Shown here in pieces: positions 1 through 64,000 of a stretch of 64,000 nucleotides of DNA. Source of the DNA: Takakia lepidozioides (Eukaryota; Plantae; Bryophyta); contig CM060731.1 in the NCBI GenBank assembly GCA_030704615.1, positions 19,468,001-19,532,000 on the forward strand, read 5' to 3'. How positions within the stretch are numbered: the first letter of the stretch is position 1; every line of letters starts with the position of its first letter. The notes beneath the pieces were generated by a model, which worked only from the letters and a program-made list of their open reading frames with translations, was not told where the DNA came from and did not search any database. The position numbers were made by a program, and so were the translations under genes.

Positions 1-213
1 TTATACCGCCAGAGCTGAATGTAGCCATTGCTGGATTAGATCTGGTAGCTAATGTGAGCTGTAAGTTTACTCCCTCGAAATAGGGTAGAATGTGGTGGGG
101 ACTTCCTTGTATAGTATTGCAGCATACCTCTTGTCCTGGTAGGGAGCTGCAAGATGGATTTCAGAAACTGTCAGATCTGATTGATGTCTGTCGCCGACTA
201 TTTGGACTCGCAG

Positions 214-3200
214 GAAAAGGGAAGTGAACAAGAAGGTCCTCAAGGTGCCTGAGATTGAAGTCAAAGTATGCCATTTTTCACCTTTGAATTTATAATCTCC
301 ATCAATGTATGTCACCAGAGCTTCATTGGAACTCAGATTTCTGAGTGGATCATGTTACTTAGAAAGGACACAAGTGTCAAAATCTCACCAACATGAAGGG
401 AAATTTTATGAGGTGTTACAGACTTCCAGTCCTCTTAGTCCTACATTGGAAAGATGTACTTTTCTCTCTGCATATGATGGAGCTTCTTACCATTTCTCAA
501 GCAGCGTCTTGTGCTGCTCATAGTACTTGAAAGTGTGTTGTACAACTGAGCAATTGGCTGGAGAAAAAAGGAGCTGAAGATGGATTAAGGCGCTTTGGGC
601 AGATTCCTATTAGAGAGTCTGTACCTCTCTGATGAATGTTGTGCAGGGGTAGTAGGGTTGTTTTGTAGGGAGAAGAACAAGGATCAATTGACAACTGATA
701 TACTCTTAGCCTTTTGTTTTCAGGTACTTGAGGCAACCAGCAATGAGCCCTGGGGTCCCCACGGAACGATCATGAGTGACATTGCACAAGCGACTCGAAA
801 TTTTGTGAGGAATCAACCACCCCGATCACTGCAATTACTAGTATGACATATTTGGAGGAAGCTGTTACTGCATTGTTGCCGTTGGGATATTGCAGTAAGC
901 AGCATAGCTTTGATTGGCATGTTGCCCATTTCAGTATGACTGTTTTGTGCAGCACTGAATACCAGATGATAATGGGGGTCCTGTGGAAGCGCCTGACTGA
1001 TACCGGGAGGAACTGGCGGCATGTGTACAAGGTTAGTAGATTGGTCAGGCCCTCGTTCATGGAGGTGCTGCTGTAGCATGCCGTATAATTTTCCAGAAAT
1101 TTTACCATCAGTGTCTTCAGGAGCATTTTGGGAATCTGTTCATAGAAGGTGCATGATAACGTCATGTAAACATGAATGGGCGAGTCAAAGAGCTTATAGT
1201 GGTCTGTAAACCTGGCTGCCAGTCATTGACAGTTTTGGAATTTTTGGTCGCCAATGGTGCTGAAATAATCATCGACGAACTTCGGGAGCATACATACCAG
1301 ATTCAGGTGACTTCCGTTGTTTTCTGTATGCTGCACTTATTGCTATTATATTTGTCTTTCTCGCGTTCCGTTTTCTTTGGAGCAGTGAGGGATTTCTAGA
1401 GGATAGCTGGAAAACTCGGATCATTACTGTTCCAAGGTAAGTCTTTCTACCGGTGTCAGCCCCTGACAAAGGTAGTTTCTGTCCGTTTGGGGGCGGGGTC
1501 AGGGCCACAGCTACAGCAAATAACGTCTTATGAGTACATTCTTTAGAGCAGTGAAGCATCCTTAAAGGACGATGAGCAGTATAAAGATTTACACGAAATA
1601 AGAGTTGATCTATCTTGATATTGGGCCATTTTGTCTATTCTTATGCTCTTCCCATCCATATGCAGTGGATACTGACGGTGAGTCCTCTGTTTCTTTCAGA
1701 CCTTGGTGGATTTCCAATATCTCGAGCCAAGTGGCAAGGATCAGGGTATCAACGTGCGTAAGAAGGCACAGACCTTTGTTGCTAATCAATGACAAGGATA
1801 GAATTCGTGAAGTAAGGCAAAAAGCAGCTGCCAACAGCGACAAGTAAGTAATTTCAAACTAGGTCTAGGTAGACTGTAGATTGTGTAGACAGGATTTCCT
1901 CAGAATTAGCATGTTTGCATATCCTTACCGGCCATGGGCTTTCCTGCATTCATCTGATATTTATGATGTGAATCTATGCATCTTTGACAACAAAGTGTGA
2001 AATTGCAGTCTGATGTCTAGAAGCATTGCCGCACTAGGCAGTTCGACACCCGGTCCAGGTCCATACTCCCAAATGAGTTAAAAGAGAATCCCCCCTCAAT
2101 TGGAGAGTGGATGCTGGAAAGCCTCAGAAACCCTCAGAATGATTGTGCTTCTTCCCCATTGAACCATGTGTTCTAGCAGTGGTTAATTATGGGTAAGTGG
2201 ATAATGAATTGTCATACCAAGATTGCGTAAATTGGCCAGTTGGATTTGAAATTGTACATGTCTGATGGCACTTGGCAATGATACATGCTACTCTCACCAG
2301 CCAGATCAAATGTTCTTTAGGCAGTGCTAGTAAGAGTCTCGTCTCTTTGTGCAGGTATCGTGGTGTGTCAAGCTCAGGATTCTTTCAGACCTAGTTCATA
2401 TTCAAGTACTACTGGAGGATACAGCGACAGGGAGGATGATCGTTATGGTGGGAATTCCAGCCGTGGTGGAGGAAGAGAGGCTTTTGACAGCTATGGTGGA
2501 TCTCTGAGCGGGGATCGATACAGGGATGATGACCACTCTGGAAGAGATAGGGAGCGCTACAAAGATGATGCATATGGTGGTGATCGAGAGCGTGTTGATG
2601 ATGGCTACAGCTCGAAGGGTGTAGATCCCCTAAATGACAAGTATGAGGGTGGGTTGTCAATTGACCGAGACCGGGGCTACGATGATGATGATCGCTACTC
2701 CTCCAGGTGCCTTTATCTGTGTTGTCATGGGGTTCAGTTTGGCACCAATGCTCCTTGGTTGGTCAAAGTGCAAACGCAGTCAACACTATCATGTATAGCA
2801 GCGGCATGAAGGGATGTATCCACATAGAAATTGACTCACAAGATAGTGCAGTGGCTGTCTCTGCCGCTGTAATGTTCTCCCGTGGGTGAACACTGGCTGA
2901 ATAACAAATCATAAGCTTATGGCCATGAGGTAGAGGCTAAAAAAATAAAAGGATGGCAAAACTTTCTTTACAGTGAAGTACCTCAGGGTTGGTGTTGTGC
3001 AAGCTGCAACTTTAGGGATTTGCATTCCTCAACCAGTTGAGAAAACTGTCAGATAGGCTCTTGTATGTGTGGCTGTATGTATGACATTACAACATGTGTT
3101 CAATGCAATGGTCTTTATAATCTCAGCTGATAATTCCTGGCTGGTTGCAGGCAAGGCAAAGCAAGAGTTGCTCCTCCGAGCTATGATGATGCCTTTTTAA

Positions 3201-6200
3201 CCAATGATCAGGAGGATGAGAGGTAGGAATGAAACTCATTATACTTGAATGCGAAGCACCATCCTACATCTTTAACATGCTTAGATTTGCAGAGGTGTTT
3301 GTAGGTCTAACTGGACCACTCATGATTGCAGGCCAAATGGGGTCTTGAGTAGACAGTTCTTCCAAGCCTTGTCTTGACACCTCGTAAGGCATTGACTGAC
3401 AAATCGTTATAATTCATGACTGAACTTCGAGCTATTGGATAAGTTTAGTATCATTGGCAAGCTCCTGTCAGCTGCATCTTTAAGCCATAATCGCACAGGT
3501 TCTGACTATGATTTCCCGAAAATGGAAGTGTTTTTGTCCTAGAACTTGAAATGTGATACAAACCAAATATTGCTGAAATGAGGTAGATTGTCATGACATC
3601 CACCAATTTTGGCAGAAGCTCAAATGAAAGGCTATATGCCAGACATTAGATCCAAAATAAGCTGCTAGATTTGAAATTTGCTGTTTTTCCAGGTTTTTTT
3701 TCTGGATATTGCCAACTTGAAGGTTCTCAAGCCTAGCTGGGTTCTTGCAAATGGTGCTCTCATCATGTCTCTAGCTCCTTTATGGTGTGCATTGTTGGTT
3801 TAAAGATCTTCATGGACAGTAATTGATCAAACATGTGCATGCACAATGGTCAGATTGTACTCATAAGACGTTGTTTGCCGTAGCCTTGTGGCCATCCCCG
3901 CACAATGGTCAGAGAGCAAGAGCTAGTGTAGTATTACACACCATCAAACTGGTTTGCTAAAAGCTGAAATATTTTTGAGGGTGATTTGTGGGGATATTAG
4001 TAGCCGAGGTGTGGCGGCTGCAGTTGCAAGAGCTCAGAGTAGCCAATCACAGGGTGCTGTAAACCCTGCTCAAAGTGTGCCTAGCAAATTTGGTGGGGGA
4101 GGTTCCTATTTCACAAGCCAGGTGGCAGATGACTTTGATGATTTTGATCCTAGGGGCAATTCTGGTGTAGCTGGTAAGTGGTTAATCACACTTGAGAGGG
4201 AGAGTTTCATTGTGCACTTCCACAACTGAATTTATGCGTCTCTTCAGAGGGCTTTATCTGTACTTAAGAAATCAACAGATGTATTTGTTGACCCTCATGG
4301 AGGGGTGTTGTTACAGATTAGGTATGTTCATTCTAGTATTCATTATTCTATACACCAAATGGTAGATTGCTGTAAATCTGCATTACCCCTGGGTCTCCAT
4401 GAGGTTGTTGGTTAGGAAGCCAAGCCTTCAACACTGAAATGCTATTGCTGTGCTGGGCATGACTGTAGCACCTCCTGCAAGTCAACCACAGGAGGACTTT
4501 TTTGGGCAAACTGCCCCCGCAGCGACTTATTCTTTGGGGGTGACTCCCACTCTTGCACCCACTGCTCCAGCAAAGAGCACAAGTGGGATTGAGGACTTGT
4601 TTGGGGATGTTAGCTTTCAAGCAGCTTTTCCAGCTTCTTCTGCACCGGTATCCAAGCAAATCACCCAGGTAGCAACTAAGTAGTTCTAATGCTATAAATG
4701 GCATGGATTGCCAACTTGGATCTTGCTGCTCTATTATCTATGTTCCGTTCTCTGGGGCTTCAGCTTTATTCATCCACTCTGTTTACAGGCATATCAGGCT
4801 TAAGACCCTGCTCCCTGAAATAAATCTCCATTGAATCTGTTTCCTTTGTCATCTATTGCTGATACAGGGACCAAGGGAGGACCTGTTTGGGGCGCCTGCA
4901 TTCCAAGTGGTCCCATCCTCTTCTCCACATGTGTTAAGTGCCCCAGTGGCAGCAAACCTCTTTCCACAACCACCATCATCTTCACCAGACATGGTCAGTG
5001 CACAGCCACCAGGAAACCTCTTTCAGCAGGACCCTACACCTCCCAGCAGTGGAGCCGGAGATGCCTTCCAACTATTTGGACTGGGGAACTCCACTCATAA
5101 TGTAGGAGAAAGCTCTACCGGAGGAAACATATTTGCTACTCCAACCTCTTTTGCTGCGTTTGATTCTGCACCAAGTAATGCAACAACAGGTAGCATTGGA
5201 GACTTTTTCCAGGGCACTACCTCTTTACAGGGGCAAGCTCTGAGCAATCAGCCTTTCAGCAGTAATCTGTCTTTGAATAATAGGCAACCTTTCGGTAACC
5301 AGTCTTTGAGCAGCAACCCACCTGCACTGGGGACCTCACAGGTTCAATCTAGCAGCAATGGTGAAGCTGTCCAGCCACAACAGCAACCAAAGAAGGCATT
5401 TGCACCACCAAAGTCTGCCTTGTGGGCTGACACTCTCAGCACTGGCTTGGTTGACCTCAATATTGCTGGACGTACGTACTTCTTGATCTTGTTTGTCTTT
5501 GGGAAAAGTGCACATGTTTGCTTGGGATCTTCTCCACCTGGGGTTTGTGGTTGGAAGTTGCATTGCTAACAAAAGCTATGCCTTCGGCATGCGTTTCACA
5601 TGAATGTGCACGATCCACAGTATGTGGATGGACAAGCCAGGGATTAGTCTCTCATTTGCAATCTACATTCCTGATATTGTATAGCAAGGTAACGTATGGA
5701 CAGAGATGCTTGGAGTGGGGTCTTCTTGACTTCCAACGCGACCAGTAGCATGTCTTATTCAGCATTTAAAGCCAAGTCATACTGATATGACAACAGTTAG
5801 TTTGAGGCGACTCTGACACGTTTTCTGTCAAAAATAGACATTGACATCAACCTACCACTTCACCAAGCCAGACTGCTTCTTTCACAAACCTCTGTGATCA
5901 ACACTCAGCATGTCTTATTCAGCATTTAAAGCCAAGTCATACTGATATGACAACAGTTAGTTTGAGGCGACTCTGACACGTTTTCTGTCAAAAATAGACA
6001 TTGACATCAACCTAGGCACTTCACCAAGCCAGACTGCTTCTTTCACAAACCTCTGTGATCAACACTCAGCTACCAACGTGATACTAAGTGGAAAGTGGGT
6101 AAATATTGTGCTCAGTGGACCCTGATTCTGGGTACTTTCCGTGATGTTCTTCTCATTGGTTCTTCGTAAGGATGTGGTCAGGGTTACAGTGGTGGGGATT

Positions 6201-7074
6201 TGGTTGGCAATCCCACGCCAGAGATTCATTGGTGGTGAACGATAGACAACAGAACGTAGTTTAAAATAGTTCCTCAGTTGGGCTTCAGTGCTTTGTACTT
6301 TAAAGTAGGGTTCTCGTATATTCTTCCAATACGTGTGAGAGTCTGCTCCTCTTGCCAGACACACTCGTTTATGATGACACTAATGTTGGTTTTATCCTCT
6401 GGTGAGGAGATGACCAAGTAACTCTAGTGGATTGTTCTTGTCTCTTCCTTTACCATCAATGTTCCAGAAATGTCCAAAGTTGTAGGAAAGAGTTTTGGAA
6501 TGCTTCAACATGAGTTACACTTGCTTTGCTGATGCATGGGCTGCCACAATGATTCTTACCCCTTGTTAGCTAGAGTTGTATGGTAAGCAGCAGGGCAGAG
6601 AGAAGACGTCTTGCATGGAAATTGTCAGTTCCTGTTCCGTTTCTTAGAGATGGGGTGCTGATCATTGTGCTTGACCGTGATGTGGCAGCCAAAGTCAATC
6701 CATTGGCAGATTTGGGCATTCAGCTCACAGATGCGACTTTACGCAACGAACTTTGGGGTGTTGTGGAAAGTAAGAACAAGAATGAAAAGAGATCATCTCT
6801 AAGTACATCATCCATGGGTGCGGCAATGGGCTCGGGATCAGGTCTTGGCAGGGCTGCTGCAAGCACCTTGCCTCCTCCGCTGCCACCACCCACTCTAATG
6901 AATGTTGGGAGGATGAGCATGGCACCAGGGATGGGCATGAATCCGGGAATGGGCATGGCTCCAGGTATGGGCATGAATCCTGGCATGGGGATGGGGATGG
7001 GCCAGGGGATGGGTATGGCCCCTAATATGGGGATGGGAAGTTATTCCAACCAGCAATACAGTGGCTATAGGTAG
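214..7074 (+). CDS. Epsin/ENTH-domain clathrin interactor (EPSIN2/3-like), multi-exon; first exon lies upstream of the window
   Basis: GT-AG exons at ~214-265 ([17 protein letters not shown]), 724-804 ([14 protein letters not shown]), 953-1031 ([16 protein letters not shown]), 1223-1306, 1700-1843, 2355-2706, 3151-3222 (APPSYDDA), 4001-4173 ([10 protein letters not shown]), ~4430-4668, 4868-5471 ([18 protein letters not shown]) and 6689-7074 ([11 protein letters not shown], Met/Gly-rich tail, TAG). Small indels near 803, 1775 and 2380 break the frame and are probably assembly errors. Confidence 0.92.
5747..6067. repeat. Direct tandem duplication of a 160-bp unit in the last epsin intron
   Basis: 5747-5906 and 5907-6067 are identical except acctaccactt vs acctaggcactt. 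Confidence 0.95.
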
Positions 7075-8239
7075 TCGCGTGTGGGAACTGCACAATAGCA
7101 CCATTCATTTGCCATGAATTGGAGCACTGCATATCAGCTCTGGTGTAATCCTAGATACAGCCAGTAGGACGATTCTCACATTGTGCTTATTCTACGAGTG
7201 TTACATACATTCGCTGTAGTAGTACTGCAGCTCAGGATTTGTGTAGGCCATTAGGATTTTTGACGAGAAGGCACTGTCTCGTCTTCCTTTGAGCCCACTG
7301 TTCAGGTTTCTACATCTTTGCTTAAGATTGTGACTACTCTAATAAAGGTAGAGTACTCTCGCGTTAGGGTTTGTTTCTTGCATAAAGCTGACAGGTGTGG
7401 CATTTGTAGTTTGTGCTCTGTTTTCCCTACATACCTTCAAATCCACCGTGCAAACTTCAGAAATTTGTGGCTGATGTCTGCAAGCACCTCTCTTTGGTGA
7501 ATGGGACCTCTGGGACTACTCTAGATGAAATAAATAAATAAATTTATTTCTTCTTCCTTCCTTTCTCTCCTGCCCAACATACTGTGAGCTCTGGCTAGAT
7601 ACTACTTCCCCCTATGGGGCTTCAGCTTGGAGTACCAAAAGTGCTTGGCATCTTACCTGCATGATGTACTTCGCCTTCTGGCAATGATTGCTATCTTATG
7701 ATGTGATCTTCTTGTCGCTTTACTTTCCCCAATTGACATCAGGGTGCCTTGTGGATGTTATAAAGTTCATTTTTTCTTTTGTTCCTTCATTGTCTCTCTT
7801 TCGCAAATTTGAGGGCAGTACTTTATCTTAAGAGAGTGTCCATCATAAAGCACCATTATAAAGCACCACTTCATTACATTTCATCATCCTTGACTGAAAT
7901 TTTTCATCATGAAGATCAGAAGCCAGTAGCCCTCCCGCTTGGGGATGAGTAGGACAGAGTACCTAGTCTGGTTATTCTCGTCTATTTGACTATGGTAGTA
8001 GTGGTTTGGTTCTTCAGGACTTCTACAGTGTTGTTCTCACACTTTTGGTCCATACTAGCATTCCATAGACACTAAATTTGATTAAGGTATACAACAGTGT
8101 TTTCCTGGCATTCAGGTCAAGGTTTGGTAGGAGCAATGTTATAAAAAACCATGTGGGTCTGACAGTTGCTTTTGCATGGGGATTGGTATGGTATGGCATG
8201 AAAATAAAAAATAACCTGCGTGAGCAGAATCCACAGTTA

Positions 8240-8614
8240 GAGCATGCCCAGCAGGCGCTCTACCTGGCGCGCTATCATCAAAATAGCGCGGCCGCCGCTG
8301 TCGGCCCCAGCAGCACTTTCACACGCTTCAAAATGGTGAGCCTCACCAAGTTTCGCCCCAACTCGCGCACTATCTACACGAGTTTTGGTGTGTGGCATTC
8401 TTCCCCGCTAGCTACCACTTAGCCTCAAATATAATGACCTGTGGCGGGCAGGTGGCGGGGCTCACTCTCACCTCAGCCTGGCGCCATTACTCCTCGATGG
8501 GTTGCTGCTGGGGCTCTTGCCAACCCACGCGCCATCTAGCTTGCGGGCCTCACCATCCGCCTACTTAACATAGTGATGGCGAGGGAGTTTAGTGAGCCTC
8601 TGCTGGGCATGCTC
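8240..8614. mobile_element. PIF/Harbinger (Tourist-like) MITE, 375 bp
   Basis: Perfect 15-bp TIR GAGCATGCCCAGCAG...CTGCTGGGCATGCTC with TTA TSD at 8237-8239 and 8615-8617. Confidence 0.9.
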
Positions 8615-9774
8615 TTAGGGGGGAGATATGTTTGCAGACGGAAATGGAAGTCATGCGCAGACATGGAATATTGCTACGTTAATAGGGTCAGTTACATGGT
8701 CTATCAGTATATTTACTATTTGCCAAATAAAATAAAATAAAATAAAATAAAAATATAGTGGTTAGGTCGGAGTTCCTAGCCTCAACTAAAATTTAGTACT
8801 CATAACAGCTTGATGTTTGATAACCAAATTTTTAAATTATGCATTACCTTGATGGTATCTCAAGCTCGTTTCTCTCATATACTTACACCAGACTGGTGTA
8901 AGTAATTGTCAATACCAACCATACATCACCTACACCACAGTAGCAAATGCAAGAATATCAGTGTCATATCCTGCAACAGCTCTGGCACTACGGGTTCTCA
9001 ATCTGAGTCATAGAATTTTGCAAATATCTTAGTTTTTAGTTTAGCCCTTCCAACCCAACTGGTATGCCTGGTGACCATTTCAAAAGATATGTGAGAAGAC
9101 AGGTGAGGGTCCTTCCTGCAGATTTTTGCATCAAGCTCCCACCCTTAGTCCAGGATTCTCTTACACAATACTAGCAATTGATTCATATGTGCAGTTCTAA
9201 GGAAGTCCCGCATCGTGATCAACTGTGACTCTAGAGAAATTCCCAAAAGCACAAGGTCAATCACGGAATTAATGGCTGTCATGTAGCTGAAGGCTACTGG
9301 CCAAGAACAAATCCATTCACAAGTTTAGCAGAGCCCCTGCCACCTATCGTATGGCCTGCAGGCATTACAGGTTAATCCGCGATTTCATGGTTGATAGCAG
9401 CAAGGGGTCAACCACAGGCACCCGTTGGAGCTTACCACTACTCCACCATCGTATGAAGTTACCCACTTGTACAACTTCCAAAAATCCATCATAAAGTGGA
9501 AAAACCTATTTGCCATGGTGCAAATGCATGTCACTTCGGACACCTCAACAAAACATTGTCTAATGAATGTACCTTTCCAAACAAGCAATGGGGTATCCCT
9601 ACGAGAATCCCTCATTTCATGCATGCAATGCCTTTCCCCTAGGGCACTGCCAATAACAAAGCACTCACTGAAGGATGGATATGGTAGACTCCTAACAAAC
9701 AGAAAGTTGGGGCCTCATAGATCAAATCCTCACACATCTGAATAGAAATGGAGGTATAATAGTACATAACATAC

Positions 9775-10052
9775 TTTGTTGACAGAGTGTAATCATCCAT
9801 GTCATCAAGGTTGTCGCTAAGAAGGAGTGATTCTTCTCAAGCTGCATGCTGTAAATAAGCCCAGCCACAGGGTTGCCTGCTGTCTTCTCCTCTTTCACCA
9901 TGCATGCCAGGTCTTTCCAATCCATGCCACTTGCCAGTGCTGTACGCACCACCATGATTGCAGCATCCACATCATCACAGATTTTATTCTATTCACTCTG
10001 CCATGCAAACTGACTGGTCAACTAATTGTTTGAGTGCCTCCACCCGGTTTGT
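9775..10052 (-). pseudogene. Isolated degenerate exon of NEMF/Rqc2 (ribosome quality control)
   Basis: Translates to NRVEALKQLVDQSVCMAE*IE*NL..DVDAAIMVVRTALASGMDWKDLACMVKEEKTAGNPVAGLI, matching the NEMF coiled-coil region. It has stops and indels and is flanked by cag| and |gtatg. Confidence 0.8.
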
Positions 10053-11006
10053 CTGCACCACCATCATTCCAGTATGATTCCACCATAGAGTCAGAGCCTA
10101 TCTTTTTACACCCTTTCCCCCTCTCTTCGTAACACACTCCCTAACCATTTCCAAAAGATAATTGCTAATTAATAGTAATGGAACTAAAAGCTGCAACCTT
10201 GAAAAAAAACTGAGTCTTTGACGTCACAAACATGTATTGTGCATACCAAGACGAGCTTGTCAGGCTGAAGATACGAGTCATTGCAATTTCAAAACTATCA
10301 AGAGCCTTTGTACATCTTCTTCCCGAGTAAGTCCTGCAATCATCACAATCCATGAGATCACATTCCTCTTAGACCTTAGGGAGACCACAGTACTTCAACA
10401 CTTGTCATAACTCAACATCCTTGGAGCTGATTTGGAAGATCATCATACCCTCTCACCATCAGCTTTGTCACCTGCTTTTAGAGGGGTAGTCATTGTTTAC
10501 GGTTTTAGATAGGATGGGATGGGATGATTTGCATAGTTCACCGGGACTGCTGGTAGGACTGGTCGACAGCTCTCCAAACTCTAAATTCAGGGAGCAACCG
10601 CTTCACTGAGTGTCTAAAAACAACAGGCCACTCCCAAGCGGGGATGTGGCACCTTTACCCACTGCTTTTTAATAGGCCCATAATGTGTCACCATGCAAAC
10701 TTTGCATGCATAATTCACTTCTATCCGTCTGCTTTAAATATGGGAGGAAAAGCGGTAAGCACGCATGCTATCTGGGCTTCCAAATGACCCAAGTGGTCGG
10801 CTGGCCCTACAGATCCCCTGTGTGAGCTAGTTGGTAATGCCACAGTGGCGAGTGTAGACCAGGGGAACCAGTGCAAACAAGGAAGTTTTAAGATCTTCTA
10901 ACAAGAAGCACCTGTAATAGAAGCCAAGCTATGCCAGTAAGTTGCCCTAACCTTCCTTTCACCACGTAATGTTCCGAGCTTGAACCCCACATACCAGGCC
11001 CTCTCC

Positions 11007-12689
11007 TCAGATACTCCAGAATTTCCCTTCCTTGTCCATTATCTGCATCAAATCCACCTCTTCTTGGCTGCGGAGGTACTGCTGCAGCTCATCATCCCTA
11101 ATGGCCATGCTGTCATGTACAGGGTGAAGGGCAAGGATTGAGTTGTAATATCCACCTTCAATCTCTTTGGCGTCCACCCTGCGCAAAAGAAGGTACTCGA
11201 TGACAAGATCCTCCCAATCAAGAGTGCTTTCTGAAATTTTCCCACTCCCTTCATACAGAGTGTCCTGTGACCTTTCACATGGGCATGAGACAGCCTCAAT
11301 CCGGTTTGTCAACAAGGACTGTGAGGACGAACTGGGATCGGTAAATTGTGCTACTTGACTCGTAAGTGCCTGCTTTATCTCTGCAATGCGTTGCATTGCA
11401 GCACTGATTTTAAGGCGGCGCTTTTTCCGCACCTCTTCGCTTCGAAGAAATGACTGTGGCAAGCCCACCCACATCGCCTGCTTTGAGTTCCATTCTCTTA
11501 CTGGCTGGGATTCTACACTGCTATCTGGAACTGATAATCTTGCCTGCTTTGCTGGTGGCAATCTAATTTGGAGGGGTATGGGGGAAAATACTGGGTCCAC
11601 ATTTCTTGCTTCAAACTCCTCTACTACAAGAACTCTCATGCCAGGGTTGGGAAGCTCTTGTTGGATGTTGTTTTTGGGGGAGGTGAGCGGATTAATCACT
11701 AGAGTTGAAGGGGAGGTGACATCCACAGCCTTCCGTTTCCTGTTGCGATTGTCCAGATATTGTAGGAGAAACGGCAAATGCCCCTGCAAAGTCTTCCGGG
11801 TGATATCCTTCCCCCATGGCAAGTCCTGCCCTACCCCAACAAGAGCTTCCTGCAGTTCTTTAAAGCGGGCCCTGCTAGTCCGAAGGTTGGTGTAGAGCCC
11901 GCGCACGACTTCAGCAAATGTTACCTTCACCTCATTGGCTTCCACCAGCAGGAAGAGTACGGCTGCAACTACAGGAAGGGTTCGACGACCGGTTGTAATG
12001 AACCACTCCCGCGCACACTTCAAGAGAAGGCTCCCCTGCTTAGAGAGCTTGCGTGCCATGTCCTTGCCCAGTTTCTTAATATCAGGCAGTGTGGAGACAG
12101 CACGATCTAAGAAAATGACAGGATCCGCTTCTGGCATACTCATCTCCAGACACTGGCATACACGGTGACACATGCGTGCCAGCTCTACAATATCACAGTC
12201 CACCGCTCCCGCGACTTCAACGAGAGTGAGAGGCAAGTGACTCTGCCGAATGGCAATATAAACGCATGCCCCTACCAGAATGTCAATCCACCGCCCCTCG
12301 CCCCACTCTCCCTCCATTGCGTTCTCCATCATGAACTTAACATTTTCCACGATCTCTGTTGGCACCCGCAGCACCGCTGTGATGCTCTGCATTCTGTTCA
12401 TGGCGTCCATCTTCTTGCTATCCTGGCGACTCCTGAGGTTGCACGAGATATGAGAAGCCAACCCACCACCGTGCAGAGAAAGGGCTCTTCCTGCAACCGA
12501 GCCCGTATCATCTCCGCCCACAAACGTACCTCCCCGCTCCATTACATGCCCCACTTGATGCTCCGCACCAAGCTCTGTCTCCATCTCATCAACCACACGC
12601 CCGCACGCATCGCACGCCATGATTCCATACACGGGATCCAGAATCACACTCCCCTCCCCACACTCTTGGCATACACCCGACGTGCCCAT
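11007..12689 (-). CDS. PTF2: Plant-specific TFIIB/BRF2-related protein (PTF2-like), intronless, 560 aa
   Basis: N-terminal Zn ribbon CQEC..CDACG, cyclin-fold repeats, WFITTGRRTLPVVAA motif and C-terminal LDWEDLVIEYLLL..EIEGGYY block. Confidence 0.85.
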   Translation of the reverse strand: MGTSGVCQECGEGSVILDPVYGIMACDACGRVVDEMETELGAEHQVGHVMERGGTFVGGDDTGSVAGRALSLHGGGLASHISCNLRSRQDSKKMDAMNRMQSITAVLRVPTEIVENVKFMMENAMEGEWGEGRWIDILVGACVYIAIRQSHLPLTLVEVAGAVDCDIVELARMCHRVCQCLEMSMPEADPVIFLDRAVSTLPDIKKLGKDMARKLSKQGSLLLKCAREWFITTGRRTLPVVAAVLFLLVEANEVKVTFAEVVRGLYTNLRTSRARFKELQEALVGVGQDLPWGKDITRKTLQGHLPFLLQYLDNRNRKRKAVDVTSPSTLVINPLTSPKNNIQQELPNPGMRVLVVEEFEARNVDPVFSPIPLQIRLPPAKQARLSVPDSSVESQPVREWNSKQAMWVGLPQSFLRSEEVRKKRRLKISAAMQRIAEIKQALTSQVAQFTDPSSSSQSLLTNRIEAVSCPCERSQDTLYEGSGKISESTLDWEDLVIEYLLLRRVDAKEIEGGYYNSILALHPVHDSMAIRDDELQQYLRSQEEVDLMQIMDKEGKFWSI

Positions 12690-13661
12690 TTCACCGCTGC
12701 TTCTTTCCTGCGCTTGTCTCTCTCGGCGCTCTCTCCTCCCCTACTTGCTTCAAGAGCGACACTCGTTGCTCATCTCCACAGTCTGACCTAGCCCTCGCTT
12801 AAACCCTTAACCCTAATTCGTCCAGTGAACCCGCTTTTGGCTCTCTTTTTTATTTCTTTCATTCAAACTACAACTCTAATAACTGTATTCGCGTGGAAGC
12901 ATTCAGGTCCTTTCCAGACTAGCGACCGGACAAAACACTCAAAAACAACGTTTGTCCACCGTTTCGGCCACTTCACAGATGCCATGTCATCAAAAGTTGC
13001 GGGAAGTTGCAGGAGGACAAGCTTCACAGCGTTTTCACACCAAGTAATGGACAAAAGGGGTTCACTGGACAAGATATCTTGTCAAACTGGCTTGTATTTT
13101 TTCAAGGTTTCTTGTGATCGAGAGTATCGTTAAGTAGCCATGGAGCCTTGGGGAAGTGATCTCCTTGGAACACTTGCTCTTCAGTTTTCCATGTTCATTA
13201 TTTTAGAGGCTACGTCGAGTAGACATTCTCTAATAATCAACAACCATCTCCAAACATATTGACCATGCTTCACAATTCGATATTGCAAGACAAAGAAATC
13301 AAAGAAATTTTCTCGATTCAAGCTTCACGCGGCTCTGGCAAAGGTACAGGGTGAAGAGAAAGAGGCTCTAAGAGAGCCGTCGACAGGCTTCCAGTGGAGA
13401 AGATTGGGGCCTGCTACTACCCTGGCCCCAAATTTGCTTTGCTTTGTTCGCTGAGGTGGCAAAATTGGAAATTGGAGCGATGACTCGGCACGTTGGAGAC
13501 ACTCCTCTTCAGTGGACGAAGCCAAGTCTGAAGTCTGAACGCGTGTAGCGGACAAAATCCGGTTTTTAACCAATCATCAGAGATGTAAATAATCTTACTT
13601 AGAGTTGATTCATCGCTGGGTCACAAAGAGCACGAGTGCAGAGAGGAAGAAAAAAACAGAG

Positions 13662-16600
13662 ATGACGAGGTTGTGGAGGAGGGCGTCGTGCCTGATGCTT
13701 CTTGCGATCTGTTTGCCGCAGCTACAAGCTGTGCAGGTACTGCATTCTTCATTTGAAGTCGCGTCCTGGTTGGGGACAGAAATTTTTGAATCTGGGCTCG
13801 ACTAGCAAGTTGATTTCGGATCAGGATCCTTCAAACATGTTACTGGTCACACAGCATGGTCCAGTGAAGGGCTTGTGAGCGGTTTTGTGCCGTAGCCCTT
13901 GGGCCCGAGCTTCTCCTTTCCTACCAAGTTGGAGATTTGACTGATCACATCATTCCTCGCCAAAAGAAAACTTTTCTTCTTCCTCTTGGACAATTGTTTG
14001 CACTTAACGTCAGGTGCTTCCAGCGCCTCAATTTTCATGGCCTAGTTCAATGTTGTTGTTGTTTCGATACCTGTACTGGGTATTTGCAGGAAGCTACATT
14101 TGAGTTCGTATGTCCAAGTGTTAAACTGCAGAGGATCACTGTAAGGTTACTTAGTACTGGCAACGTGTTATTTCCCCCCTGCTCACAGCCTTCCATACCG
14201 GTGGTGATAAGCACCTGGCGGTTCGTTGAAGCGGTGCGATCGGCTGCTTGGCAAGTGATGGAGGGTGGGGGATCGGCCATCGATGCTGTAGTTCACGGCT
14301 GCTCAACCTGCGAGCGCCTCCGATGTGATGGCTCTGGTACCGACAAGACTACTCCGATATTGCTCCGTTGTCTGTATCTTATTCTTCAGAGACACATTTG
14401 ATACGCCAGTATAGATGAATCAAGCTGGATAGGATGTCTGAAGACATGATATTGTATGCCGGTCTTGATGCGCAGTGGGCTATGGTGGGAGTCCCGATGA
14501 AAATGGGGAGACGACTCTGGATGCCATGGTCATGGATGGGGTAAGACTTTGCGGGTTAGTAACTTAGCATATCATACACCTGTCGTTTGGCACTTACGGT
14601 TTCATGAGACTTACATTGTCATCTTTTCCAATGCACGGCCAAATTTTGACGGAATTGGGGATGCATATCTAGACGTGTGGCTGTCCATTGGGACAATGCT
14701 ACAACTCCTATCAATGTTTCCGTAACCAGACCTCCATACTTTCCATTCCACTGCCCACGTTACTTGACCACCACTTGAATTGGCATAGTACTGTGTATAT
14801 ACTGTCTGCCTTGCCCAATATTTTGTCTCTTCTAGGTGGTAGTTAGTCACACACTATGGTTATATGGTTCGCTGTGCTCTAGTGTTCAGGGATATAAAGA
14901 CACATAAACATAGACTCCCCCAAGCTAAGTGCTCAGGGCTGGTAGTACATGTTGCCTCATGGCTATTGGGTGTGGATTCTTGTTGGGGAAAGGGGGCTGC
15001 CAGACAAACATGAATGTAGGCGCTGTTGGAGCGCTGCGGTCGGTAAAGGGGGCTATTCAAGCCGCCAGGCTTGTTATGGATCACACAGAACACACTCTTT
15101 TGGTTGGTGATCAGGGTTCAGCATTTGCCCTCTCGCTGGGGCTCTCGGGCCCAGCTAATCTCAGCACAGAGGATTCCCTGAAGGCATGGTCCAATCATAG
15201 CTTCTGCTTATGGGTTTGGCAAGTAGCTTCTGAGATTCACCTAATTATTCTTGCAAGCTCCATGAACTGGACTTTTATCATGCATTCTTCAGTAAGATTG
15301 GAGCGATCCTGACAAATCAAATGTTGCTGCAGACTTGGTCTGTGTGGCGTCATAATGGTTGCCAACCCAATTTTTGGAGCAAGGTGATTCCCGATAGCAG
15401 TGCTTCATGTGGCCCATACAGGGTATCTGAGCTTCCAGATGGAAGGAGAAATGAGTTCCTCAAATGGGACGGCAGTGAACTCATGGCACAGACGGCAGAG
15501 AAGCTGTGCGGCTCATCAGCTGCCAAAGGCATCAGTTTCCACAATCATGATACCATATCCATGGCTGTAATAGATAAAGTGAGAATCTATTGTCCTCCCT
15601 TTGGAAATGTTTCTGTACTTTACTCTTAAGTTGCTGTGGGTGGTTGCAAGGAGAAGGTCTGCGTTTTAATAAGAGATTCACAGAGAGCGGACAATGGTAG
15701 ACTGGGATGGAGAAGCCAATATGAGGGGAGGTGGGGCTGGAGGATGAGGGCAAAAGGAAAGACATACAAATTTGACTGGTGCTATGAGCACTAGTATAAC
15801 CCACCTCCAGAAGAGATGTGCCACAGATAGATGTCTAGGGCTACAGCCTGATGGGCACCGGATGTCTTGGGTAGAGAGGACGAATAGCAGTGGGCACCTC
15901 CACAAATGGAGCTACTTTCAAAATTCCTGGCCGGTACGTGTTTCCTTTCTTTCAAGGTGGAGTGAGCACCTTGTAGGCAAGCAGGTAGATTGCAAAGAGG
16001 ACTGAATGGAACAGTAGATCTAGAAGGACATGAAACATGCATGTAAAAGCTTTGGACCAGATTAACAACACAAATTGTAGAAGAGCATCTGATTGCAGTT
16101 GGAGATTGACCCACAGCCAATTGATCTATTCGAATTTTGTCCCGGTTGCGAAAATGCAAAAGCCAGTTACCTGCCTTCCTTGTCTGCAGGGTAGGGGATG
16201 GTCCAATAGTGGGAGCAGCTGCATATGCAGATGACGAAGTAGGTGCCTGTGGAGCTACGGGTGACGGAGATATCATGATGCGGTTTCTGCCCTGGTGTGG
16301 GCCTCTTTACCCTTTCCCCCTTAGTCTACTCTGGACTTTTACTAGTTATGTTACAGGTGTGTCAAGCATGCCCACTCAGTTGAACCTTGCTGTAGGCCTT
16401 TCTCAGCATAGTGTCTGTGAAGGTAATTGTGCACAAACTTGCAGCTACCAAGTGGTGGAGAGCATGAGGCAAGGGCTGGAGCCTGACAAAGCTGCTAAGG
16501 ATGCCATTGCAAGGATAAGACGGAAATATCCCTTCTTTGTGGGTGCTCTCTTTGCTGTGAACCAGCTTGGGGTCCATGCAGGCGCTTGCCATGGTTGGGT

Positions 16601-16673
16601 TTTCGAATATTCAGTGCAAAATGGCAATATGGATGATGTAGAAGTCTTCACAGTCCACCCTGATGCCTCTTGA
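13662..16673 (+). CDS. AGA: N(4)-(beta-N-acetylglucosaminyl)-L-asparaginase (aspartylglucosaminidase), 8 exons, with signal peptide
   Basis: Exons 13662-13736, 14189-14336 (PVVISTW), 14476-14540 ([17 protein letters not shown]), 15004-15183, 15333-15578 (CQPNFW; NHDTIS autocleavage nucleophile), 15875-15933 ([14 protein letters not shown]), 16190-16294 ([16 protein letters not shown]) and 16445-16673. Splice phases are consistent. Confidence 0.93.
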
Positions 16674-18199
16674 TTTTTGGTATTAGCTTAACTTTGTCAG
16701 GACTAATTGTCATTCAGATTAAGGGCACCCCTGAAAGCTGAAGTATCTCTAAGGGGAAGGATGGGACTCTTACTTTGGCTAGCTGTCATGTCTCTGTGTA
16801 TGATTTGTGTCAAACAAATTGAACAATGGAGGTGTTTTTGGCTGGACATTGGAAGGCTCAAAAAGCTAATCTCAGTCCACAGCCATGATTCCAAAAGTTC
16901 GTTCTTGATGCTCCAAAACATCTCAATGAAAAGTGGAATGCACCACATGTACCCTTTCCAAAAATCAGTTGACTGAAACCATCTAAGGTTGTACTCTGTA
17001 GGATATGTTCAGAACTGGTTGGATAATTTTCTTTGCGAAATTTCTTGGCACATGAGCGCATGTTACTCTCATGTAGGATATCAATCATCTGCAGAAGCTA
17101 TGTGAAATATACAGGGACTAGGGCAAGGACTCCTGGACTGACCTTTTGGCAAGGAAAAGATGAGCATGTTCTGAAGATGGGCAGTCCCACTTTAAATCTG
17201 GTCAATATCATATGTGGCCATCCACAGGGGCTGAGGCAATCAGTACATGAAGCAAGGTTACAGAGGCATTTGGAGGGGGATTTTGGTTTGCTTAATTATT
17301 GAACTATTTGATGAACGGGTGGAAAGTGTACAAGGAAGTGGGCCAAGTGCTGTAAAAGGCCCAGGCAACTAAAGCTCTCTGTCAGAATATATGGAGAAAA
17401 TGGGTACAGTGCACAGCCTGTAGCAGATACAATGTCACCAGACTTGCCCCTATTCAGCAACAGCAAAGACCAACCTGAAATTTGCCCTACGAGCCAGCTT
17501 TAGTCAACTGGAGTGGCAGGACTAAGGTAGTGGTATCTAGAAGTGTGCTTTTAAAGCAGTGTGCAATGCTCAAAGGGTGCAGTGTCCACAAAAATTACAT
17601 GAGTTGAATAGCAAATGAAGCAACAATCTGTTGTGTAAAGCACATAATTTTCCAATCACTGATGTATTATATATGAATTATCAAAGTCAAAGTACATATT
17701 ATCATATTATCCCACTTCTGCTCAGTAGGTCTCTCTTGTAATGCCATACATTGTTCCTTGATAGCTTAAAGATGCCATGAGTGCACAAGGTGTGCACCTA
17801 CACCTTTCCCAAAAAATTACCAAAACCAGGCCATGTGTGAGCCCAGATGTACCTACCTCCCAATAGGAAAACCGTGCATCTACCTATGGAAGGACCCATA
17901 ACTTACCTTGCATGGATCACAACTTGTGTAAAATCTGACCATACCGGTATCAAGTAGAACCCCGAAATCTGCCCTGAGATGACCTACAAATCCTCAAACA
18001 TGGCCATCTCAGAACGTTAAAGTAGCCGTCCCGTAGACACACCTGGAAGACTCCAGAGCTCCCTCATTTCCCATTCTCCCGCCATTCCAAGGCAACTCCC
18101 GCCGCAGACCTGCTCCTCTTTGTTTGTGGACTTCAGGGTGCCTTAAGTTATGCATGCTCTCACTGCGATCCGTCGATCACACCCCTATGTGGTGTGGGA

Positions 18200-21100
18200 C
18201 CCCATGTAACTGATGCCCGTGTGCCCAGCTAGGAGCCACGGTGACGAATTGGCTGGTGTCTTCACCATTTTTCTTTGCTCGACGTCACCGGATTGCCATG
18301 GCTTGGTTAAACCTGCATATGTTCGGAATCGATCCACAGAACGGGGCATGGTGCCTGATGGGCCCTCCCAACCTCATCAATGCCTGCAGGCGATCGCCAT
18401 ACTCCCCCAATGCCTTTGTTTGTCCACTGTGCGTCATATGCTTTCTTTGTTGCCGCTTCTTCCTTCCTGATCCGAGTCGCCTCTTGCTTGGCTAATTTTC
18501 TGCTACCCTCTTCTCCCGTGCAATGCGCTGGTCCTCGTGTTTCTTCTCTTTGGCTGTAATTGCTTCCGCCTTGAATCGTGCTTTCTGCTCAAGAAAATTG
18601 ACGTAGTTGTCGCTGGTCATAATTATGGATTTGGAGTAATCGATTAACACTTGTCTATCTTGAGTCGTTCGTCTTGATCTAGTGGGTGCAGGAGCCTCGG
18701 GAAGGGTGAGAAACATGGCTATACTAGTGGGACCCGTGAATGCGAGCATCGAGAGCTCCCTGTCTGGGGCAAGTGGTTGGGATTCCTGGCTGCTCTCATC
18801 ATTAGGGGCCTGACCTGTGGGCCCGTCATCATCCTCCATATGCACATAGTAGTGCATACATTCCTCTTGGGTTTCGGGAACCATGTTGCCTATCACCTCT
18901 TCAATGGCTGGATCTGGTTGCTCGTCCTCATGTGACTGATTGTGATTTTGATCTGTTACAGGTGGATCTTGTGCAAAAGTAGATAATGGCCCTATCTTGT
19001 TTGCCATTGCAGTAGGCCGCAGAGGCCAGATCCCGGTGGTGGAGAATATTTTTTTAATGTTGACTTCTGCCTTCTTCAATCCCAAAGAAACCCATTGCGT
19101 CAGATTCTCTTTCTTTGCGGGCTTCCCTTTGTTTGTTATACTCCATACGTCCCTATAGTTTCGAAATGCAGTCTTGAAGGGCTTGAATGCAGAGACATCC
19201 AGAAGTTGCAGTGCGTGCGACGTATGGGATGACAACGTGATCAGATCGAGTCCAACTGACCTAGCTTGGTGAACAACATTGATTATGACATGGCTGTTAT
19301 GGCCGTCACTACAGCAAATGGGGGGGGGGGGGGGGGGTTGCAACGCCAGCCGCACCCCCACACCTTGCGCGGCGCTAAGCCCGCGACACCGAGCCCGCGA
19401 CGTTTTTTTGCGACGCCCCGGCGTCGCGATCCCCCACTGCGACACCATTACGACGCCCAGCCGTCGTAAGGTGGCATGAAGGGGGAAATAGAGCCCTCGT
19501 TGCGACGGATTTTTTTTCTTGCGACGCCCCGGCGTCGGAAATCCAAATATATATATATATATATATATGTATATGTTTTTTTTTTTTTTTGACGTTGCGA
19601 CGCCTCGGCGTTGCAAAAGCGTCACTAAGGGCGCCCCAGCGCCTCTGCGACGCCAGGGCGTCGCAACAGCATCACCACAATGGGAGTTTGTTTTTTTTGT
19701 TTTTTTGGGCTTTGCGACCCTCAACTTCACAAAAGTGTCGCTGAGGGCACCCCGCGCTGGGACGCCCAACGTTGCGACGCCAATGGGTCGCAACGGCGTC
19801 GCCACAGGGGGTCACAATGGTGTTGTGGTCAGCTTAGGTTATCACAAAGACGTCGCTTGGGGCGCCTGACGGTGGGGAGATGCAACAACGGCAACGACGC
19901 TGGGGCTGGGGCTGGGGCTGGGGCACTAAGGCTGTGGAGGTTGCAACTCCCCGGCGTCACAAGAGAGACCCCTTTAGAAGGAACTTAAAGGAACTTGAAG
20001 GAACTTGAAGAAAATCTTTATATGTATATATGTATATATATATATATATTTTTAGATTGCTTTTGTGATACATAGATGTAGCGTAGGTGTGTTGGTTAGT
20101 TTGTAGTGTCTTAGAAAGGTTATAACGTGGAGGTCTTAGGTTCAAGTATGCATTGCATGATATATGTAGAACAATGAACATATCGCCATTAGACAGAACC
20201 AGAGTCAATGGTCAACGCCGGAGTCAATGGTCAACAAGTTTTTGAAATTTAAATTTTCCCGCCTAAATTCAAATGTACCCCCTTAAATTGTGACGTCCGG
20301 GCGTCGCACTTTGCGACCCCCGGACGGTGCTAATTCTGCATTGCAGAGTAGGCGTCTTTTTTTTTTTTTTTTTTTCCCCCGACGCCCAAGCGTCGCAAAT
20401 CGCGGTTTTGCCTATTTGCGACCCCCATTGGTCGCAAATTTACGACGTTTTTTTGGCGACGGGCTTGCGACGCCCGGGCGTCGCAAAATTTGGTTTTTCC
20501 CCCCTGCCCGAAAAGGGCTGTTTTACAACGCTGCGGCATCGAAAACCCCCCCATTTTCCTGTAGTGCGTCAAGAATCAGCAGATGTCTCATCTCCTCTGT
20601 AATCTCGTTCCCCATGTCTCTAACTGATGCAAGAAAATGTGTGATCCATTTAGAGAATATGATCCCTGTCATCCATGCTTTTGGTTGCATTGCCATTGTG
20701 GCCCCCGTCTCACATGTCTCAATGTAATTACGACGAAAGTGTTTGCCTTTGAAAATGTAAAAAATAAGAATTGAACTACCTACTGCATTAATGCAAGTCA
20801 ATACGGAGAGCCGACTCCCTCTCATCTGCACAAATGGAGTGCACCATGCGAGATCTAGTCTTGGCCAGCACTCTGGCCCCGCCATTTCTTCCTGCCTGCG
20901 CCCCCGACTCGTCACAGTTCCAAATCCGCTCTTGGTCGTAGTTGTTTTTGTTGTATAAATCGCCTAGGTTAGTGTAGAAGCTGTCAACGTTCTCTTGGCC
21001 CTTCCTACTCCAGACCTTGAGCAACTCGTAGGTTTAGATGAGGGTGTCTCTTCCTAAACCAGCGTAGCCATCCAAAACCAGGTATTCCATTGACGAACGG

Positions 21101-21830
21101 TGTAATCCTTAGCTGACAGATCTCTGCCACCTTCAATCTGATCTGAATTAGTGTCAATGGGTGCCCCACATCCCGCATTCTCTCAATGTATGCTACCAAC
21201 AATCGTTCTTCTTCATCAGTCATAACTCTGTGTTTGCCATGACGTCTGCTACGAATGGTTCCATACATGTGGACCCGTAGAGTAGCTGCAGGTATGGTGA
21301 ATTGCCTTGCAGCACCCCAGATTGACGACCCAGCCTTGATTGCTGCCAAGGCGCTAGCAAGAGCTTGGTCGAGCTCCTGATCTGGTACGTGAGTTGATCC
21401 CTTCCCCGCTGCATATCTGGTACGTGAGTTGATCCCTTCCCGGGCTGCATATAATTGGGGCCCTCCATAATTCCTTGCAGGTGTTTGCTGGGATGCTTGT
21501 CCCGAGACTGGAGTTACGTCGATTGGTGGTGGGGACTCCTTAGCAGGTGCCTGATCTGGAACTATAGCCGGTCCTTCGACTCTAGCTGCATAAATGCACT
21601 TCCGTCCACTCCTCGGCCAGGTCTTGTGCCCATGCAAAATTCTCATATTCATCGTCCTCAGACCCCTCGCCTCTTTGCCCTGGCTGCTATGTAGTACCTC
21701 TAGATTCCTCACTCTCACAATCACTACTATCATTATCGTGTTCTTGGGTAGCATTGTGTTCCTCCTCTGTGTCTGGTAGTAATCTGAATGCCTGGCTAGG
21801 ACGGAAATCCATGTCCATCGCTCCACGAAT
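18200..21830 (-). mobile_element. pogo/Tigger-type (Tc1-mariner superfamily) transposase remnant, interrupted by a CACTA element
   Basis: psq-type HTH (AIKAGSSIWGAARQFTIPAATLR), CENP-B HTH (EEERLLVAYI) and DDD triad IWNCDESG / LLILD-GHNSH / LQLLDVSAFKPFK. Frameshifted; termini not located, so ends are approximate. Confidence 0.85.
19307..20566. mobile_element. Non-autonomous CACTA (En/Spm) element, 1260 bp
   Basis: Termini CACTACAGCAAATGGGGGG ... CCCCCCATTTTCCTGTAGTG, 3-bp TSD CGT (19304-19306, 20567-20569) and many subterminal GCGACGCC/GGCGTCGC repeats. Confidence 0.95.
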
Positions 21831-22689
21831 TGCTATTGTAGTAAACTGAAGCGTGTTAAAATGTATGCACTGTAGCAGTATATAAAGTGAACCATGCATC
21901 CTATTTGCATTCATGCCTGACTGCTGTATTAACTGGCCGTTGTCCCAAAACACCCGCCTCCACTTTAAAAAACAAATGAGGAATTTGAAATGAAAATCAT
22001 TAGTCGGTTGTTTAATTAGCTTCACTAATCCAACATTAATTAAGCCCCTTGTACTCCAAAAACACCCCATACTGTACCTAATCCAAAGTAATAATTAACC
22101 TTGAACTACCTCCATTGCAAAAGTGCACAGTTCTAGGATGAAAAGGGTGACTTCATTCATAAAAAATAGGAGACAAAAAAAGGCAACACACACTTTTAGA
22201 TGCCATTACCTTAGGGTAATAGGGATTCACTTCTCAGCTCGTTTTTGGTTCCGCAGAACTTCACGGGATCTTGTGGATTATTGTACACAAAATATTGTTG
22301 GAAAACAATAGGAATAATGTAAGAACTTAATGCTCCGACAGTAGTTTCGTTGGATTTAAGTACCGTAGTGGGATAGCCGGTTAGGCAGAAATTAATTCGA
22401 AAAAAAAGTGCCTAATCAGAATAAATTGACAAGAGTGCCTAATTTTCAAAAATTTCTCTAAAAGTGCCTATGGTATAAAAACTTGAATTTAAATTAGAAA
22501 AACGAATATAAAATTTAAAAAAAATCTAAAGTGATATTCATTTAAAACGTCATCCATGGACTCAATTTTCAATTTTCATCCATGGCAGCGGCTGTATTTA
22601 TATTTTTTTTGTGTTTATTTTGTGGTCATTATTTTTAGTTGCTTAATTTGGAAAAATCCAACCTCTTCTTCCTTCCATAATTAGGGCTG

Positions 22690-24118
22690 GGCAAGCAGGT
22701 TTTGTCAAAGGTAGGTATATCCTTGACAACGTTCTCTTGGCCTAGGAAGCCGCTAGCTTCGTGTCCAAATCTGGTCAGGCTCTAGCTCTCTGGCTCTTTG
22801 ACTTTGAGAAAGCATTCGATAGGGTAGATTGGATTTTCTTAGGGCAGCTCTCAAAAAATCAGGACTCCCGCCCAGCTTCTGTCAAGGGGTTCAAATTCTC
22901 TTGCAGGGAGCCACCAGCAGAATCCTAGTTAATGGTCACCTCTCGAAGGCCTTCCCACTCCAGAGGTTAATTAGACAGGGGTGTCCTCTCGCCCCCTTCC
23001 TGTTTCTCTTTGTGGCTGACGCTCTGGGATATATGCTACAAGCCAACCCGCAAGTAAAAGGTCTGAAGCTAAGAAACCCAAAAACCCAATAATGTAGCGA
23101 GGTTAAAGATTCCATGTTCGTCGATGATACCTTCCCTCTGCTGGAAGCAAATCAATCCTCTCTAGCAGCAGCTCAAGAAACTCTGGCTCGGTTCTGCGCA
23201 GTCTCTGGATTCAGGGTTAATTGGTCCAAAACTAAGGCATTGCTTCTTGGAGACCTCTCCAAATCTGGCATTAGAACCTCTCCCTCTTGGGGGGATCACC
23301 TGGGCCTTGTATGGCTCAAAGAGGGGGAGCCCACCACCCTGCTTGGTCACACATTAACCTCTCCGAAGACCAGAGGCTGGGGCCTACAATCCAAAAACTC
23401 AAACGCCAACTTGCTTATTGGGGTTCGTGCCATCTATCTATCACAGGAAGAGCTCTTGTAGCTAACTAGGTCATTATGACTGGAGTTTGGTTTTTCGCCT
23501 CCTCTTGGGGTCCAGAGTCAAAGATCATCAAGGAAGTCAAGCGCCTGGTCAGGAATTTCATCTGGGGGGCAGGTAACTCCACCAAAAAAAAAAGACCCCA
23601 AATCTTTTGGGCTCAAATCTGTCTCCCCAAAAGAATGGGAGGCTTGGAGGTCCTTGATCCAGAAAAGCAAATCAAAGCTCTCCTTGGAAAATGGCTTCCA
23701 AGATACATAGGGCCGGAGGGGGGCTAGTGGAAGATGATGATCTCTACCACAATTCACAATTCAACACCCCTGCAGCATGTTCCCTGGTTTGCTTAAGATC
23801 GATGGATTGTGCAGGGATTTAACCACAAATCCCCGAGATCACCTCTCTGGTCCTCTATATGGAAATCATGGAACTGCCTAAGACCGTTCCTAACAAAACA
23901 GGAGCCTACGACATTTCAGAAGATATTAAGACAATATTTGTTTCTCAATAATCATTGCCCTCCTATAGCTGAACGTGCTTTAGCTAAGAAGTGGGCAGCT
24001 TGGGAGACGAGAGGTTTCTACACGATCAACCACTGAATCCCTTCAGCTTGCTCTAGTTGGGGCTAACTGTCTCATCTCTGGTATTTCTCAAATTATCTTT
24101 TCCATCCCTAATGCTTGG
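22690..24118 (+). mobile_element. L1-type LINE ORF2 remnant, first half (5'-truncated)
   Basis: GFVKGRYILDNV, DFEKAFDRVDW, RQGCPLAPFLF and MFVDDT RT motifs with stops and frameshifts; ends ..FSIPNAW at a TSD. Confidence 0.9.
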
Positions 24119-27100
24119 TGAGGAGCCCTGGGCGTGCGCGGTCAAGGTGACGGCATAGTAGTCTAGGGGGGTCATGGTAAGTTGCGGTGTAGGTTGGGCT
24201 CACTGAACCGCCTACCTGACTGCGGTTAGTGCATGGGGTCCGTGGTCGTACATGGTGGCTATGATCACTATCTAAGTCCTACCTGCAAAGAGAAATCACG
24301 TACTCCTCTTCACAGGGCGAGTTTGTGTTTCTAAGTCCTACGGTATCCTACAATCTACTCAGTAACTGCCTTCCAAGTCTTTGTGTTTTATTGTCTAATT
24401 CCTACCGCCTAGGCCCCCGAACCGCCTATAGCCGGGACATGTTTTAATCCCTTCACAAGGCACCTGCCGAGCCTAGGAAGACGAGGGAAAATCTTCCTCT
24501 CCCAATGCCCCTCCTTTGCCGAGGGCTTGAGTTCAAGTCACCTCTAATGGAAGGGCCAACGCTTCCTACACCAATGCATAAATACTTTGTTTTAGCAAAG
24601 GAGTGGCCAAAATGCCTATCATTATCCAATAGGTTCACCAAGTTCAAGGTGGTTCTAAGCCCCTCAACTCAACAAGTTCAATCAGTTTAATCAACGCCCT
24701 GCAGGCTATAACAAGCACCACGTGCATCTATCCTATTTAAGCAATTTCGCAAATCAGAAATGCTGGAAAATAAAAAAAATTAAGAAAATCAGAAAAAAAT
24801 ACCTCCCCTGTGGGAAATCATGTGGGGAATCCAAAGATACCCTTGGCGCCTAAAGATGCCCTTGGGAACCATGTGGGAACCCAGTGAGAACAGAGGAACA
24901 CCCGGGAATCGTTCCTTGTCGCGGGGAACTGTCGCGGCTCTATCGGATGAATGAATCTCGCTGAGAGCTCATCCCTGCCACTACATTCGTTAGTCCAGAA
25001 CATGCATGCATAAATAATAAAATAACCACCGGTGGGTCCAAGCCAGATTTCACCCCCTTACATTATTTTAAGGCACTGGTGCGCTTTCCCTCCGTGGAAA
25101 AAATCATCTTCTACCTTGGCTCTGACACAAAGGCTCACTGTAGCCGAGTTTTTAGGACATAGTACTTTCTCTCCTCCCTTGTCTCTCGAGGTCTCCGCCT
25201 CTAGCTCACTGCTCCCAGGCCCGCTTGGCTATTTCATGGAGTCCTAAGAACACTCCCTTCCAAGGTCGTCCTCCCAAAATCCTAGATTTTACCTACCACT
25301 GGCGCCTTAGATAATGGCTCCTAATCCTTAGATGGGTATAAATTGAATCTAATAGCTTGTCAAGTTAAATAAGCACAGTGTGAAAACAGCTAGAATAAAA
25401 CTAGTTATTTATATTTAACACTTGGATTTAGGTCAAGTGTTAAATCAGGTGTCAAGTTTAGTTTGACACCTGGTCCGTCTTATCTTCACGAGAGCGGCAG
25501 TCGCGCAGCTCATCTCTCTCGAGTTGAGCCTGCGCGACCAAGCTCCTGCATGCGTTTAGATTTGAGTGTGCTTATGTAGGGGTACAGGTTGTTGTGGGGT
25601 GGAGTCCCCATAGCTTGGGGTGCCCCTGGCTCGACTACTGTTTTAAAGAGTGATGGTTTGGTTTTCATGTTTTGTGTCAACAGTGTGTTCGTTGGTTTTC
25701 TATCACTCGAGAGAGATGATCTCTTACCTGTGAGTGCAAGGTAGGAGTTGAGGGTTAGCACTTGCAAGATTACCTGTGTGTAAGTAGTGCTTAGTTTGAG
25801 AAGCATATCATTGAATGTGACCACAAGATTCAGCGTGCCCTGAAACGCCTGGAGGATGACGATGCCGGAGCCGCCACTGTTATTACAGTCGCTGAAGCTA
25901 CCAAGTCACCAGAGGCTTTGGAGTACACAAGGAGAGACTTAAAAATGCAGCATGGAGCAGCACTGGCAAGCTGTGAACGCTGATATCTGCACTACCACAA
26001 CGTCCCTAGGATGAATACAAAGTGCCTGGAGTGAAATGGATAGCTGGAGAGCTGCTCAGGCCCATACATTTTGGGAGTTAAAAGTCACATCTGTATGTTG
26101 AAGGCCCAATTCGCCAATGTGCGGAAGAGTGTGGGCATCCGAGTTTTCTAGGAAAGGAGGCCAGTGCTTGGGAAAAGCTGGCTACAAGTTTTGGAGCAGG
26201 TGACGGCCAGGCCTGCGGTACTTTGAAGACGATGATGTAGAGCTTGAAGAGGGTCTGGTTTCGTTGTTGGGGAAGTAGGTGGTACGGGCATGGAATCTGG
26301 AGGACCCCGGCTTGTACGTGGAGAGTTTCGATGTGCTCTTCCCGATCTTGCTTTCAGATGCCTTAGTTGGGTTGTGCGTTTGTTGAAAGGCCAGCTTCCG
26401 GTATAAAGATGCGGGTGTGGACTCTTCAAAGTAGTGGAGAGAAATGCGGGGAGCAGAGGTGCAAAGGGTGATCAAACTGAATGGACGGAGGGGCAACATT
26501 CTTGAGCATAGGATTTGAAGAAATGTTGTGTGATCGATGTGGAGGAGAACACGTAAGCTTATTTTATTCAAACTTTGCCGAGGCCCGTAGTAGAAGTTAG
26601 CTCAACAGCGTGGTGATGAAGGTTTTGGTGGGCACTTCAAGAGAGACGGACAGGTACATATGATATCCATTGTCAACCTGAACTAGATTTGAAAGTGGAT
26701 GGTTCAGATTAGAGTTAAGGATAACTTCAGAGCAGAAGAGCATGGAAGAGCCAAGAACGGTTTCAGTTGCAGAATGGAGAGGAGGTGTTAGTTCTGGCCA
26801 TGGTTCACTAGCTTCGCCGAAGCGAGGAGGGAAGGAGGAAAAGGCAGGAAAATGTCCTCACCAGGTTGTTCGTCATTGACTTGCATGCCACCTCCCCAGC
26901 TAACTTGCACAGTGGCAACGTTCAGGCCATGGAAGTTGCCGAGCTCACTCAGCGGGTGACATCACTTGAGAAGCGTTAAGCTCGGTACCGGCAAGTCTTG
27001 CAGCCAAGATCTCGAATTGAATCGCCAGGCTGGAGATTATGTGCGGTGAAAGTGGCAGAGAAGGTGGCCCGTCTAGAAATCTATGGCGCGCGACGTGCTG

Positions 27101-27480
27101 CCCTTTCTATTCCGAGTTGCTACTGTTACCAACCTTCACACGCAGCGTGCACTCTACCTAGTTCCACCGATATTCAGTCAAGAAGTTTTGGAGTGAAGGT
27201 TCTAGGTTTCCTGGCTTCTATTATCTAACAGGCTTTCGGAGAGCTGGGCAGAGCCGGGTGGTAAGATCACTCCGTTTCGGATCATCCTGGCAAGATGTAG
27301 AGTTTGCAGTCACAAAACACAGAGAGACAGAAATGCTCGAGTTGTCAGCGATTTCGTCCCTGAAGCCGAATTCGTGAAGCTTCTTCCGAGCTCTCTCGCT
27401 TCCATCATTGCAACAACAAACCACATAGTTTCGACTGGGTCACATTCTGGAGAAACGACTCCTTGATCAGTCCAGATCCT

Positions 27481-27754
<274 letters not shown>

Positions 27755-28295
27755 TGAGACAGCCGCCATAGCCCCTAAAGCCCATCCTTCAGCTCTGTAC
27801 GCCCGCAATCAGTACGTCCGCTCTTGCCGCCCTCTCCAACGCTGATAAGCATATGCAAATTCCACCCCCTGCAGGGAGAAAGCATGACCCAGGTGGAAAA
27901 GCATGTAAGGATAGGGGAAGTTTCCAAAGAGCTTCTCACCTTCCTTTGAATTTTTAAATTTGAAAAGAAAAAGTAAAAGAAAAAAGCCCTTTTGATCTAA
28001 GTTAAAGGATTTAGAGCCTAATTGGTCATATCTTTGGCAAATGAACTCCGTTTGACACAGTTTTTGAGGGGATAGCTGCAGAAAGGGGAAATCTACCTAT
28101 CTAGACCTGGTTTTTGTTTTTGGGACTCTGCTAAAAATCTATGGAATTTTTAGAGTGTGAGTGTGCCATGAAAGATCCACATCCTGTTTCTAGAACCTGT
28201 TCTGGTCTATATGAGAGACAAAATCTGGGGATGTACTCCTTGTATGGCTGGGGGAAATGAGGACGTAATTGAAGGGCAGGTCTCTTCTTTAGCCT

Positions 28296-28990
28296 GTGCA
28301 CACAAGGGGACAGATTTATGTTTCCCAAGGAACTCAGACTGATTTGAGTGGAGAACAGTTGGACGAGTTGATTGCATACTGGGAGTCAGGCATTAGCAGT
28401 AGACAACAGACTGCTGTAGTTGGCGTTGAGGGCCTCAATATCGCCTTGGACAGTCAGAACTCTGTTGGAGCCAGCAGTTCTGCAGCTGTAGGTGAAATAC
28501 CAAAGTGGGTGAAAGCTAGGCTTGGAACACAGCCAAAGACAGCCCCGGGGACCAAGGTGTTCAGCCACAAGGCCGTGGTGTACTGGAGCAGAGGAGCAGG
28601 AGCTACACAAGTTTGTGCAATCAGACATGGTTGCAGCCGGATACGCTCTGCACAGGCAACCACGAGCGGGGGTTCATTAGCAATGACATGTTTGTTGTGC
28701 GTGAAGGAGATGCAGTCATTCGCAATGAGGACACCCGCAACCGTCTCAAAGCTTTCGAGTTGAGAGACTATCAGACCCTACCTTTGTTTTCTTTAGTGTT
28801 CAGTGAGCGGGAGATAGGGGAGTATTGCTTTGTCTCTACCTGGCAGAAAGAGGAGGAGGGTTGGTTAGAGCGAGCTACTGTAGCTTGGGACAAGGTTAGT
28901 GGCAGGTTTCTGGACATAGATATACCTCCTACACCTTACCATCATGCAGAGCGAGGCACTTTGAGAGAAGTCTGGCAGTTGATAGCATAG
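28296..28990 (+). CDS. Extra ORF (~230 aa, one frameshift near 28600) upstream of gag, function unknown
   Basis: Overlapping ORFs 28296-28763 and 28613-28990 join into one protein-like sequence on the same strand as gag-pol. Confidence 0.45.
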
Positions 28991-31900
28991 ATCAGGATTA
29001 GATCTTGCTTGGTCGGGCTTCTATTCTTCCCCTCCATCTCTGTACTATTTTCATTACCTTGTACTTGTAGTTGCCAAAGCCTCTCTTGGTGGAGGCCAGT
29101 CAGTCCGGGGTTTTGGGCTGGGATATTCTGCAGGATCAGCATTGCAGCTGGATTTTGGTGTGGGGGTGTTGATGTTTTGATTTCTTGTGTTTGGATCCCC
29201 CCAACACCTGCATGCTTGACTGTGCGCCATGTTGGTTTTGTGTGGGCGCTTGCTTTCATAGGGATTAGGCCGGATTTGATCACCGGTCAATCCTAGAGTA
29301 TGCTGTCGGTGGTGAGGCTGGAGTGATGACCAGCAAGACCACCAGTGTTTCTTCTATGGTGAGGCTGGGTTGATGACCAGCCAACCATAGGAGTTCTTGC
29401 GGTGGATGCAGGTGCAGGTGCCCTGAGCCATTGGGATATGACCCTTAAACTGCAACAGGTGCCCACCCGTGTCACTATTAGATTAGTACTAGAGCCTTAT
29501 AGTGTCACGTGGAGGAGGTGCACATTGTGAGTGTCATTACGGAGTTACCCAAGGGTTTTGAGGGGAGTACGGCTACAGGCAGTAACAGTGAGAGTGGGTT
29601 CACAAGACGAGGTATTCGGTTCAGACCACCTTCACCGCCACCCTCAATTACTGTAGAGTCAGACACAGACTCGGAGGCTTCATCAACAGGTGTGCACTTT
29701 CATTCGCCATTGTTGTGGGACGACATGGAGGAGATGTATGGAGCTACCAAGGGGCCTCGTAGGTACTCTGGAGCTGTGGGCACAATCGAGTTGGATGACT
29801 TTATCCAGGAGTTCGACAGCTGGTGTGATTTGCAGCAGATGCGCAATCCACAGCTATTCACCCCATTCATGGCGTGGAAGGGACTGTTCCAGCATTTGGA
29901 AGGCCCGCTATGGACGATTACCACGAGTTCAGGCGAGGACATGAAGCAGAGATTGAGGAGTGGAGGATGTATTGGTCACCTGACTACGTCTCCATTACTC
30001 GAGGCACGACGCGACCAGTAGCTGCATCAGTACCAATAGCTCCCACTGCCAGCACTAGTAGTGGAGCAAGTAGTGCTGGTACTTCTGCAGGTGGTACCAG
30101 TTCAAAAGGTGCTACTACTCCTCCTGCCACGACTACAACACATGTGCCTAGATTCAACCCGGTGGTGGAGTTCTTCCAGGAGTTGCGGAGGAACTACCAA
30201 GGTGTACGTGCGAAGTTTGCAAGACTTCCAGCGCAAACCCAGTGAGAGCCTGCGAGAGGCGTACACTCGTATGAGGCGCTTGATAAGTGTGACCCAAGGG
30301 GTTACTGAAGCTCAGGCAATCCAGTTTTGGTATGGAATTCTGGACAAGGAGCTCAAGAGAAGGGTGCGAGATGCAACCCTGTTACAAGCAGCCCAACCCA
30401 CATTAGCAGATGTGTTTCTGCTGGCTGAGCGGATTGAGCTCAACATGGTGGAGGAGCGAGTTGTTACAATTGGATTTGGCAAGGACATGCCTGCACGGGG
30501 CACAGCTGTCAGCCCACAGGCACAAGGGACTGCCCAACAGCGTGGTCAGGGGGGCAAGGTTTCCCAACCCAAGTTCCATGGAGCTTACAGGGGACCTCAG
30601 GTGCAGAGGCCCGTGGCATCTTTTGCAGGCCAACAGCAACCAGGGGTGATATGTTGGACATGTGGAGGACCCCATGTCAAGAGAGATTGCCCAGAGAGTG
30701 GCAAAAGGCCGGCACAAGCACAGCCTGCACAGTTGCAGTGTGGGCATTGTGGCAAGTATGGGCATGGAGATGCCCAGTGTTATGACTTGCATCCTGAGTT
30801 GCGCCCAGGCCAGTTCCAAGGGAACAATGGTGGCCGGGGGCGAGGTGGACCAGCCCAGAGAGGACGAGGTGGTCGGGCACGAGGTGCAGGCCAAGGGCAA
30901 GCTCAACATGGCCAAGGACGCGGAGGTCAGGGTGTTGACCAAGGCATGGCCAACCGGCTTCAGCAGCTAGAGCAGAGGCTCGCTGCCATGGCTATAGCTC
31001 AGGCGGTACCGGCTCCCAGGCGGGATGGTCCACCTCCTGCTCCTGAGGGAGGAGATATGGGAGGCATGGGATTCATGTGCGGAGCAGCACTACCACTAGA
31101 GCAGGTGGAGTCTGCTGCAGCCGTGACTCGAGGAGCAGCACGAGTTCCTGAGCCACGAGGTGCAGAGGTGGAGTTGGATCCACAACGTGGGGAGGCAAGC
31201 CGTCAGGCGAGGCTTCCTCAGTCATTCACATTGGCGGAGACAGTGTCAACGCCATCCATGGCACCTAGTTCTCGCCCGACTGTTACCGAGGCGGAGGTTA
31301 CTATGCCATTGGGAGAGCTACACGTGCAGCACTGACACCTGCTACCAAGGCTAGTGCAGCCGGTGTGTTATTGGGGGCAGCCACCTCTGTGTGTCAAGCC
31401 CCACTGTTCTCGGCAACCATGATTGCGACGCCGGGGTAGACCAGCTGCAGTGTTCAGACTAGCAGCAACACTCTGTGAGAGTGGGGAGGTCACTTCATCT
31501 TCTGCGGAGTTAGTGGAAGGTGTAGTGGCAGAGGGATCCTCGATTTGAGGGTCAAGACTGCCACGGCTGCGCCATGGCAAGCTGCAGCTGCCAGGTTGAC
31601 GGAGCTGCCAGCTAGGCCAGCCTTTGAGCGCGCCATGGTGACACCTGGAGTTGTCTTGTTAGACAACCAGGGAGGCATTTTCACTTTGAGTGGACCGGCA
31701 GGCAAGAAGTACCGGCCACTGCGGGTCTTGTTGGACTCGGAGCTCAGCCACTGATGTTGGGCAGAGCTGCTATTGCAGGTTTGGGCCTCATGGAGGCGGA
31801 TATGGAGCCTTGTCCTTTCCAGATACAGACATCTCTGGGAGGATCAGAGCAGGCTCGGGCATGACACGGCATCAGTTGGCCATTAGACTGCAGCCGGATC

Positions 31901-32439
31901 ATCCTAAGATGGCTCAGTGATGCGAGCCAAGGCCATTGTGACAGACGCGGTCTCTTACGATGTCCTCGTTGGTGGGGCAGTGTTATACCCATGGGCTTCA
32001 CCCTGGACTTTTGGGAGGAGTCAGCATCCTACAGGCCTGGATGGCAGTCAGGGGATGGTCGCCGTGCACAGCTCCCTGTGACATTCATTGGGGGTATTGC
32101 GGCTGCCCAGCGGGGCAAGATGCCAACACTAGCCGCCTTTACAGCTGCAGTTAGTTGGCCTGGAGAGTTGCTGGAAGGCAATGCCCATGCAGAGGATGTG
32201 CCACCTCCAGCAGAGCAGGATGACATGCATGGTATGGCGGAGTTGCCTGCCATGGTTGCTCACACTCCATTGTGGGGTACAGCAAGGATTTGCAGCAGGT
32301 TGCTGATCGACGGGTGCAACAAGCCTGGGTAGAGGCTTTTGTACCGTCAGGAGAGGAGGAGAGTGCGGGTATTGCACCAGGACCACCTCAGTTGTCACCA
32401 TTGGATACCACACCTATTGTGTGGCAGTATCCGGATGAA

Positions 32440-33375
32440 GGCATTTGCCTTCTGGACTTGTTTGGCGGGATCAGCACCGGATTGGCTGCTGTGCTACAGG
32501 CAGGTGTGCGGTAAGGCGTTACCTGTATGTGGAGAGGGATGAGACTGCACGACGCGTCTCACTGCGCCATGTGGCTCAGTTGGTACAGCAGTACCCTGAC
32601 TTGTTGCCAGTGTCTGCAGTTCGTGGATACCAACAAGCCTTGCCAGCAGACATTTCTTGTTGGGGGCGCAGATTTGGAGCAGGTTGGCTCCATTGATCTG
32701 GTAGTGGCAGGTTGGCCCTGCCAAGGGCATTCATCAGCGGGCATGGCAATGGATTGCGAGACTCGAGGACGGGTCTGTTTTGGGAGATGGTGCGGGTTTT
32801 GCGCCACTTGCAGCTTCATCAAGCTGTATCTCCAGCATACATCTTGGAGAATGTGCCACTGATGGGTGATTCTCGGGCCAGGGTGATGGCCAGTGTGCAT
32901 CAAGTCCGGTCGTGGCTTGGGTCAGCAGTGTGCTGGATGCAGCTGCAGTGGGGTCACGGGCTCATCGTCCACGGCTTTGGTGGACTAACTTGATGCCACC
33001 CGCACTGCTCAAGCGTGCATTTGATGGGGTGCAGCGGCCAGCACACCTCACCGTGGATGGCATTTTGGACACAGGGAGGCAGTCTCAACGTGTGAGACAC
33101 GATGACCGTTCGCCTTTGGCAGTGGTCAACAGGGTGGGTCAACCACGAGCAGCATTACCTACACTGCTCAGCTTCCCAGGATCCCATGCTTTTCGGGATG
33201 GTGGACCTGGGCCTCTTGTGGGATGCTCAGTTGCAACAGTTAGTGGAGCCTAATGCCGACGAGCGAGCGGGCTATGGGTTTTCCACTGGGACCACGGCGG
33301 TGCCTTCTCTTTCTGAGGCATCACGTCGTCAGGTGTTGGGGCAAGCAATGGATCTCAATTGCTTGACCTGGATTA
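32440..33375 (+). CDS. C5 cytosine DNA methyltransferase domain embedded in the retrotransposon pol
   Basis: Motifs in order across small frameshifts: I LLDLFGGISTG, II YVERD, III ADI, IV DLVVAGWPCQGHS (catalytic PC 32716-32721), V LRDSRTGLF, VI YILENV, VIII AHRPRLWWTN, IX-like EPNADER and X-like RQVLGQAM. Confidence 0.92.
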
Positions 33376-36300
33376 TCAGCTTGGCTATGGCTGAGCAACG
33401 TAGAGTGCGGAGTGCACTTCCCTTGATGGTCTCTCTGCCTACCGAGACGGTACAGGCAGCGAGTGGGGGCGAGCCGGTGAGGACCACGGGGTGTAGACAT
33501 CCATGGCACACGTGGGAGGTGCTCGAGGTTCAGAGGGAGTTGGCAGCCAAGGCAGCTGTGATGGATGAGGTTGGGGATTCTTCTCGGATGAGGAGGTTCT
33601 CAATGATGAGATGATGGGCAGGATGAGGCCTTGTCATTGACTGAGCAGGAGGGAGTACTGCTCAAGAGGTTTAGCATAGCAACCACGGGACGCGTCCTCT
33701 ACCTCTAAGCCCACTGGACTTAAGGTTGCAGTTACGGAGGACAATTGGGAGCCTGACATTGGACCCATTGTCACCGGAGGAGAGAGACGACGTATACGGC
33801 GGTTCCTGAGGGCTTACAGGAATTGCTTTGCCTTCAGTTTGAAGGACTTGGGAGCACTGATAAGGGTCAAGAGATCCGTATTGAGTTGGCCACTGACACG
33901 CCAATTTCGGAGACCCTATAGATACAGTGACATGGAGAGGTCTTTGATTCAGATGAGGACTCAAGATCTCTGGGAGGCAGGTTTGGTGGAGCTCTCTGGT
34001 GGAGAGTATGCTTCAGCCACAGTGATGCCAGCCAAGAAGGATGTCTATGGCAATTGGACGGAGAGACGTATGTGCGGTGATTACCGGCCTGTAAATCGTC
34101 AGACCAAGTCCGATAGGTATGCCATGCCGACACCAGAGGAGATCTTTGATGCCATTGGGCATTCCAAGGTCTTTAGCACGTTGGATTTACGATCGGATAT
34201 CACCAGTTGCCGATCAAGGAGGCGGATAAGCAAAAAGACGGCATTCTGGGGGATCAATGAGCACGGGAAGGATTGCCTATACCAGTGGCGGTTCTTACCA
34301 TTTGGGCTTAAAAACGCTCCCGCTGAGTTTCAAAGAGTCATGGACAGGATTCTAGCAGGGGTGGAGTTTGCTGGTGCTACATAGATGACATCATCATCTT
34401 TAGTGCTACGGTGGAGGAGCATGAGAGACACCTTCAGGGGGTTTGAGCGCTTGAGGGGCGCACGGATTGAAGTTACATCCGGGAAAGTGCAAGTTTTTCC
34501 ACAACCAGATTGAGTATCTGGGTCACATGATATATCCTGGAGGATGGGGGTACAGCAGACTAAGGTAGAGTCCATTGCACAGGTTCCACGCCCCACGGAT
34601 GTGAGCCGAGTTCGAGCTTTCATGGGGTTAGCAAACTATTACAGACGGTTTGTTAAGGGATTTAGTGCCATTGCAAAGGCTCTAACCAAGCTGACCAAGG
34701 TGGACCAGGAGTGGCAGTGGGAAGATGAGCAAGAACAAGCTTTTCAAGAGCTCAAGGCGAGGTTGACCTCGGCGCCCATCTTGAGACGACCTATCAGGGG
34801 GCGTCCTTTTCAGCTGCATACAGATTGGAGCATGCTGGGGCTTGGAGCGGTGCTCACACAGGTGGATGATTCGTAGTGGCTTATGCTAGCCGCTCGAACA
34901 ACATGCAGAGTCTAAGTATAGCTCATATGAGGGAGAATGCTTAGCTGCAGTGTGGGCCGTGGCACACTTCAGGTGCTATCTATACGGCAATCTCTTCACC
35001 CTTGTCACGGATCACCAACCACTCAAGTGGTTGATGGAGTCAGACAAGCTTACGGGGAAGCTTGCACGGTGGGCACTCATCCTTCAAGAGTATGACTTTC
35101 AGGTGGTGCATCGACCGGGTTTGGTCAATCGCAATGCAGATGGGTTGAGTCGCAATCCATGCACGAGCCAACAGGATGACACTGGAGCTCGGTGGCATGG
35201 TGAGACGGACGAGGAGATGGTGCCGGATGGCATGCATCTGCATTTCTGTGTATCTTGGCAAGGGAAGCCAGGTTGGACCTGCAACAGGGATGACTGTAGA
35301 TCAAGTGTCTGAGGACCCTGAGCCAGCAATGAGCAAGGTGGCGCCAAAGATATACATGAGGATTCAGTTGTGTTGGACTACCTCCGCACTGGAGACATGG
35401 CAGCCTGTGACTGCCAAGGAGAGGGATCGGATCCTACAACGAGCCAAGAGGTTCAAGTGGGAGGGGACACACCTGCTCCGAGTGGGAGGATGTCGAGTGA
35501 GGATTGTGCCTCACCCAACACAGCGGGCACGGTTAGTGCGGCATGCCCATGAGGAGTTGGGGCATTTTGGGGTGCGACGCACTCATAGTCTACTGCAGGG
35601 GCAGTATTGGTGGCGTGGTATGCACACAGAGGTGCAACAATTTGTGGCTAGGTGCATGGTGTGTGACAGGGTGCGTGCTTCATTCAACGCCCCTACTCCA
35701 CAATTGCACCCTCTTCCGATCATGGGATTGGGCTACAGGTGGAGTCTTGACTTCGCAGGGCCGTTGCCACTGACCATGCGCCACAACAAGTACGTGTTGG
35801 TGATGGTGGAGCACTTCTCCAAGTGGATTGAATTGGTTCCATTGCCTGATAAGGCTAGTGAGGGAGCTGCGTATGCATTCCTGGATTGTGTGCTTAGCCG
35901 ATTCGGTGCTCCAGCTGAGGGTACTCACGGACCAAGGGAGAGAGAGTTCTTGGGGAAGTTTCAGGCTTTGTGTGACAAGGCCTTGATAGACCACCGCACC
36001 ACTTCTCGGGATCATCTGAGGCCGATGGCTTGGCAGAGAGAGTTGTTCAGACAGTAAAGAGGGGTTTGCCAAGTATGGCTTGCAGAAGGGACACCTAGGA
36101 GATTGGGACCTTCAGTTACCCTGGTTAGCCATGGCTACAGGTTCAGCAAGCAAGCATCACTTGCCTCCTTCTCACCATACTTTCTTCTCTTTGGCCGAGA
36201 GCCGGATTTGCCTACATCCATTCGCAGAGAAGCTGCTACAGTTCTTAACCTTGACGATCCGGACGTGTGGGCACGTGCATGTGAGCAGCGTGCAGAGTTG

Positions 36301-36643
36301 TTCAAGAGAGTCATGCCCATGGCTTTCGAGAACCTTGCCATTGCACAACACCGTGATACGTTGAGGTATGCTACCATACGTGGTGGGGGCTATCGTCCTG
36401 GGGTTCGGGAGATTCAACCCTGGTGACTATGTCTATCTGCAGCAGACTGCTCCTACGACCCTGGATGTGACTGCAGAACGTGTTATTTGAGGGTTCGAGA
36501 GTCTTGCCCTCAGGCGTCTTGGTCTTGGAGGGTCGGGATGGCATAACTTGGAAGGACCATGTGCGTAATTGTGTACCATGTCACCTTCCGAATGTCGATG
36601 GCAGGATTGACCCAAACCTGGCAGTGGTATCTGCAGTTTGAGG

Positions 36644-36787
36644 TGCATGTTGTGTGGGTCTGTTAAAGGGGCAGCCACCATGCTGGTGTGCGATCGATGC
36701 TCTAGAGGTTGGCATATGGGATGCTTGACTCCACCTCTTGAGATGGTTCCAGATGGGGATTGGTTATGTCCACATTGCATTGGATAG
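36644..36787 (+). CDS. PHD finger at the integrase C-terminus
   Basis: CMLCGSVKGAATMLVCDRCSRGWHMGCLTPPLEMVPDGDWLCPHC is an intact C4HC3 PHD, followed by IG and TAG. Confidence 0.92.
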   Translation, partial: CMLCGSVKGAATMLVCDRCSRGWHMGCLTPPLEMVPDGDWLCPHCIG

Positions 36788-37032
36788 TGGGAGTGGATAC
36801 AACCATGGAAGGCTAAAAACGCAAGGCCCAGCTACTAGGAGACCTTGAACACACGAGATCCTGGCTCAAGTTCACAGATTGCAAGACGGCGACTAACGAT
36901 GGGGCTACTCTTGTACCCGGCCCCTTGGTCTATAGAGTTTGAGTACAATAGGGACAGTGATAGAGGACTTAGTACGGCTGTGGATATTACATCTTGTAGC
37001 TATCTGGAGGTAGAGGGACCTATCCACCAGCT

Positions 37033-37100
37033 AGGGGGGCGATTGTGGACTACTTTATTGTGCATATATGTGTGGTGTGGTTTGGACAGCGATGTAGTTG
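37033..37100 (+). other. Polypurine tract and start of the 3' LTR of the DNMT-Gypsy element (interrupted at ~37101)
   Basis: AGGGGGGCGA followed by t-TGTGGAC at 37044; an unrelated TGTAGCG-starting LTR-like sequence begins at 37101. Confidence 0.6.
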
Positions 37101-39268
37101 TGTAGCGATATGTATGCGCACGACAAGCTAAAGGTAAGAATACCCCCCTTTAAGGGAATTTGCAGACGCGTTGCCCGTTGGGTAAAACGCCCCGCCCGCG
37201 TGGCAGGGCGCAGATCTGCGCGTAGCGGTCCAAGTCGTGGACCGCTGCGGTTAACGCCAGCGTCCGCCGGTCCGTCTCAACTTTTGGTTATCCAGCGGGT
37301 AAAGATCCGCACCCTGCTCGCATGCTTCAGGGCCATACGCCTGAGCCACACGGCTGACGTACTTGATCTCAGTACGACTGAAGGTCAGCGCTGGAGCCCC
37401 GCTCCCGTATGTCGTGGCTGGGCCACGGCTGCCTCCACGCTTTTAGTAATCGAGTCCCTACTCTCTAGGCGTAGCACCCGGGCTCCTCCCGGGCTGCTCG
37501 CGACTTTGGGGCAGCTGTTGTCTAGCGAAATTAGCCCGCCCAAATCCCAAGACAAAAAAAATACAACCCACCCTCCCCTAGGCCTCCATGGCTTGCTAGG
37601 GGGGGGGGGGGGGGGGGGGAAATTAGCACATAGTGGCCTTATAGTGGCCTTATATCATAGATCCAGCCTACTGGCCTGCCTCTGCCAGAGCTGGCTATAT
37701 TTCAAATTAGTAATCAAACACAAAGATTCTTTCTTCCAACAATGCAAATACAAACCTCTATTGGTGCCCTTCCCAATAGACTATGGGGTTCTTCCCCTTG
37801 TCACTTCTAGACATGAAAATAGTGGGATTCCACAATGCACTCTCATCTTTTGAAGAGCCTAAATCAGATTTTCAACTTCAAGCTTTGCTTGGAAAATAAA
37901 TGAATCACATACACAAATGGTGAAATGGTAAGATAGGACCAACCTTTCTATGCGAGAGTGCTTGGGATGCTCTATCGACTCAAGTAATGGTACTCTATGC
38001 GGCCTCCACTTGGGCTCTCATCCATAAGTCCATACTAGCCCCTCCTACTCGTCCTCAAGTCACTTTCCTCCACATGAAATTGCCCTCTTCCTTCACAAAT
38101 GAAATGGCTCGAAGGCCCACAAGCTAGGCCACTTGCCTCAGCTTACAAGAATCCTACCTAACTAGGGAGCTTTAAGCTCCACTCCCTAGGATCTAGCCCC
38201 TCCTTAAGCCAAAAAACTATCAAGCACTACAACAACAAGCAAGAGGAAACTAAACAAATGAGCTAGATGAAGAATAAGAGACGCCTTGCCCCTCTTTTAT
38301 ACTGTTGTTGGGCCTAATAGACTAATGGAAAATATTCATTAAACTATTGTTTCCTTGGAGGATCTATAATATAATATTCAACATGGATGAAAAATCGTAG
38401 AGGCAAATGAAAGCTGGCTTTTCATCCATCCAATTGGATGATCAGTTGGCGTGAGTTGTCATTTCATCCATCCAGCTCCTCAAGGCGAATTCCAGGATTA
38501 TCCAAGAAGTAGAAATGCAAATAATAGGCCTTGTGAGTGCCGTTGACTCAATAATTCGGCCCCGCTGCTAATCAGCTCCATAAATCACCAAACTTGGTGA
38601 CAAACTATAATTATATATCCCGTATCAGCCTGTAAATTCTCAGCTCCATCGGTGGTAAAAAATTGCACTTCTCGCCATTCGTCGTATTTTCGCTACAGAC
38701 ATATTTGTGGGTTTTTTGGAAATCAAATCCGTGGTGATGGCTCCGGGGTCTTTGACCCTGCCGCTGAGTCATAGGTTGTCCGGAGTCCCATCCAGTTGTC
38801 CCGCACCGCTAACAAATCCACGCTTAGCCGTTTGAAGTCGTCCTGACCTTTTGTCATTTCGATGCGGCCAATTGCTTTGTTGCGATATTTCATCGCTATA
38901 CATGTCGCTTCCACCAAGTGCCAAGCTCCTAGCTGTGTGTTCCTACTGGACTTGAAAAGCGGGAGAAAAGAGAGATCTCAATCTGGGACTGGAACAGTCG
39001 ACCTGTATTGTTTGGACAGGATTAAACTTGTCGTTTCTGGTACCGAATTGGCAGCCTAATCTGCTGTCGATGCAGCTTCCTACGGTCATCTTGACGCCAA
39101 AGTTCCACCCCATGGTCGTCGCAGACACTGTCTAATTTCCTACGTGCTTTACCAACAATTTCCAGACAACTAACAAACTAACCTGTTTTGGAAGTACAAT
39201 GCCAAAACCGCTTGTCTTATGATCAAAAATGATATGAAAAGAAAAGTGTACCAATATATGCATCTACA

Positions 39269-39820
39269 CTTGGAAGCTCATTGTTAAAGATGGGCCAACT
39301 CAGTTCAAACCCCACCAGTAGGTGCTGCAGGTATCCCCCTTTATTTTAGTTCTCTATATTTCTGGGGTCACCCAAACCATCATCTCTACTTATGGTTTTA
39401 GGGCTCACATTGAGCTTTCAGGTTGCCAATCTCTGGTAGCTCCTGACACCATTGCTCTCCCATGTGCCTCAGTGAGCCCAGCCCGCATTTGTCACTGGTC
39501 CACCCTTGAAAAACTTTTCAACCCCACTGCATCCTGAGGGGCTTCCGTTCTTGCATGGCTGGCAAAAGGAACTTTCGCCCTCATTCGCTTCTCCAACATC
39601 ACATCTTTACATCTTGACCCGACAGAATGGAAATGGAAGTTCGGGGATGACTTCCACCCCCTCTTTGCTTACTCAGCCAAGAGAGGCTACAGGGCACTAC
39701 TCGGGGCAAACCCCCTTAATACCAAATGGGAAGATAAGTGGAGTCACAAAAATTTCAGGGAGGAAAATTGGAAAGACATTTGGTCTCCAATATGGGAAAA
39801 AGCTAAACCAGCTAAGATTA
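39269..39820 (+). mobile_element. Continuation of the L1-type LINE begun at 22690
   Basis: WKLIVKDGP..SPARICHWSTLEK..DPTEWKWKF..KWEDKW..ENWKDIW is colinear with the LINE copy at 56300-56900. Confidence 0.8.
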
Positions 39821-41960
39821 GTGCCGAAAAAACATTTGGCATGAATCCACTTTGGATAATGTGAGTGTGCACCTGATTCCAGCTTCCGGACCTTTCATCT
39901 TGATGCACTTAAGCAAAAGACAGACATACGTATCTGAATCTGCTGAAATGCCTCCTTGGGTTAAAGTCTGTAGAGCCTTTGTCAGTCTGCCTGCCTCACA
40001 AAACATCTTCACATGCCTATAAGTGCCAGAAAAGACATTGTGGACTCCCTCTCTTGATCCTCTTCCAGAAGCTGTGGTCATGGTTGAGGTGCCTGATTTT
40101 ATCAACTGTGCCGTTGCAGCTGCTGCCTTTGGCGATGCAACCATGCACCTCTTTGCATCTGGTAATCTGACAGACATCACCTTTTTGCCTCGGTTATCCC
40201 ACCATTGACTGGGGTCAGGAAAGTATTCAGCTAACTATCCAGCTAACTTGCAGAATTCAACTTGGAAATTTAGGGCCAATTCTGATAAGAGGGCAAAACA
40301 GGGTGAAATGTGTTGAAGAAGGTGCTTTCATTAGCAGCGCCTGTCCATTGTGCCGCTGCTGCTGCGGGGCCCCAGTACATTTGGTACAATTCCAGCTCTG
40401 AAGATGTCGCCATGGACCTCTTTCCCCTTTTCCAAAGCTGCCAGGGCAGTGTTCGGATTGACATTTGGTACAATTCCAGCTTTGATGATATCCCCATGCA
40501 CCTCTTTGCCCTTCTCCAGGGCTGCCAGGTTTGCACAAGCATTGCAAATGCACACAAACATGATGTGCTTCCCTCATCATTTGCTCAGAGGTCTCCAAAG
40601 CCTCCATCCCACATCCCTGATGTGCATACCCTGCAAGCATCACACTCCACGACACCACATCTCGTTCAGCTGTAGTGTCGAACACTCCCTTCACATCCTA
40701 GATGCACCCACATTTTGCAAACATGTCCACCAGGGTATTGTTCAGAATGAAATCTGGTACAATTCCAGCTCTAAAGATGTCGCCATGGACCTCTTTCCCC
40801 TTTTCCAGAGCTGCCAGGGCAGTGTTTAGAATGACATTTGTTAAAATTCCAGCTTTGACAATATCCCCATGCACCTGTTTGCCCTTCTCTAGGGCTGTCA
40901 GGCTTGCACGACGCCACATCTTGTTCAGCCATAGTATAGAACACTCCCTTTGCATCCTAGATGCACCCACATTTTGCAAACATGTCCACCAGGGTATTGT
41001 TTCTGGTCCGCCATAGTGGCTCAAATGGGGACGAGAGATTACCGGTATGATATACAGAGACTTTAGTCTATGAGTTTGCGTGTTTTATACTGCTTTTGTG
41101 CAATGCTCGACCTTGTGTATTGTTAGTTAATGCTTGACAGTTCATATGTATAGTCTCAATCCCTGCTCCTTCATGGATGTTTTGCTGCATTCTTGTGATT
41201 CACTTACAAAGCAGCCAAAATGATCAATGCCCACTCAGTGATGGCTCCTTCAAGGATGTTTGGCTGCATTCTTCACAAGGACACGAACTTACAATGGTCA
41301 AAGAGGTAGAAGTCTGCCGAGAGATCCAGCGCCCAACAACTTCCTTACTGTAATGCAGACGCAACTGATCTTGAGTCCTTATAAGCGACTGGGACTTGCA
41401 ACAAACGCCCTCAACGCATTAGAGCTCGAGGCAACACATGTGAAAGCCCACATTTGCGGGATGGACAAACTTCTTCACCATGTACATTACGAAAACGCCA
41501 CACCTTTGCGATTGCGGTTGTCCCACCATCGTGAAGGATCTGTAAAAAACTCATACCAGAGCTCCGTGCTGCAAATTCAGGGCCGAGGATGAACCCTAAA
41601 GCAAAACAGGCTGAAATAGGTCGAAGAAGAAGGTGCCCTCACCACATTGTCCATGGAGGATTAGACTGACCATGAACCCAAGAAGACCTCTTGTGTGTGC
41701 TGCTTGTGTATGTAGTCAGGTAATCTCGGATTGGTCTGTGAGAATGACCACGGTGCAGCTAAGCGAGCAGAGATTGAAACACGGCCCGTAAGACCAAGCC
41801 GACTCTCCCAAGAACCTTGTAATCATCACGAAGAATACCAAATCATGGTACTAAGCGGAGCCAAGAGCCCACATTTGCACATAATGCGCCCCTGACGCCA
41901 TAAATGCTTGCAGCAATAGGACATGGGCCTCAATTTGGTCTTCGTCCTTCCCACATCACT
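39820..41960 (-). pseudogene. Scrambled PPR paralog fragments, including a PDF half-exon at ~41505-41570
   Basis: HVKMFCEAGRLTKAL, LEKGKEVHGDI and VDMFAKCGCI repeats with stops; ELWYEFFTDPSRWWDNRNRK near 41505-41570. Confidence 0.85.
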
Positions 41961-42502
41961 TGCTCATTGGTGGTAGATATTGTAAAGTATGTGGTAGGGT
42001 AACTTGAAATGAGCCACAGTGGGTAATCTGTAATGGATTAGAGTAGAGTTCGAATTAGAATCAGGATGCAGAGAAAGGATGAGAGGGTGAGGGCAAGTCA
42101 GTGGAGTGTTGCATCGGACGGGGTGAGAATCGAAAAGTCCAGAGTAGTGTGTTCTCGTACCTTTAAAGTTCATACAGTGGTAGGGAGAGAGAATGGAGAG
42201 AAAACACCTAGGGTCGCAACATGAAGTCCAAAGCTGCAGATTGGGAATGCCGAGCGGGGCCGTGTGCCGGGTATTGCAGTGTGCAGGTCTTGCCATGTCT
42301 GCGAATGTGGGAGAATTGCAGTAGGCCATCTCCATCTTCTGTCACTTGGGGTGGCCGCATTCGTGTGTGTGATGAGATCACAGTATAATTGCCTGTAGAA
42401 GGGGTGGAGCCCATTGGGTTGCTCAGGGTGGCGGGAGGCCAGGAACCGAGTGGCAGTCGTTTCCAAGTTCGCTGCCTGTCCATCCTTTGTAGTTCATAGC
42501 AC

Positions 42503-43504
42503 TTAGATTTTGACCAGGTAGTGCTTGGCATATCCGACCAGAGACTCGCAGTGTGTTGGATGTGTCTTAGGGCCAGTACGCTGGGAAGTAGTTGTGGTGC
42601 TGGTGTTGACTCTCGTCTGATAGTGCTTCTTGATGAACCCCCACCTGTGACTCTCACTATACAAGAGCGCTGGATCGGATGTGTAAACATTCCGCTTCAA
42701 ATTTTGGAGGTCGAAACTGCAGGGCGTATATGAAGTGATGTCGTGTATGTTGGGGAGAGAGCAGCTGATAGTAGTTTCCCCGAAGCTAGGACTGGCCCGG
42801 GCATCCCGCGAGAGCAACAAAACACATAGGATTCGGCAAATGCAAAAGAGATGGGAGTAAACCTGTTTTCCTTGATGAGTGAGCCTGTGAGAGAGAGCCC
42901 CACGGGCCCTGCTGTTGAGAACCCTTATGAAGCCTGCAGTTTTGTAAACAGCCAAAGTTGCGGTGAGCATGAATAAGTTCGTAGCATACGAAAAACCCCA
43001 CAGATGGATCATAAGAAGCGCCGTGTCTCCGTGAGTCTGAACGGGAGGACGTGACGAGGGCTGAGTTGACCACTTGAGCTTGGAGAGAGTGTCGAGGCTG
43101 TATGGCCAATGCGTTTTTGGGTCTTGGTGCGGGAGCTCTTGAGTACTCCGGTATGAAGCAACTGGTGGGACGGGAGGCAGGCTCGTCTGCTCTCGAGCTT
43201 GACTGGGGTTGGAAGAGATGGTGGCTTCACGACCTTTGTGGTGGTTGTTTGTTGGTGGAGCCCGCTCCAAAACCATCAAGAGGAAGCTCAGAAGAAGCGA
43301 AATGAGACAGCCATATAATGTATTGTCAGTGCAGGGAAAAGGGCAGTGAAACCACCCTGTGAAAGCCTTCTGAGCAGCAGCGGAGACCATGGCTGCGGCC
43401 ATGGCTGAATGTAGAGATTCGGACAAGTAGGCGGAAACCATAGTTAAGAGAGCTAAGAAGACGAGAGATCTAGAGATTTGGCGGAACCCTATAATAATAG
43501 TCAT
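42503..43504 (-). CDS. Unassigned 333-aa ORF with several hydrophobic segments, possibly element-derived
   Basis: ATG-initiated 1-kb open frame with no recognisable motif. Confidence 0.25.
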   Translation of the reverse strand: MTIIIGFRQISRSLVFLALLTMVSAYLSESLHSAMAAAMVSAAAQKAFTGWFHCPFPCTDNTLYGCLISLLLSFLLMVLERAPPTNNHHKGREATISSNPSQAREQTSLPPVPPVASYRSTQELPHQDPKTHWPYSLDTLSKLKWSTQPSSRPPVQTHGDTALLMIHLWGFSYATNLFMLTATLAVYKTAGFIRVLNSRARGALSHRLTHQGKQVYSHLFCICRILCVLLLSRDARASPSFGETTISCSLPNIHDITSYTPCSFDLQNLKRNVYTSDPALLYSESHRWGFIKKHYQTRVNTSTTTTSQRTGPKTHPTHCESLVGYAKHYLVKI

Positions 43505-43569
43505 AACTAAAGTTCTGCTAAGACATAGACAAGATCACGGCGGGAGGGCGGAGCGCCGCTCCCCCCCTC

Positions 43570-46195
43570 AAGGTGTCGTTTTTGAGGATGACTGGGAGGA
43601 AGCAATCAACTCAGAATTGAATTCGTTGATGCAAAATAAGACATGGACATTGACTAAGTTGCCAGCTGCAGGGTGTCGAGCCATTGGTTGCAAATGGATA
43701 TTCAAATTGAACTGCAAAGCTGATGGTTCCATTGACAGGTAGAAAACTCGTCTTGTAGCTAGAGGCTATTCACAAGTTCATGGAGTGGACTATAGTGAAA
43801 CATTCTCACCTGTCGTGAAGATTTCGTCTATCAGAGTGTTATTGGTTCTTTCAGCTCAATATAATTATGAAGTTCATCAAATGGATGTGAAGACAATATT
43901 TTTGAATGGTGAGCTCAAAGAAGAGATTTAAATGAGATACCCTAAAGGATATACTCAAAGAAGAAATCTCGTGTGCAAACTGCACAAGAGCTATATGGGC
44001 TCAAACAAAGTTCACGAGCTTGGTATGCCAAGATCGATGCTTATCTTGAAAGTAAAGTTCAAAAGGAGTGTGCATGCAGACTCAAATGTTTATGTGATGA
44101 GGACGAGAGATTCATTTGTGGTCATAGCAATATACGTGGATGACACCATTATTGTTACCAATGATAGTCAAGGCTTACTACCACAAGCCAAAGTTCTACT
44201 AAGTTCAAAGTTTATTATGACTTATATGGGTGAGATTCAGTTCTGCCTTGGTATACAAATTCACAGAGATCGGGTAAATCATACAATTTATATCCATCAG
44301 CACTAGTACATTCAGACCATACTACAGAGATTTAAGTTGGAGTTGCGTAATGCGGTAGCTACTCCTCTTGATGTTGGTTTAAAACTCTCAAAGGACATGA
44401 CACCTATGATTAGGGAAGAAGATGAGGATATGAAGGTTATTTCCTATCAAAGTGCATTTGGGAGTTTAATGTACTGCATGATTTGTACTAGGCCAGACAC
44501 TGAATTTGCCTACTCAGTGGGAGTGATGTCACAATTTCTTTCAAACCCCGGACATACCCATTGGCTAGCGGTAAAATTTTTCGATATATCAGAGGAACGG
44601 ATATCGACATAGTTTATGGCCGAAAAGAGAATCCAAAGTTGGTTGGGTTTACAGATGCAGTTTGGGCAAGAGATATTGATAGTAGAAGATCTACTTCAGG
44701 CATTGCATCTAGCAGGTGGCGTGGTATCTTGGTCTAGCAAACGACAAAATTCAACAGCTCTTTCGTCAAGAGAAGCTAAGTACATGTTAGCTACACAAAC
44801 AAAAAAGGAAGCTGTTTGGTTACGGAAGCTGGAGATTTGGGGCATCTACAGCCACACCCAACAACTCTATATTGTAACCATCAAAGTGCGACTGCATTAA
44901 GTCAAAACCCAAAATAACATTCAAGGACTAAGCACATTGAGGTTCAACATCACTGTTCGGGAGGTTGTAGGCAAAGGAGAAATCAAAGTGATATATTGTT
45001 CTACAGAAGACATGGTTACAGATGTTTTGACAAAAAACCTACCAAAGCCAAAACACATCAAGTGTTCACTTGAACTTGGTGTAATGTCTCCAAAGACATT
45101 GGAAGGTGGGTGAAAGCAGGCTACGGTGGCTCAATTTTTGTGTCACAGCACGTGTTTTACAAGACATACTTTGATTCAATTGTACCTTAAAAACAAATTC
45201 TTATTACAATGATAAAATGATACTCACTCTTATGTTTCTAAGCTCTAATCTTTAAATTTTCACCAAGAAATGAAGTTGATTTGTCGAAGTAATGGACTTT
45301 AGAAAATTGCATACGACAGTGTCACAGTCCATAAAAAAATGTGTTGCACTATAAAAAACAAATATGATAAAAGGACTCATATTAGTATTGCTTTCCTCTT
45401 AAAGATACTAAAGTCATATTAGAAAACATCAAAAAAGTGAAATTTATTACTTCTATATATTATTGTGAGCCTCAAAAAACTAATTTTTGGCAAAGTACAT
45501 GAATCCATGGAAACAAAGTTAAAAAATGGACTTGCTTCACTAAAATGTACATTTAATGTAGATGAAGAGTAGCCTGAGTCCCACTATGCGATATAGTCAA
45601 AATATAAAAAATGTGAAATAAAATAAAATAATTAAAATAATGTCTGTTACTAGGAAAAATAATAATAATGCCATGGTGTCTGTTATTGTCAACTTTAGTC
45701 GGTTCATATCTTTCAACATTGATGAATCTATCGACTATAATTTTTCCATAATCATCAAATCAAAATTGTAAAAAAAACCTTGGGACTTCTTGTATAGGCC
45801 AACCGGTGGACTTTTCAGAGCCACCGTAGCTTGCTTTCCCCCAGGTTGAGATTACGTGATTATCTTTCTAAGAGGGGGTGTCGGAAAACAGCTCCATATT
45901 CAACGAATCTACAACTTGACTTGTAGATAAAATTAGGGACATTAAAAGTAATTCTTTATTGACATAGGCTTTTGTCTTAAAGTTAAAAGCTAGTCCATTA
46001 TGGAACTACTTAATATATATAGTAAAAGTATGTCTAAAAGGCAAGTCTTTAGTTATTGCTTTTAGCCTAGCTAAAACTATATAAGAAGCTCAGGGTGAAG
46101 CCACAAATGTATGGTTGTTCTTGTGGTGTGCTTCTAGGGTTGGGTGGAGAGCTTCTATACAATCCTCAATTATTGTTCTATCTACGTTTTCAACA
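43570..46195 (+). mobile_element. Ty1/Copia remnant: RT-RNase H, PPT and 3' LTR (45879-46195)
   Basis: AIGCKWIF, LVARGYSQ, HQMDVK, IYVDD, CTRPD, SWSSKRQ and RTKHIEV motifs; PPT AGAGGGGG 45871-45878; LTR TGTCGGAAAA...TTTTCAACA with TATATAA near 46078; a partial second LTR start at ~46301. Confidence 0.9.
45108..45842. mobile_element. AT-rich MITE, 735 bp, 25-bp TIR, 4-bp TSD AGGT
   Basis: GGGTGAAAGCAGGCTACGGTGGCTC ... GAGCCACCGTAGCTTGCTTTCCCCC (23/25 match); AGGT at 45104-45107 and 45843-45846. Confidence 0.88.
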
Positions 46196-46459
46196 AAGAC
46201 ATACCCAAGAAAGAAAGAGAGGGAAATCCCATTGGATTCGATCCTATACGTAACGTCAACTACCTTGAACTGTAAAATAGTTTTATGATATTTTTATGGT
46301 ATGTTGGAAATGATAGCTCTACATTCAACGAGTCTTCAACTTAAACTATGGTTGGACCGTGGAGACTCTCTATACTAAGTTTTATCACATGTCCTTCCTA
46401 CATTGACAGCTTCAAAAGTTCTGTGTCAATTCAATGGAATGCCAGAGCTCCAGTCGTTA

Positions 46460-46800
46460 AAAGCAGGTGTGGCGGATTCTGCCACTTTTTCGGCCTAATT
46501 GGCCACCCAGGGCAGAATCGGCAGGGATGGCCGATTGCGCACAGAGGTCGGCAGACCTACCACCGAGGCCCATGTCATTGGCCATCAACCCACCTGCCTT
46601 CCCCTGAGGCTCGCCCCATTTATATCCTCTGGGGGGCTCTGAATCTGGGCAATCGATATGGGATAATCGAACCTCAATCATATTGCGCCACGTAGTGGCA
46701 AGAATCCGCCACACCTGCTCAGTGAACGGGCCGCGTTCGGCGCGGCCATAGGGCTCGCCCAAAGGCCATTTACAGGGCAGAATCGGCCAAACACGGCCTG
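46460..46800. repeat. Foldback/MITE-like repeat; diverged inverted copy at ~55020-55235
   Basis: GCAGGTGTGGCGGATTCTGCCACT (~46463) pairs with AGTGGCAAGAATCCGCCACACCTGC (~46694-46718); the core ATCGATATGGGATAAT occurs reversed near 55135. Confidence 0.7.
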
Positions 46801-46980
46801 TTCTCTAGTACGAACTATTAGATCTGATTTCAGTGTACCTATAGAAAATTGACTTCTTACACGTGTTATGTGTGTTACGGGTAATTACACTCGATATTCT
46901 GAAAGCTCCGACTTTCCACGCTTGAGATGGGGTGGTATCGTGTTGCGAACCCGTCAAAATATCTTGAGATGGGGTGGTAT

Positions 46981-49294
46981 CGTGCTCGCGGCTGGCATGA
47001 CCATGGAGCAAATTTTCAGGGGTACAAAAGAATTCAAGCAGGAGGTTTTTGATAAGGTACAAGTGAAGAGATGGATCTTCCATGTAAACTTGTGAGTCAA
47101 ATGTTATTATGCGATATCCAGACGCCCATGATTGTCTCCAAGTTTGTCTTCATCATCTTTCTTTATAGTCAGAACATATAACTTGCATCGAGCTTGATCC
47201 AGTCCAACTACGAGAGATTCTCATTCCTTTCCCCTCAATTAAAATAGCTGCTAGAAACTGACCATGATGCATCGTCATTTCAGGTTCAACTGGAGCTGAA
47301 TCAATTTGGTCTCTGAATATTTACAATGCCAATGTTAAGCAGCTCGTCGATGTCGCGGGGCATGAGTACTTCTCTTTCTTGGGACAAAAGATTCAACAAG
47401 GGGCCACAAACCAAGCTAAGGTTGATGTGGCTGTAGCCAAATTTAGAGGGAATACAGGAGAAAAGGAGAAACTGGGTCAGACACTGATGAGTGCTGCTAA
47501 AGTAGATGCTGACACCGCCATGTACACCAAGCAACAGGTACTGATGCCATGCAACAACGCTCTAATGATATAGCTCGCTTTCTAGATGCTGAATTCACTC
47601 ACTGTACACCAACTGTGATCTGGAGCCCGGCTAACGGCTGTAGCCTCCCTACCTACAAGGCTACCTGCAATGGCAGGTTGTGGACCCCTGTTGCATGTCG
47701 GTTGCTGGCACACATCAAGAGGGTGGATATCACCCTTTGATCAAGAAGAGGGTAGCCACCAGATGGAGGTAAAAAGATTAGCAAAAAGCCAATCTGAAAC
47801 CCCATGATGGGCTTAAATGAAAATGTTTCCCAATGTAATTCAACAAACCTCCCGGCTGGAGGCCGGAAGATTCCCCTGTGGGAAGTACCTCCCACATTTG
47901 GAAGGCACCACCTACAAGGAAAATGCCTCCGCCTCAAAATTTCCCAGATTTTTCAATTTTTGAGCACAGGGAACACTCTTGAATTTTGGTAGTCCAAAGT
48001 GCAATGTTGTAACAGTTGGTCACAACCAACATTTGGCCCAGTGGTAGTGATAAGGGCATAAGCCGCCTCAGTGTTTGTGGCTTCAAACCACATGTTGGAT
48101 CACAATTACGATGGCCCCCCGTGAGTGAGAGCACTGTCTGAAGTTTTGAGCATAAGAATTTGCTCAATGCAGATCGATGCAGAGACAAAGATATATTCCA
48201 ACCAGCGAGAGGCCGAGGTAGCAGAAGCCAACGCTGAGCTGGCAACCCGAAAGTCTCAATGGGGACAACAGTCCAAAATAGCTGAAATTGAAGCTGCAAA
48301 ACGCTGCTATTCGGGAGGCAGAGTTAGAGAAGGCTCTGGAAATGAAGAAGGAGCTCGCTGAGACGGAGCGGCATTTTGTACTCAAGCCAGATAGAAGCCC
48401 AGGCCCAGCAGAAGGCTGCAGAGGCCTCCCTCTATCTCCAGCAAAAGAACAGTGATGCCCTTCTCTATGCAAAACATAAAGAGGCTGAAGGTCAGCTCTC
48501 TCTATCTCTCTGGCTATCAAGCAGATCATCGCGGAAGGTTCAACAGAGCTTGTTACCTGCAAGAGGAATTAAACATTCAGATTTGATACATCTTACAATT
48601 GCATAATAATGATGGCCATCTACATGGGAAATTAAGATATGAGGATAATCCCACTAATGGTACTGCAGTACTTGCTTAGGGAGGTGATTGCTGTACTTAC
48701 GATAAATATGTGACACGACGAAAAATCTCTTGGACAACACAAGGCTCCTTCACGAATGTACTGATCTGCATTGAGGTGTGAAGCTAGCTAAAGAAAATAG
48801 TTGAGCTCAAGTATAAGATATGAGCCGCTTCCACTCATCAACCATGAACCTGAATTCATGTGTAGATCAGAGGTCGTCAAAGAAAACATTTACCTTGATG
48901 TCTGATTATTCGTGTTCTTCCAGGTATTTTCGCGGTTGCTGAAGCAAAAGCTGGATGCGTGAAGCACATGCTCAAGGCCTTTGGAGGCAATTTTGCGGCA
49001 TTCTATGATTATCTGATGATTGATCAGAAAGTGTATCAGCCAATGGGTGAGATCAACGCAAGTGCTGTAAAAGGCCTACAACCGAAGATTTCTGTCTGGA
49101 CCACTGGAGCAGCTGGTGAAATTGGGCATGCACAACCTGTGGCCGATCTGTTTAAAATGATACCACCTCTGCTTAGCACCATCAAAGACCAAACCGGGAT
49201 TTCTCCTTTCCCAATGCTTGCTTCAATGCCTACTGAGTCTTTGAACGTGGCTGCTGCACCTGAAGAGAGAGAGATGATACCCAGCTCAAAATAA
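46981..49294 (+). pseudogene. 5'-truncated flotillin-like gene
   Basis: Exons ~46981-47056 (VLAAGMTMEQIFRGTKEFKQEVFDK), 47284-47537 ([22 protein letters not shown], in-frame TGA), ~48173-48490 (frameshifts) and 48924-49294 (KGLQPKISVWTTG..LFKMIPPLL). The N-terminal SPFH part is absent. Confidence 0.85.
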
Positions 49295-49662
49295 GAGCCT
49301 AGGCCTGACCTCAATGTGTAGTATTAATATCCGTGTAAACATTCATTTCACATACTTGACAGCAAGCATGAGAGAGAGCATCACAGCAACAATTGTATGC
49401 TCTTTTGTACATTGAGAGTGTTTCTTTACATATCTATATCAGTGTCAGTGACCCTTGAGGAGACATGAAGAGTTGCAACTTCCATGACTTCCCCCACCTA
49501 TGCTGGGTAGACCCCACTATCATCTCCCGTGGATATGCCACAGGACATGCCCTCAACAGTATATCATTGTCAATATTCTCAGGAAATGGTGGATGTACTG
49601 AGTAGCTACACAGATCAGTGAGTAAAGCAAGACACTCACCTCTTTCCAGAAAAAATGTTGTT

Positions 49663-52596
49663 TCACCAGTAATCCCCACAAGAACAAACCCCATCTTCAA
49701 AGTGGTGAAAGCGGTTAGCGTCCCGTACAACAATTGCCCGGCCAACAATCTTTGAGATAAATTTGGTGGAGGTGTGGCAGTCACCACACACCCGAAGATT
49801 CTTGATGAGACGGAGAGGCGTCCTCGGGGCCGTGCTGATCAGCCCAAAACCAATGGCCAGCTTCTCACTGTGGTGGCAAAGAGAAAATTCCTTTTGCTCC
49901 TCCCCCACGTCATGCAATACAAAGCGCGTGTCAGGCACATACCCTGCCTCCTTCATCTGCCCAGACAATCTTCTAAGCTCAGCATGGACTTCCTTAATCT
50001 TGGGATGCAATTTGTCATCTACAACAAAGGTGTGCACCCTGTTGCCAACCTCTATGCAGCAGCAACCTGGCTCCTTCCTAACCCCTCTGACCTTCATCAT
50101 TTTTCTCACCTTTGCACTATCATCCCACCTGCCATCTGCGGCATAGATGTTTGATAGCAACACATAAGTCGCGGCATCCTGTTCATCCCACTTGAGAATA
50201 GATGTTGCTGCACGTTCAGCCATCTCCACATTGCCATGGATTCTGCAGGCACCAAGCAAGGCCTTCCACACCACAGCATCTGGTTTGATTGGCATTTTAT
50301 TAATGAGGTCCTCTGCCTCATCCAATTGCCCTGCACGTCCAAGAAGGTCCACCATGCAGCCAAAGTGCTTTACTGTGGGAGTGACACCATGATCTTCACT
50401 CAGGGAATCAAAGTAGCGTCTACCTTCATCCAGTAGGCCAGCATGGCTGCATGCAGAGAGAACACATATAAAGGCGATACTGTCCGGCTTCAAGCCTTCC
50501 TTTTGCATTCCCTCAAATAGTTGCAGGGCCTCCCTATGACAACCATGCTGGGCATATCCTGCGATCATCGCATTCCACGACACCACATCTCGTTCAGCCA
50601 TATTGTTGAACACTCCCTTTGCCTCCTGGATGCACCCACATCTGGCATACATGTCGACAAGGCTACTGTTCAGAATGACATCTGGTACAATTCCAGCTTT
50701 GACAATGTCACCATGGACCTCTTTGCCCTTTTCCAGGGCTGCCAGGCTCCCACACGCATTGCAAATGCAGACAAAAGTGATCCGGTCGGGCTTTACCCCT
50801 TCCCGCATCATTTGCTCGTAGGTCTCCAAAGCCTCCATTCCACACCCCTGCTGTGCATATCCTGCGATCATTGCGCTCCAAGACACCACATTTCGTTCAG
50901 CCATTTTGTCGAACACTCCCTTTGCATCCTCAATGCTCCCACATTTGGCATACATGTCCACGAGGGTACTGTTCAGAATGACATCTGGTACAATTCCAGC
51001 TTTGACGATGTCACCATGGACCTCTTTGCCCTTTTCCAGGGCTGCCAGGCTCGCACACGCATTGCAGACGCAAACAAACGTGATCCTGTCGGGCTTCACC
51101 CCTTCCCTCATCATTTGGTCATAGGTCTCCAAAGCCTCCATCCCGCACTCCTGCTGTCCATATCCTGTGATCATCGCATTCCACGACACTACATTTCGCT
51201 CAGCCATATTGTCGAAGACTCCCTTTGCATCCTTGATGCTCCCACATTTGGCATACATGTCCACGAGGCTATTGTTCAGAATCACATCTAGTATAATACC
51301 AGCTTTGACAATGTCACCATGGACCTCTATGCCCTTTTCCAGGGCTGCCAGGCTCGCACATGCATTGCAAACGCAAACAAACGTGATGAGGTCAGGCTTC
51401 ACCCCTTCCCGCATCATTTGCTCATACGTCTCCAAAGCCTCTGTCCCTCGCCCCTGCAGTGCATATCCTGCCATCATCACGCTCCACGACACCACATTTC
51501 GTTCAGCCATATTGTCGAACACTCCCTTTGCATCCTCGATGCTCCGACATTTGGCATACATGTTCATAAGAGCAGTGTTCAGAACAACATCTGGTACAAT
51601 TCCAGCTTTGATGATGTCGCCATGGACCTCTTTGCCCTTTTCCAGGGCTGCCAGACTTGCACACGCATTGCAAACGCAAACAAATGTGATGTGGTTGGGC
51701 TTCACCCCTTCTCGCATCATTTGCTCATAGGTCTCCAAAGCCTCCATTCCTCGCCCCTGCTTTGCATATCCTGCCATCATGGCGCTCCATGACACCACAT
51801 TCCGTTCAGCCATCTTGTCAAACACTCCCTTTGCATCCTCGATGCACCCACATTTGGCATACATGTCCACAAGGGTACTGTTCAGAATGACATCTGGTAC
51901 AATTCCAGCTTTGATGATGTCATCATGGACCTCTTTGCCCTTTTCCAGGTCTGCCAGGTTAGCACACGCATTGCAGACACAAACAAACGTGATGTGGTTG
52001 GGTTTCACCCCTTCCCGCATCATTTGCTCATATGTCTCCAAAGCATTCCTACCATACCCATGCTTGGTAAATCCTGCCATCATTATATTCCATGTGATCA
52101 AACATCGTCGAGGCATTCTGTTGAACACTTGATGCGCATCCACAATGCTCCCGCACTTAACATACATGTCGACAAGGGTGTTGTGCAGAAAAACGTTTGG
52201 CTGGAATCCACTTTGGATAATGTGAGCATGCACCTGCTTTCCAGCTTCCAGGCCTTTCATCTTGATGCACTTACGCAAGAGACAGACATAAGTCTCCGAA
52301 TCTGCTGAAATGCCTCCTTGGTTTAGAGTCTGTAGAGCCTCTTTCAGACGCCCTGCCTCACAGAGCATCCTCACATGCCTAGAAGTGCCAGAAGATGCAT
52401 TGTAGACTCGCTCTCTTGGTCCTCTTTCGGAAGCTGAGTTCACAGTCAAGGTGCCTGATCTTATCAATTGTGCCACTGCTGCTGCTGGTTCCGCTTCCAC
52501 TTGACCAACTACCCATGCAGGTATTTTGTAGCTATGGATCCTCCACAGGGAATCATAGGTAATCTTGTGCTTGAAATCGGGCCCTCTTGGATGAAT
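49663..52596 (-). CDS. PLS-class PPR protein with E1/E2 and DYW deaminase (organellar C-to-U editing factor), main exon
   Basis: Intact ORF with 20 L/S/P motifs, E1/E2, PG box, HSEKLA, CGDC and terminal DYW. The exon starts at acceptor ccag|ATT CAT CCA (52596). Confidence 0.97.
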   Translation of the reverse strand: MHPRGPDFKHKITYDSLWRIHSYKIPAWVVGQVEAEPAAAVAQLIRSGTLTVNSASERGPRERVYNASSGTSRHVRMLCEAGRLKEALQTLNQGGISADSETYVCLLRKCIKMKGLEAGKQVHAHIIQSGFQPNVFLHNTLVDMYVKCGSIVDAHQVFNRMPRRCLITWNIMMAGFTKHGYGRNALETYEQMMREGVKPNHITFVCVCNACANLADLEKGKEVHDDIIKAGIVPDVILNSTLVDMYAKCGCIEDAKGVFDKMAERNVVSWSAMMAGYAKQGRGMEALETYEQMMREGVKPNHITFVCVCNACASLAALEKGKEVHGDIIKAGIVPDVVLNTALMNMYAKCRSIEDAKGVFDNMAERNVVSWSVMMAGYALQGRGTEALETYEQMMREGVKPDLITFVCVCNACASLAALEKGIEVHGDIVKAGIILDVILNNSLVDMYAKCGSIKDAKGVFDNMAERNVVSWNAMITGYGQQECGMEALETYDQMMREGVKPDRITFVCVCNACASLAALEKGKEVHGDIVKAGIVPDVILNSTLVDMYAKCGSIEDAKGVFDKMAERNVVSWSAMIAGYAQQGCGMEALETYEQMMREGVKPDRITFVCICNACGSLAALEKGKEVHGDIVKAGIVPDVILNSSLVDMYARCGCIQEAKGVFNNMAERDVVSWNAMIAGYAQHGCHREALQLFEGMQKEGLKPDSIAFICVLSACSHAGLLDEGRRYFDSLSEDHGVTPTVKHFGCMVDLLGRAGQLDEAEDLINKMPIKPDAVVWKALLGACRIHGNVEMAERAATSILKWDEQDAATYVLLSNIYAADGRWDDSAKVRKMMKVRGVRKEPGCCCIEVGNRVHTFVVDDKLHPKIKEVHAELRRLSGQMKEAGYVPDTRFVLHDVGEEQKEFSLCHHSEKLAIGFGLISTAPRTPLRLIKNLRVCGDCHTSTKFISKIVGRAIVVRDANRFHHFEDGVCSCGDYW

Positions 52597-52865
52597 CTGG
52601 ACCCACACTCTATCCCTGCTCCTTCAGCTATCCCTGCCACTGCACCAGTCACCTACAGATCCTTGACTTGCTGCTAGCAGCTGACGATGACAGCCTAGAA
52701 TTCTTCTAGAAAACACCCCAACGCTACTCATCACACACTAGTTCCTATGCTAAATAGCTTCCAAGACTTTAAAAATGTGCTGGGGAGAGAGAGGATGACA
52801 ATTCCAGCAAAGATTTCCATTGTATGTTGTTGTCTTCTTCTCTCTGTAACCTAACAGGCATTCAC

Positions 52866-54340
52866 CTTTTTGCCTCGATTGTCCCACCTTTGACTGGGGT
52901 CGGAATAATACTCATTCCAAAGCTTCTCCCGGTCTCTGTTAGCTGTTTTGGATACTTTCCTGCTGCCATTGGCAGTAACATGTGAAAATCACTCCAAACC
53001 ACCATAGATCCACCCAACAAGCTTACTCGCAGAATTCAACATGAAATGACTCTGGTAAGAGGGAAAAACACAAAGAAACAGGTTAAAGAAGAAGGTGCCC
53101 TCACCACATTGGCCTTGACCTTGTGTCATAACCCTTGGAATCAACCCACCATCAGCGGAAAAGGACCTCTCGTGTGTGCTGCTTGTGCCTGTAGTCAGGT
53201 CATCTCGGATTGGTCTGTGAGGAGAACCACCACGGTGCAGCTGACCAGCCATAGATTTAAACTCCACCTCCTAAGACCAAGCCGACCCTCCCAAGTACCT
53301 TGTAAACACCCGGAAAAACACCAAATCGTGATACTAACAGGAAGAGCAGGATGGACAAACTTCTTCACATCGTACAATAAGAAAGCCATACCTTGCGATT
53401 GCGTTTGTCCCACCATTGAGAAGGATCTTTAAAAAACTCATGCCAGCTCTTCTCCATGCTCCACGGTAGACCTTTGCGCCCAAAAATCCCACATCATCAA
53501 CATTTTCACAAGTTCCCTTATGGAGGAGTGCTAGTGAGCTTTTGACAACATTCATGCAAGTCACTTTGGGCTCCATTGGATTCTACACAAAAAGGAACAT
53601 TCCAACATGTTCAAACTTACACATATGCTAAACCAGCTTATGTCTGTAGTCTGGAGAGTTTGGAGTGGTCTGTGAAAACGACCAGGGAGCAGCTGAGCAG
53701 CCACAGTCTCAAGGAAAAAACCTTGCGCATCCAATTTTGATGCCCTTCTCAGGAAGAAGGGCAACCTCGAGATGGGCAGTAAAAGCAGTTTTTGCTGACC
53801 AAAGAGAGATTTTGACTTCACTCAACAACTAGGGGTACAATCCAGTCCACACACTATGGACTGGATTGCAGCAGTCAAACTCCCATTCTCATCCCACATG
53901 TAGAAAGTTCACCTTGTGAAGGCTACTGTCCCACCGTTGTGACGTACCTTTAAAGAACTCGTTCCAGCGTTTTTCCATGCTCCAGCGTTGACCTACACGC
54001 CCGTTATACCAAATATCGACCTTCCCTACGATTCCGTGCACTTTCTCTTGCTTCTTTGCCCAGAGTACATTCGTTTCTGCTGAATTGCGCAAAGGACAAT
54101 TGCGAGCCTTGATCCGACGGCACATACATACAATACAGCAACCCCAAAAACTGCCAAGTGTTTCGTATCATTACTTAATTTGAATGGCATCCCTGAAGGC
54201 GCCATAGCCACCACTTGCAAGCGACTCCGCCCTCTGCCCATCGCCAAGGGGATGCTCCTTTCGCCCAGCCCTATCATCCGCTGCAGACGCGACGCCTCTC
54301 GCATCACCGAATCGAATAGAGAGCACCAGGGCCCCATGTA
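52866..54340 (-). CDS. Putative upstream exons of the PPR-DYW gene: targeting-peptide-like segment and three PDF-motif first halves
   Basis: REKLWNEYYSDPSQRWDNRGKK|gt (ends 52866), MEKSWHEFFKDPSQWWDKRNRK|gt (~53392-53457) and MEKRWNEFFKGTSQRWDSSLHK|gt (~53913-53978); Arg/Ser-rich segment at ~54190-54340. The exact gene model is uncertain. Confidence 0.65.
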
Positions 54341-55242
54341 TTCTAAGTTAGAACTGGCGCGTAATAAGGTGCTGGCGGAGGGAGCCGTTGTTACAGCGGT
54401 AATAATAAGAGCTGAGGTGGCAGCCTGAACAGCCGAAACGGGATGCAGAATCGGCAACTGGGTGATGATGAATTCCCTCCTCTAGATTGCGCCAGGTAAT
54501 CCTCCTCCAAATCGGCGGAATAAGCCATGAAACTTGCTCTTGACACCTAATAAGGTCAGTTCCAGACTAGCGAACACTTTTTCTTTTTTTCTTTTTTTTC
54601 TATTAGGGAAGGAAACCGGGCCCGAGCCTGCGACAGCCCTCAATTCAGGCCCTGGAAACCCCCTTTCATTTATGGGCCAATGATGGAGGCACACAAGACC
54701 AGTGTTTTTATTTCTCGCGAAATTTCGCACTTTTTCGACATCAAAAATCAAAATCGAATATTCTGTCGTAAATTCCCTATTTTCTCATGGATGAAATCGC
54801 CAAAATTCTCAAAACAAAATATAAATCTTGGATGAAATCGCCTAATATGGATGATATACATGGATGACAGTACAGATGAGGATGATTCTGTCCAAATTTC
54901 AGTGGATGAGTAAAAATTATGGCTATTTCCTGCAAAACTCAGTAGCCACTCCTGTTCTTTTCCAAATTTGAAAATAAACACACTGCACAAGACGATAACA
55001 TCCAGACAGAACAGAGAACGAGCGGGGTAGGGCCGATTCTGCCTTGTAAGCGGCAATTGGGCGAGGCCTGACAGTAAAAGCCGGTTGTGGAGTATTCTTG
55101 CCGCTACGTGGTGCAATCTGATTGGGCTTGAATTATCCCATATCGATTCCCCATGTTCAGAACCCCATGGAGGATATAAACCGGGGTGAGCTTCAAGGGA
55201 ATCGTGGGCAGGCCACCTGGGTGGCCGATTCAGCTTGAGAAT

Positions 55243-58200
55243 TTTATTTTTTATTTATTTATTTTTTAGCAGAAAGGGTTAGTAGCCCTTGAGAACTTTA
55301 TTATAAGTTATTGTGGGGAAAAAAATTAAAACCCCGGATGAGCCATAAGGCGCACATACTGCAAGCAGTGAAGAACGAACCCTTCCTCTCAGTACGAGAG
55401 AATGATCAGTGAAGAAAATCTCTGCCCTAGGGCTGCAACTAAGGGTGAAGCTACTATGTCTGCAGGATCGCGACTATGAGAATTCAATAGTAGAGCCCTA
55501 AGCTATGCATGGTAACCCAGTTTGCATTTTATGAATGCTAGAGAAGAACACCTTAGGAACTCGTTGCCCAAAAAATATCATTCAAAACATCATAGAAAAG
55601 GAAGCAAGTTGGGATCATCTGATCCCTTCCAAATTGGATGCACCCTATGAAAACCGACAACCTTGTTATCCCCTGGAAAGTGAAACAACCCTATCTGTAT
55701 TGAAGCTGGAAGCAGACGATGAGGGCCTAAGGTGCTTCCAGTTGATGCTCCATCAGGAGACACTGTGCACTCACGCCACACAGCAAGCGTGGTGCGGGTC
55801 ATTCCAGACGCAGTTGACGATCTCTGGGGAGTTGCAGATAAGTCCACGGAGGCCCCAGGTGCTTTGGAAGGTAGCATGAATTGCTGCCGCATTGCTTGAA
55901 TTCCGCTCAATATCTGCACATGTTTTGGACCAAGCTTTCCTTGATTCTATCCCCAGATCATAGAAGATATATGCAAACAAGGCAGAAATGGTTAGGGTGT
56001 CACCCGAAAAGGTCTTTTTGCAACGGGCTTTCCATAGGTGCCAAAGTGTGGAGCTCCTGAGGGTCTCAAACACAGGGCAAGATATAGCTCTATGTTTAGA
56101 TCCCTGATTGTAATTTAAAAGGATGTCCAGGGGGGATAAGACCCTATTAATCTGTAGAACACTCTCACCAGAGGCCAGACCTTGGCTGGCGCTTGACATT
56201 GAAGGAGACAATGCTCAAGGGATTCCATGATGTTGTGTGTACAACATTTACATAAAAGAGCTGCCTGGAATTGCAACCACTCCCCCACTTTTAGCACCCT
56301 ATTTGTCACTTGTCAGAGGAAGGCTGCTATTTTTGCTAGTCGACTTTTGATCCAAACAGAGCCCCATATGGCTGGCCAGTTTTCGTTCCTGAAGCCGTAG
56401 TGGTCCCATTTGGCTTCCCACTTATTCTTCAGGCAGTGAAAATTGGAAAGGACTTTGTAACCTTTCCTTGTGGTGTAGGAGAAGAAGGGCTCAGGCTCCC
56501 TAGCATAGCAAACTTCCATGACCACTCCATTGGGTCAAGCTCCAACTCAGCCAGTGGACGACCTCGAATCCAAACAAAGGTGTTGCAATCCAACCATTGC
56601 TGCAGTGGCGTAAGGAGATCTGGTTTGGGGTCCAGGGGTTTGCCTAGAATCGACCATCCGCATATTCTGACAGGGGTAAGTGGCCCTGGAGGTATGTTCA
56701 ATGGGTTTATTGAGAGAAGGGTAAGAGTGAGGGATGTAGGGTCTATGCTGAATGAAAATACAGAGTGGTGGGTGGGATCGATGTCTGTGACAAAAAGAAT
56801 GGTAAGGTTATTTTGCAGGATGACCAGTGCCCAAAAAGGGAGGGAGGGAAGAGATGGACCAACTTGAAGAGATGCAATCCACAGGTAGAGAGCTAATGAT
56901 GTCTTGATAACCAGTGGTCGCTCTAGCCTGTCCAACAATGGGGGCTATGGTTTGTAGTGACTTAAAGGCATTATTTACCCAGATATTGTTGATCTGGCAG
57001 ATCCCGAGACGGGTCCCAGGAAGACCAGCGTTTGGCTTGGTTTTTTTTGCTGAGGAGAAGGATTGTTTGTATTAAGGAACAAGTGTTGGCGAAGAATCTC
57101 GTAGATTGAAGAGGGTGGTTTCTGAACAAGGAATTGTCGAAACCTGCCCCAGGCCCTCCAAATGTTGATCCAGAGATTGGAGCCAACCGGTTTATGCTTG
57201 AAACCATCTGTAATCCATCGTAGAGAGGGAGCCCAATAGGAGACCATCAAAGGGGAGGAGAGAGAGATGTTGTCGTAGACCAGGAACTTCCATAGACCCC
57301 CTTCTGGCCCCAAGAATCTTAGGAATCCATTTGGCCAACAAAGCAGAGATCTGGGTATCTGGGTCTATGATCCCTAGCCCCCCTTTTTTCTTTGGGTGAC
57401 ATATTTGATTCCAAGCCACTTGAGGTCTCTTACTCTCAGTAGAGTTCCCCGCACCCCGTACATAATTTCTAAGGAGCCTTCTAACCTCTTGGATCTGAGA
57501 AGAATTGGGACGCCAAACTGCCGCGTAGAACCAAATCCCCGCAGATAGAATTTGATTGGCAATGATGACCCTTCTTGTTATGGAGAGGTCTTTGCTCCCC
57601 AGTAAGAGAGCTTGTGCTTGAGCTTGGTTAAGACCGGTTTGAATTTCTGAGCGTCAGTGAGCTCTATCCCAAAAGTATAGCCCAAGAGGGTTGTAGTTTC
57701 CCCTGGACGAAGCCATTTTAGGCCATGGTTTGCACCCCAATTAGGAGAGGCAAGCCCTGAAGCTGAAATATCATTTGTCTTGCCTATTGGGCCCGAAAAA
57801 GTGGAAGCAGGGGCAGGGTCTTGTCCATGTGGGTGTGGTAGTGTAGTTGGTATATCGACAAACATTGAGTCAATGACCTGGGACCTTTGCTTGGTAATGT
57901 AGTTGGTTATCCTGAGTCTTTTGATCTGCGTGTCATTCTGAAGCATATATCCCAAGGAGTCTGCCACGACAAGGAAAAGGAATGGAGAAAGAGGACAACC
58001 TTGGCGTACTGATCTCTGTAGGGGGAAGGAGGCTGAAAGTTGACCATTAAGAATGACTCTGCTTGATGAAGAGGTTAGGAGAATCTGAACCCATTTGCAG
58101 AAAGACTGTGGGAACCCTATCCTTGACAGGGCTGCCAGTAGAAAGCTCCACTCAACTCTATCAAAGGCCTCCTCAAAATCTAGGAGGAGCATGGTTATTG

Positions 58201-58480
58201 CTTGGTTAGTTCTGTGAGCAAAATAGAGGAGCTCCTGAGCTAATAACAGGTTGTCTAAGATATACCTTCCTTTCACAAACCCTGTCTGGTTGGGGCGAAT
58301 GATGGAAGGAAGGAGTGGTTGAAGGCGCAGAGCAAGAGCCTTTGCCACTATCTTGTAAGCCACATTCAGTAGAGTAATTGGCCGGTAGTTTGATATATTG
58401 GTCCTGTCTCCTTTTTTAAAAAGTAGAGTGATGACTCCCTGGGACATAGCACTAGAAGCATTTGTGTCATTTACCACTGG
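55243..58480 (-). mobile_element. 5'-truncated L1-type LINE (ORF2 RT plus C-terminal Zn motif) with A-rich tail
   Basis: NYRPITLLN, LDFEEAFDRVEW, RQGCPLSPFLF and CKCCTHNIMESLEHCLLQC; T-rich tract 55243-55267 is the 3' A tail. Confidence 0.93.
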
Positions 58481-59140
58481 GGCAACAACTCATTTTGAGT
58501 CGTAAAAGTCAAAAAACCGAAATCGACTAGAAGTTACAAACGACTAGTTACAACAGACGTGGAAGTTGGGTCGGACATCCAATGATTGGAGTGGTAAAGG
58601 ATGCAGACGCGCAAACAACTGCTCAGCGATTATTGCGATTAATGCTGAAGAACCACGTGGCGTAACCAGACGGACCGCTCGTGCGTCTGACCTTTTGGGC
58701 TGACTTTGACTTTTCTCTCCGGATGAGTGGACTGACTCACCGGAGCATGGTGACACATGGACGCGGACGTGGACGAGAACGTGGACGACGATGTGGACAT
58801 CGACGTGGCGGTGCCACGGCGAGCAGCACTGCTGCCACGTGGTAGTTGACCACATAACTTGCAGTGCTACATGCCCAGTGGCAATTGCGACTGCGGAAGT
58901 CAGTGCAACCACTGCTTTACTACTTTAAATGAAGTGCTCGAAATTACTTGAACAATCACTCATAGTGGTTCATGCTTTGAAGTTTTGGTGTTTGTAATGA
59001 TCCGACTAGTACATACGCATGTAATGCAATACAAGAGAACTAATCATGTCATTAGAAATGCGAAAACAATGAAAGACATGCCATGAAACAAAACAAAATG
59101 AAAATGAAATGAAATGAAACGAATGGTACTTCATTACATC
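58480..59140. repeat. Probable LTR/transposon fragment with a 12-bp periodic GACGTG repeat
   Basis: ggacgcggacgtggacgagaacgtggacgacgatgtggacatcgacgtgg at ~58760-58810; no coding signal. Confidence 0.35.
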
Positions 59141-59314
59141 TGCGGAAAGCTCAAAGAGCTTATGATACAAAATGAAAAAACCAAAGTAAAAAAGCAGCCC
59201 AAAGCTAATACTGCTCTGGGGATTGCCTAAGGGTCAAGGCCTCATGCACTGCCAAGCAATTGTGATCCTCATAATGCAAGGCTCAGTGACAGATTGAGTC
59301 CCACGGAATAGATC

Positions 59315-62300
59315 ATCTACCCATGCAGGTTTCTTGTAGCTATTGATCCACAGTGAATCATAGGTAATCTTGTGCTTGAAATCTGGGCCTCTTGGATGAA
59401 TCTGGACCCACACTCTCTTTGCTCCTTCAGCTACACATGCCTCTGCACAAATCATGCATTCATCCTTGCCTCGCTGCTAGTAGCTGACAATGACAACCTA
59501 GATTATTCTAGGAAATATCCAACTCAGCTTCTCACACTAGTTCCTATGCTGAATGCGTCTGCTAGTCTATGAAATGTAACAGGCATTCACCTTTTTGCCT
59601 TGGTTGTCCCATCATTGACTGGGGTAGAATATTATTCATTCCACAACTTCTCCTCATCTATGTTACTTGTTTTTTGATACTTTCCTGTTGTCACATTGGC
59701 AGTATCATGTCAAAGTCACTCCAAACTAGATTCATTCAACCAGCTAACTTGCAGAATTCAACATGGAAATTTAGGGCCGATTCTGATTAGAGGGAAAAAC
59801 AAGGTGAAATATGTTGAATAAGATGCCTGCCCTCTTGGGTGAATCTGCACCCACACTCTATCCCTGCTCCTTCAACTATCTATGCCTCTGCACAAATCAT
59901 GCATATATCATTGTCTTGCTACTAGCAGCTGATGATGACAGCCTAGCTAGATTTGTTCTTACACCCCAACCCTATTTGGAAAAACAGGCTGAAATGTGTT
60001 GAGAAATGTGTCTTCATTAGCAGCACCTCATTCTATCAATTGTGCTGCCGCTACTGTTTCCATTTGCAACAATTGACCATCTACTCCAGCTGATTTTTTT
60101 TAGTTATTGATCCCTCAGCCTGAACCTGAACATGAATCTGGACCTCTATCCCTAGTCCCTCAGCTATCCCTGCCCTGCCCGTGTACAGATCATGAATACA
60201 TCCCTCAGCCTTGCTGCTAGCAGCTAACAGTGACGGCGTGAAGTTCTTCCAGAAAACACCCCAACCGAGGACTTAACTGTAGTTCCAGTTCTGAATTGCA
60301 ATTGCTTCTCTCTGTAGTCGAACAAGCACTCACTTTTTTGTCTCCATTGTCCCCCCACTGACTGGGGTCGGAAAGTGTTCATCCCAAAGCTTCTCTTCAT
60401 CTTGTTATCTATTTTTGGGTACTTTCCTGCTGCCACATCAGCAGTAACTTGTCAAAGTCACTCCAAACCACCCCACATCCACCCAACGAACTAACTTACA
60501 GCATTCAATATGTAAATTCAGGGCTGGGTCTGATGAGAGGGAAAAATAGGCTGAAATAGGTCGAAGAAGAAGGTGCCCTCACCACATTGTCCTCGACCTT
60601 GTGTCATGACCCATGGAGGATTTCACTGACCATGCACCCAAGAGGACCTCTTGTGTATGCAATGTGTGTGTTGCTTCCACAGGGAATTGTAGGCAATTTA
60701 GAGCTTGAAATCCGGCCCTCTTGGATGAATCTGGACCCACACTGCTCCCTGCTCCTTCAGCTATCCATGCCTCTGCACAAATCATGCATACATCCGTGCC
60801 TTGATGCTAGCAGCTGACAATAGCACTCTAGAATTGTTCCAGCAAACACCCCAACCCTACTTATCACACTAGTTCATATGCTAACTTGCGTCTGCTTCCA
60901 ACAGGCATTCACCTTTTTGCCTGGATTGTTCCACCATTGAGTGGGGTCGGAACCGTATTCATTCCAGAGCTTCTCCACATCTCTATTATCTGTTTTTCGA
61001 TACTTTCCTGTCGACCACATTGGTAGTAACATGTCAAAATCACTCCAACACCACCATAGATCCACCAACGAGCTAACTTGTAGAATTCAACATGAAAATT
61101 TAGGGACGAGTCTGATAGCAGGGGAAAATAGGGTGAAATATGTTGAAGAAGGTACCTACATTAGTAGTGGCCTTGTTCTATCAATTGTGCTGCTGCCATT
61201 GCTGTTTCCAGTTGACCATCTACCCACTTGTAGCCGTTGTGCTATTGAAGAAGGTGCCCCCCCCCCGCCCCCCCCCCTTCCCCCATCATTTGATCATAGG
61301 TCTCCAAAGCCTCCATACCATGTCCCTGCTGTGCATACCCTGCAAGCATCGCGTTCCATGACACCACATTTGGTTCAGCCATAGTGTTGAAAAACTCCCT
61401 TCGCATCCTTAATGCACCCACATTTGGCATAGACGTCCACCAGAGGAGTATTCAGGATGACATCTGGTACAATTCCAGCTTTGACGATGTCACCATGGAC
61501 CTCTTTCCCCTTTTCCAGAGGTCCTAGGCTTGCACACGCATTGCAAACATGTGGAAGCGTGATGTGGTTGGGCTTCACCCCTTTGCGCAACATTTGCTCA
61601 TAGGTCGCCAAAGCATTCCTACCACACCCATGTTTGGTAAATCCTGCCAACATTATATTCCACATGATCAAAGATCGCTGAGGCATTCTGTAGAAATCTT
61701 GGCGAGCATCCATGATGCTCCCGCACTTAACATACATGTTGACAAGGGTGTTGAGTAGAAAAAACATTTGGCATGAATCCACTTTGGATAATGTGAGTGT
61801 GCACCTGACCTAGAGCCTTTGTCAGTTTGCGGTCATGGTTGAGGACGTGCCGCTGCAGCTATTGCCTTTAGTTGACCATCTACCCATTTAGGTTTCTTGT
61901 AGCTATTGATCCACATGGAATCACAGGTAATCTGGAGCTTGAAGTCCGGCCCTCTTGGATGAATCTGGACCCACACTCTATTCTTTCTCCTTCAGCTATC
62001 CATGCCTCTGCACAAATCATGCATTCATCTTTGCCCTTGCTGCTAGCAGCTGACAATGACAACCTAGGAAACACCCAATCACACTAGTTCCTATGTTGAA
62101 TTGCGTCTGCTACTCTTTGTCATCTAATAGGCATTCAACTTTTTGCCTTGGTTGTTCCACCATTCACTGGGGTCAACAAAGTATTCATTCCACACCTTCT
62201 CCTCATCTCTGTTATCTGTTTTGGATACTTTCCTGCTGCCACATCGGCAGTTACTTGTCATAGTCATTTCAAACCACCACAGATCCTCCCAACGAGCTAA

Positions 62301-64000
62301 CTTACAGAATTCAATATGCATCTCAGGGCCGAGTCTAATGAGAGGGCAAAACAGGCTGAAATAGTCGAAGAAGAAGGTGCCCTCACACATTGTCCTTGAC
62401 AATTCAATATGTAAAGCCGAGTCTGATGAGAGGGAAAAACAGGCTGAAATAGGTCGAAGAAGAAGGTGCCCTCACCACATTCTCCAAGGCCTCCATACCA
62501 CGCCCCTGCTGTGCACACCCTGCAAGCATCGTGTTCCACGTGATGAAAGATCGTTGAGGCATTCTGTTGAACACTTGGTGAGCATCCATGATGCTCCCGC
62601 ACATAACATACATGTTGACAAGGTGTTGACTAGAAAAATATTTGGCGTGCACTTTGGATAATGTGAGTGTGCACCTGCTTTCTAGCTTCACTTGGCCTTT
62701 CATCTTGATGCACTTATGCAAGAGACAGACATATGTATCTGAATCTGCTGAAATGCCTCCTTGGTTTAAAGTCAGTAGAGCCTCTTTCAGTCTGCCTGCC
62801 TCACAAAGCATCTTCACATGCCCATAAGTGCCAGAAGAGGCATTGTGGACTCCCTCTCTTGATCCTCTTCCAGAAGTTGTGGTCATGGTTGAGGTGCCTG
62901 ACTTTATCAACTGTGCCGCTGCAGCTGCTGCCTTTGGCGATGCAACCATGCACCTCTTTGCATCTGGTAATCTGACAGGCATTCACTTGGTACAATTTAG
63001 CTCTGAAGATGTCGCCATGTGGACCTCTTTCCCCTTTTCCAAAGCTGCCAGGGCAGTGTTCAGATTGACATTTGGTACAATTCCAGCTTTGATGATATCC
63101 CCATGCACCTCTTTGCCTTCTCCAGGCCAGCTGCTAGGCTTGCACAAGCATTGCAAATGCACACAAACATGATGTGCTTCCATTGCTCATAGGTCTCCAA
63201 AGCCTCCATTCCACATCCTTGCTGTGCATACCCTGCAAGCACATCATATCGCACTCCACGACACCACATGTCGTTCAGCCATAGTGTCAAACACTCCCTT
63301 TGCATCCTAGATGCACCCACATTTTGCAAACATGTTCACCAGGGTATTGTTCAGAATGTCATCTGGTACAATTCCAGCTCTGAAGATGTCGCCATGCACA
63401 TCTTTCCCCATTTCCAAAGCTGCCAGGGCAGTGTTCAGATTGACATTTGGCACAATTCCAGCTTTGATGATATCCCCATGCACCTCTTGCCCTTTTCTAG
63501 GGCTGCCAGGCTTGCACAAGCATTGCAAATGCACACAAACATGATGTGCTTCCCCCATCATTTGCTCATAGCTCTCCAAAGCCTCCATCCCACTTTCCTA
63601 CCGTGCATACCCTGCAAGCATCACACTCCACGACACCACATCTCGTTCAGCCATAGTGTCGAACACTCCCTTTGCATCCTAGATGCACCCACATTTTGCA
63701 AACATGTTTACCAGGGTATTGTTCAGAATGACATCTGGTACAATTCCAACTCTGAAGATGTCGCCATGGACCTCTTTTCTCTTTTCCAAAGCTGCTAGGG
63801 CAGTGTTCAGATTGACATTTGGCACAATTCCAGCTTTGATGATATCCCCATGCACCTCTTGCCCTTCTCCAAGGCTGCCAGGCTTGCACAAGCATTGCAA
63901 ATGCACACAAACCTGATGTGCTTCCCCCATCATTTGCTCATAGGTCTCCAAACCCTCCATCCCACGTCCCTGCCGTGCATACCTTGTAAGCATCGCACTC
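59315..64000 (-). pseudogene. Head-to-tail array of deleted/scrambled PDF-PPR gene copies, running off the window
   Basis: Repeated PDF exon A (~59590-59700, 60330-60430, 60910-61020, 62140-62250), exon B (~59320-59410, 60680-60740, 61890-61970) and PPR blocks (61280-61800, 62480-62980, 62990-64000), with stops and frameshifts; no E/DYW seen. Confidence 0.88.

Follow-up and report, generated by a model that had tools for sequence, protein, structure and literature searches.

The moss Takakia lepidozioides harbours an abundant Ty3/Gypsy retrotransposon in which a DNMT3-type C5 cytosine methyltransferase (DNMT) is a family trait. The DNMT closes a first open reading frame (ORF1: gag-protease-DNMT), and reverse transcriptase (RT), RNase H, integrase and a PHD finger resume in the same frame past a conserved stop. 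By sequence, the element extends the known DNMT3-Gypsy kind and is related to the published Klebsormidium element. The window, i.e. the whole stretch of DNA analysed, comprises 64,000 nucleotides; the features of the element are listed in Table 1.

Table 1. Features of the DNMT-bearing Gypsy element (positions in the window)
Feature	Position	Strand	Basis or remark
5′ target-site duplication AGCT	25354..25357	+	identical to 37126-37129
Whole element	25358-37125	+	bounded by target duplications
Element 5′ end, repeat A start (TGTCA...)	25358..25400	+	TGTCA start common to repeat A of relatives
Low-copy tract within element	26000..27870		read depth equals flank level
High-copy 5′ region	27870..29724	+	read depth climbs from here
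gag	29725..31340	+	residue 1 of Marchantia P0015 aligns to 29725, 85% over 61 aa
Two gag zinc knuckles	30652-30690, 30739-30780	+	motifs
Aspartic protease	31690..32045	+	VLLDS 31725-31739; collinear with P0006 and P0015
DNMT3-type C5 cytosine methyltransferase, ORF1 C-terminal domain	32437..33400	+	motifs I-X; ~5 frame shifts in assembly
In-frame stop TAG, then CAA CCA (CARYYA readthrough context)	33677..33685	+	conserved in family
Possible stem-loop 3′ of stop	33690..33792	+	z -2.2, weak; neighbouring stretches -1.2 and -1.8
Reverse transcriptase and RNase H	33746..35100	+	PF00078, PF17917, PF17919; RT YIDD at 34378
DDE integrase with H2C2 zinc domain	35515..36420	+	PF17921, PF00665; HH-CC 35548-35670, core 35740
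PHD finger, integrase C-terminus, then stop	36638..36787	+	PF00628, E 2.7e-12; PHD 36638-36784, ORF2 stop 36785-36787
Polypurine tract AGGGGGGCGA	37033..37042	+	precedes repeat B in 12/12 relatives printed
Repeat B, element 3′ end (...CGACA)	37043..37125	+	homologous to repeat B of L019, L060, L062, L064, L078
3′ target-site duplication AGCT	37126..37129	+	partner of 25354-25357

The Gypsy set of protease, RT, RNase H and DDE integrase is present in that order, and matches to the protease families PF13650/PF13975 occur in relatives. Most relatives of both architectures have the integrase fused to a PHD finger. Membership of the DIRS/PAT group was rejected; rve and H2C2 domains are present, and no tyrosine recombinase match was found in the ORFs scanned. 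The original prediction of a C5 methyltransferase between protease and RT, with motifs I-X in order and the catalytic residues kept, is confirmed in its positions. It had placed the element at 31700..36787, where these domains do lie, while the true extent is larger (Table 1).

TG...CA ends, a 4-5 bp target duplication and a polypurine tract, the canonical marks of plant Ty3/Gypsy elements, are all present. The ends of the window copy are two different repeats, A and B; a search of the window for ordinary LTR pairs gave none, and there is no terminal direct repeat. The usual family start of repeat A was not found in the window copy (up to 3 mismatches over 20 nt), and its 5′ end was located via the target duplication, the 14-mer AGCT+TGTCAAGTTA having a single occurrence in the window and none in 100 shuffles. 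For repeat A of this copy the start is mapped and the extent is given only as 25358..25400, a stretch whose letters resemble those after repeat B in other family copies. A full A-coding-B-A-B layout is seen in L019, L060, L062 and L064, and the shorter A-coding-B layout in the window, L016, L042 and L078. Target duplications of 4 bp were also found in relatives (L016, TACA; L060, TCTC; L062 and L064, CATA; L078, TGTT). Derivation of the split repeats from a simple two-LTR circle was considered. This model accounts for both layouts, and B and A meet in a near-palindrome (GACA-GC-TGTC); however, it also predicts a 5′ A-B-A, which is absent from every locus whose 5′ repeat is mapped, and the A|B junctions are precise in six of seven cases. 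Because the ends are split repeats, the family would escape both LTR finders and the standard classifications for plants.

The low-copy tract in the 5′ part contains fragments of ribosomal protein uL2 at 27364-27754 (PF03947, E 1e-9 and 6e-5). An ORF-like stretch at 28293-28990, within the high-copy region, has no match in Pfam or among the relatives, and 28293-28760 has no atlas match of at least 0.8.

The DNMT is intronless and unrearranged, with motif I (LDLFGGISTG) at 32452-32481, motif II (YLYVERDE) at 32520-32543, motif IV (AGWPCQGH) at 32707-32730, motif VI (ILENVP) at 32841-32858, motif VIII (AHRPRLWWTNL) at 32960-32992 and motif IX/X represented by EPNADER at 33246 and RQVLGQAMDL at 33327-33356. 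The proposed search with PF00145 matched two separate window fragments, with E values of 0.002 and 0.001, neither of which reaches the curated cut-off. An intact natural homologue is collinear with the window at 310 of 321 positions across ~5 frame breaks, and its fold matches DNMT3A (TM 0.83 by target, E 5e-19); DNMT3A/B are the best PDB matches by both sequence and fold. Many of the frameshifts in the window copy look like assembly errors. Among 67 sequences from bryophytes and green algae, C140, N230 and T288 are invariant and E183, R223 and R225 nearly so. As had been predicted for the BAH, chromo and UBA regions of host enzymes, Pfam finds none of these, nor DUF3444, in the intact relatives P0003, P0006, P0015 and P0016. 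Identity with a host DNMT3, DRM, MET1 or CMT gene was rejected, given the lack of companion domains and the unrearranged motifs.

Read depth over the DNMT equals that over protease and RT and is hundreds to thousands of times that of the flanks in three DNA runs, a summed contig depth that is not to be equated with copy number. Named relatives at 65-77% occur in Marchantia polymorpha, Calypogeia fissa and Sphagnum fallax (the last a gappy model), which bears out the suggestion of a land-plant lineage of DNMT-bearing Gypsy elements. The position of the DNMT is shared by liverworts, mosses, Closterium, Klebsormidium and Mesostigma. Between lineages dN is 0.21-0.25 for the DNMT vs 0.145-0.25 for RT-RNase H, with dS saturated; dN/dS is far below 1, and the domain is under long-term purifying selection rather than neutral. 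Among close copies dN/dS is 0.6-0.8 for the DNMT, above the 0.4-0.5 of RT. The DNMT and RT trees are congruent, the group with DNMT before RT forming one side of each (support 97 and 99, respectively). The DNMT tree, which is unrooted and built without a host DNMT3 outgroup, places the Klebsormidium nitens protein P0140 together with the window, Closterium and Mesostigma rows on one side (support 97).

These data bear on two other origins: that the DNMT was captured by this copy recently and evolves neutrally, or that the contig stems from algal or bacterial contamination. The window copy is frameshifted throughout, and its 5′ part holds the low-copy tract with host gene fragments, which speaks for such an origin. 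Against it stand the family-wide depth and relatives, the shared DNMT position, the congruent trees, the saturated dS and the flanking genes: a PTF2 gene groups with mosses (SH-aLRT 99), and there is a PLS-DYW PPR gene at 49666-52623. Furthermore, a pattern scan of prokaryote genomes and viral contigs, which detects close relatives only, gave no relative, and phage enzymes are just 24-31% identical to the DNMT. We regard both origins as refuted, with a negligible chance of either.

The DNMT and RT had been expected to share one polyprotein frame, and this did not hold: a conserved in-frame stop at 33677 separates them. No variants at 10% or more were found at 33674-33686 in family copies. An in-frame TAG or TAA followed by CAA-Y-Y occurs at the junction in 45 of 52 relative loci, all from outside Marchantia, Calypogeia, Klebsormidium and the ~1330-aa ENA ORFs; the 52 loci with the main-subfamily context form 41 groups at 97% and have few samples of origin. 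UAG CAR YYA is exact in the window and in L056, a distant subfamily (CAA TAG CAA CCA), whereas the main relative subfamily departs from it at the sixth base, with CAA CCC instead of CARYYA, and has an ATG two codons past the stop. In the distant subfamily L065-L077 the stop plus CAA is kept in only two of six loci, and a second in-frame stop 22 codons on is shared by all six. The context is kept despite synonymous divergence between window and loci that has reached saturation (pS 0.73-0.77). Relatives' ORFs of ~1250-1440 aa consist of gag-protease-DNMT and end ~90-160 aa past motif X. The stop is not universal; P0219, P0220 and P0289 have protease, DNMT and RT in a single open frame. An RNA stem past the stop is weak in five sequences (z -1.2 to -2.7) and was not seen in the distant subfamily.

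Tobamoviruses have UAG CAR YYA as their type I readthrough motif (PMC3542737), the stop context in the window matches the motif of TMV, and readthrough is ~10% in the TMV case (PMC2754532). TMV-type readthrough is, from the sequence, the likely route to ORF2. ORF2 might instead be made from an mRNA with the stop spliced out, as in Ogre, or by reinitiation, either of which we consider unlikely. A pyrimidine run ending in AG lies past the stop in the window and the main relative subfamily, and several Marchantia and Sphagnum gene models place an intron at the junction. However, the linker is otherwise open and in frame with one stop only, the models P0014, P0018, P0021 and P0023 join at four differing places, the models P0015, P0016 and P0024 simply stop, and the phase of the AG differs between window and loci; one contig that is possibly RNA, but may be DNA, crosses the junction unspliced. 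The ATG two codons past the stop in the main relative subfamily would suit reinitiation, but in the window ORF2 has no in-frame ATG before codon 85, which lies within conserved RT sequence.

Because the DNMT sits before the conserved stop, it is probably produced in larger amounts than the copying enzymes, and Gag-level packaging of the methyltransferase would therefore follow from the likely low-rate readthrough. We think it most likely that the DNMT, an enzyme whose activity is predicted from its sequence, would be packaged together with Gag and methylate cDNA. UAG CAA CCA would be read through at a low rate to yield RT-RNase H-integrase-PHD, the DNMT would enter particles at Gag-like levels and be freed there by the protease, and nascent cDNA would be methylated before or at integration, with the PHD finger perhaps guiding target choice. 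The likely benefit would be that new copies arrive pre-marked like host DNA or already dampened. For this chain as a whole, from ORF1 and the leaky stop to methylation of the element's own cDNA, we put the chances at about even.

The DNMT might also be kept for another role, such as nucleic-acid binding in the particle, RNA methylation or competition with host DNMT3. A self-methylation footprint was not found, CpG o/e being 0.50 for the element and 0.48 for the window, so that CpG depletion does not exceed host background, and according to the text of PMC5890265 the enzyme of Klebsormidium did not act on DNA in yeast. The conserved catalytic residues and the match of the fold to DNA-bound DNMT3A argue against such a role, and we judge it improbable. 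Somewhat less probable still is an active enzyme that is recruited together with the integrase-PHD and has as its main target the chromatin of the insertion site or its surroundings, or else host DNA in trans. The PHD fusion in most relatives of both architectures fits this, and a readthrough product would keep DNMT and PHD in one precursor; but a low-rate leaky stop would leave most DNMT made without PHD, and the protease is expected to part the domains, as it is established to do in Ty3/Gypsy polyproteins.

Within the literature searched, DNMT3-bearing Gypsy elements are in print from one green alga only. KnitGypsy-Dnmt3 of K. nitens (de Mendoza et al. 2018, PMC5890265), as described in the text, resembles the window element in its Gypsy domains, intronless DNMT3-type domain, purifying selection and DIRS-like split repeats. 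Zinc knuckle, protease and DNMT come in the same order in the K. nitens model GAQ93235.1 (P0140), which is 37% identical to the bryophyte DNMT over 322 aa. In contrast to KnitGypsy-Dnmt3, the moss element has a land-plant host and very high copy number, and its DNMT closes ORF1 before the stop, whereas the text of PMC5890265 places the algal domain in the Pol ORF; P0140 and P0292 end 4 aa past the DNMT. The moss element also has the integrase PHD finger and 4-bp target duplications, neither of which is mentioned in that text's account of KnitGypsy-Dnmt3. As the closest tested enzyme, KnitGypsy-Dnmt3 gave no methylation in yeast, a result that its authors call inconclusive, whereas Symbiodinium retrotransposon DNMT3 domains methylate CG de novo there (text of PMC5890265). 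Other retroelements described with a C5 methyltransferase are SymbioDIRS-Dnmt3 and SymbioLINE-Dnmt (PMC5890265) and EpiLTRs (bioRxiv 10.64898/2026.05.21.726589). By the former text, SymbioDIRS-Dnmt3 is DNMT3-type like the window enzyme and CG-active, but the Symbiodinium backbones are of tyrosine recombinase or LINE type, unlike the moss Gypsy element. The EpiLTR DNMTs are sister to DNMT4 and accompanied by DAM and a chromodomain, again unlike the moss element.

The host enzymes PpDNMT3a/b (Yaari et al. 2019, PMC6453930) share the unrearranged DNMT3-type catalytic domain but carry a C-terminal DUF3444, while the element DNMT has none and lies within the gag-protease ORF. As for ORF structure, Ogre and two-ORF plant Ty3/Gypsy elements in the REXdb main text (PMC6317226) have the break after protease and before RT, as in the window; Ogre, by the same account, excises a multi-stop intron, whereas the moss element has one stop. 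The words 'methyltransferase', 'methylase' and 'PHD' are all absent from that main text.

A wider scenario is possible but tentative, and we hold it below even chances: an ancient green-plant retrotransposon lineage would have kept an active de novo DNMT3 since before land plants, with the domain moving in position (chlorophytes having it after RNase H and streptophytes before RT), and the bryophyte leaky stop would have led to Gag-level loading and pre-methylated, PHD-guided integration. With very many young copies in this moss, the element might act as a second de novo methylation source for the host genome.

The range of DNMT3-bearing Gypsy elements, so far a single alga, thus widens to take in mosses and liverworts, among them Marchantia, a genetic model. 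Since ORF1 copies exist in Marchantia, existing methylation mutants make it possible to test why a transposon should carry the very enzyme by which it is silenced, and the conserved stop predicts the stoichiometry of the enzyme and its place of action. Such ORFs can inflate DNMT counts in bryophyte genomes; Marchantia ORF1 copies are annotated as host genes, e.g. Mp_4g09160 and Mp_8g17980.

The plus strand of 31700-36787 carries, in order, protease (PR), C5 methyltransferase (DNMT), reverse transcriptase (RT), RNase H (RH), integrase (IN) and a PHD finger. The original prediction of a methyltransferase between protease and RT on one strand was borne out: motifs I, II, IV (GWPCQ), VI (ENV), VIII (HRPR), IX and X are complete at 32452-33356, across three frames. 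PF00145 matched the separate DNMT fragments weakly (E 0.002 and 0.001), and 310 of 321 positions of the intact natural homologue P0003 are collinear on the window. Compared by sequence with solved structures, P0003 is closest to DNMT3A (E 6e-12), next to DNMT3B, DRM and lastly bacterial enzymes; the first structural matches of its predicted model (pLDDT 93) are DNMT3A-DNA complexes. We are highly confident of this architecture.

In three DNA runs from two samples, contig depth over 27870-37125 exceeds that of the flanks by a factor of hundreds to thousands and is even across PR, DNMT and RT. The depth in run X1 (flank 7-19, inside the element 13,566-32,709) is taken as "high copy, DNMT included" and not as a copy number. 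Marchantia polymorpha, Calypogeia fissa and Sphagnum fallax have relatives with identical domain order, and more distant ones are present in Closterium, Klebsormidium nitens and Mesostigma; the DNMT is thus not confined to one copy, and the proposed land-plant lineage of such elements stands. In contigs aligned to the element gaps often outnumber substitutions (11 gaps to 0 substitutions over 350 nt, 12 to 1 over 669, 34 to 22 over 2173), which suggests a young family, and assembly indels left uncorrected as the source of many frameshifts in the window copy. Five Marchantia gene models annotated as host genes, Mp_4g09160, Mp_8g17980, Mp_6g11220, Mp_2g26090 and Mp_8g15430 (proteins P0015, P0016, P0018, P0028 and P0029), are in fact ORFs of this retrotransposon.

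Against nine loci of the main relative subfamily, the window DNMT shows dN of 0.21-0.25 with saturated synonymous sites, which speaks against neutral evolution between lineages; RT-RH is similar (0.145-0.25), the codons having been chosen by a slightly biasing local-identity filter. Close copies give a DNMT dN/dS of 0.6-0.8, a value that post-insertion decay would produce and that is no evidence of selection. FastTree phylogenies of DNMT (153 rows) and RT-RH (68 rows), unrooted and with host DNMT3 left out, both split DNMT-before-RT from DNMT-after-RNase-H (support 97 and 99). In the DNMT tree the window joins Calypogeia, Marchantia and metagenome loci (support 95); named members of the DNMT-after-RNase-H side are the chlorophytes Chromochloris, Haematococcus and Scenedesmus. 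This second architecture (P0044-P0066, P0119, P0294; ~90 tree rows) is common and keeps RT-RH-DNMT-IN-PHD within a single open frame; no report of it was found in the literature searched.

The element is real, ancient and selected, a land-plant variant of the published algal element. In the portions of PMC5890265 covered, its supplement searched by term, a DNMT3-Gypsy element is described in K. nitens only. Passages of PMC12344493 and bioRxiv 10.64898/2026.05.21.726589 mention "streptophytes", citing that paper; a supplement file of the former gave no matches to a term search, and figures or supplements of both could include land-plant sequences. A term search of the PMC6317226 main text found neither methyltransferase nor PHD, and the parts covered of PMC6453930, PMC10508981, PMC3441728 and bioRxiv 363937 and 2021.11.30.470311 report no bryophyte element. 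Literature searches, with subscription journals largely missing, turned up no publication on DNMT3-Gypsy elements in chlorophytes or land plants.

The original prediction also took the DNMT as apparently part of the polyprotein; instead of one continuous PR-DNMT-RT frame there are two ORFs, with a conserved in-frame stop between DNMT and RT. At the window junction the RT frame reads GCA TAG CAA CCA (33674-33685), with no variant at a frequency of at least 10% among family copies; the sole contig spanning motif X to the stop has four letters more than the window in that interval, making the distance a multiple of three. Among the 52 metagenome loci (from the best 80 of 160) with DNMT end and RT start both located, an in-frame stop with CAA-Y-Y directly behind it is present in 45 (32 TAG CAACCC, 11 TAA CAACCC, 2 single variants); the loci are non-independent, the 52 with the main context forming 41 groups at 97%. 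As for the other seven, L006 and L057 show the motif if anchored nearer, L052 has no stop at the junction, L061 has TAA TAA, and L065, L067 and L077 are members of a decayed distant subfamily. L056, of a distant subfamily, reads CAA TAG CAA CCA; L066 and L076 have TAA CAA TCA and a second stop 22 codons on, common with four other loci. Intact relatives (~1250-1440 aa) are gag-PR-DNMT proteins ending ~90-160 aa past motif X. K. nitens model P0140 and protein P0292 terminate four residues past the DNMT, and P0219, P0220 and P0289 lack a stop between DNMT and RT.

Splicing, which a passage of PMC6317226 describes for Ogre, is the main rival route to ORF2 (RT to PHD), and some gene models do splice across the stop; however, their junctions disagree. 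Because of this disagreement, because the stop context of the window and L056 matches the type I readthrough motif (UAG CAR YYA in a passage of PMC3542737), and because ORF2 in the window has no ATG before codon 85, which falls within conserved RT sequence, readthrough is probably the route used, and the likeliest. TMV readthrough in vivo is put at ~10% in a passage of PMC2754532.

The conserved stop reshapes the mechanism of the DNMT-bearing element. Translation of ORF1 would yield as much protease and DNMT as Gag, and a minority of ribosomes would pass the stop, adding RT-RH-IN-PHD. The particle, the site of cDNA synthesis, would then be rich in DNMT, and this makes cDNA the favoured candidate substrate. 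CpG depletion of the element is no greater than in its surroundings; its PHD, without an obvious aromatic cage, is presumably akin to readers of unmethylated H3K4. For their own elements de Mendoza et al. suggested cDNA as the substrate, and they found the K. nitens domain inactive in yeast, a result they call inconclusive (passages of PMC5890265). Methylation of element cDNA by the DNMT is a predicted activity to which we give an even chance.

No LTR pair was found. L019, L060, L062 and L064 have the form A-coding-B-A-B (repeats A, ~340 nt, and B, ~115 nt), like the published KnitGypsy-Dnmt3 according to the Fig. 4c legend of PMC5890265, and L016, L042 and L078 are A-coding-B. Four-base target duplications surround L016, L060, L062/L064 and L078; element ends in relatives are TGTCA and ACA, with a polypurine tract before B. 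AGCT followed by TGTCAAGTTA occurs once in the window, at 25354 (0/100 shuffles). Because it matches the AGCT following tract and B at the 3′ end, the window copy is, as read from its sequence, an A-coding-B form at 25358-37125. The internal B/A junction consists of end, 2 nt and start (GACA-GC-TGTC; L008 11744, L029 5188, L064 11753). By analogy it resembles an integrase att junction, and this may explain target duplications on both forms. Within the target duplications, the 5′ part of the window copy holds a low-copy tract (26000-27870) with two joined ribosomal protein uL2 fragments (27364-27754), which template switching may have captured from host mRNA. A high-copy ORF-like stretch upstream of gag (28293-28990) matched no family and nothing in the metagenome loci; it is possibly an extra ORF.

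Features located in the window
Feature	Position	Strand	Remark
PTF2/BRF2-like TFIIB-family gene, intronless	11010-12689	-	used for placing the host among mosses
Tc5/pogo-type transposase DNA-binding region	21008-21832	-	
Polypurine tract	37033		
Repeat B	37043-37125		AGCT next
PLS-E-DYW PPR gene, intact	49666-52623	-	303-nt repeat period
LINE-type RT fragment	57195-58489	-	

Judged by its genes, the contig is of moss origin. The PTF2-like gene best matches Sphagnum (50-52%) and Ceratodon (47%), and in a tree of 21 rows picked out of 58 matches it joins both at SH-aLRT 99, yet separate from either. Algal contamination is rejected on this grouping and on the presence of the PPR gene. Broken PPR-paralogous pieces lie at 39800-41100 and 61300-64000, and near 52200-53400 there is a second copy of a segment from about 39900-41900. 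A separate lower-copy repeat (depth 10-30 times flank) occupies 37200-39100, 3′ of the element.

Follow-up and report, generated by a model that had tools for sequence, protein, structure and literature searches.

A PHD finger follows the integrase in a decayed Gypsy-DNMT3 retrotransposon and in its green-lineage relatives

Results

Organization of the retrotransposon copy

The window, by which we mean the whole 64-kb stretch of DNA that was analyzed, holds a retrotransposon copy whose parts are listed here with the evidence for each.

28268-37125, plus strand: decayed retrotransposon copy, the repeated unit, delimited by the contig depth of other copies; both ends are approximate
29503-31332, plus strand: gag region with two CCHC zinc knuckles, in three frames; open frames containing CWTCGGPHVKRDC and CGHCGKYGHGDAQC
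31479-32329, plus strand: aspartic protease region, broken; tblastn places residues 949-1125 of P0178 on 31551-32086
32224-33611, plus strand: Dnmt3-like C5 cytosine methyltransferase (DNMT) in at least four frame pieces; motifs, split PF00145 match and tblastn
33677-33685, plus strand: in-frame TAG followed by CAA CCA, between DNMT and reverse transcriptase; predicted leaky stop
33680-34873, plus strand: reverse transcriptase (RT) with internal stops; PF00078, E 6.8e-9
34514-35309, plus strand: RNase H, with a frame change near 34880; PF17919, E 1.5e-15, and PF17917, E 3.9e-22
35149-36054, plus strand: integrase H2C2 zinc finger and DDE core; PF17921, E 1.7e-16, and PF00665, E 6e-8
36058-36638, plus strand: C-terminal module of the integrase, spread over frames 1, 2 and 0; its end is formed by NCVPCHLPNVDG and a linker of about 12 codons
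36644-36778, plus strand: PHD finger with all eight zinc ligands (C4HC3) intact; PF00628, E 4.4e-12
36788-37125, plus strand: 3' non-coding part of the repeated unit; high multi-copy depth up to about 37100

By Pfam and tblastn, protease, RT, RNase H and an integrase with H2C2 finger and DDE core follow one another along 31.5-36.1 kb, which is the order of a Ty3/gypsy pol, and the RT was 64% identical to P0122 over 33713-34870 (tblastn). The gag region at 29503-31332 gave no Pfam match, and Asp_protease_2 remained sub-threshold in the corresponding part of ORF1 of the intact locus L031 (22.4 bits against a cut-off of 24.3, E 2e-4). Between RT and PHD at least five frame changes were counted, with at least two stops in the RT frame between 34381 and 34514 and one at 36055-36057. 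The window copy is a dead insertion, interrupted in every part. No terminal direct or inverted repeats of this copy were found by repeat search, self-BLAST or a short-word comparison of 27.5-29.6 kb with 36.8-38.2 kb. In the relatives L075, L058, L009 and L022 a repeat of about 340 nt occurs twice, 8.7 kb apart, and in L075 and L058 a further 115-nt repeat lies on both sides of its 3' copy. Elsewhere in the 64 kb there are other transposon fragments and host genes (a TFIIB-like gene, asparaginase exons and a PPR-DYW gene); for a uL2 fragment, the next exon was not found in the 64-kb window.

The DNMT region carries motif I (LLDLFGGISTG), motif IV (GWPCQG) and motif VI (ILENVP) within 32224-32990. 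Two of its pieces matched PF00145, but the splitting of the domain kept their scores (18 and 19 bits) under the cut-off of 22 bits; the intact DNMT of L031 ORF1 scored 51.1 bits. In tblastn the window pieces were 52-54% identical to P0026/P0178 and 47-58% identical to P0028 (KFL_009030040 of Klebsormidium nitens), a protein which is also 48-54% identical to the window integrase. It is on this similarity to the published K. nitens element that the label Dnmt3-like is based, and the putative Dnmt3-like C5-methyltransferase lies inside the Gypsy coding region, as expected of a Gypsy-DNMT3 element.

Other copies in the host were studied through the contigs of four public runs placed on 27500-39000. 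Run X3 contributed 89,057 contig pieces, with a summed depth of about 0.7-1.2 million inside approximately 28.3-37.1 kb versus thousands in the flanks. Summed contig depth rose about 100-fold between 27884 and 28651 and dropped after about 37100, and loose ends and joints of contigs were located at 28221, 37048, 37081 and 37125. The retrotransposon family is very abundant in the host.

The PHD finger and the integrase tail

The plus strand at 36644-36778 encodes CMLCGSVKGAATMLVCDRCSRGWHMGCLTPPLEMVPDGDWLCPHC, which conforms to C-x2-C-x11-C-x2-C-x4-H-x2-C-x14-C-x2-C and is followed by I-G and then a TAG at 36785-36787. The match to PF00628 (46.3 bits against a cut-off of 24, E 4.4e-12) is not one that would arise by chance, and together with the ligand spacing it bears out the preliminary description, in which an intact C4HC3 finger had been recognized. 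The sequence said to precede the finger, NCVPCHLPNVDG, is present at 36567-36602 and represents the window form of the conserved NCAPCHLP with which the integrase C-terminal domain ends in relatives. Over 36058-36638 the integrase tail as a whole could be aligned with the relatives' GDYVYLQ...ILRV...GVL.LEG.DG...NCAPCHLP.

It had also been stated that the PHD ends the polyprotein. For the window copy this does not hold: a TGA at 36639-36641 terminates the frame of NCVPCHLPNVDG (NCVPCH), and the PHD is read in a different one. When compared with intact relatives, pol switches over its last 130 codons through frames 1, 2, 0 and 2 in succession, and the open frame of the PHD comprises 58 codons with no upstream ATG. 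For the family the statement does hold, with integrase and PHD in one frame both in other copies and in relatives. From X3, 3288 pieces were placed on 36380-36800, 770 of them at 99% likeness or above, 1173 at 95-99%, 1012 at 90-95% and 333 below 90%, and within each interval in which the window changes frame the other copies differ from it by single-base lengths. Two contigs, X7 record 17 and X9 record 19 (X9 carrying a second organism label), span 36380-36800 whole with four gaps each, and by arithmetic the sum of the four gaps places the integrase end and the PHD in one frame in both. At 36574-36575 nearly all other copies differ from the window, consistent with the NCAPCH of the relatives.

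With respect to position, the finger was described as standing where chromoviruses carry their chromodomain, and this was confirmed: it comes after the integrase core and C-terminal module, and no chromodomain was found in the 20 pieces scanned with Pfam, which included 36058-37102. The chromodomain that follows the integrase in chromoviruses is replaced here by a PHD.

Conservation of the finger in relatives

A 302-residue integrase piece of the window was used as the query against longer proteins, and 145 matches at E up to 1e-10 were obtained among 1117 candidates, the best 120 of which were examined. Named matches among these best 120 of 145 came from the liverworts Calypogeia fissa (77% identity) and Riccia sorocarpa, from Klebsormidium nitens, and from the algae Volvox, Pleodorina, Tetrabaena and Chlamydomonas eustigma. 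A C4HC3 finger follows the integrase in 96 of the best 120 of 145 relatives, and the other 24 are mostly protein models which end within the integrase. In the closest relatives the finger lies 0-14 residues from the protein end with NCAPCHLP ahead of it; algal-type (chlorophyte-type) proteins have a tail of 79-430 residues after the PHD. The core L-x-C-D-x-C...G-W-H...C-L-x-P-P...P-x-G-x-W-x-C-P-x-C is conserved across the clade.

At the DNA level, 171 metagenome stretches related to P0122 were matched, 149 were confirmed and 80 loci were kept. An intact 45-codon finger containing GWH was present in 32 of these 80, and in the window. ORF2 of both L031 and L035 is intact from RT through PHD at 1047 aa, and P0178 carries DNMT and PHD in a single ORF of 2811 aa. 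According to the preliminary description, a finger out of frame or absent in the family would have told against its interpretation; across the family the finger is present and in frame.

A FastTree phylogeny of 110 integrases was calculated with midpoint rooting and local supports; 10 of the 120 were omitted for short matches, and the window itself is not in the tree. One branch of 38 rows (support 97) contains proteins with a terminal PHD and, where visible, a DNMT before RT; the integrase of K. nitens P0028 groups here with the window's closest relatives, as a Gypsy-DNMT3 element should. The other branch, of 71 rows, contains proteins with PHD plus tail and a DNMT before the integrase.

Selection on the finger was measured as Nei-Gojobori (NG86) dN/dS over the 45-codon fingers, using rows picked for an intact pattern. 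Group g2 consisted of L031, L035, L036 and L043, which have long open frames into the PHD, and group g1 of decayed copies from one subfamily. Values were 0.19 for window against g1, 0.13 for window against g2 and 0.26 for g1 against g2, and within groups 0.09 for g2 versus 0.92 for g1. Since the rows had been chosen for the intact pattern, the count was repeated with the ten pattern codons removed, giving 0.42, 0.23 and 0.41 for the same three comparisons and 0.10 within g2 and 1.17 within g1. The between-lineage values are only rough, as dS was saturated (0.8 to above 2). These ratios point to purifying selection on the PHD between lineages, and the contrast between active lineages and decayed copies is clear. 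Judged by the alignments and counts, the PHD has been conserved under selection as a part of the integrase throughout a large clade of the green lineage.

Association of the finger with a DNA methyltransferase

The preliminary description had proposed that one element encodes both a reader-type PHD and a DNA methyltransferase, and had suggested PHD/DNMT co-occurrence in related elements as a check. Precomputed Pfam annotation listed PF00145 in 7 of the best 120 of 145 integrase relatives. The sporadic distribution of DNMT in the clade which this count implies was rejected, as the domain goes undetected or scores too low in Pfam: when the DNMT regions of P0178 and P0040 served as BLASTP queries, a homologous stretch was detected in 51 of the same best 120, located before RT in 4, between RNase H and integrase in 24 and in N-truncated DNMT-integrase fragments in 23. 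When the long algal-type proteins were rescanned with Pfam, sub-threshold PF00145 and a constant gap of 570-720 residues from RNase H to integrase were observed. Where this gap measured at least 365 residues, 24 of 25 proteins had a DNMT inside it, P0104 being the exception. Short-gap (ORF2-type) proteins cannot show an upstream DNMT because they start at most 265 residues before RT. P0081 is a PHD-bearing element clearly without DNMT and is nested in the DNMT-bearing branch.

Among the metagenome loci a DNMT match was obtained in 40 of 80 overall, and directly upstream of RT in 36 of the 39 with at least 1500 nt upstream of RT. As a reciprocal seed we used the window DNMT at 32870-33250, which by phmmer retrieved 466 proteins at E up to 0.001; the best 150 of these were examined and included 149 new proteins, 49 of which also had RT or integrase. 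A PHD was present in 21 of the 22 DNMT-seeded proteins (best 150 of 466) that reach at least 260 residues past the integrase core. The association thus held from either direction and in the DNA loci, and with PHD and Dnmt3-like DNMT in the same elements throughout the family the proposed union of reader and writer is real; in the window it is attested by DNMT motifs I, IV (PCQ) and VI (ENV), and in the clade it is the rule. The clade with these PHD integrases, as the surveys indicate, almost always carries a DNMT too.

In the streptophyte-type branch, to which the window belongs, the DNMT stands before RT; chlorophyte-type elements have it between RNase H and integrase. The two types are alike (E 4e-71 for the P0040 region against P0018), and this likeness points to a probable single source.

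The stop codon between DNMT and RT

L031 comprises two ORFs in the same frame with a single TAG between them, encoding gag-protease-DNMT (1369 aa) and RT-RNase H-integrase-PHD (1047 aa). At the DNMT/RT junction of L035 and L043 a lone in-frame TAG is likewise found, with a further stop upstream in ORF1 of L035. A stop was present in 16 of 16 loci having both sides in one frame and, located by a peptide anchor, it was found at the same place in 30 related loci and the window, as TAG in 26 and TAA in 5. Immediately downstream, a strict CARYYA (CAACCA, CAACTA, CAGTTA or CAATCA) was present in 7 of the 31, CAACCC in 23 and CAACCT in one. The window reads TAG CAA CCA at 33677-33685, matching UAG-CAR-YYA, given in the text of PMC3542737 as the tobamovirus-type read-through motif, and its TAG is accordingly predicted to be a leaky stop. 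P0178, P0018, P0026 and P0028 are continuous, with no stop between DNMT and RT.

Solved relatives of the finger

A phmmer search against solved structures returned 93 sequences at E up to 0.01. The best solved relatives were CHD4 PHD1/2, PHF12, PHD1 of KDM5B and of KDM5A, ATXR5, PHF21A and DPF3, and WSTF, KMT2D, BAZ2A/B, UHRF1, KAT6A and AIRE were also among the top matches. Most of these we take to be readers of the unmodified H3 N-terminus (K4me0), and we know of no classical H3K4me3 cage reader among the best 60 of the 93 solved relatives. An aromatic residue directly precedes the ligand histidine in the aligned readers and likewise in the window (W), the family having G-W-H where the aligned readers show (S/A)-(Y/F)-H. 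The position two before this histidine, which is presumably the cage tryptophan in cage readers, is a glycine in the family.

Between its second and third cysteine the window finger has the loop S-V-K-G-A-A-T, and intact relatives have K-K-G-A-A-T. KDM5B PHD1 carries G-N-D-E-D in the corresponding loop, and G-(E/D)-D is found there in the distant family members P0012, P0014, P0016, P0017 and P0024. The acidic loop residues of KDM5B PHD1 are assumed to help hold the H3 tail, and because they are absent from the window's subclade its ligand may differ. For the final 140 residues of L031 ORF2, AlphaFold2 modelling on an alignment of 11 rows reached a mean pLDDT of only 48.7, a quality too low to build on, and gave no confident interface. 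By alignment, the family PHD most resembles the solved fingers which read the unmodified H3 tail.

Discussion

The element is a decayed Ty3/gypsy retrotransposon of the published Gypsy-DNMT3 kind. As to the function of the finger, we lean on balance towards a reading in which the PHD would tether the integrase to histone H3 tails, by analogy with the chromodomain of chromoviruses. Most ribosomes would halt at the TAG and release gag-protease-DNMT, and a minority, helped by the UAG-CAA-CCA context, would read through and add RT-RNase H-integrase-PHD. The PHD would stay on the integrase after processing and engage the N-terminal tail of H3, most probably where K4 is not trimethylated, and insertion would thereby be biased away from active promoters. 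Independently of this, the DNMT may carry out de novo CG methylation, the role suggested for the published family. The window copy itself is broken throughout and capable of none of these steps. The preliminary description had taken a surrounding transposon nest as a sign that integration is steered: other transposon fragments do lie in the 64 kb, but so do host genes, and the evidence comes from one dead copy. With host genes in the same 64 kb, one would not readily call this silent chromatin, and a single copy is no test of the matter.

PHD fingers with non-histone partners exist, and the finger may accordingly be no histone reader but a zinc-stabilized protein-binding or structural module of the integrase, with a part in multimerization, binding of a host factor or nuclear import. 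We regard this as unlikely. The nearest solved relatives are all chromatin proteins, the core of the finger has been kept across the clade and the PHD occupies the same position as the chromodomain of chromoviruses, and against these points stand the KDM5B-type acidic loop residues, lost in the window's subclade and kept in distant members, and the AlphaFold model of the integrase tail with no confident interface.

A pure integration tether leaves the near-obligate company of the DNMT unexplained. The main rival to tethering is a coupled reading, in which the PHD would recognize a histone state (e.g. H3K4me0) and direct or license the element's own DNMT at new copies, making it a split, transposon-borne counterpart of the coupling between ADD and catalytic domain in DNMT3. 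Unmethylated H3K4 licenses DNMT3, and it is readers of unmethylated H3K4 that the PHD resembles. Coupling gains from a co-inheritance almost without exception (36 of 39 loci, 24 of 25 long-gap proteins and 21 of 22 DNMT-seeded proteins), although co-inheritance over a whole clade can be plain common descent, and P0081, nested in the DNMT-bearing branch, has the PHD without the DNMT. The DNMT catalytic motifs are intact in L031, P0018 and P0040, and a DNMT-integrase-PHD fusion is conceivable in the chlorophyte-type branch, as the DNMT there directly precedes the integrase. In the window's branch, however, DNMT and PHD are more than 1000 residues apart, with the conserved stop and probably protease cleavage sites between them, and although the DNMT has two places, the PHD always comes after the integrase and never after the DNMT. 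We consider coupling a little less likely again than a finger that is no histone reader. The parallel drawn in the preliminary description with the ADD domain survives in its logic but is a loose one, as in the window's clade DNMT and PHD are separated by RT, RNase H, integrase and a conserved in-frame stop and share a polyprotein only after read-through, whereas ADD adjoins the DNMT3 catalytic domain.

A bolder proposal, which we hold to be quite improbable, is that PHD and Dnmt3-like methylase form one toolkit co-travelling in a Gypsy lineage of green algae and land plants. The PHD would pick nucleosomes without H3K4 methylation and the methylase, made in excess because it is encoded upstream of a leaky stop of plant-virus type, would write CG methylation there, each copy installing its own chromatin state. 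If true, a transposon would here encode, in split form, the coupling that DNMT3 has between ADD and catalytic domain. It is virtually impossible that the finger has nothing to do with the retroelement and arose as a chance open frame or by capture of a host exon: the finger is out of frame with the integrase in the window copy, in an open frame of 58 codons, but the Pfam E-value of 4.4e-12, its presence in frame with the integrase in other copies and relatives and its place after the integrase in 96 of the best 120 of 145 relatives refute such an origin.

Comparison with known systems

The closest known system is KnitGypsy-Dnmt3 of Klebsormidium nitens, the published Gypsy-DNMT3 (de Mendoza et al. 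2018, PMC5890265), which later work calls a streptophyte family in its text (PMC12344493; preprint 10.64898/2026.05.21.726589). Besides the sequence similarity of P0028 given above, the two have in common a Gypsy pol with an intron-less Dnmt3-like DNMT between protease and RT, and the window's relatives share the odd repeat layout noted for KnitGypsy-Dnmt3 (text of PMC5890265). The host here differs in being a land plant with DYW-type PPR genes, and liverworts supply the closest named proteins. The window copy, besides being dead, lacks terminal repeats, and the K. nitens model P0028 ends just short of the PHD position. The main text and three supplements of PMC5890265 make no mention of a PHD finger in their wording, although a figure may draw one. 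In the running texts searched, those of PMC12344493, PMC6317226 and 10.64898/2026.05.21.726589 included, no statement on PHD-ended Gypsy-DNMT3 integrases was found.

Among unmodified-H3 readers, KDM5A/B PHD1, CHD4 PHD1/2, PHF21A/BHC80, AIRE PHD1 and ATXR5 were the best solved matches (E 3e-16 to 1e-8), and they have L-x-C-D-x-C, (Y/W)-H, C-L-x-P-P-L and P-x-G-x-W-x-C-P-x-C in common with the window; the window's subclade differs in having no acidic loop residues of the KDM5B PHD1 type. The ADD of DNMT3A/3L is alike in logic only, being an H3K4me0-reading zinc finger in the company of a Dnmt3 catalytic domain. It is a composite GATA-PHD beside the catalytic domain in the same protein, whereas here a plain PHD lies at the far end of the integrase. 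In the Pfam scan of the window pieces no ADD-specific family scored.

REM1, said to have been described by Perez-Alegre in 2005, is reportedly a PHD-bearing Gypsy element of Chlamydomonas. Gypsy-7a_cRei of Chlamydomonas is likewise given as a Gypsy element with a PHD finger (text of PMC9940879), and PHD fingers are on record both for Gypsy elements of green algae and, more widely, for retrotransposons (PMC9940879, PMC8557442, PMC6673714). As with these, the window element is a green-lineage Gypsy with a PHD, and Volvox, Pleodorina, Tetrabaena and Chlamydomonas eustigma are represented among its relatives. The chlorophyte-type branch differs in its 79-430-residue tail and in having the DNMT between RNase H and integrase.

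EpiLTRs are retrotransposons which unite a DNA methyltransferase with a chromatin reader (10.64898/2026.05.21.726589). As the text of the preprint has it, they combine an adenine methylase, a DNMT4-related cytosine methylase and a chromodomain, and a PHD finger is absent from that text; the window has one Dnmt3-like DNMT and a PHD. Of methylase and reader domains only PF00145 and PF00628 turned up here, and neither an adenine methylase nor a chromodomain was seen.

With Gypsy-DNMT3, green-lineage PHD Gypsy elements and EpiLTRs already published, the pairing of a DNMT with a reader is a combination of known type. Gypsy-DNMT3 has been described from a single alga, in a text that names no reader domain (PMC5890265). 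New here are the great abundance of a Gypsy-DNMT3 family in a land plant; a selected PHD finger on its integrase throughout the family; the persistence of the PHD-DNMT pairing over two deep branches despite two DNMT positions; and a conserved stop in a known read-through context that divides the DNMT from the RT-integrase-PHD half. How mobile DNA adapts to silencing by its host can be seen in retrotransposons equipped with chromatin tools of their own.

Chromoviruses, finally, are Ty3/gypsy elements with a chromodomain at the integrase C-terminus (PMC6317226), the survey text of which includes neither a PHD nor a methyltransferase. Chromodomains direct chromovirus integration, and many retrotransposons encode PHD fingers (de Mendoza 2019, PMC6673714). 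Both kinds of element have a small domain of histone-tail reader type after the integrase C-terminal module, thought in chromoviruses, and by analogy here, to tether integration. The fold is that of a zinc-bound PHD finger and not a chromodomain, and the mark read is probably a different one. If the PHD does steer insertion, the clade would be to PHD fingers what the chromoviruses are to chromodomains, and would offer a natural setting in which to study reader-guided integration in early land plants.

Stop codon between the methyltransferase and reverse transcriptase

The two coding parts of the element, gag-protease-DNMT and RT-RNase H-integrase-PHD, are divided by one in-frame TAG, sometimes TAA, in related metagenome loci (L001-L079) as well as in the window. 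This stop between DNMT and RT is conserved in 30 loci and the window, and the codons after it read CAA CCA or differ only slightly from that. UAG-CAR-YYA has been described as a plant-virus read-through motif (PMC3542737). Judged by sequence, the DNMT/RT stop context agrees with this motif, and in the window the matching TAG and its CAA CCA context occupy positions 33677-33685. We know of no description of such a signal in LTR retrotransposons.

Second domain architecture

Another, mostly algal-type, architecture was observed in which the domain order is RT, RNase H, DNMT, integrase, PHD, and the protein continues past the PHD with a tail of 79-430 residues. This order was found in the related proteins P0040, P0053, P0083 and P0102 and in about 40 further proteins. 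The DNMT of this architecture frequently goes undetected by Pfam; in P0040 its motifs IV and VI are intact.

Family abundance and database labelling

Tens of thousands of contig pieces from sequencing runs X3 and X5 were placed on window positions 27500-39000, with likeness ranging from >99% to <90%. The retrotransposon family is extremely abundant in its host, and the spread of likeness across so many pieces suggests activity that has been long-lasting and is possibly recent. A 1043-residue RT-integrase-PHD protein of the same plant/algal family (P0166, in the cluster of P0010) is labelled by NCBI as uncultured Synechococcales cyanobacterium; most likely, DNA from a eukaryote was assigned during binning to a bacterial genome assembled from a metagenome.

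Surroundings of the element

Transposon remnants lie near host genes (TFIIB-like and asparaginase) in the window.

Other features of the window
11010-12740, minus strand, TFIIB-like host gene
14929-16670, plus strand, asparaginase exons, host gene
20526-21832, minus strand, Tc5/pogo-like DDE transposase remnant
27581-27754, plus strand, ribosomal protein uL2 fragment (PF03947, E 1e-9)
39821-41000 and 61378-64000, PPR-like fragments with shared repeats
43932-44303, plus strand, Copia RT piece
49666-52623, minus strand, open PPR protein of 986 residues with E and DYW deaminase domains
57581-58489, minus strand, additional RVT_1 piece

The 986-residue PPR-E-DYW protein is of the RNA-editing factor type, and repeats of about 303 nt occur within its gene. 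The uL2 fragment adjoins the 5' border of the retrotransposon and is deeply covered by contigs of run X7, which run on into sequence absent from the window and have loose ends at 27586, 27688 and 27693. Since the following uL2 exon was searched for across the window and not found, this stretch probably represents a pseudogene or a piece of a gene.

Repeats in relatives

In relatives L075, L058, L009 and L022 a sequence of about 340 nt is present as a direct repeat, with copies 8.7 kb apart.

Direct repeat copies in two relatives
L075, 4623-4959 and 13257-13826
L058, 4741-5068 and 13138-13706

In both of these loci a 115-nt repeat flanks the 3' copy on either side, giving the layout B ... A-B-A. 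This layout is consistent with the 'DIRS-like repeat structure' ascribed to KnitGypsy-Dnmt3, the Gypsy-DNMT3 element of Klebsormidium nitens (PMC5890265).
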